From: Mobula hypostoma
Lineage: Eukaryota
Assembly (NCBI RefSeq): GCF_963921235.1
Contig: NC_086097.1
Coordinates: 111,044,001-111,108,000 of the forward strand
Direction of reading: 5' to 3'
Length of the DNA stretch: 64,000 bases
Shown: positions 1 to 64,000 of the stretch, in pieces
Position numbering within the stretch: the first letter of the stretch is position 1
Layout of the letters: each line of letters begins with the position of its first letter
The notes under the pieces: model-generated
Told to the model about the DNA's origin: nothing
The model's database searches: none
The model's input: only the letters and a program-made list of their open reading frames with translations
Translations under genes and position numbers: made by a program

Positions 1-2330
1 CCAAAATGAAATACTTCACACTTACCTGGGTTGAACTCCATCTGCCACTTCTCAGCCTAGTTCTGCGTCCTATTGATGCCCCACTGTAATCTCTGACAAC
101 CCTGCAGACTATCCATAACACCTCCAACTTCTGTCATCAGCAACCTTATTAATCCACATTTCTACTTCCTCATCCAGGTCAGTTATAAAAATCCCAAACA
201 GGAGGGTCCTGTGGAACACCGCTGGTCACCGTCCTCCATGCAGAATAAGAACCATCCACAGCCACCCTTTGCCTTCTGTGGCCAAATCAATTCTGAATCC
301 ACAAAGCAAGGTCTCCTTGGATCCCATGCCTCATTACTTTCTGAATGAGCCTCACATAGAAAATGCCTTACTGATATCCATATACATTACATCCACTGTT
401 CTACCTTCATCAGTGTGTTTTGTTACATCCTCAAAGAATTCAATCAGGTTAAAAAGGCATGACCTGCCCCTGACAAAGGCACGCTGACTATTCCTAATCA
501 GATTATGTCTTTCAAAATGCTCATAAATCCTGCCTCTCAGGATCTTCTCCAACAACTTGCCCACCACTGAATTAAGACTCACTGGTCTATAATTTCCTGG
601 GTTATCGCTACTCCCTTTCTTGAACAAGGGAACAATATTTTTAACCTTCAAATCCTCTGATACTTCTCCCGTCCCTATTGATTATACAAAGATCATTGCC
701 AGAGGCTCAGCAACCTCCTCCCTCACTCCCCACAGTAGCCTGGGGTATATCTCAGCCGGTCCTGGTGACTTATCTAACAATATCTTTCAAAAGCTCCAAC
801 GAATCCTCTTTCTTAATGTCTAGCATTCCAGTCTGCTGCAAGTCATCCCCACAATTGCCAAGGTCCTTTTCACTGGTGAATACTGAAGCAAAGTATTCAC
901 TAAGTACCTCCGCTACTTCCTCCGGCTCCATTCACATTTCCACTCTCATTCCTGATTGGTCCCATTCTCACACAGCTCATCCTCTTGCTCTTCACATGCT
1001 TGTAGAATGTCTTGGCATTTTCCTTAATTCAGCTTGCCAAGGCCTTCTCATAGCCCCTTCTAACTCTCCTAATTTCATTCTTGAGCTTCTTCCTGGCATC
1101 CTTGTAATTTTCTAGAGCTCTAACAGTACCTAGTTTCTTGAACCTTTTGTAAATTTTTCTTTTCTTAACTAGATTTTCTATATCCTTTGTACACTACTGT
1201 TCTTTTACCCTACCATCCTTTCCATACTTCTAAGCAGATCGCCATGCAAATTTTCCCTGAACATTTGCCATATTTCTGCTGTGCACTTCCTTGAGAACAT
1301 ATGCTCCCAATTTATGCTCTCAAGTTCCTGCCTAATAACCTATTTCCCCCTACCTCAATTAAATGCTTTCCCAAACTGTCTGCTCCTATCCCTCTCCAGC
1401 ACTACGGTGAAGGCAATAAGTGTTGTGATCCCTACCTCCAAAATGCTTTCCCACTGATACCTGACACATGACCAGGTTCATTTCCCAATACCAGATCAAG
1501 AACAGCCTCTCCTCTAGTTGGCTTATTGCATAGGAAACCTTCCTGAACACACCTAACAAACTCCACCCCATCTAAACCCCTTGTCTAAGGAGATGCCAAT
1601 AAATATTCTGAAAGTTAAAATCACCCAACCCTATTATTGTGGCACTGTTCCAGAATCTGCCTTGCTATCTGCTCCTCGATGTCTCTGTTATTAATGGGGG
1701 GGTGTGTCTATAAAAACACTCAGAGTATTGCCCCTTCCCGTTTCTAACTTCAACCCACAATGACTCAGTAGACAATCCCTCCATGACTTCCTCCTTTCCT
1801 GCAGCCGTGGTTACTATCCCTGACCACTAAAGATTTATACAGCGGCAACATGACTTCCTGACTTTTGTACACAACATCCTGACCAGTGAAGGTAAGTATG
1901 CCACATGCCTTCTTTACTACCTTGTCTATTTCTGTTGCCACTTCTAGACAGTAATGGACTTAGACCCAAGATCCCTTTGTACATTGGTGTTCTTAAGGGT
2001 CCTGCTATTTACTGTATACTTCCTCCTTGCATTTAACCTCTCAAAGATTAATACCTCACATTTTCCTGGATTGAACACCCACTGCTATTTCTCCAGCCAA
2101 ATCTGCAACTGTTCTATACCCTGTTGTATGCTTTGACAACCTTCTTCACAATCCACAGCTCTTTCAATTCCTGTGCCATCTCTATCTTTATAATCAGCCA
2201 ATCACTTTTCTTCAGATAACTGACATGTATAACAAACAGAAATCCCAGATGTGACCTCTGCAGAACACCACCTGTTAGAATAACACCATCCACCACCAAT
2301 TCTGAATCCAATCTACCAAGTCACATTGAC
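1..2330 (-). mobile_element. Decayed CR1 LINE fragments (RT and endonuclease), cut by the window start
   Basis: Minus-strand peptides such as VPLFKKGSSDNPGNYRPVSL and GRSCLFNLIEFFEDVTK; frameshifted. Confidence 0.85.
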
Positions 2331-2470
2331 TACAAAATAATTTTATTAGGAGCGAAATACTCAATATTATGCTGTAATTGAACACCAATCAACCAGTAAA
2401 CTATTTTGTGTCTGGATGGGATGAGCAGGAGCATTCAGAGATGAGAACGATTGTCAGGTTTTAAATTCAC

Positions 2471-2658
2471 CTTTATTTTCTCCAGCTCTTGATAGCGCTC
2501 ATCTAATTGCTCTTGAAGGGCTTCCTTTTCGTTGGTCATCTGGGCACAGCGTTCCTTATGGACATGAATCATCTCTTTGCAGCGCTGTAGAAGATTTTCT
2601 TGCCTCTTCACACGTTTTTGAAGAACTGTTATGGAATTAGCATCATTGCCAGCTCCCT
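2471..2658 (-). CDS. GOLGA4: GOLGA4 exon, 188 nt, phase 1-0: (E)GAGNDANSITVLQKRVKRQENLLQRCKE...ERYQELEKIK
   Basis: catgtag acceptor, AAG/gtgaat donor; matches human LQQRVKRQENLLKRCKE...EKEALQEQLDERLQELEKIK. Confidence 0.95.
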
Positions 2659-3565
2659 CTACATGGCATAGAATCATAGTAACTTTAACAATAGTAGAAG
2701 AAATCTAGAACATGGCCACAAAAAGAAATCTAAAATTGGCTGTAAAGAACATTAAAGCAACAAATAAAAAACGCAACATTATTTTTGACATAAAATCTAA
2801 AGGAAACTTAACAGGTAACTAATGAATACAGGTCTGAATTTTACTTCTGAAATTTCAAGAATTGTTTTGTTACCAATAGCCCATATGATGAACAGAATGC
2901 TTCTTGCGCAAACAAAATAGATTGATTTATAAGACAGTAACAAAATTGGATACTGAAATCATACTCTATTTCTACAGCACCATTTAGAGCTATGAGGGCA
3001 TAGCTATGAAAAATGGGAACTCCTGGTAAGAACTATCAGTTTTCACTGACTTATCTAATGCTGATGGTCCAGTAAAATTTTTGTTTATGCATGCACCCAC
3101 AACTCAGATACACAGACAAATACAGCATTGTTGAAAAACTATGTTTTCTTGAACTAATAACCAAAGAGAATATTCTACAATACAAAAAAAATCATGAACT
3201 CAGTCAGAAAAGAATATTTTCTGTGACAGACATATGTTATTTAATAACATAAATGAAGAACTTCTTACAAACTCACTTTGGAATTTAATTGTATTTCTTG
3301 AAAATACAAACAAAATATCTTGGAATGCTACTACCACAAGGTTTTTCACTTTATCCTGACCACGCTCAGTCCTATCCTAATCTATGTAAATATAAGCAAA
3401 ACATGAGGCAAGATTTAGGAGCAGAATTAGGCCAATCAGCCCATCAACTCTGCTCCACCATTCAATCTTGGCACTTTTTTTAAAAATTCAACCAACTTCT
3501 CCATCCCCCTTCTCTCATTAACCCTCAAACAAGAATCTATCAATCTCTGCATTAAACACACCCAA

Positions 3566-3779
3566 ACAACAGGAATTCTGCAGATGCTGGAAATTCAAGC
3601 AACACACATAAAAGTTGCTGGTGAACGCAGCAGGCCAGGCAGCATCTCTAGGAAGAGGTGCAGTCGACGTTTCAGGCCGAGACCCTTCATCAGGACTTCG
3701 TCAGTCCTGACGAAGGGTCTCGGCCTGAAACATCGACTGCATCTCTTCCTAGAGATGCTGCCTGGCCTGCTGCATTCAC
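3566..3779. mobile_element. Palindromic Penelope-like mini-insertion with two inverted hammerhead motifs
   Basis: Matches the pLTR end at 57685; inverted arms; TSD cattaaacacacccaa at 3550-3565 and 3780-3795. Confidence 0.9.
3662..3697 (-). ncRNA. Minimal type I hammerhead ribozyme motif
   Basis: AGTC-CTGATGA-A-GGGT-CTCG-GCCT-GAAAC-GTC-GACT. The inverted partner at 3703-3738 has ATC instead of GTC. Confidence 0.75.
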
Positions 3780-3911
3780 CATTAAACACACCCAATGACT
3801 TGGCCTCCATAGTCCTTTATAGCAACAAATTCCAGAAATTCACCACTCTCCAGGTGGAAGAAATTCCTCCTCGTCTCAGTTTAAAGAGATGTCCCTTTAT
3901 TCTGATGCTAT

Positions 3912-4837
3912 TGTGAGGGGATCCTAAAGTACCCCTACTAACTGTTGTTTTGAAAAGAGAGACAGAGAGTTATTTACCACCAATGGCTTGTTTGTAAAAG
4001 AGAGAGAGAGAGAGAGATGAAGACTAACGGTTGGACTGTCATTTTAAGGCACTGGAAGAAACTTCAGAATTCTACTGAGTTGGGTTTGGAGACAGCACTG
4101 AGCAGCTCAAAAGTTGCTATGATGACCGAAGGCAGGTTGTTGATATTACTTCAAGGACAGTTCGCCTGCTTGTGCATTTCTTCAGAGAGGAAGGAGGAGT
4201 TACTTGAATGACAGGTGGTACCCAGTACGGTGAGATAAATAGGAGGTCAGATGATACAGACCTCAGACACATGTTTGGACACCAAATGAGCATTGTTGTG
4301 CCCGTAGAAAAAGTGGGTTTTGGAGGAGCGATCAGGTGGATCGATCCAATCGCTCTTGCAGTGAAAAGAAGGAAAAGGGGTTGACTGGTGGGGAGTTGTC
4401 CATGTGTCCCACCCTCGCCTGGGGGATAGCTCCACGACAGAAAACCGGTCCACTTCGTTAAAGTCACAGTCGGTGACTTTTAAAGAACTTTGAAGGACAA
4501 TGAGAAGATTGACGGCATCAGCTCACCTAAAGATTCAAATATCTCTCTCTCTCTCCCAAGTGAACTGAACTGAACTTTACTCATCATCATAAGACTGTAT
4601 CTTTTTACCCCTAGACTTAAAAGAAGCTTGCTTTTTCATACATATATTTCCACACTTACTGATTTACTTACACACACACACATATATAAAAAATCATTGC
4701 TAACTCATTTGATTTATTTAATTTATATTACTGTATTGCATAGTTACTAATATATATTATTAGTTTATAGCAATACTGGACTCCAAAGTGTTTTCTATTT
4801 CTGCTGGTTCTTTATTCCCGTCATGGGGCACATGACA
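3912..4837. mobile_element. Solo LTR, 926 bp
   Basis: TG...CA termini (tgtgag...atgaca), 4-bp TSD ctat at 3908-3911 and 4838-4841, splits a CR1 remnant. Confidence 0.8.
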
Positions 4838-5008
4838 CTATGCCATCACATCCCAAGCTGTTCTACAAATGGGAACACCCTCTCTACATCGACTCTACCC
4901 AAGCTTTTCAGTAGTTGGTAGGTTTCAAAGAGTCTCCACCCCGCCCCACTCCCCCCACCTGTTCTGAACTCCATTGAGAACAAGTCCAGAAACATAAAAT
5001 ACTCATTT

Positions 5009-5192
5009 CAAGCTGGAGGAGCTCAGCAGGTCGGGCAGCATCCATGGAAAAGATCAGTCGACGTTTCGGGCCGGAACCCTTCTTCAGGGTTCTGGCCCGA
5101 AACATCGACCTATCTTTTCCACGGATGCTGCCCGACCTGCAGCTTGTTGTGAGTGTTGCTTTGACCCCAGCATCTGCAGATTATTTTGTGTT
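5009..5192. mobile_element. Palindromic Penelope-like mini-insertion of a different subfamily
   Basis: Inverted arms meeting near 5087; minus-strand core CTGAAGA-A-GGGT-TCCG-GCCC-GAAACGTC at 5056-5087; TSD taaaatactcattt at 4995-5008 and 5193-5206. Confidence 0.85.
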
Positions 5193-5507
5193 TAAAATAC
5201 TCATTTGTTGTGCTTTTCATTCCAGGGTACCTTCTTGAGAACCTCTTGTGGACCCTCTCCAAGACTAGCACATCTCATTAGATATCAGGCTCAAAGTTTC
5301 TCACAATACTCCAAATATGCTTTGACCAACAATTTATCAAGCCTCAGCAGTGCATCTTTGCTTTCATGTCAATAATAAAAGCAAAGATGCACTGCAATCA
5401 ATATCTATAAATAGATTGACCATATTCATGGTCTTATGAACCAACAGTATTGATTGGATACAGTTATCATGGTGATTGCAATATTGATATAAACCATGCA
5501 AGTCAAT

Positions 5508-8500
5508 CATAAGACCATAAGATATAGGAGAAGTAGGCCATTCGGCCCATTGAGTCTGCTCTGGTATTCAATCAAGTGTTGATCCAATTCTTCCCATCAT
5601 CCCCACTCCCCTGCCTTCTACCCATACCCTTTGATGGCCTGGCTAATCAAGAACCTATCTATCTCTCCCTTAAATGCGCCCAATGACTTGGCCTCCACAG
5701 CCTCTCGTGGCAATAAATTCCACAGATTTACCATCCTCTCACTAAAGTAATTTCTCCGCATCTCTGTTCTTAATGGACATCCTGCAATCGTGAAGTCGTG
5801 CCCTTTTGTCCTACAATTCCCTACCATGGGAAATAACTTTGCCTTATCTAACCTGTTCAGACCTTTTAACATTCGGAATGTTTCTATGAGATCCCCCTCA
5901 TTCTCCTGAATTCCAGGGAATACAGCCCAAGAGCTGCCAGACGTTCCTCATACAGCAACCCTTTCATTCCTGGAATCATTCTCGTGAATCTTCTCTGAAT
6001 CCTCTCCAATGTCAGTATATCCTTTCTAAAAATAAGGAGCCCAAATCTGCACACAATACTCCATGTGTGGTCTCATGAGTGTTTATAGAGCCTCAACATC
6101 ATATCCATGCTTCTTATATTCTATACCTTTAAAAATGAATGCCAACATTGCATTCGCCTTCTTCACCACCAACTCAACCTGGAGATTAACCTTTTGGGTA
6201 TCCTGCACAAGGACTGCCAAGTCCCTTTGCATCACTGCATTTTGTATTCTCTCCCCGTCTAAATAACAGTCTGCCCATTTATTTCTTCCACCAAAATGCA
6301 TGACCGTACACTTTCCAACACTGCATTTCATTTGCCACTTCTCTGCCTATTCCCTTAAACTATCCAAGCCTCTCAGCAGGCTCCCTCTTTCCTCATCACT
6401 AACTGCTCCTCCACCTATCTTTGTATCATTGGCAAATTTAGCCACAAATCCATTAATCCCAAAGTTCAAATCACTGACTTACACCGTAAAATGCAGCGGT
6501 CCCAACACCTACCCGTGTCAGTGTGCATGCGCCAGTTGTGCATGCAGCCTGTAACAGCCGCTCCGACTAGTTTTCTTACTTTTTTTCTTCTTACTTTCTT
6601 AACTTACGTTGTTTTTTTTCCCACGGTAACACGTTGAAGCTGCACCCTCTCTAACATGCTGGCGGAGAGTTTTATATGGGTTTTTAGCACTGGAAATAGT
6701 TACATTCGGACACATCTCATTAGCGGGGCAGCAGTATGGTCGCATTGTTTATTCCCGGGACCAGCTGATTGCGCTTATGCCGGCCGGTTTAGCGAACAGA
6801 GTAGTGGACACCCCAGCTAAAATCTGGAGGAAAACACACAGAGGATGCAGAGGGGGAATCAAAAAGGCGAGGAAAGAGGACCGGGTTGAGACAACAGAGA
6901 CTTATGGAGAAGAGGAGTTATAAGCTGTGTCTTCCCTCTCTCATTATGGGCAATGTGAGATCGCTGGGTAATAAAATGGACGAGTTGACGGCGTTAGCCA
7001 GGAGTCAGAGAATATTTCAGGAGAGCAGTGTTATGTGTTTTACTGAAACGTGGCTGCACGTGGACATACCCGACCAAAACGTTTCCATGGAGGGCTTCCA
7101 GACCATTACGGCTGACCAGAAGTGCACTGAGAGCGGTAAGCGTAAAGGAGGGGGGCTTGCCGCTCTGGCTAACAACAGATGGTGCAATCCTGGTCATATT
7201 ATGATTGAGGAACGTGATTGTAGCCCGGATATTGAACTCTTTGCTGTTGGATTCCAGCCATATTCCACCGAGATGCAACACTGGGCATCATGGAGGTTGT
7301 TCCTGCCTGTGGACATCGAACTTTGCAGGTCCTCCCGTGGAGGGTCAGACACCCTGAGCCAATGGGCTGGTCCTGGACTTATTTCCATCTGGCATAGTTT
7401 GCATATAGTTGTTTGATTGTTTGTGGTTTTGTATTGCTATATTTATGCTCTATTCTTGGTTGGTGCAGCTGTAACAAAACCCAATTTCCCTCGGAATCAA
7501 TAAAGTATATCTATGTCTATGGAACTCCACTGGTAACCAGCAGCTAGCCAGAATAGGATCCCTTTATTCACACTCTGTTTTCTGCCGATCAGCCAATGCT
7601 CCACCCATGCTAGTAACTCCCCTGTAGTTCCATGGGCTCTTACCTTGCAAATCAGCCCCATGTGCAGCCTTCTGAAAATCCAAGTACACCACATCTACTA
7701 CATCTCCTTTGCCTACCCTGCTTGTAATTTCCTCAAAAAATTGCAGTAGGTTAGTCAGGCAAGATTTTCCTTTCAGGAAACCATGCTGGCTTTGGCTATC
7801 TTGTCATGTGCCTCCAGGTATTCCATAATCTCAGCCCTAACAATCGATTCCAACAACTTCCCAACCACTGATCTCTATCATTACCTAATTTTTTTGAACC
7901 TTTCGTAAGATCTAGTGAGCTCTTCTTATCACCTCCGGATCACTGCACAACACCCAATCCAGCACAGCCGATCCCCTAGTGGGCTCAACCACTGATGCCA
8001 GGCAAGCAGTTCTTAAATAGCGTAGTAACATTTGCAATTTTCCAGTCATCTGGAACAATGCCAGAATCTATCAATTCTTGAAAGACCATTGTTAATGCCT
8101 CCGCAATCTCTCCAGCTACTTCCTTCAGAACCCAAGGGTGCATTCCATCAGGTCCAGGAGAATTATCTACCCTCACCCTCGCCAGCTTCCTTTCATAATT
8201 CATCTTTTTCTTCCTGATGACCTTCTTAGTTTTCTTCCACAAGTTTTTAAAAGCTTCCCAATCCTCTATCTTCCCATTAACTTTGGCTTCCTTGTATGCC
8301 CTCTCTTTTGCTTTTACTTTGTCTCTGACTTCACTTGTCAGCCACGATAGTGTCCTTCTTCCATTCGAAAATTTCTTATTTGTAATATATATGTCTTGCA
8401 CTTCCCTCATTTTTCGCACAAACTTCAGCCATTGCTGCTCTGCTGTCCTTCCTGCTAGTGTCCCTTTTCAGTCAACCTTGGCCAGTTCCCCTCTCATGCC

Positions 8501-9520
8501 ATTGTAATTTCCTTTATTCCACTGAAATACCGACACATTGGAATTTAGTTTCTTCTTCTCAAACTTCAAAGTGAACTCGATCATATTGTGACCACTGTTC
8601 CCTAAGAGTTCCTTAACGATAAGCTCTCTTATCACCTCCAGATCATTGCACAACACCCAATCCAGCACAGCCAATCCCCTAGTGGGCTCAACAACCTGTT
8701 CTAAAAAGCCATCCTTTTAGACATTCTGCAAATTCTCTCTGGAGGTCCAGTACTGGCCTGGTTTTCCCAATCCACTTTCATGTTAAAATCCCCAACAATT
8801 ATCATGACATTGCCCTTCTGACACACCTTTTCTATCTCCTCCTGTAATTTGTAATCCACATCCTGACTGCTGTTTGGAGGCCTGTATACAACTGCCATTA
8901 GGGTCCTTTTACTCTTGCCATTTCTTAGCTCAACCCATAGAGACTCTACACCTTCCGCTCTTATTTCATCACTTTCTAATGATTTAATATTATTTCTTAT
9001 ACACAGGGCCACACCACCACCTATGCCTACTAACCCATCTTTCCAATACACCATATATCCTTGGACATTCAACTCCCAATGGCAGCCATCTTTTAGCTAA
9101 GTTTCAGAGATGGCCACAACATCATACTTGCCAATCTGTAGCTGAATTTCAAGATCATCCATTTTATTTCTTAAGCTGCATGCATTCAAACACAACACTT
9201 TCAATCCAGTATTTGTTGCTTTCTATTTTAACTGCTCCACACCTCTACTGACCTTTAACTCATCTTACTGGCTGTGGTTATGCCTCATCTCCTCCCTGTC
9301 CTTTCCATCATCTTTGTTGCACGCTAGCTTTGATTTATTTCTGTTTTCCCCTTCCTTAACCTCCCCCGCACCATCACTCTCATTCCCCTTCCCCTGTGAA
9401 ATTAGTCTAAACCCACCCTAACAGCTCTCTTAAACCTGCCTGCTTGGATATTGGACCCCTTTGAGTTCAGGTGTAACCCATCCTTTTCGTACAGGTTGTA
9501 TCTCACCCAGAAGATGCCCC
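5508..9520 (-). mobile_element. CR1 LINE (3' tail, RT, APE endonuclease, end of ORF1), degraded and interrupted
   Basis: cataagaccataaga tail; peptides KCTVMHFGGRN, SPGPDGMHPWVLKE, GGGVALCIR, VYRPPNS, VGDFN. Confidence 0.9.
6516..7520 (+). mobile_element. Internally deleted Rex1/Babar LINE (5' UTR and endonuclease start joined to the 3' end)
   Basis: LPSLIMGNVRSLGNKMDEL, FTETWL and GGGL motifs; near 7262 it jumps to a 3' end matching 20038-20298; ctatgt tail. Confidence 0.8.
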
Positions 9521-11310
9521 GGAAACAAAGAAGAACTTACAAAAGGTTCAAAAAAACTAGGTAATGATAGAGATCTAGAAGATTATAAGGCTAGCAGGAA
9601 GGAGCTTAAGAATGAAATTAGGAGCACCAGAAAGGGCCATGAGAAGGCCCTGGCAGACAGGATTAAGGAAAACCCCAAGGCATTCTACAAGTGTGTGAAG
9701 AGCAAGAGGATAAGACAAGAGAGAATAGGACCAATCTAGTGTGACAGTAGAAAAGTGTGTATGGACAAGAGGAGATAGCAGAGGTACTTAATGAATACTT
9801 TGCTTCAGTATTCACTACGGAAAAGGATCTTGGCGATTGTAGGGATGACCTGCAGCGGACTGAAAAGTTTGAGCATGTAGATATTAAGGAAGAGGATGTG
9901 CTGGAGCTTTTGGAAAGCATCAAGTTGGATAAGTCATCAGGACCGGACAGGATGTACCCAAGGCTACTGTGCGAAGTGAGGGAGCAAATACTGAGCCTCT
10001 GGCGATGACCTTTGCATCATCAATGAGGACAGGAGAGGTTCCAGAGGATTGGAGGGTTGCGGATGTTGTTCCTTTATTCAAGAAAGGGAGTAGGGATAGC
10101 CCAGGAAATTATAGACCAGTAAGTCATAACTTCAGAGGTTGGTAAGTTGATGGAGAAGATCTTGAGAGGCAGGATTTATGAACATTTGGAGAGGCATAAT
10201 ATGATTATGAATAGTCAGCATGGCTTTGTCAAAGGCAGGTCGTGCCTTACAAGCTTGATTAAATTTTTTGAGGATGTGACTAAACACATTGATGAAGGTA
10301 AAACTGTAGATGTAGTGTACAAGAATTTCAGCAAGGAAATTTGATAAAGTACCCCATGCAAGGCTTATTGCGAAAGTAAGGAGGCATGGGATACTTTGTG
10401 GATCCAGAACTGGTTTGCCCACAGAAGGCAAAGAGTGGTTGGAGATGGGTCATATTCTGCATGGAGGTCGGTGACCAGTGGATTGCCTGAGGGATCTGTT
10501 CTGGGACCCCCACTCTTCGTGATTTTTATAAATGACGGGATGAGGAAGTGGAGGGATGGGTTAGTAAATTTGCTGATGACACAAAGGTTGGGGGTGTTGT
10601 GGATAGTGTGGAGGGCTGTCAGAGGTTACAGCGGGACATTGATAGGATGCAAAACTTGGCTGAGAAGTGGATATGGAGCTGAACCCAGATAAGTGTGAGG
10701 TGGTTCATTTTGGTAGGTCAAATACGATAGCAGGTTATAGAATTAATAGTAAGACTCCTGGTATTGTGGAAGATCAGAGGGATCTTGGGGTCCGAGTCCA
10801 TAGGACACTCAAAGCTACTACACAGGTTGACTCTGTGGTTAAGGCAGCATATGGTGCATTGGCCTTCATCAAGCGTGGAATTGAATTTAAGAGCCAACAG
10901 GTAATGTTGCAGCTATATAGGACCCTGGTGAGACCCCACGTGGAGTACTGTGCTCAATTCTGGTCGCCTCACTACAGGAAAGACGTGGAAACCATAGAGG
11001 AGATTTACAAGGATGTTGCCTGGATTGGGGAGCATGCCTTATGAGAATAAGTTGACTGAACTCGGCCTTTTCTCCTTGGAGCGATAGTGGATGAGAGGTG
11101 ACCTGATAGAGTTGTACAAGATGATGAGAGGATCCTGTGGATAGTCAGAGGCTTGGGGACTTCCGGTAGCGCTCATGGAGTGAAGTCGCGTTCTTGACTC
11201 GCTCCATTACCTCTGAGTTTTTTCTCTCTATGGTCAGCTATACTTTAATTAACTATTAAGGCATCAATTTTTACAATACTTTGAATTAAACTGAATTCTC
11301 TGACAATTGG

Positions 11311-12210
11311 ATGATACTGAGATCGGCTATGTCTAAGAACGGGAAAGACGGCAAGGATGGTAAACCTCCGGTTAAACCAAAAGCTACGGATCTCCCTCCG
11401 ACTGAATCACCGGTGACTTTGAAAGCGATATCGGAGTTAATTCAGAGGGAAATTTCAACCTCTGTTAGGGAGATGATTCGTACAGAAATTATGGGCTTTG
11501 TTAAAGACCTGATTCATACGGAAATCTCAACTAAGTTCCAGAAAATTGCCGATTTAATTGATAAGATGCAAACATGTATTGCGGAACATCAGTCGGCTAT
11601 ATCTGATCTTCAAAAATCCGCGCAACAAAGTGAGCTTAAGATGGGGAAAGTCGAAGAAACAATTAATGTAATGAAGAAGAAACTTGACTTTTTGACTTTT
11701 AAAAACTCTGACTTGGAATCTAGAATGCGACGGCAGAATTTACGAATGATTGGCGTCAGGGAAGCCGTGGAAGCTAACAACCCTATGAAATATTTCTCCC
11801 AACTTTTAAAAGATGCATTCCCTACTGTATTTCCTGACCAACCACCGCTACTGGATCGTGTTCACAGAATCCCATCATACTCGTCTAGGTCAGATAGACC
11901 TAGGCATGTTATCTTACGTTTTCATTACTTTCAAGACAAGGAGAGACTGTTTCGATTCGCTCGATCTAAAGGTTTCATTGATTTTTCGGATCTTAAGTTC
12001 CGATTCGTGGAAGATTTCAGTAAACCAATCTGGGACCAACGGGTCCGTTACAGATCCGTGATGTCGGAATTCTATAAGATGGATTTAAGACCAGCGCTGC
12101 TGTACCCTGCACGTCTAAGGATTCGCATGTTAGATGGAGCCCTTCGTTTTTTTGATTCTCCATCGGATGCCCAGAGTTATCTGGATCAACTTTCATCTTC
12201 AACATCTTAA
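11311..12210 (+). CDS. L1 ORF1p (coiled coil, RRM, CTD), 299 aa
   Basis: LESRMRRQNLRMIGVRE, LDRVHR, PRHVILRFHYFQDKE and LLYPARLRI motifs typical of vertebrate L1 ORF1. Confidence 0.92.
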   Translation: MILRSAMSKNGKDGKDGKPPVKPKATDLPPTESPVTLKAISELIQREISTSVREMIRTEIMGFVKDLIHTEISTKFQKIADLIDKMQTCIAEHQSAISDLQKSAQQSELKMGKVEETINVMKKKLDFLTFKNSDLESRMRRQNLRMIGVREAVEANNPMKYFSQLLKDAFPTVFPDQPPLLDRVHRIPSYSSRSDRPRHVILRFHYFQDKERLFRFARSKGFIDFSDLKFRFVEDFSKPIWDQRVRYRSVMSEFYKMDLRPALLYPARLRIRMLDGALRFFDSPSDAQSYLDQLSSSTS

Positions 12211-12930
12211 TTGCCTTTTTTTAATTTTCTCCGTTGATCGGAGGCTGTGAATTGGTTGGTTTTAACTTTTCTGTGCCCTATTTGGGCAGAAAAGTTTACT
12301 TTCGATTTCTTAATATGGCTGCTAAACTTTCTTTTTAACTGCGTCATTTCTTTCTTTTCCCAGGGGATTTTGGGTGGTTACTTCCCTTTTGTCATCTTAC
12401 GTATTTCCTGTGCGGCCTTAAATTTTGTAGTTTTTTTTAAATTTTATTCTGTTTTGCTTTTTATAATCATTTTATGTTAATAATCCTATTTTTTTTGTTG
12501 CTGTGTCTATTCATGAGTTTGAGGTTTATTGTGGTTTTTTTTTAATATATACTTTCCGGCTTTTGTTCTGTTCTGTGTGTATTTTAATTGAGCTAACTTT
12601 TTTTTACTTATTTTTTTACTGTTTTACAATTAGCTGATCCTTTTTATATTTATACCTTTTTTTTAGGGAGCGTATACCGGAAGTCATGGGGGTAGTTTTA
12701 GCGCTTGCTTCTTTCTGGCGGGTCTGCTTTAGATTTCGCCTTGGGGTCTTGGGGTGGGGGGTGGTGGGAGGGGCTTCACGTTTTAGTTTGTTTCTCTTTG
12801 GGCTATATACATTATTGAAGTATTGGTTGCGTCCTTTTCCCCGGTATCTTTTGTATGTTCTGTTTCCTCTCCGGGTTTGTGGGTCGCGCCTATTGTCAAT
12901 CCTCCTTGTTATGGGTTGACTTTAGGATTT

Positions 12931-15900
12931 ATGGAGTCTATTATTAATTTTGTCTCCTGGAATACTAATGGTCTTAATCATCCTATTAAAAGGAAAAAAG
13001 TTTTTAAAGTGTTCCGGAGACTTAAAGCACAAATTTTATTTTTACAAGAGACCCATGTACGGAGGGGGGACAGACTACGTTTTTTCAAATTCTGGAAGGG
13101 ACAACAATTTCATTCGAACTCCAATGCTAAGATTCGAGGCGTCTCTATTTTTATAGACTCCTCAGTTACTTTTATACAACAGGATATTATCTCTGATCCG
13201 AATGGTAGATTTTTATTGGTTAGTGGTTTACTATTTAATAAAAAAGTAGTTTTGGTTAATGTTTATGCTCCTAATATGGATTGTCCGGAATTTTATAAAT
13301 CATTGTTTGATCAGTTTCCGAATTTGAACGAGTTTTCATTGATTTGGGGCGGAGATCTTAATACCTGTTTATCTCCAGCTTTGGACCGTTCGGCTCCTTT
13401 ACGGACTTTACCTAATAAATCTGCAAATTTGATTAATTTTTTCCTTTCTGATTCTGGGTCGACGGACATTTGGCGTTTTCTGCATCCTCAGGAAAAAGAT
13501 TTTTCCTTCTTTTCACATGTTCATCATTCCTATTCAAGAATTGATTATTTTTTCATTGATTCTCGTCTCATTCCTTCAGTGATTAAATGTGATTATGATT
13601 CTATAACCATTTCGGATCATGCTCCACTTAAGCTTTCTATTAAAATTATGGCCAATATACCAAACAATAGACAATGGCGTTTTAATTCGCTGTTGCTTCA
13701 GGACTCGGACTTTGTTAATTTTATGAATGAACAGATTGAGCTTTTTTTTACAATTAACCATACAGAAGATATTTCGGTTAACACTCTTTGGGACACTTTT
13801 AAAGCCTATATTCGGGGTCAGATTATTTCGTATTCCGTTGCTTTGAGGAAGAAACAGAAGCAGGAGGAGATGGCAATTGTGGACAAGATTAAAGAAATTG
13901 ATAAGAAATATGTTATGGCTCCTTCTGAGGAGCTATACAAACAAAGAACTGAACTTCAAATGGAACACAGTTTACTACTCTCGTCCTCGATTGTAAACCA
14001 ATTAAAGAAAACAAGAAGTGATTTTTATGTTCACAGTGATAAAATTGGCAAGCTGCTGGCTAATCAATTGAAATCTAATTATGTTAAATCTCAAATCAAT
14101 CAGATTTATAACCAAAATGATCGATTGATATTGGATCATGTGGGGATTAATCAAACCTTTTGTGATTTTTATTCTTCTTTATATCAATCAGAGTCTCCTC
14201 GAGATTCTAAATATATGAATGATTTTTTAGATAAGTTAGACTTCCCTCAGATTTCACAGGATATGTCTTCTTTATTAGATACTTCCATTACAATGGATGA
14301 GATTAAGAATGTTATTTTTTCTATGAATCTGGGGAAAGCTCCTGGCCCTGATGGGTTTACCGTTGAATTTTATAAATGTTTTGCTTCTTTATTGATTCCT
14401 TGGCTCTATAAGGTTTTTGAGGCTTCTTTGAAACTTGGTAAACTTCCGGAATCTTTTAATAGAGCATCAATTTCTTTAATACTAAAGAAGGATAAAGACC
14501 CTGCTCAATGTGCATCTTATAGACCAATATCTTTATTAAATGTTGATTCTAAAGTTTTTTCTAAGTTATTAGCAAATAGACTAGAAAAAGTACTTCCTTC
14601 TATTATTTCGGAAGACCAAACGGGTTTTATTAAAGGTCGTTACTCTTTTTATAATATTCGTACATTGTTAAATATCGTTTATAATCCCTCACAAAATGTT
14701 CCTGAGTGTGTTATTTCTTTAGATGCCGAGAAAGCTTTTGATAGAGTAGAATGGCCTTATTTATTTAAGGTGCTTGAAATGTTTAATTTTAGCTTGAAAT
14801 TTATATCCTGGATTAAACTGTTATATCACTCCCCTGTAGCCTCGGTTCGTACTAACTCCTTAAACTCACCTTTTTTTCCTCTCTTTCGTGGTACTCGACA
14901 AGGCTGTCCTCTTAGTCCCCTATTATTTGATATTGCATTAGAACCTCTTGCAATTGCTATTCGAGAATCTTTAAATATTACTGGGATAACTCGGGGATTA
15001 AAGTCCCATAAATTATCACTCTATGCTGATGATTTACTTTTATATATTTCTAATCCTGAGAGATCCATTCCTGCTGTTTTAGAGTTATTAGCACAATTTG
15101 GTCTTTTCTCAGGTTATAAATTAAATCTTAGTAAGAGTGAACTTTTTCCGATTAATAAACATCTTCCCTTATATTATAAATTTCCATTTAAATTGATTAA
15201 TAATTACTTTTCATATCTTGGGATTAAAATTACTTGTAAACATAAAGATTTATTTAAGACTAACTTTTTACCATTAATAGACCATATTACTCAACTTTCA
15301 TCTAAATGGTTTCCCTTATATTTAACTTTGATTGGTCGTATTAATGCAGTTAAGATGTTTTTTTTGCCAAAATTTTTATATGTGTTTCAGGCATTACCAA
15401 TTTTCGTTCCTAAATCTTTTTTTGATAAAGTTGACTCTAAAATTTCTTCATTTATTTGGCAGAATAAGAATCCGAGACTGGGTAAAATACATTTACAGAA
15501 AGCTAAGAGAGATGGAGGTTTAGCATTACCTAACTTTAGATTTTATTATTGGGCTATTAATATTCGACATATGAAATTTTGGTTACTTGACCGGGACATA
15601 CTATCTATTCCTAAATGGGTAGCATTGGAATTACAATCTGTTCAGGGTTATACACTTGGTTCTATTTTAGGTTCCTCTCTTCCTTTTGATTCGAAACGCC
15701 TTAAGCAGGTCTCTAACCCGATAGTTAAATATGCTTTGCGCATTTGGTTTCAATTCAGAAAATTTTTTGATCTTAATCAATTCGGGTTAGCGATTCCTAT
15801 TTTAGGTAACATATTTTTTCCTCCCTCTTTTACGGATCGCGCTTTTCAAACTTGGAAGACTAAGGGTATTTTACGGTTTTTGGATTTATTTTTAGATGGT

Positions 15901-16707
15901 TCCCTTATGTCTTTTGAACAATTATCTAATAAATATAACTTATCAAGAATACATTTTTTTAGATATTTACAAGTTAGAAATTTCCTAAGTACTATACTTT
16001 CTTCCTTTCCAATGCTTCCTCCTATATATATTTTAGATTCGATAATTAACCTTAATCCATGTCAGAAAGGTGCATCGGCTATGATTTATAATATTATTAT
16101 GAAACTTAGGAAAGCTCCATTTGATAAGATTAGGGTAGATTGGGAACAGGAATTGGGGCTTACCATTTCTGTGGATGATTGGGGGCAGATTTTACAATTA
16201 GTTAATACTTCCTCTATTTGTGCTAAACATTCCCTAATTCAATTTAAAGTGGTTCATAGAGCACATATGTCCAAAGATAAGTTAGCGCGTTTTTACTCGC
16301 ATATTAATCCTTTCTGTGATAGATGTTCGGGGCAGATAGCCTCTTTAACTCATATGTTTTGGTCTTGCCCTACTTTGGAAACTTTTTGGAGAGATATTTT
16401 CAATATTATTTCTAAGGTATTAAATATAGATATCTCTCCTCACCCTATTACTGCTATCTTTGGACTACCTAAAATTTCTAGTAATCTTTCCCCTTCAGCC
16501 CGTAGAATGATTGCATTTCTTACTTTAATGGCGAAAAGATGTATTTTACAATATTGGAAAGAGCTTAATGCTCCAACTACCTTTTTTTGGTTTTCTCAGA
16601 CGATTTTATGTTTGAATCTGGAGAAAATTAGAAGTAACCTTTATGATTCTTCATTTAAATTTGAACAGATTTGGGGACCTTTTATTCGATATTTTCATTT
16701 AATGTAA
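12931..16707 (+). CDS. L1 ORF2p (APE endonuclease, RT, CCHC knuckle), 1258 aa from the ATG at 12931
   Basis: SWNTNGLN, QETH, NVYAPN, GGDLN, SRIDYF, SDH; RQGCPLSP, YADD; C-terminal CDRC-x8-H-x4-C; no stops. Confidence 0.96.
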   Translation: MESIINFVSWNTNGLNHPIKRKKVFKVFRRLKAQILFLQETHVRRGDRLRFFKFWKGQQFHSNSNAKIRGVSIFIDSSVTFIQQDIISDPNGRFLLVSGLLFNKKVVLVNVYAPNMDCPEFYKSLFDQFPNLNEFSLIWGGDLNTCLSPALDRSAPLRTLPNKSANLINFFLSDSGSTDIWRFLHPQEKDFSFFSHVHHSYSRIDYFFIDSRLIPSVIKCDYDSITISDHAPLKLSIKIMANIPNNRQWRFNSLLLQDSDFVNFMNEQIELFFTINHTEDISVNTLWDTFKAYIRGQIISYSVALRKKQKQEEMAIVDKIKEIDKKYVMAPSEELYKQRTELQMEHSLLLSSSIVNQLKKTRSDFYVHSDKIGKLLANQLKSNYVKSQINQIYNQNDRLILDHVGINQTFCDFYSSLYQSESPRDSKYMNDFLDKLDFPQISQDMSSLLDTSITMDEIKNVIFSMNLGKAPGPDGFTVEFYKCFASLLIPWLYKVFEASLKLGKLPESFNRASISLILKKDKDPAQCASYRPISLLNVDSKVFSKLLANRLEKVLPSIISEDQTGFIKGRYSFYNIRTLLNIVYNPSQNVPECVISLDAEKAFDRVEWPYLFKVLEMFNFSLKFISWIKLLYHSPVASVRTNSLNSPFFPLFRGTRQGCPLSPLLFDIALEPLAIAIRESLNITGITRGLKSHKLSLYADDLLLYISNPERSIPAVLELLAQFGLFSGYKLNLSKSELFPINKHLPLYYKFPFKLINNYFSYLGIKITCKHKDLFKTNFLPLIDHITQLSSKWFPLYLTLIGRINAVKMFFLPKFLYVFQALPIFVPKSFFDKVDSKISSFIWQNKNPRLGKIHLQKAKRDGGLALPNFRFYYWAINIRHMKFWLLDRDILSIPKWVALELQSVQGYTLGSILGSSLPFDSKRLKQVSNPIVKYALRIWFQFRKFFDLNQFGLAIPILGNIFFPPSFTDRAFQTWKTKGILRFLDLFLDGSLMSFEQLSNKYNLSRIHFFRYLQVRNFLSTILSSFPMLPPIYILDSIINLNPCQKGASAMIYNIIMKLRKAPFDKIRVDWEQELGLTISVDDWGQILQLVNTSSICAKHSLIQFKVVHRAHMSKDKLARFYSHINPFCDRCSGQIASLTHMFWSCPTLETFWRDIFNIISKVLNIDISPHPITAIFGLPKISSNLSPSARRMIAFLTLMAKRCILQYWKELNAPTTFFWFSQTILCLNLEKIRSNLYDSSFKFEQIWGPFIRYFHLM

Positions 16708-17405
16708 TATTTACCCTTCTTGTTTTTTCTTCACTGTTTTAATGGAGGTCGGGATTGAGGACGTAATTTTAAGTTTAACTCTGTTTGGTTTCAAGTTAGC
16801 CCATTGCTTTGCTTTGCTTTTAGTTAGTTGCACGGTGGGTTTTTTTTTGGGGGTTTTTTTTTCTTTTTTTTTCCATTGATATATATAAAATCTAGTATAC
16901 TATTATGTTATCTTGGTTTCTTATGCTTAAATTACATTGTTTGTAGTATTTTCTTTTTGGTATTGTTATCTTTTGGAATTTTATTATACTTTAACATTGT
17001 ATTAATGTTTATATGGCTTACCTTTTTTGTATACTTACTCAATAAAAAGATTTAAAAAGGATAGTCAGAGGCTTATTCCCAGGGCTGAAATGGCTAGCAC
17101 AAGAGGCCATAGTTTAAGGGTGCTTGGAAGTAGGTACAGAGGAGATGTCAGGGGTAAGTTGTTGTTGTTGTTGTTGTTGTATTTTTTGTAACGCAGATTG
17201 CGGTGAGTGCATGGAACGGGCCGCCGCCGGTGGTGGTGGAGGCGGAAACAATTGGGTCTTTTAAGGGACTCCTGGATAGGTACATGGAGCTTAGAAAAAT
17301 AGAGGGCTATGGGTAAGCCTAGGTAGTTCTAAGGTGAGGACATGTTCGGCACAGCTTTGTGGACAGAAGCACCTGAATTGTGCTGTAGGCTTTCTGTGTT
17401 TCTAT

Positions 17406-18500
17406 GATCCAGGAAACTGAAGCCCTGCCCCCATCACCAGTGTCTCAGCCACACATTAATATGCCTAATCACGCTATTCTTGTGCTCGTTAGCACATGGC
17501 ACAGGTAGCAATCCCAAGATTACTACCCTGGAGATCCTGCTTTTCAGCTTCCTACCCAATTCCCTGAATTCCCTTTTCAGAACCTCCTCCCTTTTGCTAC
17601 CTATGTCAATGGTACCAACATGTACCAAGACTTCTGGCTGTTCACCCTCTCCCTTCAGAATACTCTGCACCCAGTCTAAGACATCCTGGCACCTGGGAGG
17701 CAACAGACCATGTAGGTATCTCTTTCAGGCTAACAGAATCTCCTGTCTGTTCCCCACACTATGGAATCCCCTAAGACAACCGCATTCCACATCTTCTTCT
17801 CTCCCTTCTGCACCACGGAACCAGGTTCAGTACCAGAGATCCAATCGCCATGGTCGTCCTCTGTCAGGTCACCCCCACCCCCCTCAACAGCATCCAAAAC
17901 AAGATAATGATTACTGAGGGGGATGGCCACAGTGGTGCTCTCTACTATCTGAGCTCTTCCCATCCCTTCCCTGATGGGCACCCACTTATCTAACTCCCAC
18001 AGCCTCAGGGTGACTAACTCCTTGTAGCTCCTATCTATCTCCTACTCACTTACCCTAATAAGCTGTAGATCATCAAGCCACAGCTCCAGGTCCCTAAGAG
18101 GGTCTCTCAGGAGCTACATCTCGGTGTACCTGGGGCACCTGAGAGACTGGAAGATTCCCAGGATTCCCACATGTGACACCCAGAGCAAAGTACAAACCCT
18201 ACAGACATGCTCTTGATTCCTTTAAAAAAAGAAAAAAAAAGACCACTTCCCCACTTACCTCGCCGAAGCCTGAATGAGCCAAAGCCCTACCACTCTGCCT
18301 CAGATCACTCCGTTGATGACCGTTCTGCTGGGCAGCATCTCCTTTTTATGCCTGAACCTTCCCTGCTATGTACCTCACGAATGGTGCTCTGGTTATAGCG
18401 GCTGATCGGCCATGTACAATGGACAAATATTCTAGAAGTTCCCTTTTTAAATAACCGCCGCCAACCTGCGAGAAATCCCTCTGTTGGCGCCGCTGACAGG
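17406..18500 (-). mobile_element. CR1 5' region with ORF1 SGNH-esterase remnant; probable continuation of the 5508-9520 element
   Basis: VVLGDSIV, VHVGTIDIG and VVILGLLPVP motifs. Confidence 0.8.
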
Positions 18501-18549
18501 CAGGACCAAACTACTGGAATATGAACACAGCAACATTTGAACAAAAGAA

Positions 18550-21345
18550 ACTGAAGGTTTTTGGATCATAGGGATTTCTCTTGAGACAGAAGTGATCTGT
18601 TCAAGGGGAGAGGTGGCGGACTGTACCTGAACTGGAGGCGGACTAATATGTTGGTGAGCAGATTTTCTGGTACTACTAGGGAGGGTTCAAAACTGCATGG
18701 GTGGGATCAAAAGAAGCAGTGAAACAGATGGGAGACTGGAAGTTGACACAGAATTCAACTACAGTAAATTCAGAAGATGGGCAAGCAGCAATGCAGAGAA
18801 CAAGGAAAAGAGGTTTCTGTAATGGCTATAACATATCTATTCCTTATAGCTATACATGGCATGAGTTCATCCTTCTTATCTTCAGGCCTCTTGCAATGTT
18901 TCATTGCTCCTATTAGTCAACAGGAATTAAAGGAACATGTATGCAGGAATTTTTCAGAAAGTTGTCAGAATAACAGGATTGTCGTATAAGGGGATTTTAA
19001 CTGCCATAGTGCTAAGGGCTTACTTTGATGGAGTAGAATTGGTTAAGTGTCCTCAAGAACGTTGCTTCACAAAACACAAAAAGCCCTGCTAGACTGAGGG
19101 TAAAACATGACTATTCTTGAGAAATACAGCAGGTCAAGTGACTGAGGTGAATTTAGGAGGGCACTTTGGAACCAGTGACCATGCTTCCATTGGCTTTAAT
19201 TCAGTCATGGAAAGAGACAGACCTGTTTGACAAGTTAAAGTTTTAACTTGGGCAAGGCAAATTTTGATAGTATTCGAAAGGAACTTGAAAAACTTGATTG
19301 GAGGAGGTGTGTCTGACAGAGTGATCAGCAGCACTGGGGCTCCACAGGGGACTGTCTCGTCTCCCTTTCTCTTCATCACTTACACCTCAGACTTCAACTA
19401 CTGCACAGAGTCTTGTCATCTTCAGAAGTTTTCTGATGACTTTGCCATAGTTGGATGCATCAGCAAGGGAGATGAGGCTGAGTACAGGGCTACGGTAGGA
19501 AACTTTGTCACATGGTGTGAGCAAAATTATCTGCAGCTTAATGTGAAAAAGACTAAGGAGCTAGTGGTAGACCTGAGGAGAGCTAAGGTACCGGTGACCC
19601 CTCGTTCCATCCAGGGGGTCAGTGTAGACATGGTGGAGGATTAAAAATATCTGGGGATACAAATTGACAATAAACTGGACTGGTCAAAGAATACTGAGGC
19701 TGTCTACAAGGGGGGTCAGCGCCGTCCCTATTTCCTGAGGAGACTGAGGTCCTTTAACATCTGCTGGACGATGCTGAGGATGTTCTACGAGTCTGTGGTG
19801 GCCAGTGCTATCATGTTTGCTGTTGTGTGCTGGGGCAGCAGGCTGAGGGTAGCAGACACCAACAGAATCAACAAACTCATTCGTAAGGCCAGTGATGTTG
19901 TGGGGATGGAACTGGACTCTCTCACGGTGGTGTCTGAAAAGAGGATGCTGTCTAAGTTGCATGCCATCTTGGTCAATGTTTCCCATCCACTACATAATGT
20001 ACTGGGTGGGCACAGGAGTACATTCAGCCAGAGACTCATTCCACCGAGATGCAGCACAGAGCGTCATAGGAAGTCATTCCTGCCTGTGGCCATCAAACTT
20101 TACAACTCCTCCCTTGGAGGGTCAGACACCCTGAGCCAATAGGCTGGTCCTGGACTTATTTCATAATTTATTGGCATAATTTACATACTACTATTCAACT
20201 ATTTATGGTTCTATTACTATTTATTATTTATGGTGCAACTGTAACAAAAACCAATTTCCCCTGGGATCAATAAAGTATGACTATGACTATGGCTATGATT
20301 AAACATGAAGATCTTGAAAGTGAGATCGCAAACAGGTTAGAGTAAGGGGCAAGGCCAACAGGTGTAGGAAACCCTATATGGCGATGGATATTCATAATCA
20401 ATAAAATAAAAAGCACCATGGGTCAGGTACAGGGAATTGCAGTTAAGTGATTCCCTAGAAGAGGTGCAGGATTACACTGAAAGAAAGGCCAAAAAGGGGG
20501 CACGTGAGATAGCTTTGATAGAGAAGAGCAAGAAGAATCAAAAGTGAAAAAGTCTAGAAAGAATACGACCTCTCAAAGAGCGCAGAGGAGCCTCAAGAAG
20601 TAGATGAGGTCCCCAACAAATATTTGTGTTTCTATCCTAGAGAATGACATGAAGACATCAAAATTTGAGACAGTTAATAGGGATAACTTGGGGATAGTTC
20701 ACATTGCAGCAGAGGTGACACTGGATGTCTCACAGGGTAGGTATAAAAAGCTGTAGGAAGCTAGAGAAGAAGCAGGAGCCCTAACTGAGATACATACATC
20801 ATTAGTGACAGGTGAAAAGCTAGAAAACTACAGGGAGGCTAACATTGTGCCTTTACCTCAGGACTGCAAAGAAAAATCTGGGTACTCTAGACCAGTAAGC
20901 TTAGCATCTGTGGTGAAGTTACTACAGGGAATTCTGAGGGATAAGATACACATACATTTGGAAAGACAAGAGTTGAATAGAGATAGTCAGCTTTGCGCAT
21001 AGAAGATCATGCTTCACAAATTTGATTCAAGCTTTCTCAAGAATCATCCCAGGAAGTCAATAAGGGCAGGGAAGTGCCACAGGCATAGTCCACATGGACT
21101 CAATAATACTTTTGATAAAGTCCCACACAATAGGCAGCTATGGAAAATTAAATCACATGGAATTCAGGGAGCACTAGCTAACTGAATACAAGAATGGTTT
21201 GACACAGTGAACAGGTGGAATATTGTTTTGGACTGGAGGATCATGATGGGTGGTGTACCCAGGAGATAGTGCAAGGCAAATTGCTATCTGTCATCTAAAT
21301 CAATAATCTGGATGGCAAATAAATCTGCAAATGACACTAAAATCA
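18550..21345 (+). mobile_element. Old, heavily decayed CR1 interrupted by a Rex1/Babar insertion
   Basis: Remnants such as ANIVPL and SRPVSLASVVKLLQGILRDKI. Confidence 0.65.
19294..20298 (+). mobile_element. 5'-truncated Rex1/Babar LINE (RT C-terminus and 3' UTR)
   Basis: TGAPQGTV, LQKFSDD, LNVKKTKELVVD motifs; (gactat)n tail. Confidence 0.85.
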
Positions 21346-22615
21346 CACAGTGGCTCTGACACAGTGTTTTGAAAGGCTCATTACAGCAAAATCATCTCCA
21401 GTCTCTCAGACAACCTCAACCTCTGGAATTTGACTACTATCAGGAACAGTTTCATGGCAGATGTCATTTCCTGGTCCAATACTCATCTCTAGAGCATCGG
21501 TTGAGTGAAGACACCTGTGCCAGACTACTGCCTTCAATACCATAACTTCAAGTAAATTTATTTCTAAACACCAAGACCTGAGACCCACCACCACCTTTTG
21601 CAACAGGATCCTTGACTTCTTGACCAACAGAGCACAATCAATAAAAATATTCAGCAACTCATCTGCCATAATTATCCTCAATGCTGGTGCCCCATGAGGC
21701 TGTGTCCTCAGCCCAACTTTATTCTCTATACACTTATGACAATGTAGACAGAATCTGTTCTAACTCCGTCTACAAGTTTGTAGTGGGCTGCAGATAAATA
21801 ATGATGTGTCTGAATACAGGAAGGAGATAGAGAGCTTAGTGGCACAGTGCCAAGGCAATTGTCCCTCAATGTCATCAAAATAAGTGTTGGTCATGCACCA
21901 AGAAGGGTGTGCAGTGCGCAGGCTCTTGTTTACATCAACAACGCTGAGGCCAGGCAGATCAAGTGCCTCAAGGTCCGGGGAGTGGACATCATGAATAGTC
22001 TGCTCTAGTCCAATTACACAGGCACCATGTTCAAGAAAGCACACCAACACCTCTGCTTCCTGAGGAGGATAAATACATTTGGCAACTCACCAACTTTTAA
22101 ATCAATACACCATGCAAGACAACAGGAATTCTGCAGATGCTGGAAATTCAAGCAACATACATCAAAGTTGCTGGTGAACGCAGCAGGCCAAGCAGCATCT
22201 ATAGGAAGAGGCGCAGTCGACGTTTCAGGCCGAGACCCTTCGTCAGGACAAAGGGTCTCGGCCTGAAACGTCGACTGCGCCTCTTCCTATAGATGCTGCT
22301 TGGCCTGCTGCGTTCACCAGCAATTTTGATGTATGTTACCATGCAAGACATCCTATCCAGGTGCATCACAGCTTGGTATGGCAACTGCTCTGCCTATGAC
22401 CACAAGAAACAATCCAGACTTACTGGCACAGCTCAGCAAATCAGGGAAACGAGCTTCCCATCAATGGACTCTGTCTATACTTCTCACTGCCCCAGTCAAG
22501 AGCCAACATATCAAAGGTCCCACCCAATGCTCTCTTTCTTCTCCCCTCTTCCATTGGGGAAAATATACAAAACTCTTAAATCATGTACCACCAGGCTCAC
22601 AGACAGTGTCTATCA
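21346..22615 (+). mobile_element. Old Rex1/Babar RT fragment, host of a Penelope mini-palindrome
   Basis: KKAHQHLCFLRR and CITAWYGNC remnants. Confidence 0.7.
22122..22337. mobile_element. Palindromic Penelope-like mini-insertion
   Basis: Arms meet near 22250; minus-strand hammerhead motif at 22215-22249; TSD accatgcaagaca at 22109-22121 and 22338-22350. Confidence 0.92.
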
Positions 22616-22829
22616 TGGTAGAGTCCCAGTGAGTATTGTAGAACAGAGTACATGGCATCACAGATAGATAGGGTGGTGAAAACAGCTTTCATCAGTCAAA
22701 CCAGTGAGTATAGATGTTATGCTGCAGTTTTAAGAGGTTGGTGAGGCCACATTTGTCATGTTCATTACTGGCAACCCTGCTTTAGCAAAAATGCTATTAA
22801 GCCGAAAGAGTGCCAAGGGATTGAACAAG

Positions 22830-23840
22830 GTAACACATACAAAATGCTCAAGGAACGCAGTAGGTCTCTCCTGCTTCCGTCAGCAGGGAACTCCACAACT
22901 TCCACCATCTTCAACAAGATCCTACCACTAAAGACATCCCACACCCCCATCCAACTTTCCACAAGGATCCCCCTCTCTGTGGTTCCATTATCCAACTGTA
23001 CCTCCCCAGTGCTCTTATTCCAGCACTTATCACTGCAATCAGGAGTGCTACATCTGTCCATTCATCTCCTCCCTCACATTCAGGGTCCCAAACAGTTTTT
23101 CCAGGTGAGGCAACACTTCACCTGTGAGTCTGTTGGGGTCAGCGACTGTATCCGGTGCTCCCAATGCAGCTTCCTCTACATCGGTGAGACCTAAAGTAGA
23201 TTGGGAGACCGCTTTGTCAAGCACCTTCATTCTGTCCGCAACAAGCAGGATTTCCCCTTGACCAACTATTTTAATTTCACTGCCCATTCCCATTCTGACA
23301 TGCAGTCCATGTAGTCCACTCTCTTCTGCCACAATGAGGCCACTGTCAGGAGGAGCAATACCTCATATCCATCTGGATTGCTTACAACCTTACAGCATGA
23401 ACATTGATTTCTCTAACTTCTGGAAATTTCTCTCCACCCCTCCTTCTGGCTCTCCCTGACTCATTTCTCTTTTCATACCTGCCTATCACCTCCCTCTGGT
23501 GCTCCTCCTCCTTCACTACTTCCCAGAATCCACTCTCCTCTCCTATCAGATTCCTTATTCTCCAGCCCTTTATCTTTTCCACCTATCACCTGCCAGCTTC
23601 TAACTCCATTCCCCCTTCCCCTACTTTCCTTCTCCCTGGCTTCACCTATCACCTACTAACCTGTACTCTTTCCCCATTCCACACCTCCTTATTTTGGCTT
23701 CTTTCTATTTCCTTTCCAATCCTGATGAAAGGTCTCAGCCTGAAACATTTGCTCTTTATTGCTCTCTATAGATGCTGCCTGTACTCCAGCATTTTGTGTG
23801 TGTTACTCTGGATTTCCAGCATCTACAGAATCTTGTGTTT
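22830..23840 (+). mobile_element. Older 5'-truncated Penelope-like element (GIY-YIG remnant and pLTR) with a short inverted 5' piece
   Basis: QHFTCESVGVSDCIRCSQCSFLYIGET; degenerate hammerhead near 23720-23747; TSD gggattga(a/c)caag at 22817-22829 and 23841-23853. Confidence 0.82.
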
Positions 23841-24752
23841 GGGATTGACCAAGATGCTGCCAGAACAAGAGAGGCTGATCATGCTGGGACTTCATGTCAC
23901 CCCTCATTTCCCACAATCCAGTGATGAGGTGTTTCAAATGATGAGAGGCATAAGTAGGGTGAATGCACAATCCTTTTTCCCCACAGTGGGGGCATCAAGA
24001 ACTGGAGAGGATTAGGGCGAGAGGGGACAAATTCAATAGAAAACTGAGGGAGAACTTTTTCCAAAATGAGAGTGATCCATATATGGAATGATATGGTAGA
24101 GGAAGTGGTTGAAGTTGTATGTTAACAGTATATAAAAGACTGCTGGATGGGTACATGGATAGAAGTTATATGGGGTCAAATGAAGGCAAACAGGACAAGT
24201 TTGGTTGGCATTGACCCATTGGGCAGAAGGGCCTGTTTCTGTGCTGTACAACTATTACTCTCAGTAGGCCATTTAACCCATGCCTACTCCATTAGTTACT
24301 AATTTCATGGCAAAATTCCAAAACTAAACTTTCATCTCTTAGTTGCTTTAATACAGTATCAAAAAAACCTTTTTTTGAAAATGCCTTTTTTGAAAATGTT
24401 TTAAGAAAATATTCCAAAGTTGCAATGAATTATTCCTCCTTCACTGACGACACCCCTTACAACATTCTTCCAAGTAATCTATAAACATGTATTAAAATAA
24501 CAAGAGCCCAAGGCATTTTTCACTAACTATGCTGCAAAAGATCTAAATAAAATTACAATTTATTGAATACATTTCATTGAATTTCATGGTCCAATCAGCT
24601 CACAATTACTGTATGTCTTGCACTAAAAAAAAATACCGATATGCTGTAGATTAAAAACCCCTCATTAAAAAAATGTAGTGATAAGCTGGAAACCATTCTT
24701 TAATTGCATCCAATATGCATCTTGTCCAGTCTTTGTTTAACAGAGCAACGTA

Positions 24753-26082
24753 CAGGTGTCCCCCGCTTTTTGAACGTTCGCTTTATGAAACCTCACTGTT
24801 ACAAAAGACCTACATTAGTTCCCTGTTTTCGCTAAGAGTTTTCACTGTTATGAAAAAAAGCAGCGCGCAAAAAAAAGGCCCGCGCAGCCGCTCTCCCCCG
24901 GATTCGGAATGGCATTCTCGCCGGCATTGCTTAAACACCTGCCTGTGAGCAGCCGTTTGCAAGCTGAGTTCTAAGGTATTGCAAAAGCCTGAAAGAGCTC
25001 GTATGGGTGTTACACTTAGCGTAAAACTAGACATAATTAAGCATTTCGATCGTGGTGAATGAAGTAAGGACAAACTGAGTTTGGCTTGTGGAAGGTGACA
25101 AAGATGATGTTGAAGAGGTTTTGGCATCTCATGACCAAAAACTGATAGATGAAGAGCTGATGCAATTGCAAGAGGAAAGGATAACAATTAAAACCGAATG
25201 CAGTAGCGAAAGTAAAGTTGTCCAGGAACTGAATGTGAGGCAACTACGTGAAATTATCTGGGCCGCGGACAGATACCGATCCGCGGAGAATGCAGCAGTA
25301 GCCAGGAGGCACCCAGCACATCTTTAAGAAAAAAAGCCAAAATAAACAAGCTAATTAATTAGGTGCCGCCCGGCATGTAAATGTCGGCCCAGATCAGAGA
25401 CAATTGCCAATTGCGTCGCCTCTGATCTGGGCCGACATTTACGTGCCGGATGGCACCTAATTAATTAGCTTGTTTATTTCGGCTTTTTTCTTAAAGATGT
25501 GCTGGGTGCACCCCCGGCACCGCTGGACCGCTGCATTCTTCACAGATCGGTATCGGTTTGCTGCCTGGAGGGTGGGGGCCACTGTACCAGCCCAACTTCC
25601 TACGACTCAGCCTAACACCATCATCAGTGTGCTCGGCGCGTTCCCAATTCCGGTAAGTGATACTCCACTGTACAATACATTATTTCTACTTTATATCGGA
25701 TGTGTATTTTTACCTGTTATTTGGTATGATTTGGCAGCTTCATAGCTTAAAGGTTACTGGAGAGCGCTTGCGCTGTGTTTTTGCCAAGAACGCTTGCATG
25801 AGATTTTCGCTACGGAGAACAGTGCAGGCAATTATTGTGGAAAAGTATTTCTACTTTATATAGGCTGTGTATTCATCATATCATTCCTGCTTTTACTATA
25901 TGTTACTGTTATTTTAGGTTTTATATGTTATTTAGCATGATTTGTTAGGTTATTTTTGGGTCTGCAACACTCACAAATTTTTCCCATATAAATAAATGGT
26001 AATTGCTTCTTTGCTTTACGACATTCCGGCTTACGAAACGTTTCAGAGGAACGCTCTACCTTCGGAGGTCGGAGGAAACCTG
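24753..26082 (+). mobile_element. Non-autonomous pogo/Tigger-type DNA transposon with an internal palindrome
   Basis: TA on both sides; imperfect TIRs starting CAGGT; transposase-like remnants GVTLSVKLDIIKHFDRGE and DVEEVLASHDQKLIDEELMQL. Confidence 0.75.
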
Positions 26083-26795
26083 TATTAGGATAGTAAATGT
26101 ACCATCTGTCAAATCCCTTGCCAAAGTGTTAACATCATAGATGCCTGTGAGCAAACATCTGAAAGCATCCACTTTTGCTTAAATAGAGCCACTGCAACAG
26201 AGGGACCAAATCTTTACAATTATCTTCTTTCAAAGTCAACTATAAGCAATGTTGCATCACACCTATCCAAAAACATGGACCGTTCCTGTGTGAACCTAAA
26301 GTCAGAATTTAATAGGCAAACGAATACTGCCACAGGTGTGCTCGACTATCCATAGCCTGCCATGAATTGTGCACATTGAATTCCTGCTGATGAAACTGAA
26401 ATAGTGCAATGGAATCTGTTAAGACTGAACAGAGCAAGCCCTGCTTAATTCAGACTCAAATCAATAATGACAACAGTGTTTTAATATTGAATTTCCTTCC
26501 AAAGTAGGCCAAGATTAAAGAAAGGAACAGAAAGACAAGTTAAAAATATTAAAATACCCTATCAATTCAAATTAAAATAATGAAATTTCCAATTCCACAT
26601 TAACTACTGTTTTTTAAACTGGAAAATACTGATTTGTGAAATGGGCAAGGCTACAAGTCTCACTATTTTTTTTTTGATTATAGTAAATGCCAGCCTCATG
26701 ATTTATTGAAGAACCTTCTTGATTGCTCAGAGATAAAGATCCAAATATGCCTTCTACAATCTTAATTTGATGTGTGATTGTATTATAAACATTAC

Positions 26796-26946
26796 CTCCT
26801 AACCCATCTGGGTCATCTGTACTATCTTCAGTGTTCGAACTCTGCTGAGCTGTTTCTGTGCTTTCCTCCACAGAGGCTTGAGCTGTGGGTTCATGGACGC
26901 CCACACTTGACCCTCCAGGTACAGTCCTTTGCTTCAGTAATGCAAC
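26796..26946 (-). CDS. GOLGA4: GOLGA4 exon, 151 nt, phase 0-1: VALLKQRTVPGGSSVGVHEPTAQ...DDPDGLG
   Basis: ctatag acceptor, G/gtaatg donor. Starts VALLKQR (human VSLLKQR), then a divergent acidic linker; its phase-1 end fits the next exon. Confidence 0.88.
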
Positions 26947-27240
26947 CTATAGATATAATATGTTCAGCATTAACAAATTTGAAGTGCATTTCATGACATC
27001 TATGTTTGAAGCACTTCTTTGCACACAACCAATTCAGCTAAAAATACCAATTAATACAAATAAAAAAGTTCCTCAGGAACATCAGTAGCTATTTTATCCG
27101 TTAAGTAGCCATTTTTCCATGTCTGCCAAAGTAATGGACCCAATGAGGCAAAAAAATTATTTCTATTAGAAAAACCTGGTGACAGTGAATACACCTCAAA
27201 AACCATCTGGATAAATAAGAAAATTGCTCGTATTTCGATA

Positions 27241-27475
27241 AACACCCACAAAATACTGGAGGAACTCAGCAGGTCAGGCAGCATTTATGGAAATGAATCA
27301 CCAGTCAACGATTTGGGTATCTTCTCATTCTGGCATCTTCCCCCTTCCTTTCCAGTCCTGATGAAGGGTCTCGGCCTGTTGATTCATTTCCACAGATGCT
27401 GTCTGACCTGCTGAGTTCCTCTAGTATTTGTGTGTGTGTGACCCTGCACTTCCAGCATCTAAAGCAGCTCCTGTT
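27241..27475. mobile_element. Old palindromic Penelope pLTR remnant
   Basis: Inverted arms (ggaactcagcaggtcaggcagcat / atgctgtctgacctgctgagttcc) and a partial ctgatgaagggtctcggcct core. Confidence 0.7.
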
Positions 27476-27629
27476 CATATTTAGATATCTGAAAATCATA
27501 AAAACCTACCTGCATCAGGATTTATTTGCAAGATCTGTTGGTCAATACCCGAAGGAAATTTTGAATCCAGATTCATTTTACATTCAAATTAAAGAATTTA
27601 GTTACATGGTCAATAACAGAGTTACAAAG

Positions 27630-28170
27630 GAGGCCCTCTGTCGTTTGGGGTCAACCATGAATGTTGCGTCCCAGCATCTACAATGTATGCCAGCCAGGGC
27701 AGTATGATATGGAGAGCAAGCTGTTGCCCATGTAGCAGGCTGCCCCTCTCCAGGTAGCTGATGAATCCAAAGGAAAAGCAGAGACTGAAACAGTTTGGCA
27801 CCAGCAGTGTCACAAGAGTTGCCAATCAATGTTGAAATCAAAACAGGACTGCCTTAGGAAATCCAGCTGCGGATTCTTCCTCAGAGTTTACTTCCAAAGC
27901 CTTCCCATTACGTGGGTATAGCCCCAAGACAGCGGAGGTTTGAGAGAATTTTCTTTCTCCTCGGTGAGCAGCCAGCCATGGCTAACAAGCCTTTGCCCTT
28001 CTCCTGTCAGTAGAAATGGTGCCACCAGGGTAAATAGCTAAGCTACACGTGAAGGCCAGGAGCTGGACTTGGTTGTCAAAGGTTATTTGAGACACACGCC
28101 ACTGGGAGATTTAATAGGTAGTGGGAACTTATTCCTACTACCACCCAGTGCTTTATCAACTGTAAGGAAT
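27630..28170. repeat. Interspersed repeat with a second, inverted copy at 43823-44040; possibly RTE 5'-region derived
   Basis: Reverse-complement similarity to 43823-44040 (both encode GEGxPAxWATxCSPY-like text). Family assignment uncertain. Confidence 0.55.
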
Positions 28171-28857
28171 ATAGTTACAACAGACAACTAAATAATTAAA
28201 TGAAAAATCAAACTTGCAGATCAGTGTATAGCACTTAGTATTCCCCTATATCAGATAAACCAGGTAAAAGATTGAGTGACCGCTTTGTGGAGCATGGACA
28301 TTCAGCCCACAGGGGCAACCCTGATCTTTATTCAACTTGAATTCTTCATCCCAATATCATTCTGTGGCAGGTTACACTGACACACAATGCAAGTTTGAAA
28401 ATTCAGCACCTAACCTCTGCCTGGGCATGCTGCAACATTTTGGACTTGACACCGAATTCTACAATGTCAAGTAACTTGTTTTCTCTACCTTGTATCGGTC
28501 TTCATTGTGCTATTGGTTCAGCTTAACACGCCCTCACCCTTAGCTTTACCCCTCTGGAAGTTAAGGGCAGACTGACCTGTTACTCCTCTGCATTCTGTGG
28601 TTTATTCTCTACCCGTACTCCTTCCATTCACCTGACAACCTTGTGTACAGCGTATTCCCATGGTCATCCCTGTTTTACCCTAAGGCACCCTCTCTGCCCA
28701 AGTTTCCAGGCAGCTTAACAAGATTCTCTTTTTCCAATTCTAAGAAAATATCTTCACCCAATACAAGAACTGTCAAGAAGTTTCAGTATTTTCTGTTTCT
28801 ATTTAAACTGTAAACTATTTTGTTAACAATGTAAAATAATATAAACATACAAATATA

Positions 28858-29354
28858 CACTCAGTGGCCACTCTATTAGGTACCTCCTGTTTGTGGGCTT
28901 CTGGCTGCTGAAGCGCATTCACTTCAAGCGTCAAAGTATGGTGCATTCAGAGATGCTCATCTGCACACCACTGTTGTAACATGTTGCTATTTGAGTTACC
29001 GTCGTCTTCCTGTCAACTTGAACCATTCTCCTCTGGCCTCTCTCATTTTTGCCCACATAACTGCCAATCACTGCACATTCTCTGTAAATTCTGGAGACTT
29101 TTGCATGAAAATCTCAGGGCATCAGTAGTTTCTAATATACTCACATCACCCTGTCTGGCACCAATAATCATTTCATGGTCAAAGTCACTTAGATCACATT
29201 GCTTACCCATTCTGATGTTTGGTCTGAACATCAACTGAACCTCTTGACCAAGTTTGCATGCTTCTATGCAGTGGGTTGCTGCCACATGATTGACTGATTA
29301 GATGTTTGCATTAACCAGGTGTACAGGTGTACCTAATACAGTGACCACTGAAAG
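28858..29354. mobile_element. Tc1/mariner-type non-autonomous element
   Basis: TIR cactcagtggccactctattaggtac and its imperfect complement; TA flanks. Confidence 0.8.
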
Positions 29355-30483
29355 TACAGTAAATGGCAAGTCCCTTGGGAACACTGGTAGAGAGATCTCA
29401 GGGTGTCAAGTAATTCCCAAGGATGTGGCAACGTAAGTAGATGGGGGTGGTAAGAACTACGTACTGCATCCTTACCTTCATTGGTGGGAGTTCTGTGTAC
29501 AGATAGAGGAAGTCACACTGCAGATGTACAAAACCTTGGTAACGCCACATTTGGAGTATTAAAGTTAGGCAAACCTTGATCGCTTCCTTTGGAGCTTCAA
29601 AGGCTGAGGGACAACCTCATAATAAGTTTATAAATTATTTCCACTTCGCTGGAAAAAGGCCATGAAAGATCCTACCTACCTTGCTCATGGACTGTTTATC
29701 CGACTCCCATCAGGGAGGAGGCTACATAGCATCCACATCAGGACCACCAGACCCAGAAATACTTACTTTCACCAAGCAGTAAGGTTGATCAATACCTTCA
29801 CCCACTAACCCAACCAAACACACCCCAATCCTACTTTATTACTTCCTGTCAGAGTCACTCCTATACCTAGCATCACTTTATGGGCATACAATCTATGTAT
29901 ATAACCTTCTTATGTACTTATATTTATTGTAATTTTTTTTATTGTTGTATTCTTTATCTTAATGCATTTTTTTTTGTTCTGCCTCAGATCCGGAGTAACA
30001 ATAAAGTTTTTCTCCTTGCACTTGTGTACTGGAAATGACATTAAACAATCTTGAGACACATCACAGTCCTTAAACCCTAACCTGACCTCCAACCTCAAAA
30101 CTATCCCTACGAAAAAGAGCCTGAGCCACAACCTTGATGAAGACTGCAGTCCTCATCATCTTGACTAGTAGGACAGAACCTTTATCCAAAGAACCTACCT
30201 AGTCAAACTTTGTTGCACTCCTCATTTCTGAGGCAGGGTGACAAAGCTGATACACAATCTCACCAGTATCCTGTATAACTGGTCTGAGGCAACATTATAC
30301 TTGCACTCAAGCCTCTTTAGGCTTAAGGCTAACGTGCCATCTGCCTTCATAACTTCTTGCTAAATAGTAATGTTAAATTATTCATTTACCAGAACTCCTC
30401 AATCCCTTTGAGCACCAAAATTTTTCAATAAGTTACTAACTGAAATACACTCTGCTTTTACTCGCCCATATTATATTTCATCT

Positions 30484-30864
30484 AACACACACAAAATGCT
30501 GGTGGAACACAGCAGGCCAGGCAGCATCTATAGGAACAGGTACAGTCAACGTTTCGGGCCAAGACCCTTCGTCAGGACTAACTGAAAGAAGAGATAGTAA
30601 GAGATTTGAAAGTGGAAGGGGAAGGGGGAGATCCGAAATGATAGGAGAAGACAAGAGGGGGAGAGATGGAGCTAAGAGCTGGAAAATTGATTGGCAAGAA
30701 GATACAAGGCTGGAGAAGGGAGAGGATCATGGGACGGGAGGCCTAGGGAGAAAGAAGAGGGGAGCATTAGAGGAAGATATAGTGAGAGGGACACAGGGAG
30801 AAAAAGAGAGAATGAATGAATGAATGAACGAATGAACAATGGGGTAAGAAGGGGAGGAGGTGCT
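30484..30864 (-). mobile_element. Solo Penelope pLTR fragment with hammerhead motif at 30544-30579
   Basis: Similar to the pLTR at 57720-58110; TSD ttatatttcatct at 30471-30483 and 30865-30877; cleavage triplet GTT. Confidence 0.85.
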
Positions 30865-31224
30865 TTATATTTCATCTCCCATGTCTTGGATGTATCCCTT
30901 AGCCGGTCCATATCCCATTTTTGCACCTTCCACAGAAATTTCGATACCAACCAGCTTTGCTTCATCAGCAAATGCATTTAATAAATTCAGTCACCTTGAC
31001 ATTAGCATTGGCATCAATTGTAAAGTTATGATCCATGTATTGATCCCTAAAGCAGCCATCAGTATCAGTCTCTCAAACCATGAATTACCAGTTTATTCCA
31101 ACATTTTTCTGTGTCTCAACAAACCTTCAATTCAGGCAAAGATGCAACCCACCAATACATATCCTCAATTTCTGTTGAATAACCTCATGGGCACATGGTT
31201 AAAGTCTGACAACACAAATATCTG

Positions 31225-31728
31225 TTGTCCTGTCCAAGACCGAAAGAAGCTGCAGAAGATCGTGAACAGGGCGCAGCACATCACACAAACCAATCTTCCG
31301 TCCTTGGACTCACTTTACACCACATGCTGTTGGAACAGTACTGCCAGGATAATCAAGGACATGACTCACCCAGCCAACACACTTTTCGTCCCTCTTCCTT
31401 CCGGGAGAAGGCTCAGGAGCTTGAAGACTCGTACGACCAGATTTGGGAACAGCTTCTTTCCAACTATGATAAGACTGCTGAACGGATCCTGACCCAGATC
31501 TGGGACGTACCCTCCAAATATCCGGACCTGCCTCTAGGTTTTTTCGCACTACCTTACTTTCCATTTTTCTATTTTCTATTTATGATTTATAATTTAAATT
31601 TTTATATTTACTAATTTTTACTATTCTTAATTTTTAATATTTGTAATCCAGGGAGTGGGAAGCGCAGAATCAAATATTGCTGTGATGATTGTACGTTCTA
31701 GTATCAATTGTTTGGCGACAATAAGGTA
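31225..31728 (+). mobile_element. Rex1/Babar 3' fragment
   Basis: DRKKLQKIV, HPANTLFVPLPSGRRLRS and NSFFP motifs. Confidence 0.8.
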
Positions 31729-32580
31729 TCTACTCAATCTTCCATACTTCTTCTGCTTGTTACAGAATACAAAAAGTAAAAAAAAAATCAAACACGATTC
31801 TCCTTTTATAAATCCATGAACTGCAGATTCAACCCTATTCTATTTTTTCTTCCTTTCTTATGGGCTAGTAACCTCAATAGTAAGTTCTCATTTTCCTGAC
31901 ACTGACGCAAACCCAGCTGGTCTGTAGCAAGCTTTCAGTTTTCTGTGTTGCCAGCCCAAAATAGTACATCTAAATTTGCCGTCTTCCAAGTCCCAGAAAA
32001 ATATTCCTGAAACTTAGGAACAGAATATTTCAGAGGTTCATATTTTTGTTACTTCTTTATTGAAGCCTTACCATCTGTTTAATATCTGTCAATAAATTAT
32101 CATATCTATTTTCTTCAGACTTCCTTTTCTGAATTTTCTCAAATCTTCAGGATGAGTATACGTTTGGCCAACATTTTGGCCTTACTTGTAATTCACTGTT
32201 ACAAGCAATGTTCTATAGATGCTAGCTCAGATAATGACAATTAAACCAAAGTTAAAATGCAGATATAGTCAATCTAAATTGTGGAACTAGATTATCAAGA
32301 ATAAGAAACACAGCTGTGGAAGTGTAAGACTGCAAGAACAGCAGTGCAATTTTTCTCTTCCAACAGAAGCAACCTGATCTGCTGAGTATTTCCGGCATTC
32401 TTCATTTCTAACTGCCTCTTTTCAGCATTCCTCCATTTGTGCTCCTCCAAGCAATTACATTTGAATTCATCAGAGGCTACAAGAAGCAATTGTGTCACCT
32501 GGTATTCATTTTGTCCTTTGTTTGTAACTTAAAACACGTTTGATTTCTCCATTCTGTTGAAGATGTTACCTAATCTGCTG

Positions 32581-35500
32581 CCAACAACAGGAATTCTGCA
32601 GATGCTGGAAATTCAAGCAACACACATCAAAGTTGCTGGTGAACGCAGCAGGCCAGGCAGCATCTGTAGGAAGAGGTGCAGTCGACGTTTCAGGCCGAGA
32701 CCCCTCGTCAGGACTAACTGAAGGAAGAGTGAGTAAGGGATTTGAAAGTTGGAGGGGGAGGGGGAGGTCCAAAATGATAGGAGAAGACAGGAGGGGGAGG
32801 GATAGAGCCAAGAGCTGGACAGGTGATAGGCAAAAGGGGATACGAGAGGATCATGGGACAGGAGGTCCGGGAAGAAAGACGGGGGGGAGGGGGGACCCAG
32901 AGGATGGGCAAGAGGTATATTCAGAGGGACAGAGGGAGAAAAAGGAGAGTGAGAGAAAGAATGTGTGCATAAAAATAAGTAACAGATGGGGTACGAGGGG
33001 GAGGTGGGGCCTTAGCGGAAGTTAGAGAAGTCGATGTTCATGCCATCAGGTTGGAGGCTACCCAGACGGAATATAAGGTGTTGTTCCTCCAACCTGAGTG
33101 TGACTTCATCTTTACAGTAGAGGAGGCCGTGGATAGACATGTCAGAATGGGAATGGGATGTGGAATTAAAATGTTTGGCCACTGGGAGATCCTGCTTTCT
33201 CTGGCAGACAGAGCGTAGACGTTCAGCAAAGCGGTCTCCCAGTCTGCGTCGGGTCTCGCCATTATATAAAAGGCCACATTGGGAGCACCGGACGCAGTAT
33301 ATCACCCCAGTCGACTCACAGGTGAAGTGTTGCCTCCCTGGAAGGACTGTTTGAGGCCCTGAATGGCGGTAAGGGAGGAAGTGTAAGGGCATGTGTAGCA
33401 CTTGTTCCGCTTACACGGATAAGTGCCAGGAGGGAGATCAGTGGGGAGGGATGGGGGGGACGAATGGACAAGGGAGTTCTGTAGGGAGCGATCCCTGCGG
33501 AATGCAGGGGGGGGGAGGGAAAGATGTGCTTAGTGGTGGAATCCCGTTGGAGGTGGCGGAAGTTACGGAGAATAATATGTTGGACCCGGAGGCTGGTGGG
33601 GTGGTAGGTGAGGACCAGGGGAACCCTATTCCTAGTGGGGTGGCGGGAGGATGGAGTGAGAGCAGATGTACGTGAAATGGGGAAGATGCGTTTAAGAGCA
33701 GACTTGATAGTGGAGGAAGGGAAGCCCCTTTCTTTAAAAAAGGAAGACATCTCCCTCATCCTAGAATGAAAAGCCTCATTCTGAGAGCAGATGCGGTGGA
33801 GATGGAGGAATTGCGAGAAGGGGATGGCGTTTTTGCAAGAGACAGGGTGAGAAGAGGAATAGTCCAGATAGCTGTGAGAGTCAGTAGGCTTATAGTAGAC
33901 AACAGTGGATAAGCTGTCTCCAGAGACAGAGACAGAGACAGAAAGATCTAGAAAGGGGAGGGAGGTGTCGGGAATGGACCTGGTAAACCTGAGGGCAGGG
34001 TGAAAGTTGGAGGCAAAGTTAATAAAGTCAACGAGTTCTGCATGCGTGCAGGAAGCAGCGCCAATGCAGTCGTCGATGTAACGAAGGAAAAGTGGGGGAC
34101 AGATACCAGAATAGGCACGGAACATAGATTGTTCCACAAAGCCAACAAAAAGGCAGGCATAGCTAGGACCCATACGGGTGCTCATAGCTACACCTTTAGT
34201 TTGGAGGAAGTGGGAGGAGCCAAAGGAGAAATTATTAAGAGTAAGGACTAATTCCGCTAGACGGAGCAGAGTGGTGGTAGAGGGGAACTGATTAGGTCTG
34301 GAAACTGATTAGTTCCCTGGCCCCCACCGCTTTATTTTCACCATGGATGTCCAGTCCTTATATACTTCCATCCCCCATCAGGATGGTCTCAAAGCTCTAG
34401 GCTTCTTTTTGGATTCCAGACCTAATCAGCTCCCCTCTACCACCACTCTGCTCCATCTAGCGGAATTAGTCCTTACTCTTAATAATTTCTCCTTTGGCTC
34501 CTCCCACTTCCTCCAAACTAAAGGTGTAGCTATGGGCACCCGTATGGGTCCCAGCTATGCCTGCCTTTTTGTTGGCTTTGTGGAACAATCTATGTTCCGT
34601 GCCTATTCTGGTATCTGTCCCCCACTTTTCCTTCGCTACATCGACGACTGCATTGGCGCTGCTTCCTGCACGCATGCTGAGCTCGTTGACTTTATTAACT
34701 TTGCCTCCAACTTTCACCCTGCCCTCAGGTTTACCTGGTCCATTTCCGACACCTCCCTCCCCTTTCTAGATCTTTCTGTCTCTGTCTCTGGAGACAGCTT
34801 ATCCACTGATGTCTACTATAAGCCTACTGACTCTCACAGCTATCTGGACTATTCCTCTTCTCACCCTGTCTCTTGCAAAAATGCCATCCCCTTCTCGCAA
34901 TTCCTCCGTCTCCGCTGCATCTGCTCTCAGGATGAGGCTTTTCATTCCAGGACGAGGGAGATGTCTTCCTTTTTTAAAGAAAGGGGCTTCCCTTCCTCCA
35001 CTATCAAGTCTGCTCTTAAACGCATCTCCCCCATTTCACGTACATCTGCTCTCACTCCATCCTCCCGCCACCCCACTAGGAATAGGGTTCCCCTGGTCCT
35101 CACCTACCACCCCACCAGCCTCCGGGTCCAACATATTATTCTCCGTAACTTCCGCCACCTCCAACGGGATCCCACCACTAAGCACATCTTTCCCTCCTCC
35201 CCTCTCTGCTTTCCGCAGGGATCGCTCCCTAGGCAACTCCCTTGTTCATTCATCCCCCCCCCCCATCCCTCCCCACTGATCTCCCTCCTGGCACTTATCT
35301 GTGTAAGTGGAACAAGTGCTACACATGCCCTTACACTTCCTCCCTTACCACCATTCAGGGCCCCAAACAGTCCTTCCAGGTGAGGCAACACTTCACCTGT
35401 GAGTCGACTGGGGTGATATACTGCGTCCGGTGCTCCCGATGTGGCCTTTTATATATTGGCGAGACCCGACGCAGACTGGGAGACCGCTTTGCTGAACATC

Positions 35501-36073
35501 TACGCTCTGCCCGCCAGAGAAAGCAGGATCTCCCAGTGGCCACACATTTTAATTCCACATCCCATTCCCATTCTGACATGTCTATCCACGGCCTCCTCTA
35601 CTGTAAAGATGAAGTCACACTCAGGTTGGAGGAACAACACCTTATATTCCGTCTGGGTAGCCTCCAACCTGATGGCATGAACATCGACTTCTCTAACTTC
35701 CGCTAAGGCCCCACCTCCCCCTCGTACCCCATCTGTTACTTATTTTTATGCACACATTCTTTCTCTCCCTCTGTCCCTCTGAATATACCTCTTGCCCATC
35801 CTCTGGGTCCCCCCCCCATCTTTCTTCCCGGACCTCCCGTCCCATGATCCTCTCGTATCCCCTTTTGCCTATCACCTGTCCAGCTCTTGGCTCTATCCCT
35901 CCCCCTCCTGTCTTCTCCTATCATTTTGGATCTCCCCCTCCCCCTCTCAAATCCCTTACTCACTCTTCCTTCAGTTAGTCCTGACGAGGGGTCTCGGCAT
36001 GAAACGTCGACTGCACCTCTTCCTACAGATGCTGCCTGGCCTGCTGCGTTCACCAGCAACTTTGATGTGTGTT
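32581..36073. mobile_element. Fold-back Penelope-like insertion: minus arm 32583-34303, plus arm 34311-36073
   Basis: Both arms encode the RT C-terminus (RYIDD), GIY-YIG and pLTR; one TSD ac(c/t)taatctgctg at 32568-32580 and 36074-36086. Confidence 0.93.
32680..32715 (-). ncRNA. Minimal hammerhead ribozyme motif (left arm)
   Basis: AGTC-CTGACGA-G-GGGT-CTCG-GCCT-GAAAC-GTC-GACT. The mirror copy at 35977-36012 (+) has a stem II mismatch. Confidence 0.72.
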
Positions 36074-36540
36074 ACTTAATCTGCTGAGCACGTTTCCACT
36101 AAAGCAATAATGACCAAAGAAATATCTGATTACCAGGCACAGTTTTCTGTTAAACTAAGTAGTTTACTTTACTAACAAAAGGTTACAATGCAATCACAAA
36201 TCAAAATCAACATTTCTACATTATCTATCATAACTTGATATTTCATGTCTAAGAACATTCTATCAGAAAAATATTATACAACCCTGACTAATCTGATGAA
36301 AATCCCAGTTCAAGAGTTATTTATGGACGTGCAGTTTATTCCCTAGCATGATTGTTCTTTCGATACTAGTATATTTAAGAAATCTTAAATTGTTAAATTT
36401 CAAATTATTTTAACATCAAGGCTGCAGCCATGTTCATATACACAGTCCTCTGAAAGTAGAATACAGGTAGACAGGGTGGTGAAGAAAACTTTTGGCATGC
36501 TGGCCTTCATCAGCCAAGGCTCTGAGAATACAAGTTCCAA

Positions 36541-38806
36541 AGGCAACATTCTGACAGGCTGCATCACTGTCTGGTATAGTGGGACTACTGCACAGGACCG
36601 AAAGAAGCAGCAGTGGGTTGTAAAATTAGTCGCCTCCATCTTGGGTACTAGCCTACAAAGTCATGGGTGTACAGAGAGTAAAGGGGGGGCCTTAGGACAA
36701 GCCCTGGAGGGGTCCTGTGTTGAGGGTCAGAGGTGAGGGAGCCAGTGATCTGACAGTAAGTCCAGGATCCAACTGCACAAGGGAGGGTGAAGGCCAAGGT
36801 CTTTGAGCTTCTTGTAAAGCCGAGAGGGAATTATGGTGTTGAATGCTGAACTGTAGTCCAAGGACAGCATTCTCACATAAGCATCCCTCTTCTCCAGGTG
36901 TGTAAGGACGGTGTGTAGAGCTGTGGTTATTGTGTCATCTGTCGATCAGTTGTCCCGATAGGCAAATTATAGGGGGTCCAGTGTGGGTGGTAGCACACTC
37001 AGACGAAGTCCTTGACCAGCCTCTCAAAACATTTGCTAATTATTGAGGTGTGTGCGACAGGACGCCAGTCATTCAGACACGTTACCTTGGTCTTTTTAGG
37101 TACAGGGACAGTGGTGGATGTTTTGAAGCAGGAGGGCACTCTACACTGGGAGAGGGAGAGATTAACAATGTCTGCAAACACACCAGCCAGTTGTGCCGCA
37201 CATATCCTGAGTACCCGCCCTGGGATGCCATCCAGTCCCGCAGCCTTGTGACTGTCCACTCGTTGGAAACACCTGTGTACTTCAGCCTCAGAGATGACCA
37301 AGGTGCAGGTACATCAACGACTCTCCTCAGAGGCTCAGTGTAGGCGACATTGAACAGAGTGTGAAAAAGATTTAGCTCATCTGGGAGAGAGACAGTGATG
37401 TTGGCAGCACCAATGCATTTAGCTTTGAAGTCGGCGATAGTGTGCAGACTTTACCATAAACTGCATATGTCTGAATCTTGTCCCTGTATTTTCATTTCGC
37501 TGCTTTGATGATTTTGCGTAGATCGTAGCTGTATTTCTTAAGTTCCTGGTGGTTACTGGTGGCCAAAGTTCTGTCTCGCTCAGTGGGTGTAGCGCGCTCA
37601 GAACTGCTGATCCAGGGCTTCTGTTTTGGATAGACCCTGACCGATTTTTGGGAGACAAATGTCCTCGATGCGCTTCTGGATGAAGCTCAAGACCCCTTCC
37701 GTGAACTCAGAGACATTCACATCACAAAACACATTCCAGTTGACATCATCAAAGCAGTCTTGCAGCATGGAGACTGATTGGGTAGACCAACAGCGGACAG
37801 TTTTAATTATGGCCGCCTCTTGTTTCAGCTTCTGCCCATACACAGGCAGAAGCAGGATGGAGGAGCGGTCAGACTTCCCAAGCGGTGGACAGAGGAGCGC
37901 TTTGTAAGCATTGTGGAAAGGAGAGTAGCAGTGGACAAGTATGCTATCTCCCTGTGTGCTGACCTGGATGTGTTGACAAAACTTCAGAGAGACTTTAGTC
38001 AGCGACGCTCGATTAAAGTCTCTGGTGATGATGAAAGCCGCCTCCAGGTTACAGTCTTCTGTGTGCTGATGGTCTCGTACAGTTCCTTGAGCCAGGTCAG
38101 TATCAGCCTGCAGTGGAATGTACACAGCTGAGATAATTACAGCAGTGAACCCTCTAGGCAGCCAGAAAGGTCTGCGCAGCAGCATCAGGCACTCCAGATC
38201 CAGGGAACAAAATGATTTGAAGGCATGCACATTCTGGGGTTTGCACCAAGCATTATTGACCATGAAGTGTACGCCACCTCCTTTACTCTTCCCAGAGAGG
38301 TTTTTTTGACCTGTCCACCCAGAACAGGGAGAACCCAGAGGGCTCGACGGCATGATCCAGTATCTCCTCCCTCATCCAGGTCTCCACAAAGTACAAAACA
38401 TTACATTCCTTTGTTTCCCACTGGTAGGAGATTCTGGCCCTCAGCTCACACACCTTGTTGTCCAGGGTCGGAACATTAGCCAAGAGTACGCTAAGGAGCG
38501 GTAGCCAATCAACCTCACCAGGACTCCGGCCCTTCTCCCTCACCTCGGGCGTGACTTCCGAGGTTGTGACGGTGCAATAATTGAGCCTCCTATGGATCAC
38601 GTAAGCAGGAGTTCCCAGTGTACAAAAGGTGGCACATTGTGGGTAAATGCCATCTTCCTGATGTTCAGAAGAGTCGGTTGATCATATCTGATGTGACTAT
38701 CAGCTTCTTGAACAAGAAATGTGAAGGAAATTGCAGAAATTAAGAGTACACTGTAAAACTGTTACGGAGCTCACAACACGACTCCCATACGCAGTGCCAT
38801 CTTGGC
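36541..38806 (-). mobile_element. Decayed Rex1/Babar LINE, 5' end through RT, with a short opposite-strand 3' piece at 36541-36660
   Basis: LLANVPTLDNK, GGGVHFMVN and KAAGLDGIPGRVLR motifs; 5' caagatggc. Confidence 0.8.
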
Positions 38807-39211
38807 AAAAGGAAAGTCAATTAGCCATTGGAAACTGCCCCTAGAGGGTAGGTACGTGGTAGAATCTGGAAAGATTTACTCAGCCAAGAAATTGGATAAA
38901 TGTAGGATTTGTTAACAATTGGTGGTTGGCACTCAGATAGGTGGAAAGGCACATGGTGTTAAGGAAGCAGTGAGACTTTTCTCTTAAATAATGGGTTTAT
39001 GTGGTCACTGTCTGTTGTATTAACAAACTCTGCCATTGAATGGAATCATGGCACAATCAGACCCAGAACTCACTTCCCATTAACAAGCTCAAATACAGGA
39101 CATCAAAATTACACAACTGAAAGTGGAACAGTATAATCACTCGCCTGCATTGCAATCTGTTTAGTTACCATCTAGCCAATTATGAATACATGTACCAATT
39201 ATGCCTTCTAC

Positions 39212-39310
39212 CTGTGTCTGCAGAACACCAATAAATTGATCTTTCTCCTCCAGAGCTGCTTCAAATTCATCCTGAATGTGCTTCTTTGCCTGCTGAATCA
39301 TCTGTAGCTC
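39212..39310 (-). CDS. GOLGA4: GOLGA4 exon, 99 nt: ELQMIQQAKKHIQDEFEAALEEKDQFIGVLQTQ
   Basis: tttcacag acceptor, CAG/gtagaa donor; matches human ELQMDQQAKKHLQEEFDASLEEKDQYISVLQTQ. Confidence 0.95.
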
Positions 39311-39829
39311 CTGTGAAATTTACAGACAAGAATTGTTGAAAGTTGACATTAACTTCATGAGAACCCTCCCCCAAGCAAGTTTAACGAGTAGGTGAAAAAG
39401 AATCACCCAACACCCTGCCATGACCCATGTCCAGACTACTTATAAAGCGCCAGCAGTGTTATACTGTTTACTTTTTAAACTTGTGCTATAAATGCACCTT
39501 ATGCTGAATGTCAAGTCTTCTGGAATATATTTAAGGGTCATTCATTTCAGGTGGATTTTAAAAGGAATTGATTTTTTCCAAAGGCCTTTCTTATTTTCTA
39601 TCCCAGACAAATGAATCATTCGCAAAAGCACTGAACATATTCAAGATAAGGACTGACAGATATTCAAACTACTAAGTAAAGAGAGCATGGTTGATGGCAA
39701 GGTTTGGTCATTCATGATCTTATTGTGTAGCAGACTTAAAATGGATCTCCAAACAGAAGTTTAACAAAACCACAAACAAACAATAAACATGAAAGAATAA
39801 AAAATAAATTTGAAGAATGTAGGTCTCAC

Positions 39830-39886
39830 CTCACGTAATTCACCAATCCTACGCAGGGCTTTATCTTGACCCTGACTCAGAACTAC
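39830..39886 (-). CDS. GOLGA4: GOLGA4 exon, 57 nt: VVLSQGQDKALRRIGELRE
   Basis: ttttaag acceptor, GAG/gtgaga donor; matches human GILSQSQDKSLRRIAELRE. Confidence 0.93.
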
Positions 39887-40128
39887 CTTAAAATTTGGGT
39901 AGAAATATTATAACATCAATAAACAGTTAATGAATTAACTTTTCCACATATTGAAATTAAGTTGTACTTCTATTGCTAGTTCAATTTCAACATTCTTGTT
40001 TATAGATTGCTAACTGTTTAATATTAAGAAAAATATTTATATATGATAGTGATAGTGCATATTTCAAACAACAGTCAAATTCTGACAATCTGGTAGCTCT
40101 GGGACCTTTGAAGCACCAAGCAAACTTA

Positions 40129-40220
40129 CACTCAGTGACCACTTTAGTAGGTTCACGTGCTATTAAGGCAAATATCTCATCAGCAAATCATGCAGTACCT
40201 AATAAAGTGTCCACTGAGTG
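40129..40220. mobile_element. 92-bp MITE of the same Tc1-type family as 28858-29354
   Basis: TA-cactcagtgaccacttta...taaagtgtccactgagtg-TA. Confidence 0.8.
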
Positions 40221-40674
40221 TATTTTCTAAACTATTGGACATTACCCCCATTAATACACAAACAAACATTTTTCACACTTTTTATATGAATTAACAGAGT
40301 GGTACATTAATGTCCCTAGTAATACTGGTGAATTTAAAGGGAATATATAGGCATTCCAGGCCTTGGCCTCAGCCAGAAGCCTATTAATGTTCCTGAGACT
40401 TGATGCTTCAGGCCACAACAGCAGCCCTGACAACACACCTAGCCCACAGACAGGAATCTGATCTCATCTGCATTCTACATCCCTAGTCAACATGATGTAA
40501 TTGCGATTAAGAGAGACTTTCTGAATTTCCAAACAGTCAGACAGTCAGATGCCAGAATGTCAGACTTCTTCCACATGTAAAAGTTAATGATAATGCTGTT
40601 AAAACTGCCACTTTGGAGCAACACTTGCACTACAGCTTCAGAAGGATATAAATATTAAACTAAGTGGTGTTTTA

Positions 40675-41150
40675 GTGTTGGCCAAGATTGCGGACAATTT
40701 GAAGACAGGTGGTGGGACAGGTAGTGTTGAGGAAGCAGGAAGTCTGCAGAAGGACAGACAGATTGGGAGATGGGTAAAGAAGTGGTTGACGGAATACAGT
40801 GTAGGGAAGTGTATGGTCATGCACTTTAGTAGGAGGAATAAAGGCACAGACTATTTTCTAAATAGGGAGCAAATTCAGAAATCAGAGGTGCAAAGTGACT
40901 TGGAAGCTCTCATGCATGATTCTGTAAAGGTTAGTTTGTAGGTTGAGTCAGTGGTAAGGAAGGCAAATGCAATGTTAGTATCCATTTAGAGAGGACTAGA
41001 ACATAAAAACAAGGATGTAATACTGAGACTTTATAAGCCACTGGTCAGACCACACTTGGGAGTACTGTGAGCAGTTTTGGGCCTCTTCTAAGGAAAGATG
41101 TGCTGGCATTGAAAAGGGTCCAGGAGGTTCCTTAAAATTATCCCAGAAAT
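40675..41150 (+). mobile_element. CR1 RT C-terminal fragment
   Basis: KIADNLKTGG and KCMVMHFSRRN remnants. Confidence 0.8.
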
Positions 41151-41328
41151 TTATACACATTTCTACACATTTGTGAAGAACAGGAGAATGTCTTGAGTGT
41201 GGGTCGGACTTATCAGGGATAAAAAGAGTACATGCAGGAAGCTCTGAATTTACTTTGAATCATTAGTTTGCTGACTTGACCCACTTGCTTTTCTCTTACA
41301 AGTTGTTGCAGCTGGCATCTTCACTTAC

Positions 41329-41376
41329 CTGCATTTTCTCTTTGTCTCTCTGTAAAGTTCGATATGCAGTAACTAG
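41329..41376 (-). CDS. GOLGA4: GOLGA4 exon, 48 nt: LVTAYRTLQRDKEKMQ
   Basis: ttttttcag acceptor, CAG/gtaagt donor; matches human LVTAYQMLQREKKKLQ; too short for the ORF track. Confidence 0.93.
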
Positions 41377-41699
41377 CTGAAAAAAAAATCCAAATGGTCA
41401 TGAAATGCTCACCTTCAATATTCTATTCTGAATATCTTTACTTCCAAGTATATTTCAGCAGCATGTTATTGCAAATATTTGATTTGCCAGTTAGAAGATA
41501 TTCATTTTTCTATAAACATTTCCAAAATAACGACACTAAGCCAGGTAAAGAAAGAGAAAGAGAACTGAAGAAATGTTCAGCCAAATAGATTGCAATGAAC
41601 ACCTTTAACAAAGACACAAGGAAAAGGCAGAGGACTGGGTTTGAAGCTCTAAAAAAAAAATCAGAAATCTGTCAAGTGCATAATTTCAACCACAACTAC

Positions 41700-42020
41700 C
41701 TCTGAATATTTCGATCTATAATTGGCCAAACTCCGCTCAATCCGACGAAACTGGTTGGAAGATATGTCCTTACTGATGCTCTCAAAGGTGCCTGCATTAT
41801 CTTCTGTCTCACTTTCAATATCTGATGATGGATCAAAGATGGCACCAGAAGACTGAACATCTAAATCAAACCGATTAAGTGACTCTCTTGAAGCAGTTCG
41901 TACAAGTGAGTCTTTTGAAGGCGATGAGAAAAGTGATTCTTTGGAAGAGGCTCGAAATAAAGACTCCATGGAGGGAACACGAAGTTGAAGTTTCTGGGCA
42001 AAAGACTGCATCTCGGTTTT
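41700..42020 (-). CDS. GOLGA4: GOLGA4 exon, 321 nt: KTEMQSFAQKLQLRVPSMESLFR...RSLANYRSKYSE
   Basis: Poly-T tract plus tag acceptor, GAG/gtagtt donor. Peptide matches the golgin-245 N-terminus (QSFAQKLQLRVPSVESLFR...SLVRTSSRESLNR...KYSE). Confidence 0.95.
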
Positions 42021-42156
42021 CTACAAAAAAAAAACACAAAATTTCATTGAATTACTTTTGAATCATTTAGATGAAGTCTCAAAAGAAAATGTGTTCAAGT
42101 AAATGTCAAGCATTTCCTTATTTTGAAATGCCAGTGAGCATTGATCTGTTTTGGGA

Positions 42157-42396
42157 CCAGCACGGTAATGTAGCAGCGTAAAGCTATTACAGCGCCAATG
42201 ACCCGGGTTCAGTTCCACCACTGTCTAAGGAGTTTGCACATTCTCCATGATCATGTGGGTTTCCTTCAGCTGTTTCAGTTTCCTCCCACATTCAAAAGAT
42301 GTACAGTTTAATAGGTTAATTGATCACATAGGTGTAATTGGGTGGTGGAAGGTTGTTGGGTTGATGTTACTGTGCTGCATCACTAAATAAAATAAA
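42157..42396 (+). mobile_element. tRNA-derived V-SINE (HE1-like)
   Basis: B-box-like gggttcagttcc; V-domain-like gtgggtttcc...gtttcctcccacattcaaaagatgt; (taaaa)n tail. Confidence 0.7.
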
Positions 42397-43029
42397 GCAG
42401 AATTAAGAGACCAAATGATAGATCATGAGTTATGGCCCAAGAAAAGGATGACTGGAGTCACTTAGCACCATCGTGCAGAGTGTTTATTAAGTGCATTAAA
42501 ATTCAAACTTACAAAAATTAGCAAAAAGAGTGAAAAGAAAACTGCCAATATTTACAAAAAGATATGTACCAGAAAATACAATACTATTTGTCCTGTGTGA
42601 ACTGCTGGAAGCCCGATGTGTCTCTTTCTCCCTGCAACTGAGAGCAATCCGCCAATTTTTAGACACTGGGATATACCATCTTTAATCACCCACAAAGTTA
42701 ATTGAAGGACCCTTTATAAGAAAATACCGGAGGAAGACGTTGAAGTGTGCACATTTGGTGCAACAACAGCAGAATGACAAGCCAATGTTTGCGCGGAGTG
42801 TGTGCGTGTAGGGTGAAATGTGCATGCATGTGCAAAATCCACACGGGTACGGCATGTGCTCACTGAGCACTCTCAATCACACCAAACAAATGTTAATACT
42901 ATTCTATAACCCAAGAGGTCAATCATAGATTTAATAAACTATCACCAGTTTTGATTCAAAGAACAGAGTGCAAAGAAAAGAAAGTGGAAATCATGTTTGA
43001 AGTAGCAAGTGAGAAATCGACATTTTGCA

Positions 43030-44730
43030 GGGTGGAAGCCATTTGAAAAAAAAATTATCAGAAGTTAGTTTTATCTGAGCCATCAAAAAGGGAGTTTAAG
43101 CCAAGTGGCCATTCTGTGAGTGGCCAGTGTTAGGATAGCCAGGCTTTGGCTCAATGGGCCAAAGCAGGCGAGAGCAGGTGAAGGCTAAAGATGCTGAGCC
43201 TTTAGGAGTCAGTTTGTTGATTGTAGAACTTAAGCTTAAGAAGGTAGAGCCTAAGTTATAACAAGTGTATGCAGGATGGTAGTTAAGGCAGTGGAATGCT
43301 CTTCTTCTAAGATATGGGACTGCAGGGGACTAAATGGATCCCCTGATGACTACATCTGCTGGAAGTGCACCCAACTTCAGTTCTGAATGACAAGGTCAAG
43401 ACTGTGGCTGTGAAAAAGACGGCAGGATGGTGTGTTGCCTCATGGGTGCCAGGGTCCCAGATGTCTCAGAACGTCTGCAGAATATTCTCAAGAGGGAGGA
43501 TGATCAGCCAGGGGTTGTAGTGTACATTAGTCCCAATGATATAGGGAGAAAAGGGGAAGAGGTCCTGTGCAGTGAGTATAAGGAGTTAGGGAAAAGGCTG
43601 AAGAGCATGACCTCCAAAGTAGTAATCTCTGAATGACTTCCAATGCCACATGCTAGTCAGGGCATGAATAGTATGATGGTACAGATGAATAAGTTTGCTG
43701 AGGATCTAGTACAGGGGCAGGGTTTCAGATTTCGGAATCACTGGGATCTCCTCTGGGGAAGACACGAACTGTAAAAAAAAAGAAAGGAGACAGGTACAAC
43801 TGAATCCAAGGGGGACCAATATCTAAGGCAGTCCTATGCTGAGTTCAGCACTGACTGGCAACTCCTGCGATGCCATCTGTGTATCTGCCCGTGCCATTCC
43901 TTCGCATTCATCTACTGCACGGGAAGGGGAGCCTGCTGCGTGGGCAACAACTTGCTCTCCGTATCGTACTGCCCTGGCTTGTGTATCACATAGACAGCAA
44001 GAGTGCAATACCCATTGTCAACCCCAACCAATGGAAGGCATCTCCTGTCTCAGCAGCACTTATGGAGACAAAAACAAAGTCCATATCACAGGAGAATGAT
44101 CTTTCATCAGCACAAGGAAAAGAATGAGAACATGGATCTAAAATCTGTGATAGTGTTGTTTTCTAATGGGAAGTTGTGACTGGGGGTATACCACAAGCTC
44201 AGTAATGGGACCTTTGTTTGACGCACATGAATGGCTTGGATGTGGAAGTAAGAAGAATAACTGGCATGTTTGCAAATGGTACAAAAATTGATGGCATCAG
44301 AAACAGAGGAAGCTTGTATAAGGCTACAGTATGATCCAGTTCGGATGAACAGTTGTGAGCAGAGTAATTGTACTTGGAATTTAATCCTGATTAATGAGAG
44401 GTGATGCATTTTAGGAGGGCAACAATAGCAATGCAGTAAGTGAAAGGGCCCCGGGGAGTGCTGATTAATAGATTGTCCTTGGGTCCAATTCTGAAAATGG
44501 GGCCACCACATGGGATGGGTGATGACAAAGAGATATGGGATGCTTGCCTTTGTTAGCTGTGCCACAGATAGGAATGTCTAAAACAAAAGGGCATAGATTG
44601 AAGATGAGAGGTAGGAAGTTTAGAGGGGATTCAAGGCATTTTTTTTCTGTTCCACACAGAAAGTGATTGGAATCTGAAATTGCCTGAATTGGTGGTGGAG
44701 GCAATGATTCTCACAGCATTTAATCATTTG
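43030..44730 (+). mobile_element. Old CR1 remnants (ORF1 esterase and RT), interrupted by the repeat at 43823-44040
   Basis: MVCCLMGARVPDVSERLQNIL...KVVISE. Confidence 0.7.
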
Positions 44731-45002
44731 ATTCTCCAAAATATCAACGTGATTTTCCCATCTACCTGTATATTGAAATTGCCCAAGACTGTTGAATCGC
44801 CTCAAAGTCTACACCAGCAATGGGCAAACATTAGCTCATTCCCTGCTCTCAACTCTGGATCGCGCTGCCTCGATTCAGCCGCAACTGTCATGCACCTTCA
44901 AGACTTCAGTTCACATCACAAAAATGCCACAATTTATGGCCATCACAAAACTTGATTGATGAATTAAGTTAATCAATGAATTAATTGCTATAAAAGTCTC
45001 AC

Positions 45003-45080
45003 CTGGACAGCTGCTGAACCATCACCATTCAAATTATCTATGCCCTTTGGAGAGCTCGGATGATCTGTCTTTTGTGCATT
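45003..45080 (-). CDS. GOLGA4: GOLGA4 probable alternative (cassette) exon, 78 nt, phase 0-0: NAQKTDHPSSPKGIDNLNGDGSAAVQ
   Basis: ttgcag acceptor, CAG/gtgaga donor, open frame, TACTAAT branch-point-like motif at 45097-45103. Position and sequence resemble the optional mammalian segment NASTHASKSPDSVNGSEPSIPQ (recalled) before the QSFAQKLQLRVPS exon. Confidence 0.75.
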
Positions 45081-45499
45081 CTGCAATATATAATCAATTA
45101 GTAATGAATATAAGTTCCATTTTGCTCTGTCAAAACTGAAACAAATAGCATTTATTTCAACTCCATTTCCCAGGGTCACAAAATGAGATTAATATTTTAA
45201 AAGCAACTAATTGTTCAGTTGGGTAGAACATTTCAAGATTGTTTGAGCCAACGTTTAAGCAAAACTTAATTATAAGTAGCTCACAACTTTTAAATGCAAG
45301 GATATACAAGGCCCTTTTCTAAATGAAATCCAATAAACAAAATGTGAAGACTAAAAAAAATCGTCCACTTTGGCTGCTCTCAGCCAAATTAAATTCTTCA
45401 CTTTCATAAGTCAACACGAAACCATATTTATTGTGGAGATTATGCTATACTGCACAAAGGACAAAAGTGAGCAGTAACCTTGAAGGAATCAAATAAATG

Positions 45500-46528
45500 T
45501 GAGAGCATTTTAACTGGTTGCATCACCGTCTGGTTTGGAGCGCCAACCACACGTTCAGAAAAAGCTGCAGGAAGTTGTAAACTCAGCCAACTCCATCATA
45601 GGCACTATTCTCTCCAGCATCCAGGATGCCTTTTGAAAGGAGTTTGAGAAGATTTGGCATGTCAACAACTACACTCAAAAACTTCCACAGTTGTACCATG
45701 GAGAGCATTTTGACAGGCTGCATCACTGTCTGGTATGGTGGGGCTACTTCACAGGACCGAAAGAAGCTGCAGAAGGTTAGAAATCTAGTCAGCTCCATCT
45801 TAGGTACTAGCTTACAAAGTATCCAGGACATCTTCAGGGAGCGGTGTCTCAGAAAGGAACGTCTATTATTAAGGACCTCCAGCACCCAGGGCATGCCCTT
45901 TACTCACTGCTACCATCAGGAAGGAGGCACAGAAGCCTGAAGGCACACACTCAGCGATTCAGGAACAGCTTCTTCCCCTCTGCCACCTGATTCCTAAATG
46001 GACATTGAACCTTTGGATACTACCTCACTTCTTTAAAAATATACAGTATTTCTATTTTTGCACATTTTTTAAAATCTATTCAATATACGTAACTGATTTA
46101 CTTGTTTATCATTTTTTAAATTTTTATTTATTATTTTTTTCTCTGCTAGATTATGTATTGCATTAAACCGCTGTTGCTAAGTTAAAAAATTTCACGTCAC
46201 ATGCCGGTGATAATAAACTTGATTCTGATTCTCAAAAAGGCAGCATCCATCATTAGAAATCCCCATCACCCAGGACATGCCCTCTTCTCATTGTTATTAT
46301 CAAGGAAATGATACAGGAGCCTGAAGACACACACTCAACATTTCAGAAACAGCTATTTCCCCTCTGCCATCAGAATTTCTGAATGGACAATGAACCCATG
46401 AACATTACCTCAGTATTTTCCCCTCTCTTTTTACACTACGTATTTAATTTTCTTTTTATATATACTTCTTATTGTAATTTTGTTTATTATTATGCATTGC
46501 AATGTACTGCTGCTGCAAAGCAACACAT
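45500..46528 (+). mobile_element. Two nested Rex1/Babar 3' fragments
   Basis: ESILTGCITVWYG and DRKKLQKV motifs; gattctgatt tail near 46230. Confidence 0.75.
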
Positions 46529-49350
46529 GACAATAGACAATAGGTGCAGGAGTAAGCCATTTGGCCCTTCGAGCCAGCACCGCCATTCACTGTGATCATG
46601 GCTGATCATCCACTATCAGTATCCAGTTCCTGCCTTATCCCCATAACCTTTGATTCTGCTATCTTTAAGAGCTCTATCCATCTCTTTCTTGAAAATATCC
46701 AGAGACTTGGCCTCCACTGCCTTCTGGGGCACAGCACTCCACATATCCACCACTCTCTGGATGAAAAAAATTTTTCCTCAACTCCGTTCTAAATGACCTA
46801 CCCCTTATTCTTAAACTGTGACCTCTGGTTCTGGACTCACCCATCAGCAGGTACATGCTTCCTGCCTCCAGCATGTCCAATCCCTTAATAATCTTATATG
46901 TTTCAATAAGATCCCCTCTCAGCCTTCTAAATTCCAGAGTATACAAGCCCAGTCACTCCAATCTTTCGACATATGATAGTCCTGCCATCCCAGGAATTAA
47001 CCTTGTGAACCTACGCTGCACTCCCTCAATAGCAAGAATGTCCTTCCTCAAATTTGGAGACCAAAACTGCACACAAAACTCCAGGTGTGGTCTCACCAGG
47101 GCCCTGTACAGCTGCAGAAGGACGTCTTTGCTCTTATACTCAATTCCCCTTGTTATGAAGGCCAGCATGCCATTAGCTTTCTTCACTGCCTGCTGTACTT
47201 GCATGCTTGCTTTCAGTGACTGATGTACAAGAACACCTAGATCTCGTTGTGCTTCCCCTTTTCCTAACTCGACTCAACTTAGATAATAATTTGCCTTCCC
47301 GTTCTTACCACCAAAGTGGATAACCTCACATTTATCTACATTAAACTGCATCTGTCATGCATCTGCCCACTCACCCAGCTTGTCCAAGTCACCCTGCATT
47401 CTCATAACATCCTCCTCACATTTCACACTGCCACCCAGCTTTGTGTCATCTGCATATTTGCTAATGTTACTTTTAATTCCCTCATCTAAATCATTAATAT
47501 ATATTGTAAACAGCTGCGGTCCCAGCACTGAACCCTGCGGTTCCCCACTGGTCACCACCTGCCATTCCGAAAGGGACCCGTTAATCGCTACTCTTTGTTT
47601 TCTGTCGGCCAGCCAATTTTCAATCCATGTCAGTACTCTGCTCCCAATACCATGTGCCCTAATAATGCCCACTAATCTCCTATGTGGAACTTTATCAAAG
47701 GCCTTCTGAAAGTCCAGATACACTACATCCACTGACTCTCCCTTGTCCATTTTCATAGTTACATCCTCAAAAAATTCCAGAAGATTAGTCAAGCACGATT
47801 TCCCCTTCGTAAATCCATGCTGACTCGGACCAATGCTGTTACTACTATCCAGATGTGTCGTAATTTCATCTTTTATGATTGACTCCAGCATCTTTCCCAC
47901 CACTGACGTCAGGCTAACCGGTCTATAACTCCCTGTTTTCTCTCTTCCTCCCTTGAAGAGAGGGACAACATTAGCCACCCTCCAATCCACGGGAACTGAT
48001 CCTGAATCTATAGAACATTGGAAAATGATTACCAATGCATCCATGATTTCTAAAGCCACCTCCTTAAGTGCCCTGGGATGCAGACCATCAGGTCCCAGGG
48101 ACTTATCAGCTTTCAGACCCAACAGCCTATCCAACACCATTTCCTGCCCAATATAAATTTCCTTCAGTTCATCCATTACCCTAGGTCCTTTGGCCACTAT
48201 TACATCTGGGAGATTGTTTGTGTCTTCCCTAGTGAAGACAGATCCAAAGTACCTGTTCAACTCATCTGCCATTTCCTTGTTCCCCATAATAAATTCACCC
48301 GCTTCTGTCTTCAAGGGCCCAATTTTGGTCTTAATTATTTTTTTTCCTTTTCACATACCTAAAGAAGCTTTTACTATCCTCCTTTATATTCTTGGCTAGT
48401 TTACCTTCGTACCTCATTTTTTCTCCGCATATTACCTTTTTAGTTATCTTCTGTTGCTCTTTAAAAGTTTTCCAATCCTCCAGCTTCCCACTCATCTTTG
48501 CTATGTTATACTTCTTCTCTTTTATCTTTATACTGCCCTTTACTTCCCTTATCAGCCACGACCTCCCCTTACTCCCTTTAGGATCTTTCTTCCTCTTTGG
48601 AATGAACTGATCCTGCACCTTCTGCATTATTCCCAGAAATACCTGCCATTGTTGTTCCACTGTCATCCCTGCTAGGGTATTGTTCCATTAAACTTTGGCC
48701 AGATCCTCCCTCATAGCTCCGTGGTTCCCTTTGTTCAACTGTAATACTGACACTTCCGATTTTCCCTTCTCCCTCTCATTTTGTAGATTAAAACTTATCA
48801 TATTATGGTCACTACCTCCGAATAGCTCCTTTACCTCGAGGTCCCTGATCAAATCCGGTTCATTGTACAAAAGTAAATCTAGAATTGCATTCTCTCTGGT
48901 AGGCTCCAGTACACACTGTTCCAAGAATCCACCTCGAAGGCACTCCACAAACTCCCTTTCTTGGGGTCCAGTACCAACGTGATTCTTCCAGTCTACCTGC
49001 ATGTTGAAATCCCCCATAACAACAGTAGCACTACCTTTGCTACATGCCAATTTTAACTCTTGATTCAACTTACACCCTACATCCAGACTACTGTTTGGGG
49101 GCCTGTAGATAACTCCCATTAGGGTCTTTCTACCCTTAGAATTTCTCAGTTCTATCCATACTGACTCTACGTCTCCTGATTCTATGTCCCCCCTCGCAAG
49201 GGACTGAATATCATTCCTCATCAACAGAGCCACCCCACCACCTCTGCCCATCAGTCTGTCCTTTCAATATGATGTATACCTTGAATATTCATTTCCCAGG
49301 CCCTGTCCACTTGAAGCCATGTCTCTGATATTCCCACAACATCATACTTT
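46529..49350 (-). mobile_element. 5'-truncated CR1 LINE (endonuclease and RT with few disruptions)
   Basis: ORFs 48688-49251, 47355-48314 (PQGSVLGP, YADD) and 46953-47204; (gacaata)n tail; sits in a Rex1 3' tail. Confidence 0.92.
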
Positions 49351-50959
49351 CACAATGTATGCCAGTGATATTAAACCTGATTCTGATTATTCAAAATTGA
49401 CCAACTGGTATTCTGATTACACAGGGCTGATAATCTGATCAATTATAAGACCATAAGACAAGGGAGCAGAATTAGGCCAGCAGGCCCATCGAGTCTGTTC
49501 CACCATTTAATCATAGGTGATCCTGTTTTTTTTTTCTATCTCCTCCTCAACGCCAGTTCCCAGCCTTAGCACCCAGGCATGCCGTTTTCTCACTGTTACC
49601 ATCAGGCAGGAGATACAGAAGCCTGAAGGCATACACTCAGCGATTCAAGAACAGCTTATTCCCCTCTGCCATTCAATTCCTAAATGGACATTGAACACTT
49701 GGACACTAACTTACTTTTTTTTTATTTCTGTTTTTTATGTTTTTTTAATCTATTCAATATACATATACTGTAATTGATTTGCTTATTTGTTTTATTTAGT
49801 TTTTTTCTCTTCTAGATTATGTATTGCATTGAACTGCTGCTGCTGCTAAGTTAACAACTTTCACGTCACATGCCGGTGATAATAAACCCGATTCTGATTC
49901 TCCCCGTAGCCTTTGATGCCATGTCCAATCAAGAACCTATCAATCTCTGCCTTAAATATGCCCAACAACCTGGCCTCCACAGTTGCATATGGCAACAAAT
50001 TCCACAAATTCACAACCCTTTGGCTAAATTATGATTAACCCTTGGTATTAATGTTTAACCACAACTATATATGACTTCACTTAACAGTTGATTGAGCTTT
50101 TTCCAGACTGGATCTGTAAATAGTACTCTCAAGCAGGAGAAAGTGGTTTGCTGAAGAATATGAACTTATAGTCGCAGAAACGTACAAAATAGCAAGAGAT
50201 GATTCCATCCACTGTGCTTCTATTAGCTTGAGAAACACCAGATTATCTTAAAGCCAACTCTTATCCTCATCTTTAAATATCTAACTTTATTTTACAAAAT
50301 TTAGACATCCGGTTTCACTACCTCTTCAGGACTGGCTTCCTCTTTCTTATTTTCAACAAACCATAATCATAACTTATATACCCAAGCCCACCTCTGAGCA
50401 ATTAACCCAAAGCAGGTCCCCAGACAATGACACCAACCATCTTCTGTCTGACTAACCTCCAGCCCCTAATCACATTTTGCATCCCATCAAAGAGCCAAAT
50501 TTTGTCTCCATACTTCCCCCAAAACTTTGCATCTTACTTCTATATTGACAAGTCTCTGTTCCTCAACAAGCTATCTGCTGGAAAAACTATTTTTTTTTAA
50601 TTTCCTTCAGTCCCCACTTACAGTTCTTGATAAGGAAATAAGTTCCTTCGAGGAAAACATCTCATCAACTGAAAATGTGTAAATCAACAGTGTATTTCCC
50701 ATTGCTATTAACATAAAAGTTCTGTTTAGTTATGCATTGAAAGTTAGTAACACTTAAAGATATCAATGTAGATACCTGAAATAAATGCATTTTATATAAC
50801 ATATCTGAGAATAAAAAAACATCTCATGCACTTATGTATGTTTTCTAAGTAGTCTCTAATTGACAGAAATTATCTCGAAGGGTCTTGCTCAAATGGATAT
50901 ATCCACTTGTGGGAGAATCCACAATCTGGAGTCACTGTCTCAAGATTAGGGTTGACCCA

Positions 50960-51775
50960 AATTGTCTGATGACTCAGCAATAGCTGAATGTATAAAGGGA
51001 GGACCGGAGAATGACTACAGGGACCCAGTGGAGCACTTCGTCAAATGCTGCAAGCTGATTCATCTGCAGCTCAACATCAGTAAGACAAAGGAGATGGTGA
51101 CAGACTTTAGGAAGACTAAGCCTGCACTGCTTCCTGTACTATTGATGGTGAGGACATGGATGTGGTGAGGACCTACAAGTACCTCAGGGTGTTCCTGGAT
51201 GACAGAATTGAGTGGAGCACCAACACAGAGGCTGCATACAAGAAGAGCCAGATTTGCCTCTACTTGCTGAGGAGACTGAGTATGCAAGCCTCTCCTTCAG
51301 TCTGTTATCACCAGTACAAACTTCTATGCGGTGGTGTGCTGGGGCAATGGCATCAATACAGGTGATACCAACAGGCTCAAAAAACTGATTAGAAAGGCTG
51401 GCTCTGTTATAGGAGTCAAATTAGACACATTGGAAGCTGTGGTAGAACAAAGAACCCTACGGAAAATCCTGGAAATTCTGGACAATGTTTCTCACCCTCT
51501 GCATGCCAGCTTGACTGAACAGAGGAGCACTTTTAGTAATAGACTAAGACAACTGTAATGCTCTATGAGGTCATTCTTACCCTCAGCCATTAGGCTCTAA
51601 AATGAGTCAACCTATAGCCGGGGAAATGATGACCACCCCCCTCCCCCCCCCAAGAATGTTTTTGGTAACTTACTTTTTATTCTTTCTTCTTCTCTTCTAA
51701 TATTTATATCTGTGCACTTGTAATGCTACTGTGACACTCTAATTTCCTTTGGGATCAATAAAGTACCTATCTATT
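50960..51775 (+). mobile_element. Rex1/Babar RT 3' fragment
   Basis: SDDSAI and LNISKTKEMVTDFRK motifs; gggatcaataaagta 3' end. Confidence 0.8.
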
Positions 51776-54166
51776 TAAATAACAAGGTAAACAAATTTGA
51801 GGAAGAAGTCAGGATTGGGGGTTTTGTGAACCGCAAGGAAGGCTATTAAAGCTTGCAGTGTGATCTTGACCAGCTCAAATGGGTAGATGGAACTTAATGC
51901 AAACAACATTGCACTTTAGGAGGACAAACCAGGGCAAGAGTTACACAGTGAATGGAGGGGCACTGAGGTGTGCGGTAGAACAAAGGGCTCTGGGGAATAC
52001 AGATCCATAGCTCCTTGAATGTGGCACCACGGGTAGGTTGGGTCTTAAGAACTTTTGGCACAATGACCTCATAAATCATGAGGATAGGAGGAGAAAGGAT
52101 GAGAGCCAGTTAGATCAGGGGAGAAAGAAAACAAAAATAGTTGGGCAAAGAGGTGGAGTGGAACTTTGAAAATTTAACGTTTATGCCACCAGACTGAAGA
52201 CAACCTACACAGAATAAGAGGTGATGTTCCTCTAATTTTGTTTGGCCATTATCTAGCAGTGAAGGAGACTGTGGACAAACATGACTGGGTGGGTATGGGA
52301 TGTGAAGTTGAAATAGCTGGCCACTGGGCGATCCTGGCTGGCAGAGCAGAAAGTGAAAAAGTGCAGTCTCCGACCTACAGCAGAGGATTAGGGAAACTGG
52401 TGGGCTGGTTTTGCCCAGCTGCTATGGGGATGCAGGCATCTTGTGCCATATGGAAACTTGGTCCACAACCACATTTCCAACTTGTCTGATTATGAACAGT
52501 ACACTGGAATGAAACCCTGCCATAACTTGAAGAGCCCCTTTACGTCTGCAGACAGATATGCCACGGATCTCAGCAGAAGATCATTTTGATTAATCGATTA
52601 AGCCAATGAGCAAAAGTGTTGCAAAAAGGATAGAATAGACTACATTTTGTAAAGTCCAAAAAGATCTATGGATAATGTAGCTGTATGATCAAAATGATGA
52701 TGTGTAGAAAACAATCAAAAATGCAATGAAACAGAAGATATGCAAATTGTCCCACAGCTCGATTTGGGATGCCTAGTTTTTCTGCACACTTTACTTCAGG
52801 AAGAATATATAGGGTTGCAATCATAATCTCATGAGGTCATCTATCCCCCTCCTTTACTCCAGGGAAAACAAACTCAGATCACCCAATCAAGTCCCCAATC
52901 CAGACAATGTCCTCTGAATCACCTCTGCATTCTTTCCAGTGCAATTACATCCTTCCTGTAATGTGGCAACCACAACTGCACACAAAACTCCAATTGTGGC
53001 TTAAAAACTGATTTATCAAGTTGCAAAATAATGTCCCATTACTTAACATCTAAAAGGTAGCAGAGCACAGCACAGGAACGGGACCTTCGACCACCATGTC
53101 TGCAGAAACCATAAAGTCAAAAGAGAACTAATCCCACCTGCATGACGCATATCTCTATTCCCTTTCTGCTCAGACTTCTAAATGCTTTTTAAACATTGCT
53201 ATCATATCTGCTTCCACCATTTCCCCGGTAGCACTTTCCAGGCACGCACCTCCTTGTTTTAAAAAAATAGCTATATATGTCTTCTTTATACTTTCTTACT
53301 CCCCCATTTCACAGTTTGAACCTATGTCTACTAGCGTCTGATGTCCATCCTGAGGAAAATACTGACTGACGATCTACCTTATCTATGCCTCTGATCTTGT
53401 ACACTTCTACCAAGTCACCCTTCCAGAGAAAACAACGCAAGTTTGTCTAAGGGCTTCAAATAGTAAATTCTCTCAAATCCAAGGAAAATCCCCATGAATG
53501 CTTTCTGTGGCCTCTCCATATCCTTTCTGTAATGCAGTGACCAGAATTACACATATTACTTCAAATCTGCCCTGACCAATTTCATAGAGGGGCAATATGA
53601 CTGCCAGAAATCTCTGCTCAAAGCCTTAATCAATAAAGGTAAGTATGTCATAGGCCTCCTTTAAACCCTGTCTACTTAGATTACCACTCTTACCTCTGGA
53701 CTTGCACACAAAGATCCCTCTATGTATTAGAGCTGTTAGGTGTCCTTCCATTTATTGTATACTTTGCTCTTACATTTGACCTCTCAAGTGCCACCTGCCC
53801 GGAATAAAATTAATTTACCATTTCTCTGCTCACATTTCTATCTCGTCTACATGCTGCTGAATCTGTGCAGCCTTCCTCATTACTCAACTTCACCAATTTT
53901 TGTGTCTACTAATTTGCCCACCTGTATGTTCATCAAAATCGTATATCCGTATCATAGAGGTCCCAGCACTAATCACTGTCAAATGCCACAAGTCACAAAC
54001 CTCTAATCAGAGTAACACCCCTCCACTACTATCCTCTATCTTCAAAAGCCAAGCGAATTTTTTTATCTATTTACCAAGTCTCCATTGATCTCATGTGCCT
54101 TAATTCTCTGGATCAACCTGCACAAGGGACCTTGGGGAATGCTTTCTAAACTTCATGTAGACAACA

Positions 54167-54415
54167 TGCACCACAGTAGCATATTGACAAGACACTATTA
54201 TTGCTTGCGCGTTGTAGTTTGAAGTTCAATTCCAGCATCATCTTTAAGGAGTCTGTATGTCCTCCCTGGGTGCTCCCGTTTCCTCCCACAGAGCAAATAC
54301 ATACCAGGTAGGTTAACTGGTCATTGTAAATTGTCCCATCATTTGGTTAGGATTAAAATCTGGGTTGCTGAGGCAGCATGGCTTGAAGAGCTCTATTGCT
54401 AAATAAATAAATAAA
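54167..54415 (+). mobile_element. Degenerate V-SINE
   Basis: gggtgctcccgtttcctcccaca core; (taaa)n tail. Confidence 0.6.
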
Positions 54416-55244
54416 GCCCACTGCCCTACTTTTAATTGTCTTTGTCACCTCCTCAAAAACCCACTTAAGTTTTTTGGCACAAACTCCCACATACAAACCC
54501 ATGCCAGTTTGTGTAATCTATGTCTATGCTTTTCCAGATGAGAGTGGACCCCATCACTAAAAATCTTCTCCAATAATATCCCTACCAAGCATTTAAGGAA
54601 ATATGCCTTCTATCCCCTGATCAAGCATGCCATACACCAGAGTTGCATCCTTCATAGAACTATGGACTTAGACACAAAGATCTCTCATTTCATCCACAAT
54701 CCTTCATGCTTATCTTCAACTTCCAAAATCAAAACTCTCCTCCTCACTGACAATATCTCTCTATGCTTATGACTTTGTGGCCAGGTACAGCTCAAACACC
54801 ATCTATAAAATTCACTGATGACAGCACTGTTGTTGGCAGAATCTCACATGTCAATAAGAAATATACAGGAGAGAAAGAGATTGGCTGGGTGACTGGTGTT
54901 GCATTTAACATCAAGACCCAGGAATTAACTATGGACTCCAGAAATGGAAAGTCAGGAGAACACATTGAAGGGTCAGCAGTGGAAAGGATGAGCAGTTTTA
55001 AGTTCCTGGGTGTCAATATCTCACAGATGTTCCGTGGAGTGCATTCTGACTGGTTGCATAGCCATCTGGTATGAAGGTGCCACTGCATAGGATCGAAAGA
55101 GGCTCTAGCTGATGGTAATCTCAGCAAGCTCTGTCACAGCAAAATCCTCCCCAGCATCAAGGACATCATCCTCAAGGTAGCAGCATCCATCATTAAGGAC
55201 CCTGACCATCAGGGTATGCGTTTTTCTCATTACTATCGTCAATG

Positions 55245-57430
55245 ATATGAGATGATATGGATGCAATGGGAGGCAAGGATCACTAAAAAGGTAGTCCTGA
55301 GCAAACCAGCGGGCCTAAAGATAGACAAGTCCTCTAGTCCTGATGGAATGCATCCCAGGCTACTGAAAGAAATGGCAGAGATCATACAGGGTTTGGTGAT
55401 AATTTACCAAAATTCTCTGGACTCTGGACAGGTCCCAGGAGATTAAAAGAAGGCGACTGTCCCGCCACTGTTCAAAAAAACAGGATGTAGGTAAAAGACA
55501 GGTTAGTTAGTTTAATATCTGTAGTTGGAAAAATGCTTGAAGCTATCATTAAAGAAGTAGCGAGGCATCTGGAAAGAAATGGATCCAACATGCAGATGCA
55601 GCACGGATTCAACAAAGGCAGGTCCTGGCTGTCAAACTTACCGGAGTTCTCTGAGGATATAACAAGTGCAGTGGATAGAGGGGAACAGATGGCCATTATT
55701 TACTTGGAGTTCCAGAATGCATTCAATAAGGTGCCACATAAAAGACTTATAAAGATAAGGATGCACAGAGCTAGTGGTGATGTATCAGTGTAGCGTGCTG
55801 TAAGGATTCACTGCTAATGTAATGGCTTCTTTGTAATGTTTCACTGCTAAGGCTAACGTAATGGCTTCTCTGTAATGTTCACTGCTGAGGTAACCGTTTC
55901 TCTGTAGCAGCAATTTTTGGGTTATGGCTGGAGATAACAGGACTGTGGTATTGCATGTTAGCCAATCGGAGATTGTTGCTTTGTCTTGTGTACCTGGAAG
56001 GACGTTTATTCATGGTCTTTTGTCGAGGAAAGATGAAGAAGGAAGACGCATGTGGAGAGGGCTGGTAGAACACTGGACAGAGTGGACTGGGATCTGACGG
56101 GCCGAAAATTGGCGACGCTCGGAGGAGACCGATGGTGGAAGAACGACTACTGAGTGAGCTCCAACGTGAATTTTGGACTTTTCCTTGAATTGGGCCCTTT
56201 TTTTTATTTTCATTACTAACCCTATATTCGGATTAAGATTCATAAAATTCAATCGTTTAATTGCATATGGTGTACCGTCTGATATTTTGCGTTGTGGGTT
56301 TATAACTAGGTGGTACATTACAGAGCATCCACACAAACGTGATTTCCAAGTTTGGCGGGGCCAAAGGTTGTTTCCCCTGGATGAACACGAACCGGGCGAG
56401 CCTGAGGGTTACATTAGCATGGATCGAAGATTGGTTAACTAATAGAAAGCGGAGAGATGGGATAATGAGTGTTTCCCTGGTTGGCAATCATCAGGGGTTG
56501 GTGCTGGATCCGTAGCTGTTAACAATATACATTAACGGTCTGGGAAATGGGGCCATGTGTAGTGTATCTAAGTTTGCTGATGACACTAAATTGAGTGGAA
56601 AAGCAAATTGTGCAGAGGATATAGATAAGTTAAGTGAGTGGGCAAGGGTCTGGTAGATGGAGTACAATGTTAGTAAATGCGAGGCTACCCACTTTGGAAG
56701 GAAAAATGGAAGATCAGGTTAGTATTTAAATGGTAAAAGATTACAGCATGCTGCTTGGGAGTGCTTGTGCATGAATCGCAAAAGGTTGGTTTGCAGGTGC
56801 AGCAGGCTCCCAAGGCGGCAAATGGAATCTTGGTCTTCATTGCTAAAAGGATTGAATTTAAGAGCAGGGAGGTTATGCTGCAACTATATAGGGTACTGGC
56901 GAGAACACATCTGGAATACTGCGTGCAGTTCTGGTCTCCTTACTTAAGCAAGAATATACTGGCTCTGGAGGCGGTGCAGAAGTTCACCAGGTTGATTCCA
57001 GAGATGAGGGGGTTAGACTATGGGGAGAGATTGAGTCGCCTAGGACTGTACTTGCTGGAATTCAGAAGGATGACAGGAGTTCTTATAGAAACATAAAATT
57101 TTGAAAGGGATAGATAAGATAGAATCAGTAAAGTTGTTTCCACTGGTGGGAGAAACTAGAATTAAGGGATTCAGGGGAGAAACTGCTTTTCCCAAAGAGT
57201 GGTGAATTTGTGGAATTCTCTGCCCAATGAAGCAGTGGCAGCTACTTCAATTAATATATTTAAGACAAGATTGGATAGATTTTTGCATAGTTGGGGAATT
57301 AAAGATTATGGGGAAAAGGCACGCAAGTGGAGATGAGTCCATGGTCAGATAAGCCAAGATATTATTGAACGGCAGAGCAGGTTCAAGGGCCAGATGGCCT
57401 ACTCCTGTTCCTATTTCTTATGTACTTATG
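55245..57430 (+). mobile_element. 5'-truncated CR1 interrupted by a solo LTR
   Basis: PDGMHPRLLKE, QHGFNKGRSWL and HLEYCVQFWSPY motifs. Confidence 0.85.
55789..56413. mobile_element. Solo LTR, 625 bp
   Basis: TGTAGC...GTTACA termini; TSD tcag/ttag (one mismatch); CR1 continuity across it; internal tandem repeats at 55808-55910. Confidence 0.75.
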
Positions 57431-57781
57431 TTCAAAGAGACAGTACAGGAGCGTAAGCTTCTTCCACTCTATCAGATTTCTGAAACAGCCCATGAACACT
57501 CACCCACTATTACTCATTTGCACTATTAATTTTTTAATTGTGACTGGACTTTTTAAATTATATCTTTGCACTGTACTGCTGTCACAAAAGCAAATTTCAA
57601 GACATAGTGATAATAAACCTGATTCTGATTTTGAAATAAAACTGCATTTCTCATTATTCTGCAAACCAGAGGATGGATGTGTATAACAACAGGAATTCTG
57701 CAGATGCTGGAAATTCAAGCAACACACATAAAAGTTGCTGGTGAACGCAGCAGGCCAGGCAGCATCTATAGGAAGAGGCGC

Positions 57782-57817
57782 AGTCGACGTTTCAGGCCGA
57801 GACCCTTCGTCAGGACT
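57782..57817 (-). ncRNA. Minimal hammerhead ribozyme in the 3' pLTR (predicted cut between 57786 and 57785)
   Basis: AGTC-CTGACGA-A-GGGT-CTCG-GCCT-GAAAC-GTC-GACT; stem I AGTC/GACT; loopless palindromic stem III ACGT. Confidence 0.8.
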
Positions 57818-58111
57818 AACTGAAGGAAGAGTGAGTAAGGGATTTGAAAGCTGGAGGGGGAGGGGGAGATGCAAAATGATAGGAGAAGACAGGAGGGGGA
57901 GGGATGGAGCCGAGAGCTGGACAGGTGATAGGCAGAAAGGGATACGAGAGGATCATGGGACAGGAGGTCCGGGAAGAAAGACGGGGGGGGGGGTGACCCA
58001 GAGGATGGGCAAGAGGTATATTCAGAGGGACAGAGGGAGAAAAAGGAGAGTGAGAGAAAGAATGTGTGCATAAAAAAGAGTAACAGATGGGGTACGAGGG
58101 GGAGGTGGGGC

Positions 58112-61100
58112 CTAGCGGAAGTTAGAGAAGTCAATGTTCATGCCATCAGGTTGGAGGCTACCCATACGGAATATAAGGTGTTGTTCCTTCAACCTGAGTG
58201 TGGCTTCATCTTTACAGTAGAGGAGGCCGTGGATAGACATGTCAGAATGGGAATGGGATGTGGAATTAAAATGTGTGGCCACTGGGAGATCCTGCTTTCT
58301 CTGGCGGACAGAGCGTAGATGTTCAGCAAAGCGGTCTCCCAGTCTGCGTCGGGTCTCACCAATATATAAAAGGCCACATCGGGAGCACCGGACGCAGTAT
58401 ATCACCCCAGTCGACTCACAGGTGAAGTGATGCCTCACCTGGAAGGACTGTTTGGGGCCCTGAATGGTGGTAAGGGAGGAAGTGTAAGGGCATGTGTAGC
58501 ACTTGTTCCGCTTACACGGATAAGTGCCAGGAGGGAGATCAGTGGGGAGGGATGGGGGGGACGAATGGACAAGGGAGTTGTGTAGGGAGCGATCCCTGCG
58601 GAATGCAGAGAGAGGGGGGGAGGGGAAGATGTGCTTAGTGGTGGGATCCCGTTGGAGGTGGCGGAAGTTACGGAGAATAATATGTTGGACCCGGAGGCTG
58701 GTGGGGTGGTAGGTGAGGACCAGGGGAACCCTATTCCTAGTGGGGTGGTGGGAGGATGGAGTGAGAGCAGATGTACGTGAAATGGGGGAGATGCGTTTAA
58801 GAGCAGACTTGAGAGTGGAGGAAGGGAAGCCCCTTTCTTTAAAAAATGAAGACATCTCCCTCGTCCTAGAATGAAAAGCCTCATCCTGAGAGCAGATGCG
58901 GCGGAGACGGAGGAATTGCAAGAAGGGGATGGCGTTTTTGCAAGAGACAGGGTGAGAAGAGGAATAGTCCAGATAGCTGTGAGAGTCAGTAGGCTTATAG
59001 TAGACATCAGTGGATAAGCTGTCTCCAGATACAGAGACAGAAAGATCTAGAAAGGGGAGGGAGGTGTCGGAAATGGACCAGGTAAACTTGAGGGCAGGGT
59101 GAAAGTTGGAGGCAAAGTTAATAAAGTCAACGAGTTCTGCATGCGTGCAGGAAGCAGCGCCAATGCAGTCGTCGATGTAGCGAAGGAAAAGTGGGGGACA
59201 GATACCAGAATGGGCACGGAACATAGATTGTTCCACAAACCCAACAAAAAGGCAGGCATACCTAGGACCCATACGGGTGCCCATAGCTACACCTTTAGCT
59301 TGGAGGAAATGGGAGGAGCAAAAGGAGAAATTATTAAGAGTAAGGACTAATTCTGCTAGACGGAGCAGAGTGGTGGTAGAGGGGAACTGATTAGGTCTGG
59401 AATCCAAAAAGAAGCGTAGAGCTTTGAGACCTTCCTGATGGGGGATGGAAGTATATAGGGACTGGACATCCATGGTGAAAATAAAGCGGTGGGGGCCAGG
59501 GAACTTAAAATCATCGAAAAGTTTAAGAGCGTGAGAAGTGTCACGAACATAGGTCGGAAGGGATTGAACAAGGGGTGATAAAACAGTGTCGAGGTATGCA
59601 GAAACGAGTTCGGTGGGGCAGGAGCAAGCTGAGACAATAGGTCGGCCAGGACAGGCAGGTTTGTGGATCTTGGGTAGGAGGTAGAAACGGGAAGTGCGGG
59701 GTGTGGGAACTATAAGGTTGGTAGCAGTGGATGGGAGATCCCCTGAGCGGATAAAGTCGTTGATAGTGTGGGAGACAATGGCCTGGTGCTCCTTAGTGGG
59801 GTCACGATCGAGGGGTAAATAAGAGGAGGTATCCGCGAGTTGGCGCTGTGCCTTGGCAAGGTAGAGGTCAGTACGCCAGACTACAACAGCACCCCCTTTA
59901 TCAGCGGGTTTAATAATAATGTTAGGATTAGTGCGGAGGGAGTGGAGAGCAGAGCGTTCCGAAGGAGTGAGGTTGGAATGGGGACAAGGTGCGGTGAAGT
60001 CGAGACGGTTATGTCCCGTCGGCAGTTGGCAATAAAGAGATCCAGAGCAGGCAGAAGACCAGAGCGGGGTGTCCATGAAGAAGAGGAGGGTTGAAGACGG
60101 GAGAAGGGGTCATCGGTGGGGGTGGAAGAGTCCTTGCCGAAGAAGTAGGCTCGGAGACGGAGACGGCGGAAGAAAAGTTCCGCATCATGGCGAACACGGA
60201 ACTCGCTGAGGTGTGGGCGAAGGGGGACAAACGTGAGGCCCTTACTGAGAACAGAGCGTTCTGCCTCCGACAGTTGAAGGTCGGAGGGGATGGTAAAGAC
60301 CCGGCACGGATGAGAGCTGGGATCAGAGGGGGGAGGGGGGAGGCTGGGGGTGTCAATGGAGAGGGGAGGGTTGGGGTGAGAGGAAGATGGAGCCTCTGAG
60401 GGCCCAGGAGTTGACGGTGGGATCTGAGGAAGACGGGGCTGCGGAGTGGTGGTGGGGGAAGGGGAGACGGGAGTCACAACAGCAGCACATAAAGACCCGG
60501 CCTGGAGTTCAAGGCTGGAGTCGCAGTTGGTGGTTGCGCAATCGCTGTGAAGGTGTCCGTGGTCGTTGCTGGAGTCCGGGTTTTGAATATGTCCTGAGGT
60601 GTTGGAGCCGCCGAGATCAACGGCAGTGGCCGCAACCGAAAGTTCATGCCTGCTAGCGTCGGGGCCGGCAGGCTCTGGAGTCCGTAGATGTAAGATCTTG
60701 CGATCTTTGCCTAACATGACAAAGTCAAAGAAACGGCGATTGCAGGCGTGGATCCGACGGAGGATGAAATAGCGGGTAGGACCATTACAGACGGCGAAGA
60801 AAGTGTCCCGAAGGTGTGGAAGGGTCTGGGATAGGGACACCAAGTACCTCCTCATGGCGGACAGCGTCGCCTTCAGAGCTTGACGGGAGAAGCGGCGAGA
60901 GGCAGAGTCAATAAAATGTGAGTACCTGGGATCCTCAGAAGGTCCAAATTGAGAGGCTTGGAAACGAATCCTAAAGCCAACTGGAGTAAGTTGGCGACGG
61001 AGGCATGTTCCAAGAAAGGATACATGGCTGTGATAGCGAGTTTGAGTCAAAGTCTGGTCGAAAAGTTGAAGAGCCGAAGAAATCACAGATGGGGAGCAGT

Positions 61101-61161
61101 GAGAGATGGTTTCACTGAACTCCCGTCGAAGAGAGGATCTAAACTTCTTCGGTGTAGGCAT
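58112..61161 (-). pseudogene. Penelope RT plus GIY-YIG ORF (~1016 aa if restored) with a single 1-nt deletion near 60010
   Basis: MPTPKK start; IIKPADKGG, YLLPKIHK, GRPIVS, MDVQSLYTSI, GVAMGT, RYIDD; linker CKRNKCYTC; VIYCVRCSRCGLLYIGET...FAEH. Frames join as ANCRRDI/NRLDF if one base is added. Confidence 0.92.
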
Positions 61162-61295
61162 CACCGGAAGAGGCTTCGCAGTAGTGAATTTAAACGCAAA
61201 CAACAGGAATTCTGCAGATGCTGGAAATTCAAGCAACACACATAAAAGTTGCTGGTGAACGCAGCAGGCCAGGCAGCATCTATAGGAAGAGGCGC

Positions 61296-61331
61296 AGTCG
61301 ACGTTTCAGGCCGAGACCCTTCGTCAGGACT
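61296..61331 (-). ncRNA. Minimal hammerhead ribozyme in the 5' pLTR (predicted cut between 61300 and 61299)
   Basis: Identical to 57782-57817; about 140 nt upstream of the ORF ATG. Confidence 0.8.
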
Positions 61332-61845
61332 AACTGAAGGAAGAGTGAGTAAGGGATTTGAAAGCTGGAGGGGGAGGGGGAGATGCAAAATGATAGGAGA
61401 AGACAGGAGGGGGAGGGATGGAGCCGAGAGCTGGACAGGTGATAGGCAGAAGGGGATACGAGAGGATCATGGGACAGGAGGTCCGGGAAGAAAGACGGGG
61501 GGGGGGGTGACCCAGAGGATGGGCAAGAGGTATATTCAGAGGGACAGAGGGAGAAAAAGGAGAGTGAGAGAAAGAATGTGTGCATAAAAAAGAGTAACAG
61601 ATGGGGTACGAGGGGGAGGTGGGGCCTAGCGGAAGTTAGAGAAGTCAATGTTCATGCCATCAGGTTGGAGGCTACCCATACGGAATATAAGGTGTTGTTC
61701 CTCCAACCTGAGTGTGGCTTCATCTTTACAGTAGAGGAGGCCGTGGATAGACATGTCAGAATGGGAATGGGATGTGGAATTAAAATGTGTGGCCACTGGG
61801 AGATCCTGCTTTCTCTGGCGGACAGAGCGTAGATGGATGTGTATA

Positions 61846-62217
61846 TTTATTTATATATACACATTTTTTTCCTCTCTCTCTCTCTCCTTTTTCTCCCTCT
61901 GTCCCTCTCACTATACCCCTTGCCCATCCTCTGGGTTTCCCCCCTCCCCCTTTTCTTTCACCCTAGGCCTCCTGTCCCATGATCCTCTCTTATCCCTTTG
62001 GCCAATCAACTGTCCAGCTCTTGGCTCCATCCCTCCTCCTCCTGTCTTCTCCTATCATTTTGGATCTCCCCCTCCCCCTCCCACTTTCAAATCTCTTACT
62101 CGCTCTTCTTTCAGTTAGTCCTGACGAAGGGTTTCGGCCTGAAACGTCGACTGTACCTCTTCCCAGAGATGCTGCTTGGCCTGTTGCGTTCACCAGCAAC
62201 TTTGATGTGTGTTGCTT
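61846..62217 (+). mobile_element. Older Penelope pLTR fragment of another subfamily with a hammerhead at 62117-62152
   Basis: Diverged pLTR outside the TSD of the young element; stem II loop TTCG. Confidence 0.82.
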
Positions 62218-64000
62218 AGTAATAAACAGATCACACAAAGGAGAGCTGGTGGATGTGTTTACTTGGATTTTCGCAAGGCCACTGACATATGTCCCTCTGA
62301 ACCTTGAGGCTGTGTCTCCTAGTTCCAGTCTCACCTACCATGGGGGGGGTTCCAGGCCTGGCTGCAAAAGGAGGTTGTTTAGGCATGAGAGTAGCAACCC
62401 CATCCCATAAAAAAAACCAGTGTGACAGAAACATCAGAAGTTCCAAAGACCTCATCCCTCGCAGAGGAAGGATCTTCAAATATGGGCTATACCTTGAAAG
62501 GCTGGCTTGGGACAAAGGACTCTGGTGAGTTGCTTTCAGCCTATGGCACAATAGGAGTGACGGGGTGGTGAAGAAGTGACTTTTATACCCTTGACTACCA
62601 AAATTCCTAGAGTATTCAGTTTTTTGTATTCCTTTAGCTCTAAGAATACTTCAGCTTAAGAGCTGAAGGATTCTGCAATCGTTTCCAACAAGTGTTTTCT
62701 GAACTTTGAATGGTTTGCATCAAATTTTAAGGTTCACAGTTCTCGACTAAATGCTAATTCCATCTAACCTTTTATTAAATGTTAAACACCTCAATTAAAT
62801 TATACCTTAATTGCCTTTACTTAAAGGAATCCAAATTGATGCAAGTAGTTACCTCAACTTCATTAACAGCCATATAATTTTGATCAATCTTCGTTGTGCT
62901 CCCATTGAAGTCAGTACCTTTCCTGCACTAGAGAATCCAACACAAAATTCCAGATGGGACCTCCAACAATTAATGTTGATGTTTTTGGGGGAAGGGAGGG
63001 GGGTGAACGGTCAGTTAATAGCTCTCACATAGTGCAAACTCTGGGAAGTTTGCACAATGTACCAAACTTCAAGGTCCTTTCAGCCCATCAGTCCAATTAA
63101 ACACAACATATCTGAGGGGTCCTTGTGTAGCCCAGTGAAGCAACAATTTTCGTTATCCCAAAGTAGAGGCCGAGGGTAACAAGGGAGTTAGAATCCAGTT
63201 AATGCTACAAATTCAATTGACACAGCAACTCTATTTACCAAGTCTTGTTCAACGTCTTTCAAAGGGAAAAAATTCTGAGAAAGGATCCAGGACGGAAACA
63301 TTCGCAGTCTTCTTTCCATAGATACCACCTGACCTGCTGAGTATTTCCAGCAACGTCTGTTTTTGTATGAAACAGGATTTTCAAAATGACGTCTTAAAGA
63401 AATGCGGCTAATGTCGATAACTGCTAGGCTGAGGGGCAAGCTTCAGCACTCTAGCGTTCTATAAATAATTGTTAGCATTTACAATTACACTCCTTGACAG
63501 ACATTGTCAATTGGTTTCAATTTAATGTTACATCAGATGTGCTACAGTAAGGCAATGAAATAGTCATTTAATAGCTCAGTCTATCTAAGTTTAATAAAAT
63601 ACACAACATAACCAAGCTCAAGATGTTAACATTAAGTTAGTCTTTGCTTTGATGTATTAATTTATAAAACATGCATTTGTGGATATTATTCACGTCAGCT
63701 GGTATTCAAAAGCAATACCTGGTTAATATTCTACAGCAAACCATATATTGATTATTTAAGGGTTTCATTATTCTGTTGGAGGTAAGAGCTTACAATTCCC
63801 ATATTTGAAGTTCCCATTCTCCAAATCTGAACAGACACTTAAAGCACTATTTGAGTATGTTTGCAAAGTAGACATCAACAATACTTATTGAAACCCCTAG
63901 ATAAACTCAAGGTTCAGTACTAAATGCCTTGGAAAAAAAAATGCAAGCTTCAAGCAACATAATTTTCTCTTCCAAAATGCTTCTCCTACACTACCATGGC

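What the first reader, a model, noticed from the sequence alone, without database searches (positions are those of the whole stretch)
32581..36073. 3.5-kb fold-back insertion: ~1.7-kb inverted arms from one Penelope event
Seen: one TSD encloses a minus arm (32583-34303) and a plus arm (34311-36073), leaving a loop of ~110 nt; the junction has a filler (actgatt) copied from just upstream. Both arms share variants absent from the 57.7-kb copy (DEVTLR versus DEATLR, ALRFT versus ALKFT, ctgacgaGggg), so they come from one template. Unlike L1 twin priming, the arms duplicate the same sequence. Inference: the GOLGA4 pre-mRNA forms a ~1.6-kb dsRNA here, a likely ADAR or Dicer substrate, and the DNA could be cruciform-prone.
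Basis: partly seen in the sequence, partly recalled or inferred. Interest (0 to 1): 0.7.

Follow-up and report, generated by a model that had tools for sequence, protein, structure and literature searches.

The report
Ordinary head-to-head Penelope retroelement insertion
Two truncated copies of a Penelope-like jumping gene sit back to back inside an intron of the GOLGA4 gene as one insertion, which is the usual, already published way these elements land, so the long RNA hairpin it could form is most likely a by-product.

Summary
The structure is real. Arms 32615-34303 and 34414-36077 are inverted copies (41 substitutions in 1651 columns, 7 gaps) around a 110-nt loop. One 17-nt target duplication (1 mismatch) encloses them, and only the left arm carries a ~36-nt tail. 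The element has RT plus a C-terminal GIY-YIG and a Neptune/Nematis-type linker. It lies in a GOLGA4 intron (minus strand). This layout is published as typical for Penelope-like elements. Two smaller copies in this window repeat it, and this scan noted similar 3.7-3.8-kb pairs elsewhere in the genome. Three variants shared by the arms are rare family-wide (0.3-2.4% of depth), so one source lineage is supported; one RNA molecule is not shown. Best mechanism (inferred): both cut target ends primed a cDNA, at the family's two start sites, and the cDNA ends were joined with a templated filler. Plain fold-back of one cDNA fits worse, because the loop lies on the tail-less arm. A ~1.6-kb duplex folds in silico and ADAR editing is plausible, but it is untested here. 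A cruciform is unlikely given the 110-nt spacer. Ordinary; low interest.

The parts
32564..32580 (.). left copy of the target-site duplication (first 4 letters shared with the element's tail-less end)
32581..32582 (.). two extra letters between TSD and tail, not matching the element's continuation
32583..32618 (-). 3' 'tail' of the Penelope-like element, on the left arm only (36 nt; 32-40 depending on how shared letters are assigned)
32583..34303 (-). left arm: 5'-truncated, frameshifted copy (RT C-terminal part, Cys linker, GIY-YIG, 3' region); sense in the GOLGA4 pre-mRNA
32688..32717 (-). minimal hammerhead-like core in the left arm, seen by eye; no Rfam match
34304..34310 (.). 7-nt junction filler identical to 34287-34293, followed by an AG that matches both the copied site and the right arm's first letters
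34311..34413 (+). 103 nt present only on the right arm; with the filler it makes the 110-nt loop
34311..36073 (+). right arm: 5'-truncated, frameshifted copy without tail; Pfam RVT_1 (below cut-off) and GIY-YIG (above cut-off) pieces
36070..36086 (.). right copy of the target-site duplication (1 mismatch to the left copy)
26947..39211 (-). host GOLGA4 intron (~12.3 kb) that holds the insertion; upstream exon 39212-39310 matched to homologs, downstream exon 26796-26946 inferred from splice sites and phase only
57685..61835 (-). near full-length sibling with direct pseudo-LTR (61199-61835, 2 mismatches in 637 nt) and its own 14-nt TSD; used for comparison
22119..22337 (.). short head-to-head insertion of the same family, tail on the left arm only, TSD of at least 12 nt
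3565..3781 (.). short head-to-head insertion of the same family, tail on the left arm only, 16-nt TSD, templated 5-nt filler at the junction

Best explanation
It is one integration event of an endonuclease-bearing Penelope-like retroelement (Neptune/Nematis-type linker), now dead, in the head-to-head layout typical of the group (shown from sequence; about 0.9). Mechanism (inferred; about 0.6): the GIY-YIG nuclease cut both target strands 13-17 nt apart. Each free 3' end primed reverse transcription on element RNA from one source lineage, one at the outer start site (giving the tailed left arm) and one ~36 nt further in (giving the tail-less right arm). Both cDNAs stopped after ~1.7 kb, 103 nt apart. 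Their 3' ends were joined by microhomology-primed copying: one end annealed at a 2-nt match, copied 7-8 nt, let go and re-annealed at the other end, leaving the filler. Host repair completed the second strands. The arms then decayed independently and about equally. The long duplex in the GOLGA4 pre-mRNA is a by-product; if transcribed and paired it is probably edited by ADAR like other inverted repeats, with no sign here of a function.
For: One TSD round both arms, beyond the random null. Tail on one end only, here and in two more fold-backs in the window. Craig 2021 describes an inverted 5'-truncated copy at the 5' end and a one-sided 30-40-bp tail as typical (passages); Arkhipova 2013 gives the same with a TSD and says head-to-head is most frequent (passages). 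The purified lizard protein cleaves and extends both target strands and starts RT at two sites that bound the tail. In human L1, oppositely oriented RT products are read as joined DNA ends each extended by RT. The loop lies on the tail-less arm here, on the tailed arm at 22 kb, and on neither at 3.6 kb, as expected for two cDNAs that stop independently. Templated filler with AG match at 2 of 3 junctions. Private changes 21 and 20; the left arm's letter is a family minority at all 16 of its 21 private sites that the table shows. Three shared letters are rare in the family. A contig of a second organism runs from the left flank 24 letters into the tail and differs from the flank at 18 of ~896 letters (2.0%), close to the arm-arm 2.5% (Fisher p 0.49).
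Against: No step of the mechanism was observed; the in vitro work is on a different clade (Poseidon) and its authors leave the later steps unvalidated. Arkhipova 2013 reads inverted junctions as self-priming, and Craig 2021 ascribes the tail to nuclease resolution of an intermediate; a hairpin intermediate cut unevenly could give this layout too. The junction has a weak mini-palindrome (3-bp stem). The central junction is spanned by none of the 32 contig pieces listed (273,467 not shown), and the two flank contigs enter the element by 24-25 letters, under the tool's 31-letter bar for bridging. Arm differences are uneven (4 of 41 in the outer third; corrected p about 0.01, 0.07 without CpG sites), and right-only changes are 8 of 17 synonymous against 1 of 20 for left-only (p 0.005, after the fact), so conversion or two slightly different templates may complicate the picture.
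Confidence: 0.7

Rival explanations
1. One event, but by self-priming: a single cDNA (or an extrachromosomal hairpin intermediate) folded back at a 2-nt match ~100 nt behind its end, copied itself, and the nuclease resolved the product unevenly, leaving the tail on one side.
For: Proposed for Penelope inverted junctions in PMC3846280; tail by nuclease resolution in PMC8557442. The filler sequence also exists within the right arm's own cDNA, so it could have been copied in cis. Rare letters shared by both arms are expected.
Against: The loop belongs to the right arm, so the right arm would be the first cDNA; its copy cannot gain a tail that the right arm lacks, unless the tail was trimmed later. 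Loop side varies among the three fold-backs. The junction is not a true palindrome.
Confidence: 0.2
2. Two independent insertions that happen to abut, or a later host-repair inverted duplication of one arm.
For: The family is very abundant (summed depth about 10^5 times the unique flank; not a copy number). Right-only changes lean synonymous.
Against: One 17-nt TSD round both, no TSD at the centre, tail asymmetry, rare shared letters, and two more cases in 64 kb. A repair duplication would not put the flank TSD at the copy's exact family end.
Confidence: 0.05
3. Assembly or long-read fold-back artefact.
For: The central junction and the right flank were not confirmed by contigs. Inverted Penelope structures are known to trouble assemblies.
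Against: Arms differ at 41 sites and 7 gaps, with 12 CpG-type changes, split evenly; the TSD, the tail asymmetry and the filler would not arise from a read artefact; the flanks are not mirrored.
Confidence: 0.03
4. The hairpin has been kept for a host role: an edited or diced duplex that tunes GOLGA4 splicing or feeds small RNAs against the family.
For: 1627 arm-to-arm pairs, uninterrupted helices up to 266 bp; intronic; probably shared by two organisms (hint); outer third unusually alike. Penelope is heavily edited in lizard and elephant shark brain has about 200,000 hyper-edited sites.
Against: Divergence matches neutral decay (9 of 37 coding changes synonymous against 29% expected; arm-arm close to the species flank distance). 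The insert is 3.1 and 5.6 kb from the nearest exons. Such duplexes are common in this genome.
Confidence: 0.04

Closest known systems
Inverted (head-to-head) insertions of endonuclease-containing Penelope-like elements, e.g. Pen2a_Av and Pen2 of Adineta vaga (PMC3846280) and Fig. 2 of PMC8557442
   Same: 5'-truncated copy inverted at the 5' end, one TSD round the unit, 30-40-nt tail on one end, sibling with direct pseudo-LTR.
   Different: Arms are ~1.7 kb and nearly equal in length, against ~0.2-kb inverted pLTRs in the rotifer examples; the junction has a templated filler and no clear palindrome.
Poseidon element PAc of Anolis carolinensis (PMC11167929)
   Same: Two 3' ends 30-40 nt apart that bound the tail; hammerhead-like motif near the end; both target strands extended in vitro.
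   Different: PAc is Penelope/Poseidon (no linker finger); this family has a CX4CX2C linker. The passages read do not analyse inverted genomic pairs.
L1 twin priming and L1 insertions made of two opposed RT products (PMC11702581)
   Same: Both target ends extended by RT, one TSD, joint by end-joining.
   Different: L1 inverted parts are adjacent pieces of one RNA with 1-10-bp overlap or gap and a poly(A) end; here both arms start at the element's 3' end and overlap by ~1.65 kb.
ADAR hyper-editing of inverted repeats in pre-mRNA (PMC5625713)
   Same: Two inverted copies in one pre-mRNA; Penelope named as a massively edited element in lizard.
   Different: No editing was measured at this locus.

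Membership tests
EN+ Penelope-like elements | One ORF with RT and C-terminal GIY-YIG | tested here: met
   Sibling 665-aa frame: RVT_1 E 1.7e-4 and GIY-YIG E 1e-3, both under Pfam cut-offs; right arm GIY-YIG E 5.8e-5, over cut-off; YIDD motif
EN+ Penelope-like elements | CCHH finger with two Cys between GIY and YIG | tested here: met
   Cys pair directly before YIG at residue 572 and His at 597; further His seen in the translation; definition
EN+ Penelope-like elements | Partial tandem forming a pseudo-LTR | tested here: met
   In the sibling: 61199-61835 repeats 57685-58321 with 2 mismatches
EN+ Penelope-like elements | Inverted 5'-truncated copy adjoining the 5' end | tested here: met
   The finding itself and two more in the window
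EN+ Penelope-like elements | 30-40-nt tail on one end only | tested here: met
   36 nt on the left arm; absent from the right arm
EN+ Penelope-like elements | Minimal hammerhead ribozyme in the pLTR | tested here: inconclusive
   Core letters seen by eye in both arms; Rfam scan of 32400-36300 gave 0 matches at E<=1; the MFE fold did not give the hammerhead shape
EN+ Penelope-like elements | RT groups with PLE clades in a tree | not tested
   No reference set was fetched
Neptune/Nematis clades | CX2-5CxxC linker between RT and EN | tested here: met
   Match at residue 532 of the sibling frame; definition
Neptune/Nematis clades | Placement in Neptune rather than Nematis by RT phylogeny | not tested
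   Motif alone does not separate the two
L1-type twin priming | Inverted parts are adjacent, non-overlapping pieces of one RNA (1-10-bp overlap or gap) | tested here: not met
   Arms overlap by ~1.65 kb; definition
Long-read or assembly fold-back artefact | Near-identical mirrored arms without TSD (recalled) | tested here: not met
   41 substitutions, 7 gaps, TSD and tail asymmetry
ADAR-edited or Dicer-processed duplex | A-to-G clusters or 21-22-nt reads on this locus | not testable with these tools
   Only contigs were available; the two RNA-like runs gave no cover of most unique flank bins

The most novel reading that the evidence does not exclude
The locus is a clean fossil of how Penelope-like elements make their inverted ends: a two-headed integration in which each target strand primes its own cDNA at one of two start sites and the cDNA ends are stitched by polymerase-theta-like templated joining, rather than by self-priming as proposed earlier. 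With the many sibling insertions in this genome, loop side, filler and arm identity would decide that open question by counting. The outer third of the arms may also record arm-to-arm gene conversion.
Probability: 0.5. Interest if true: 0.4.

Novelty: new member of a known kind. Interest (0 to 1): 0.15.

Why it matters
As a single locus it matters little: the layout is in print as typical of Penelope-like elements, and editing of Penelope duplexes is already reported in a lizard. Its use is as one data point on an unsettled step of the transposition cycle. The tail sits on the arm that lacks the loop and the junction holds a templated filler, which favours priming at both target ends over fold-back of one cDNA. 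A family-wide count could turn that into a result. A host role for the duplex would matter more but has no support here.

Tried and rejected
No whole genome is held for this window, so no genome-wide census of fold-backs was possible. A 25-nt tail pattern found 0 stretches in the metagenome collection; the protein query matched 83 stretches, none confirmed. Rfam: 0 matches. ESM Atlas gave no usable hit for the host exon; the homolog search named it. Sequencing runs: no RNA holder listed. The two runs guessed to be RNA had no depth in most unique flank bins, so they say nothing on transcription or editing; their A>G counts (25, 27) are differences from the left arm, as in the DNA runs (30, 29). 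The 'opposite strands' joint 34303-34413 is normal family sequence running on past the end of the laid stretch, not proof of the fold-back. Only 31300-34413 was laid, so the right arm, right flank and empty site were not examined. Run X1 may be the assembly's own sample and is not independent. tblastn of 5 homologs did not find the exon at 26796-26946. The 61849-62219 copy next to the 57.7-kb element was considered as a fourth fold-back and rejected: the 57.7-kb element has its own TSD there and the two are only ~89% alike. Paper searches for twin priming with Penelope (2 papers, neither on the point by title) and for Penelope in cartilaginous fish found no description of this family or of dual priming for these elements; the library lacks most subscription papers, including Arkhipova 2006 and Evgen'ev and Arkhipova 2005, which I did not see.

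Full report
Observation. A self-comparison of the window aligns 32615-34303 with the reverse complement of 34414-36077 at 95.2%, with 42 mismatches and 7 gap openings; the repeat finder leaves 110 nt between the innermost arms. The loop is a 7-nt filler (34304-34310), identical to 34287-34293, plus 103 nt that only the right arm holds. A 17-nt duplication with one mismatch lies at 32564-32580 and 36070-36086; four of its letters are also the element's end, so 13 are unambiguous. The same search on 1000 random flank pairs gave at most 11 nt in 999 and 30 nt in one. The left arm runs 36 nt further at its 3' end than the right arm.

What the element is. [quoted passage not shown] It has the Cys pair before YIG and a CX4CX2C linker, which Craig 2021 gives as marks of endonuclease-bearing Penelope-like elements and of the Neptune and Nematis clades (passages). 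It has a 637-nt direct pseudo-LTR with 2 mismatches and its own 14-nt TSD. A minimal hammerhead core is visible by eye near the 3' end, as described for these elements (passages); Rfam found nothing. Both arms are 5'-truncated and frameshifted. No tree was built, so the clade rests on motifs.

Host gene. The exon at 41700-42020 (minus strand) matches proteins named golgin subfamily A member 4 (31 hits among 291 candidates, best E 1.6e-30). Five homologs place further exons at about 41.4, 39.9, 39.3 and 2.6 kb, all minus. An exon at 26796-26946 is inferred from splice sites and phase and was not found by tblastn. The insert is thus intronic, about 3.1 kb from the upstream exon and 5.6 kb from the inferred downstream one.

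It is a family habit. Two short insertions in the same window, 22119-22337 and 3565-3781, have the same plan: tailed minus arm, tail-less plus arm, one TSD. [quoted passage not shown] Arkhipova 2013 describes units with an inverted pLTR, a tail and a 9-10-bp TSD and calls head-to-head the most frequent arrangement (passages). A curation guide lists inverted pLTRs and short 3' extensions as known peculiarities (passages). Earlier notes of this scan record 3.7- and 3.8-kb head-to-head pairs in the same genome; these are unchecked AI notes, used as leads only. They call the host a ray; I did not test this.

One event, one template? In 1651 ungapped columns the arms differ at 41 sites (2.5%; 21 left-only, 20 right-only; 12 of CpG type) and agree against the 57.7-kb copy at 32. 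Agreement against one copy proves little. Laying four runs' contigs on 31300-34413 gave family-wide letters for 40 sites, with 113 rows hidden. Four of the 32 shared sites appear: the arms' letter makes 1.4% (32704), 2.4% (33103), 0.3% (33989) and 30% (32804) of depth in run X1. Sixteen of the 21 left-only sites appear, and the left arm's letter is the minority at all 16, as expected of new mutations; none of the 20 right-only sites appears. Depths are sums over contigs at 90% likeness and are rough. Two results cut against a simple picture. Only 4 of the 41 differences fall in the outer third of the arms (scan-corrected p 0.008-0.011; 0.07 without CpG sites), which hints at arm-to-arm conversion, and two of the three rare shared letters lie there. 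Right-only coding changes are 8 of 17 synonymous against 1 of 20 left-only (p 0.005, noticed after the fact; pooled 9 of 37 fits the neutral 29%), a weak hint of two non-identical templates or just chance. One RNA molecule is not shown.

Reality and age. In run X1 one contig covers 31709-32605 with no substitutions, and in run X5 (a second organism) one covers 31709-32604 with 18; both run to their last letter 24-25 nt inside the tail. That is below the tool's 31-letter bar, so it is a hint that the insertion is present in both organisms. The flank distance (2.0%) is close to the arm-arm distance (2.5%; p 0.49), which fits arms identical at insertion, somewhat before the split, and decaying neutrally. 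An artefact is still unlikely, because mirrored reads do not yield evenly split private changes, a TSD and a one-sided tail (inference).

Mechanism. The 3' ends of both arms face outward against the TSD copies, the geometry expected if each cut target strand primed a cDNA (inference from target-primed reverse transcription). The purified lizard Penelope protein cleaves and extends both strands and starts at two sites that bound the tail; later steps are unvalidated (parts 1-2 of 4 read; supplementary Fig. S2, not seen, bears on tail ends). At the joint, the filler and the following AG fit a 2-nt anneal, a 7-8-nt copy and a re-anneal; the 3.6-kb insertion shows the same with a 5-nt filler, and the 22-kb one a 3-nt overlap. 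Polymerase theta makes such templated insertions in cis and in trans (abstract only); which enzyme acted here is unknown. For human L1, opposed RT products are read as two extended DNA ends joined together, while classical twin priming leaves only 1-10-bp overlaps (passages of a preprint). The rival is self-priming. In a plain fold-back the loop belongs to the first cDNA and the copy cannot outrun it. Here the loop is on the right arm and the extra tail on the left, so fold-back needs an added trimming step, such as the nuclease resolution suggested. I put priming at both ends at about 0.6 and fold-back at about 0.2.

RNA and DNA structure. Folded as the minus-strand transcript, the insert forms 1627 arm-to-arm pairs in helices up to 266 bp, at -3500 kcal/mol against -981 for a neighbouring stretch of equal length. 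Editing is plausible: Penelope carries over 40,000 edited sites in lizard and elephant shark brain about 200,000 hyper-edited sites in all (passages). It could not be tested here. Nothing points to Dicer. In yeast, hairpin effects fall once the spacer passes about 8 bp and a long spacer greatly lowers structure formation (passages), so a cruciform is unlikely with 110 nt and mismatched arms; hairpins in long single-stranded DNA remain possible (PMC10164571, search listing only).

Verdict. Real, single, dead Penelope-like insertion in a layout that is in print as typical. The arms are long and the junction is informative on an open mechanistic step, but one locus does not settle it. New member of a known kind; interest 0.15.

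Noticed in passing
window 22119-22337: Short head-to-head insertion of the same family; arms 1 mismatch in 85 nt; turn at the hammerhead-like motif with a 3-nt overlap; TSD of at least 12 nt.
   Followed up: partly
window 3565-3781: Short head-to-head insertion with 16-nt TSD and a 5-nt filler copied from just upstream; the filler keeps a CpG that the left arm has since lost; right arm ends ~20 nt short of the usual tail-less end.
   Followed up: partly
window 57685-61835: Young near full-length copy with direct pseudo-LTR and 14-nt TSD; its ORF is split near 59.9-60.1 kb. It abuts an older tail-less plus-strand copy (61849-62219, ~89% alike), making a chance inverted pair.
   Followed up: partly
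window 33703 and matching sites in the right arm and the 57.7-kb copy: All three copies share a letter that makes only 0.4% of family depth, so they belong to one narrow sub-lineage although 25 kb apart; local hopping is possible.
   Followed up: no
window 32615-33174 and 35544-36073: Outer third of the arms has only 4 of the 41 substitutions; possible arm-to-arm gene conversion.
   Followed up: partly
window 33018-34303 against 34414-35700: Left-only coding changes are 1 of 20 synonymous, right-only 8 of 17; unexplained.
   Followed up: partly
window 35999: A right-arm change breaks a pair in stem II of the hammerhead-like motif; the shared change at 32704/35988 only turns A-U into G-U.
   Followed up: no
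window 31709-32605: Contigs of both DNA runs are 7 letters longer than the window over this flank (7 and 9 gap letters); haplotype difference or assembly indel.
   Followed up: no
window 5026-5140 and 25261-25565: Two further palindromic repeats; the first resembles an older relative of this family's 3' end, the second is unrelated.
   Followed up: no
window 12787-16707 (+), with 11290-12210 (+): Open 1306-aa frame that reads like an L1-type ORF2 (endonuclease and RT, by eye) with a likely ORF1 upstream, antisense in a GOLGA4 intron.
   Followed up: no
window 1-1162 and 9527-10713: Inverted pair of older LINE fragments, 78% alike, 8.4 kb apart, on either side of a GOLGA4 exon at ~2.5-2.7 kb.
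   Followed up: no
window 31300-31720: High-copy repeat just left of the unique flank (depth like the element's in all four runs).
   Followed up: no

Follow-up and report, generated by a model that had tools for sequence, protein, structure and literature searches.

Minimal hammerheads reportedly cleave as dimers, as is also said of the work of Lunse et al. in 2017. Cervera and De la Pena (2014) described minimal hammerheads in both pLTRs of Penelope-like elements (PLEs), among them tandem pairs about 3 kb apart, and found the activity of the dimers to be low (PMC4209133). They also proposed that the RNA cuts itself, is ligated into circles and is then reverse-transcribed over more than one unit, which would explain the tandems, and this cleave-circularise-copy proposal is restated in a 2019 review (PMC6765202). 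In D. virilis Penelope, the pLTR serves as promoter, transcription starting within the upstream repeat (PMC2377424). In the Anolis element, mutation of the hammerhead left insertion in vitro unaffected, cleavage required the protein, and RNA-seq reads neither started nor stopped at the cut (Frangieh et al. 2024, PMC11167929). The Naiad PLEs form partial tandems in the absence of canonical hammerheads (PMC8557442), and RNA circles were shown for animal non-LTR retrozymes (PMC7229834; bioRxiv 10.64898/2026.07.22.740005). No mention of elasmobranchs was found in the searched literature on Penelope retrotransposons and ribozymes, which leaves most subscription papers outside.

In our study, a stretch of 64,000 nucleotides from the ray Mobula hypostoma (the window) was found to contain a partial-tandem PLE copy of the Neptune/Nematis type, fairly young but dead, from a very abundant family. 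The observation made in the original prediction, a pair of identical hammerheads, is confirmed. Its interpretation is partly supported and already in print, as the circle model was published in 2014 (PMC4209133).

Comparison with Described Elements

Like the min-HHRs of metazoan PLEs (PMC4209133), the hammerheads of the ray element were of type I, with a short stem I, an extra base before stem II and a loopless palindromic stem III, and occurred one per pLTR as a pair about 3 kb apart around the RT ORF. Unlike those min-HHRs, they were present in a ray host, their 4-bp stem II was closed by G-U instead of G10.1-C11.1, and the ORF was frameshifted. The element resembled the Neptune/Nematis EN+ PLEs (PMC8557442) in its DKG-containing reverse transcriptase (RT), CX4CxxC linker, C-terminal GIY-YIG with internal CxxC, partial tandem, 32-nt tail, hammerhead near the 3' end and inverted insertions with a tail at one end; unlike these references, the ray copy is defective, and its clade was assigned by motif only. 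It shared with PAc, the Poseidon element of Anolis carolinensis (PMC11167929), the two 3' end points one tail apart, both downstream of the cut, and the AT-rich target. The hammerhead of PAc overlaps the ORF start, whereas that of the ray element was found 138 nt upstream of the ATG, with the tail in the 5' UTR. Animal non-LTR retrozymes (PMC7229834; bioRxiv 10.64898/2026.07.22.740005) also contain type I hammerheads in head-to-tail repeats; they are hundreds of nt long and non-coding with canonical hammerheads, in contrast to the ray element, which is 3.5 kb long and coding with minimal motifs. Identity as a non-LTR retrozyme was rejected, as the 3514-nt unit contained RT and endonuclease sequence.

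Two Identical Minimal Hammerheads

The two 36-nt minimal type I hammerheads were present on the minus strand at 61296-61331 (upstream, predicted cut 61300/61299) and 57782-57817 (downstream, predicted cut 57786/57785), one per 637-nt pLTR. The original prediction had given their coordinates and the spacing of 3514 nt exactly; the two motifs were the same at 36/36 nt, and the 5'-OH ends predicted at 61299 and 57785 agreed with the motif geometry. The intact core, 4-bp stem I and loopless ACGU stem III that had been claimed were likewise present in both. Stem I was AGUC/GACU with four Watson-Crick pairs (a fifth, U-G pair is possible), followed by CUGACGA as the core, one additional A, stem II (4 bp, with a loop of 4 nt) and GAA; the cleavage triplet was GUC. 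The motifs contained the type I core nucleotides C3 U4 G5 A6 N7 G8 A9, G12 A13 A14, A15.1-U16.1 and H17, together with the short stem I, the extra base between positions 9 and 10.1 and the palindromic stem III of the minimal form. The pair 10.1-11.1 was G-U in both motifs, not G-C, which makes them a wobble variant. The G10.1-C11.1 pair is highly conserved in minimal hammerheads, yet it lies outside the published descriptor, and the loss of G-C at this position would slow hammerhead cleavage.

A descriptor that demanded Watson-Crick pairing in stem I and a palindrome in stem III gave 8 matches in the window, of which 7 were family copies and one was unrelated, and none in 200 dinucleotide shuffles, so the motif is not due to chance. 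No hammerhead family match was found in the Rfam scan of 55000-64000 with E up to 1; the minimal form at these sites falls outside the Rfam models. A pyrimidine tract with AG was present at and just 5' of stem I (57816-57845 and 61330-61359, minus strand). It resembles the intron end at helix I of D. virilis Penelope (PMC4209133), a weak likeness, as pyrimidines make up 77% of the UTR and its 5 AGs all look similar.

Architecture and Clade of the Element

The insert had a total length of 4151 nt and was a partial tandem, flanked as a whole by one target site duplication (TSD) of up to 14 bp. The left copy of the TSD was found at 57672-57685, its final base common with the element end, and the same 14-mer was found at 61832-61845, where the first 4 bases are common with the element 5' end. 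The downstream pLTR (57685-58321, minus strand, 637 nt) contained the endonuclease coding end, a pyrimidine-rich 3' UTR, the hammerhead and the tail, and the upstream pLTR (61199-61835, minus strand), a 5'-truncated upstream copy, continued seamlessly as the 5' UTR of the full-length unit. The two pLTRs were identical at 635/637 positions (2 mismatches). They had 13 alleles in common that neither of the two other long window copies carried, and their only 2 mutual differences were both derived in the downstream pLTR, which indicates a recent regeneration of the repeat from a single sequence. The 32-nt tail (57685-57716, minus strand) lay between the main 3' end points of the family, +69 and +101 from the cut, which probably represent RT start sites. 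A tail of 30-40 bp is described for PLEs (PMC8557442; PMC11167929), and both the tail and the partial tandem forming the pLTRs agree with an EN+ PLE. The hypothetical RNA between both cuts (57786-61299, minus strand, 3514 nt) would comprise, by arithmetic only, a leader of 138 nt, the broken ORF and a trailer of 326 nt. An upstream ORF of 16 codons was present in the leader (61229-61279, minus strand), ending at the +69 end point.

The linker CX4CxxC was found upstream of GIY-YIG, as it was in 103/103 YIG-bearing relatives among the 120 listed. A CX2-5CxxC linker marks Neptune/Nematis and is absent in Penelope/Poseidon (PMC8557442). The element would therefore belong with Neptune/Nematis and not with Penelope/Poseidon, an assignment made from the linker motif and not from a tree; its zinc finger rules out the Poseidon clade. 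In all, 2819 relatives were found, the closest of them in Mobula (92-94%) and other cartilaginous fish. An older inverted family fragment, 89% identical, was present at 61846-62217 (plus strand) with its own hammerhead at 62117-62152. It was rejected as a part of the insertion 57685-61835 by its identity and its position outside the TSD, which makes it a separate, older insertion.

Coding Region and Frameshift

The 5' part of the ORF (59881-61161, minus strand, about 426 aa) began with the first long-frame ATG at 61161, was out of frame past 60010 and ended at the stop 59881, before the RT. The 3' part (58112-60010, minus strand) contained the RT (DKG, YIDD), the CX4CxxC linker and the GIY-YIG endonuclease, its start codon being in the other frame. 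At 60010 (minus strand) the copy contained one base fewer than the other family copies in the window; uninterrupted relatives followed one frame to 60010 and the other frame beyond, and 80 of the 120 listed relatives matched upstream of the break. Contigs with the extra base at 60010 were found in all 4 sequencing runs used, out of 24 listed (23, 6, 3 and 18 contigs), and the frameshift could be an assembly error. In the unique part, run X1 showed several positions with more than 99% of the depth for another letter (among the 40 rows listed of 165), which fits neutral decay of the element copy. The excised RNA had been expected to carry the whole ORF; this expectation failed, as the one-base frameshift splits the ORF, so that an RNA excised by the two cuts has no coding capacity for RT or endonuclease. 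The copy is defective and not autonomous.

The domain order was that of an EN+ PLE, an RT with DKG followed by a C-terminal GIY-YIG, with the DKG, YIDD and YIG motifs present and 2819 relatives found. Pfam gave RVT_1 with E 1.7e-4 and GIY-YIG with E 1e-3, both under the curated cut-offs. The CCHH finger contained CxxC between VIY and YIG, and its two later histidines were invariant in 30 aligned sequences. Two ray gene models with host-gene names (P0005 and P0019) were found to contain the RT sequence of the element, which points to exonisation or annotation contamination.

Host Gene and Neighbours

The host strand was fixed by a GOLGA4 coding exon at 41703-42020 (minus strand), which matched proteins named golgin A4. 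Further GOLGA4 exons were found near 41391, 39889, 39319 and 2650 (minus strand), with a weak candidate at 45059. The five exons were all on the minus strand, and the element is therefore sense to GOLGA4, as had been predicted. No N-terminal GOLGA4 exons were found in the window, and we infer that the element lies in a GOLGA4 intron. Two host exons received no usable name from the ESM Atlas. The prediction had relied on host read-through for the transcript; such read-through is in principle not needed, as the pLTR of D. virilis Penelope is a promoter (PMC2377424). An apparently intact L1-type LINE with two ORFs (frames of 306 aa and 1306 aa), typed by eye, was present at 11290-16707 (plus strand), antisense in a GOLGA4 intron.

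Family Copies in the Window and Their Ends

The family copies matching the descriptor were found on the GOLGA4 strand (5 copies) and on the opposite strand (2 copies), with the same stem I and stem III in all. With five same-strand copies in the window, a privileged cis-dimer of the two hammerheads is not supported. The pair 10.1-11.1 was G-U in 8 of the 11 distinct window copies and G-C in 2 older copies. Pair counting in 12 window copies gave no two-sided change, and the shuffles were not beaten (417/500); the window copies are too close in sequence, so that covariation rests on the relatives.

The pLTR region gave 17 alignments in the window, of which 13 crossed the cut, 2 were upstream and 2 old ones were downstream; none had its start or end at the cut. 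The ends of young copies were mostly found at +65 to +69 or about +101 past the cut, with one at +47. In both DNA runs, the best-supported loose end among the 24 of 4852 rows listed was 57685 (+101), with 209 and 181 contigs, and these 24 contained no loose ends at the cut.

Short insertions inverted head to head were observed in the window at 3565-3781, 22119-22337 and about 5024-5180, and in two relatives (L062, 50-207; L005, 2-61). Their inversion points were inside the 5' half of the hammerhead, at about -34 to -20, and never at the cut; the sample is small, and L062 and L005 were found via the motif itself. The start of 7 of the 13 cut-crossing alignments was at -29 to -40. These inversion and start points suggest RT stalling, fold-back or an RNA 5' end at the 5' edge of the hammerhead. 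A long inverted family insertion was also present at 32583-36077, with a 9-bp TSD, arms ending at +101 and +69, and the tail at one end only. A DNA contig of run X5 joined 57817, the 5' boundary of the hammerhead, to 57707 in the tail region, which may reflect an inversion at another place in that genome or a short tandem resembling a retrozyme.

Related Loci in Metagenome Contigs

A metagenome scan with a single protein query gave no matches. In the alignment-based scan of metagenome contigs, the best 80 of 579 loci were kept, and these contained 14 motifs versus 0.02 expected per shuffle. Stem III was palindromic in 13/14 related motifs, with three different palindromes (the related families are not independent), and the stem I sequences varied while the pairing was kept. 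The motif was located on the RT strand in 12/13 related motifs, and G10.1-C11.1 was found in 13/13, versus G-U in the ray motif. One relative (L058) contained two motifs 3152 nt apart, in direct repeats flanking the ORF, which is the same layout; together with the five same-strand copies in the window, this means that the pair studied here is not special. Two other relatives (L043 and L048) were found in long direct repeats with a spacing of 3709 and 3839, with the hammerhead upstream of the ORF. The statement that such minimal hammerheads cleave as dimers holds for the architecture, which is of the dimer type with a palindromic stem III; as a statement on activity it is weakened, as the activity was low (PMC4209133) and depended on protein in the Anolis element (PMC11167929).

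Folding Predictions

The monomer was predicted to fold as a rod, in which GACG of the core would pair with CGUC of the cleavage site. In a 121-nt context, both the MFE and the centroid contained an alternative hairpin at 57802-57832 (minus strand), in which the CUGA core and the 5' stem II strand would be bound, and a core-sequestering hairpin was likewise predicted in the upstream pLTR. The active double hammerhead was calculated at about 10 kcal/mol (10.5) above two monomers and, with the linker and 0-230 nt of flank, at 19-32 kcal/mol above the best fold, energies that leave out tertiary contacts and Mg2+. The gap of 10.5 is not special, as it falls inside the 1.1-15.1 kcal/mol of the relatives. 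The predicted probability of stem II in context was 0.00-0.01 for 6/6 scored G-U copies of the ray and 0.99 for a G-C copy of the ray; in 10/13 related motifs it was at least 0.57.

Template and Mechanism

The copy ends were found past the cut and none at the cut; the template was therefore continuous across the site, either uncut or re-ligated. We consider it probable that the locus is a dead partial-tandem copy made by internally started reverse transcription on an RNA continuous at both sites and likely uncut, in a family whose hammerheads are weak or protein-dependent. The insert would have been made by one target-primed reverse transcription with an internal start 101 nt beyond the downstream hammerhead, which then crossed the two cleavage sites, the template most likely being an uncut tandem transcript. 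The hammerheads would be the standard dimer-type motif of the family. In naked RNA they would be mostly off, held in the rod or by the upstream hairpin and weakened by G-U at 10.1-11.1, and cleavage would probably be weak or aided by the element protein, as a side or late step. With mostly-off hammerheads and the frameshift, the copy is unlikely to release much unit-length RNA, and any released RNA could make no enzyme.

Several observations support this internal start on uncut RNA. The two end points past the cut match the two internal RT starts and the tail of PAc, whose hammerhead mutants inserted normally (PMC11167929), and the spread of Naiad without canonical hammerheads (PMC8557442) argues in the same direction. 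The weakness of the hammerheads is supported by the low dimer activity in vitro (PMC4209133), and their mostly-off state by the near-zero probability of stem II in the G-U copies. The single TSD, the identity of the pLTRs, the frameshift and the like layout in L058 also count in favour. Other observations count against it. PAc belongs to the Poseidon type and its hammerhead overlaps the beginning of the ORF, so that it may be a poor guide to the ray element; distant relatives have retained the motif although its stems and palindromes vary, which indicates a selected function; the calculated energies leave out tertiary contacts and Mg2+, and the 10.5 kcal/mol gap is within the span of the relatives; the frameshift may be an assembly error; and pLTR regeneration from one template is neatly explained by a circle.

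In the circular alternative, pairing of the hammerheads, either in cis or in trans, would lead to excision of a unit RNA, a host ligase would close it, and tail-started RT would copy more than one turn (1.18), which would give identical pLTRs. The original prediction was right that a circular template is compatible with the partial tandem, since the geometry and the near-identical pLTRs with their common subfamily alleles agree with it. The obligate-dimer layout of the motifs, the seamless internal junction with a single TSD, and the RT start sites downstream of the cut, still usable on closed RNA, are also as expected. Small hammerhead circles exist for the non-coding animal retrozymes (PMC7229834), and in 2008 pLTR regeneration had no obvious known mechanism (PMC2377424). 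The same DNA would, however, result from a template jump or a tandem source locus, and the re-ligated junction equals the genomic tandem junction, so that DNA cannot separate a circle from uncut tandem RNA. The normal insertion of hammerhead mutants in vitro (PMC11167929), the partial tandems of PLE clades without canonical hammerheads (PMC8557442), and the G-U closing pair and competing hairpin of the ray subfamily also stand against a circle. In the literature searched, which leaves most subscription papers outside, no report of a full-length PLE circle was found, and the circles reported were those of retrozymes. We therefore regard the circle as unlikely at the level of the family; the present locus offers no test of it.

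It is similarly doubtful that the hammerhead is a decaying passenger, largely switched off by G-U in the ray subfamily while the family spreads anyway. The distribution of G-U, in 8/11 distinct window copies against G-C in 2 older ones and in 13/13 related motifs, is in its favour, and hammerheads were suggested as possible parasites of PLEs (PMC8557442). The catalytic core bases are nevertheless all intact in the young copies, and G-U still pairs. Five same-strand copies are tolerated in one gene versus two opposite ones (a small sample), but intronic cleavage need not harm splicing, which gives this tolerance little weight.

HDV-like ribozymes free R2 RNA from host read-through transcripts. 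A linear release of this kind, by which the hammerheads would free the element RNA from host read-through as an uncapped unit-length RNA for translation, termination or turnover and not as RT template, is quite improbable: the tidy 138-nt leader that the upstream cut would leave before the ATG, the location of the motif on the RT strand in 12/13 related matches and the protein-assisted cleavage in the Anolis element (PMC11167929) are set against the broken ORF of the copy, the 16-codon upstream ORF inside that leader and the Anolis RNA-seq without ends at the cut (PMC11167929). The linear released RNA was also set aside as RT template, as the start sites would lie only 69-101 nt from its 5' end.

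Significance

The locus itself adds little, being a defective copy with a weakened motif. The boldest form of the circle model, in which the ray PLE family replicates via a hammerhead-released, re-ligated 3.5-kb coding circle, with introns giving the precursors and the hammerhead fold setting RT stall and inversion, is a long shot. If true, it would give the first demonstration of an RNA circle as template in an autonomous eukaryotic retrotransposon, and an explanation of pLTR regeneration. The very high-copy ray family is a fair system for studying both the role of the hammerhead in Penelope-like elements and the regeneration of the pLTRs.
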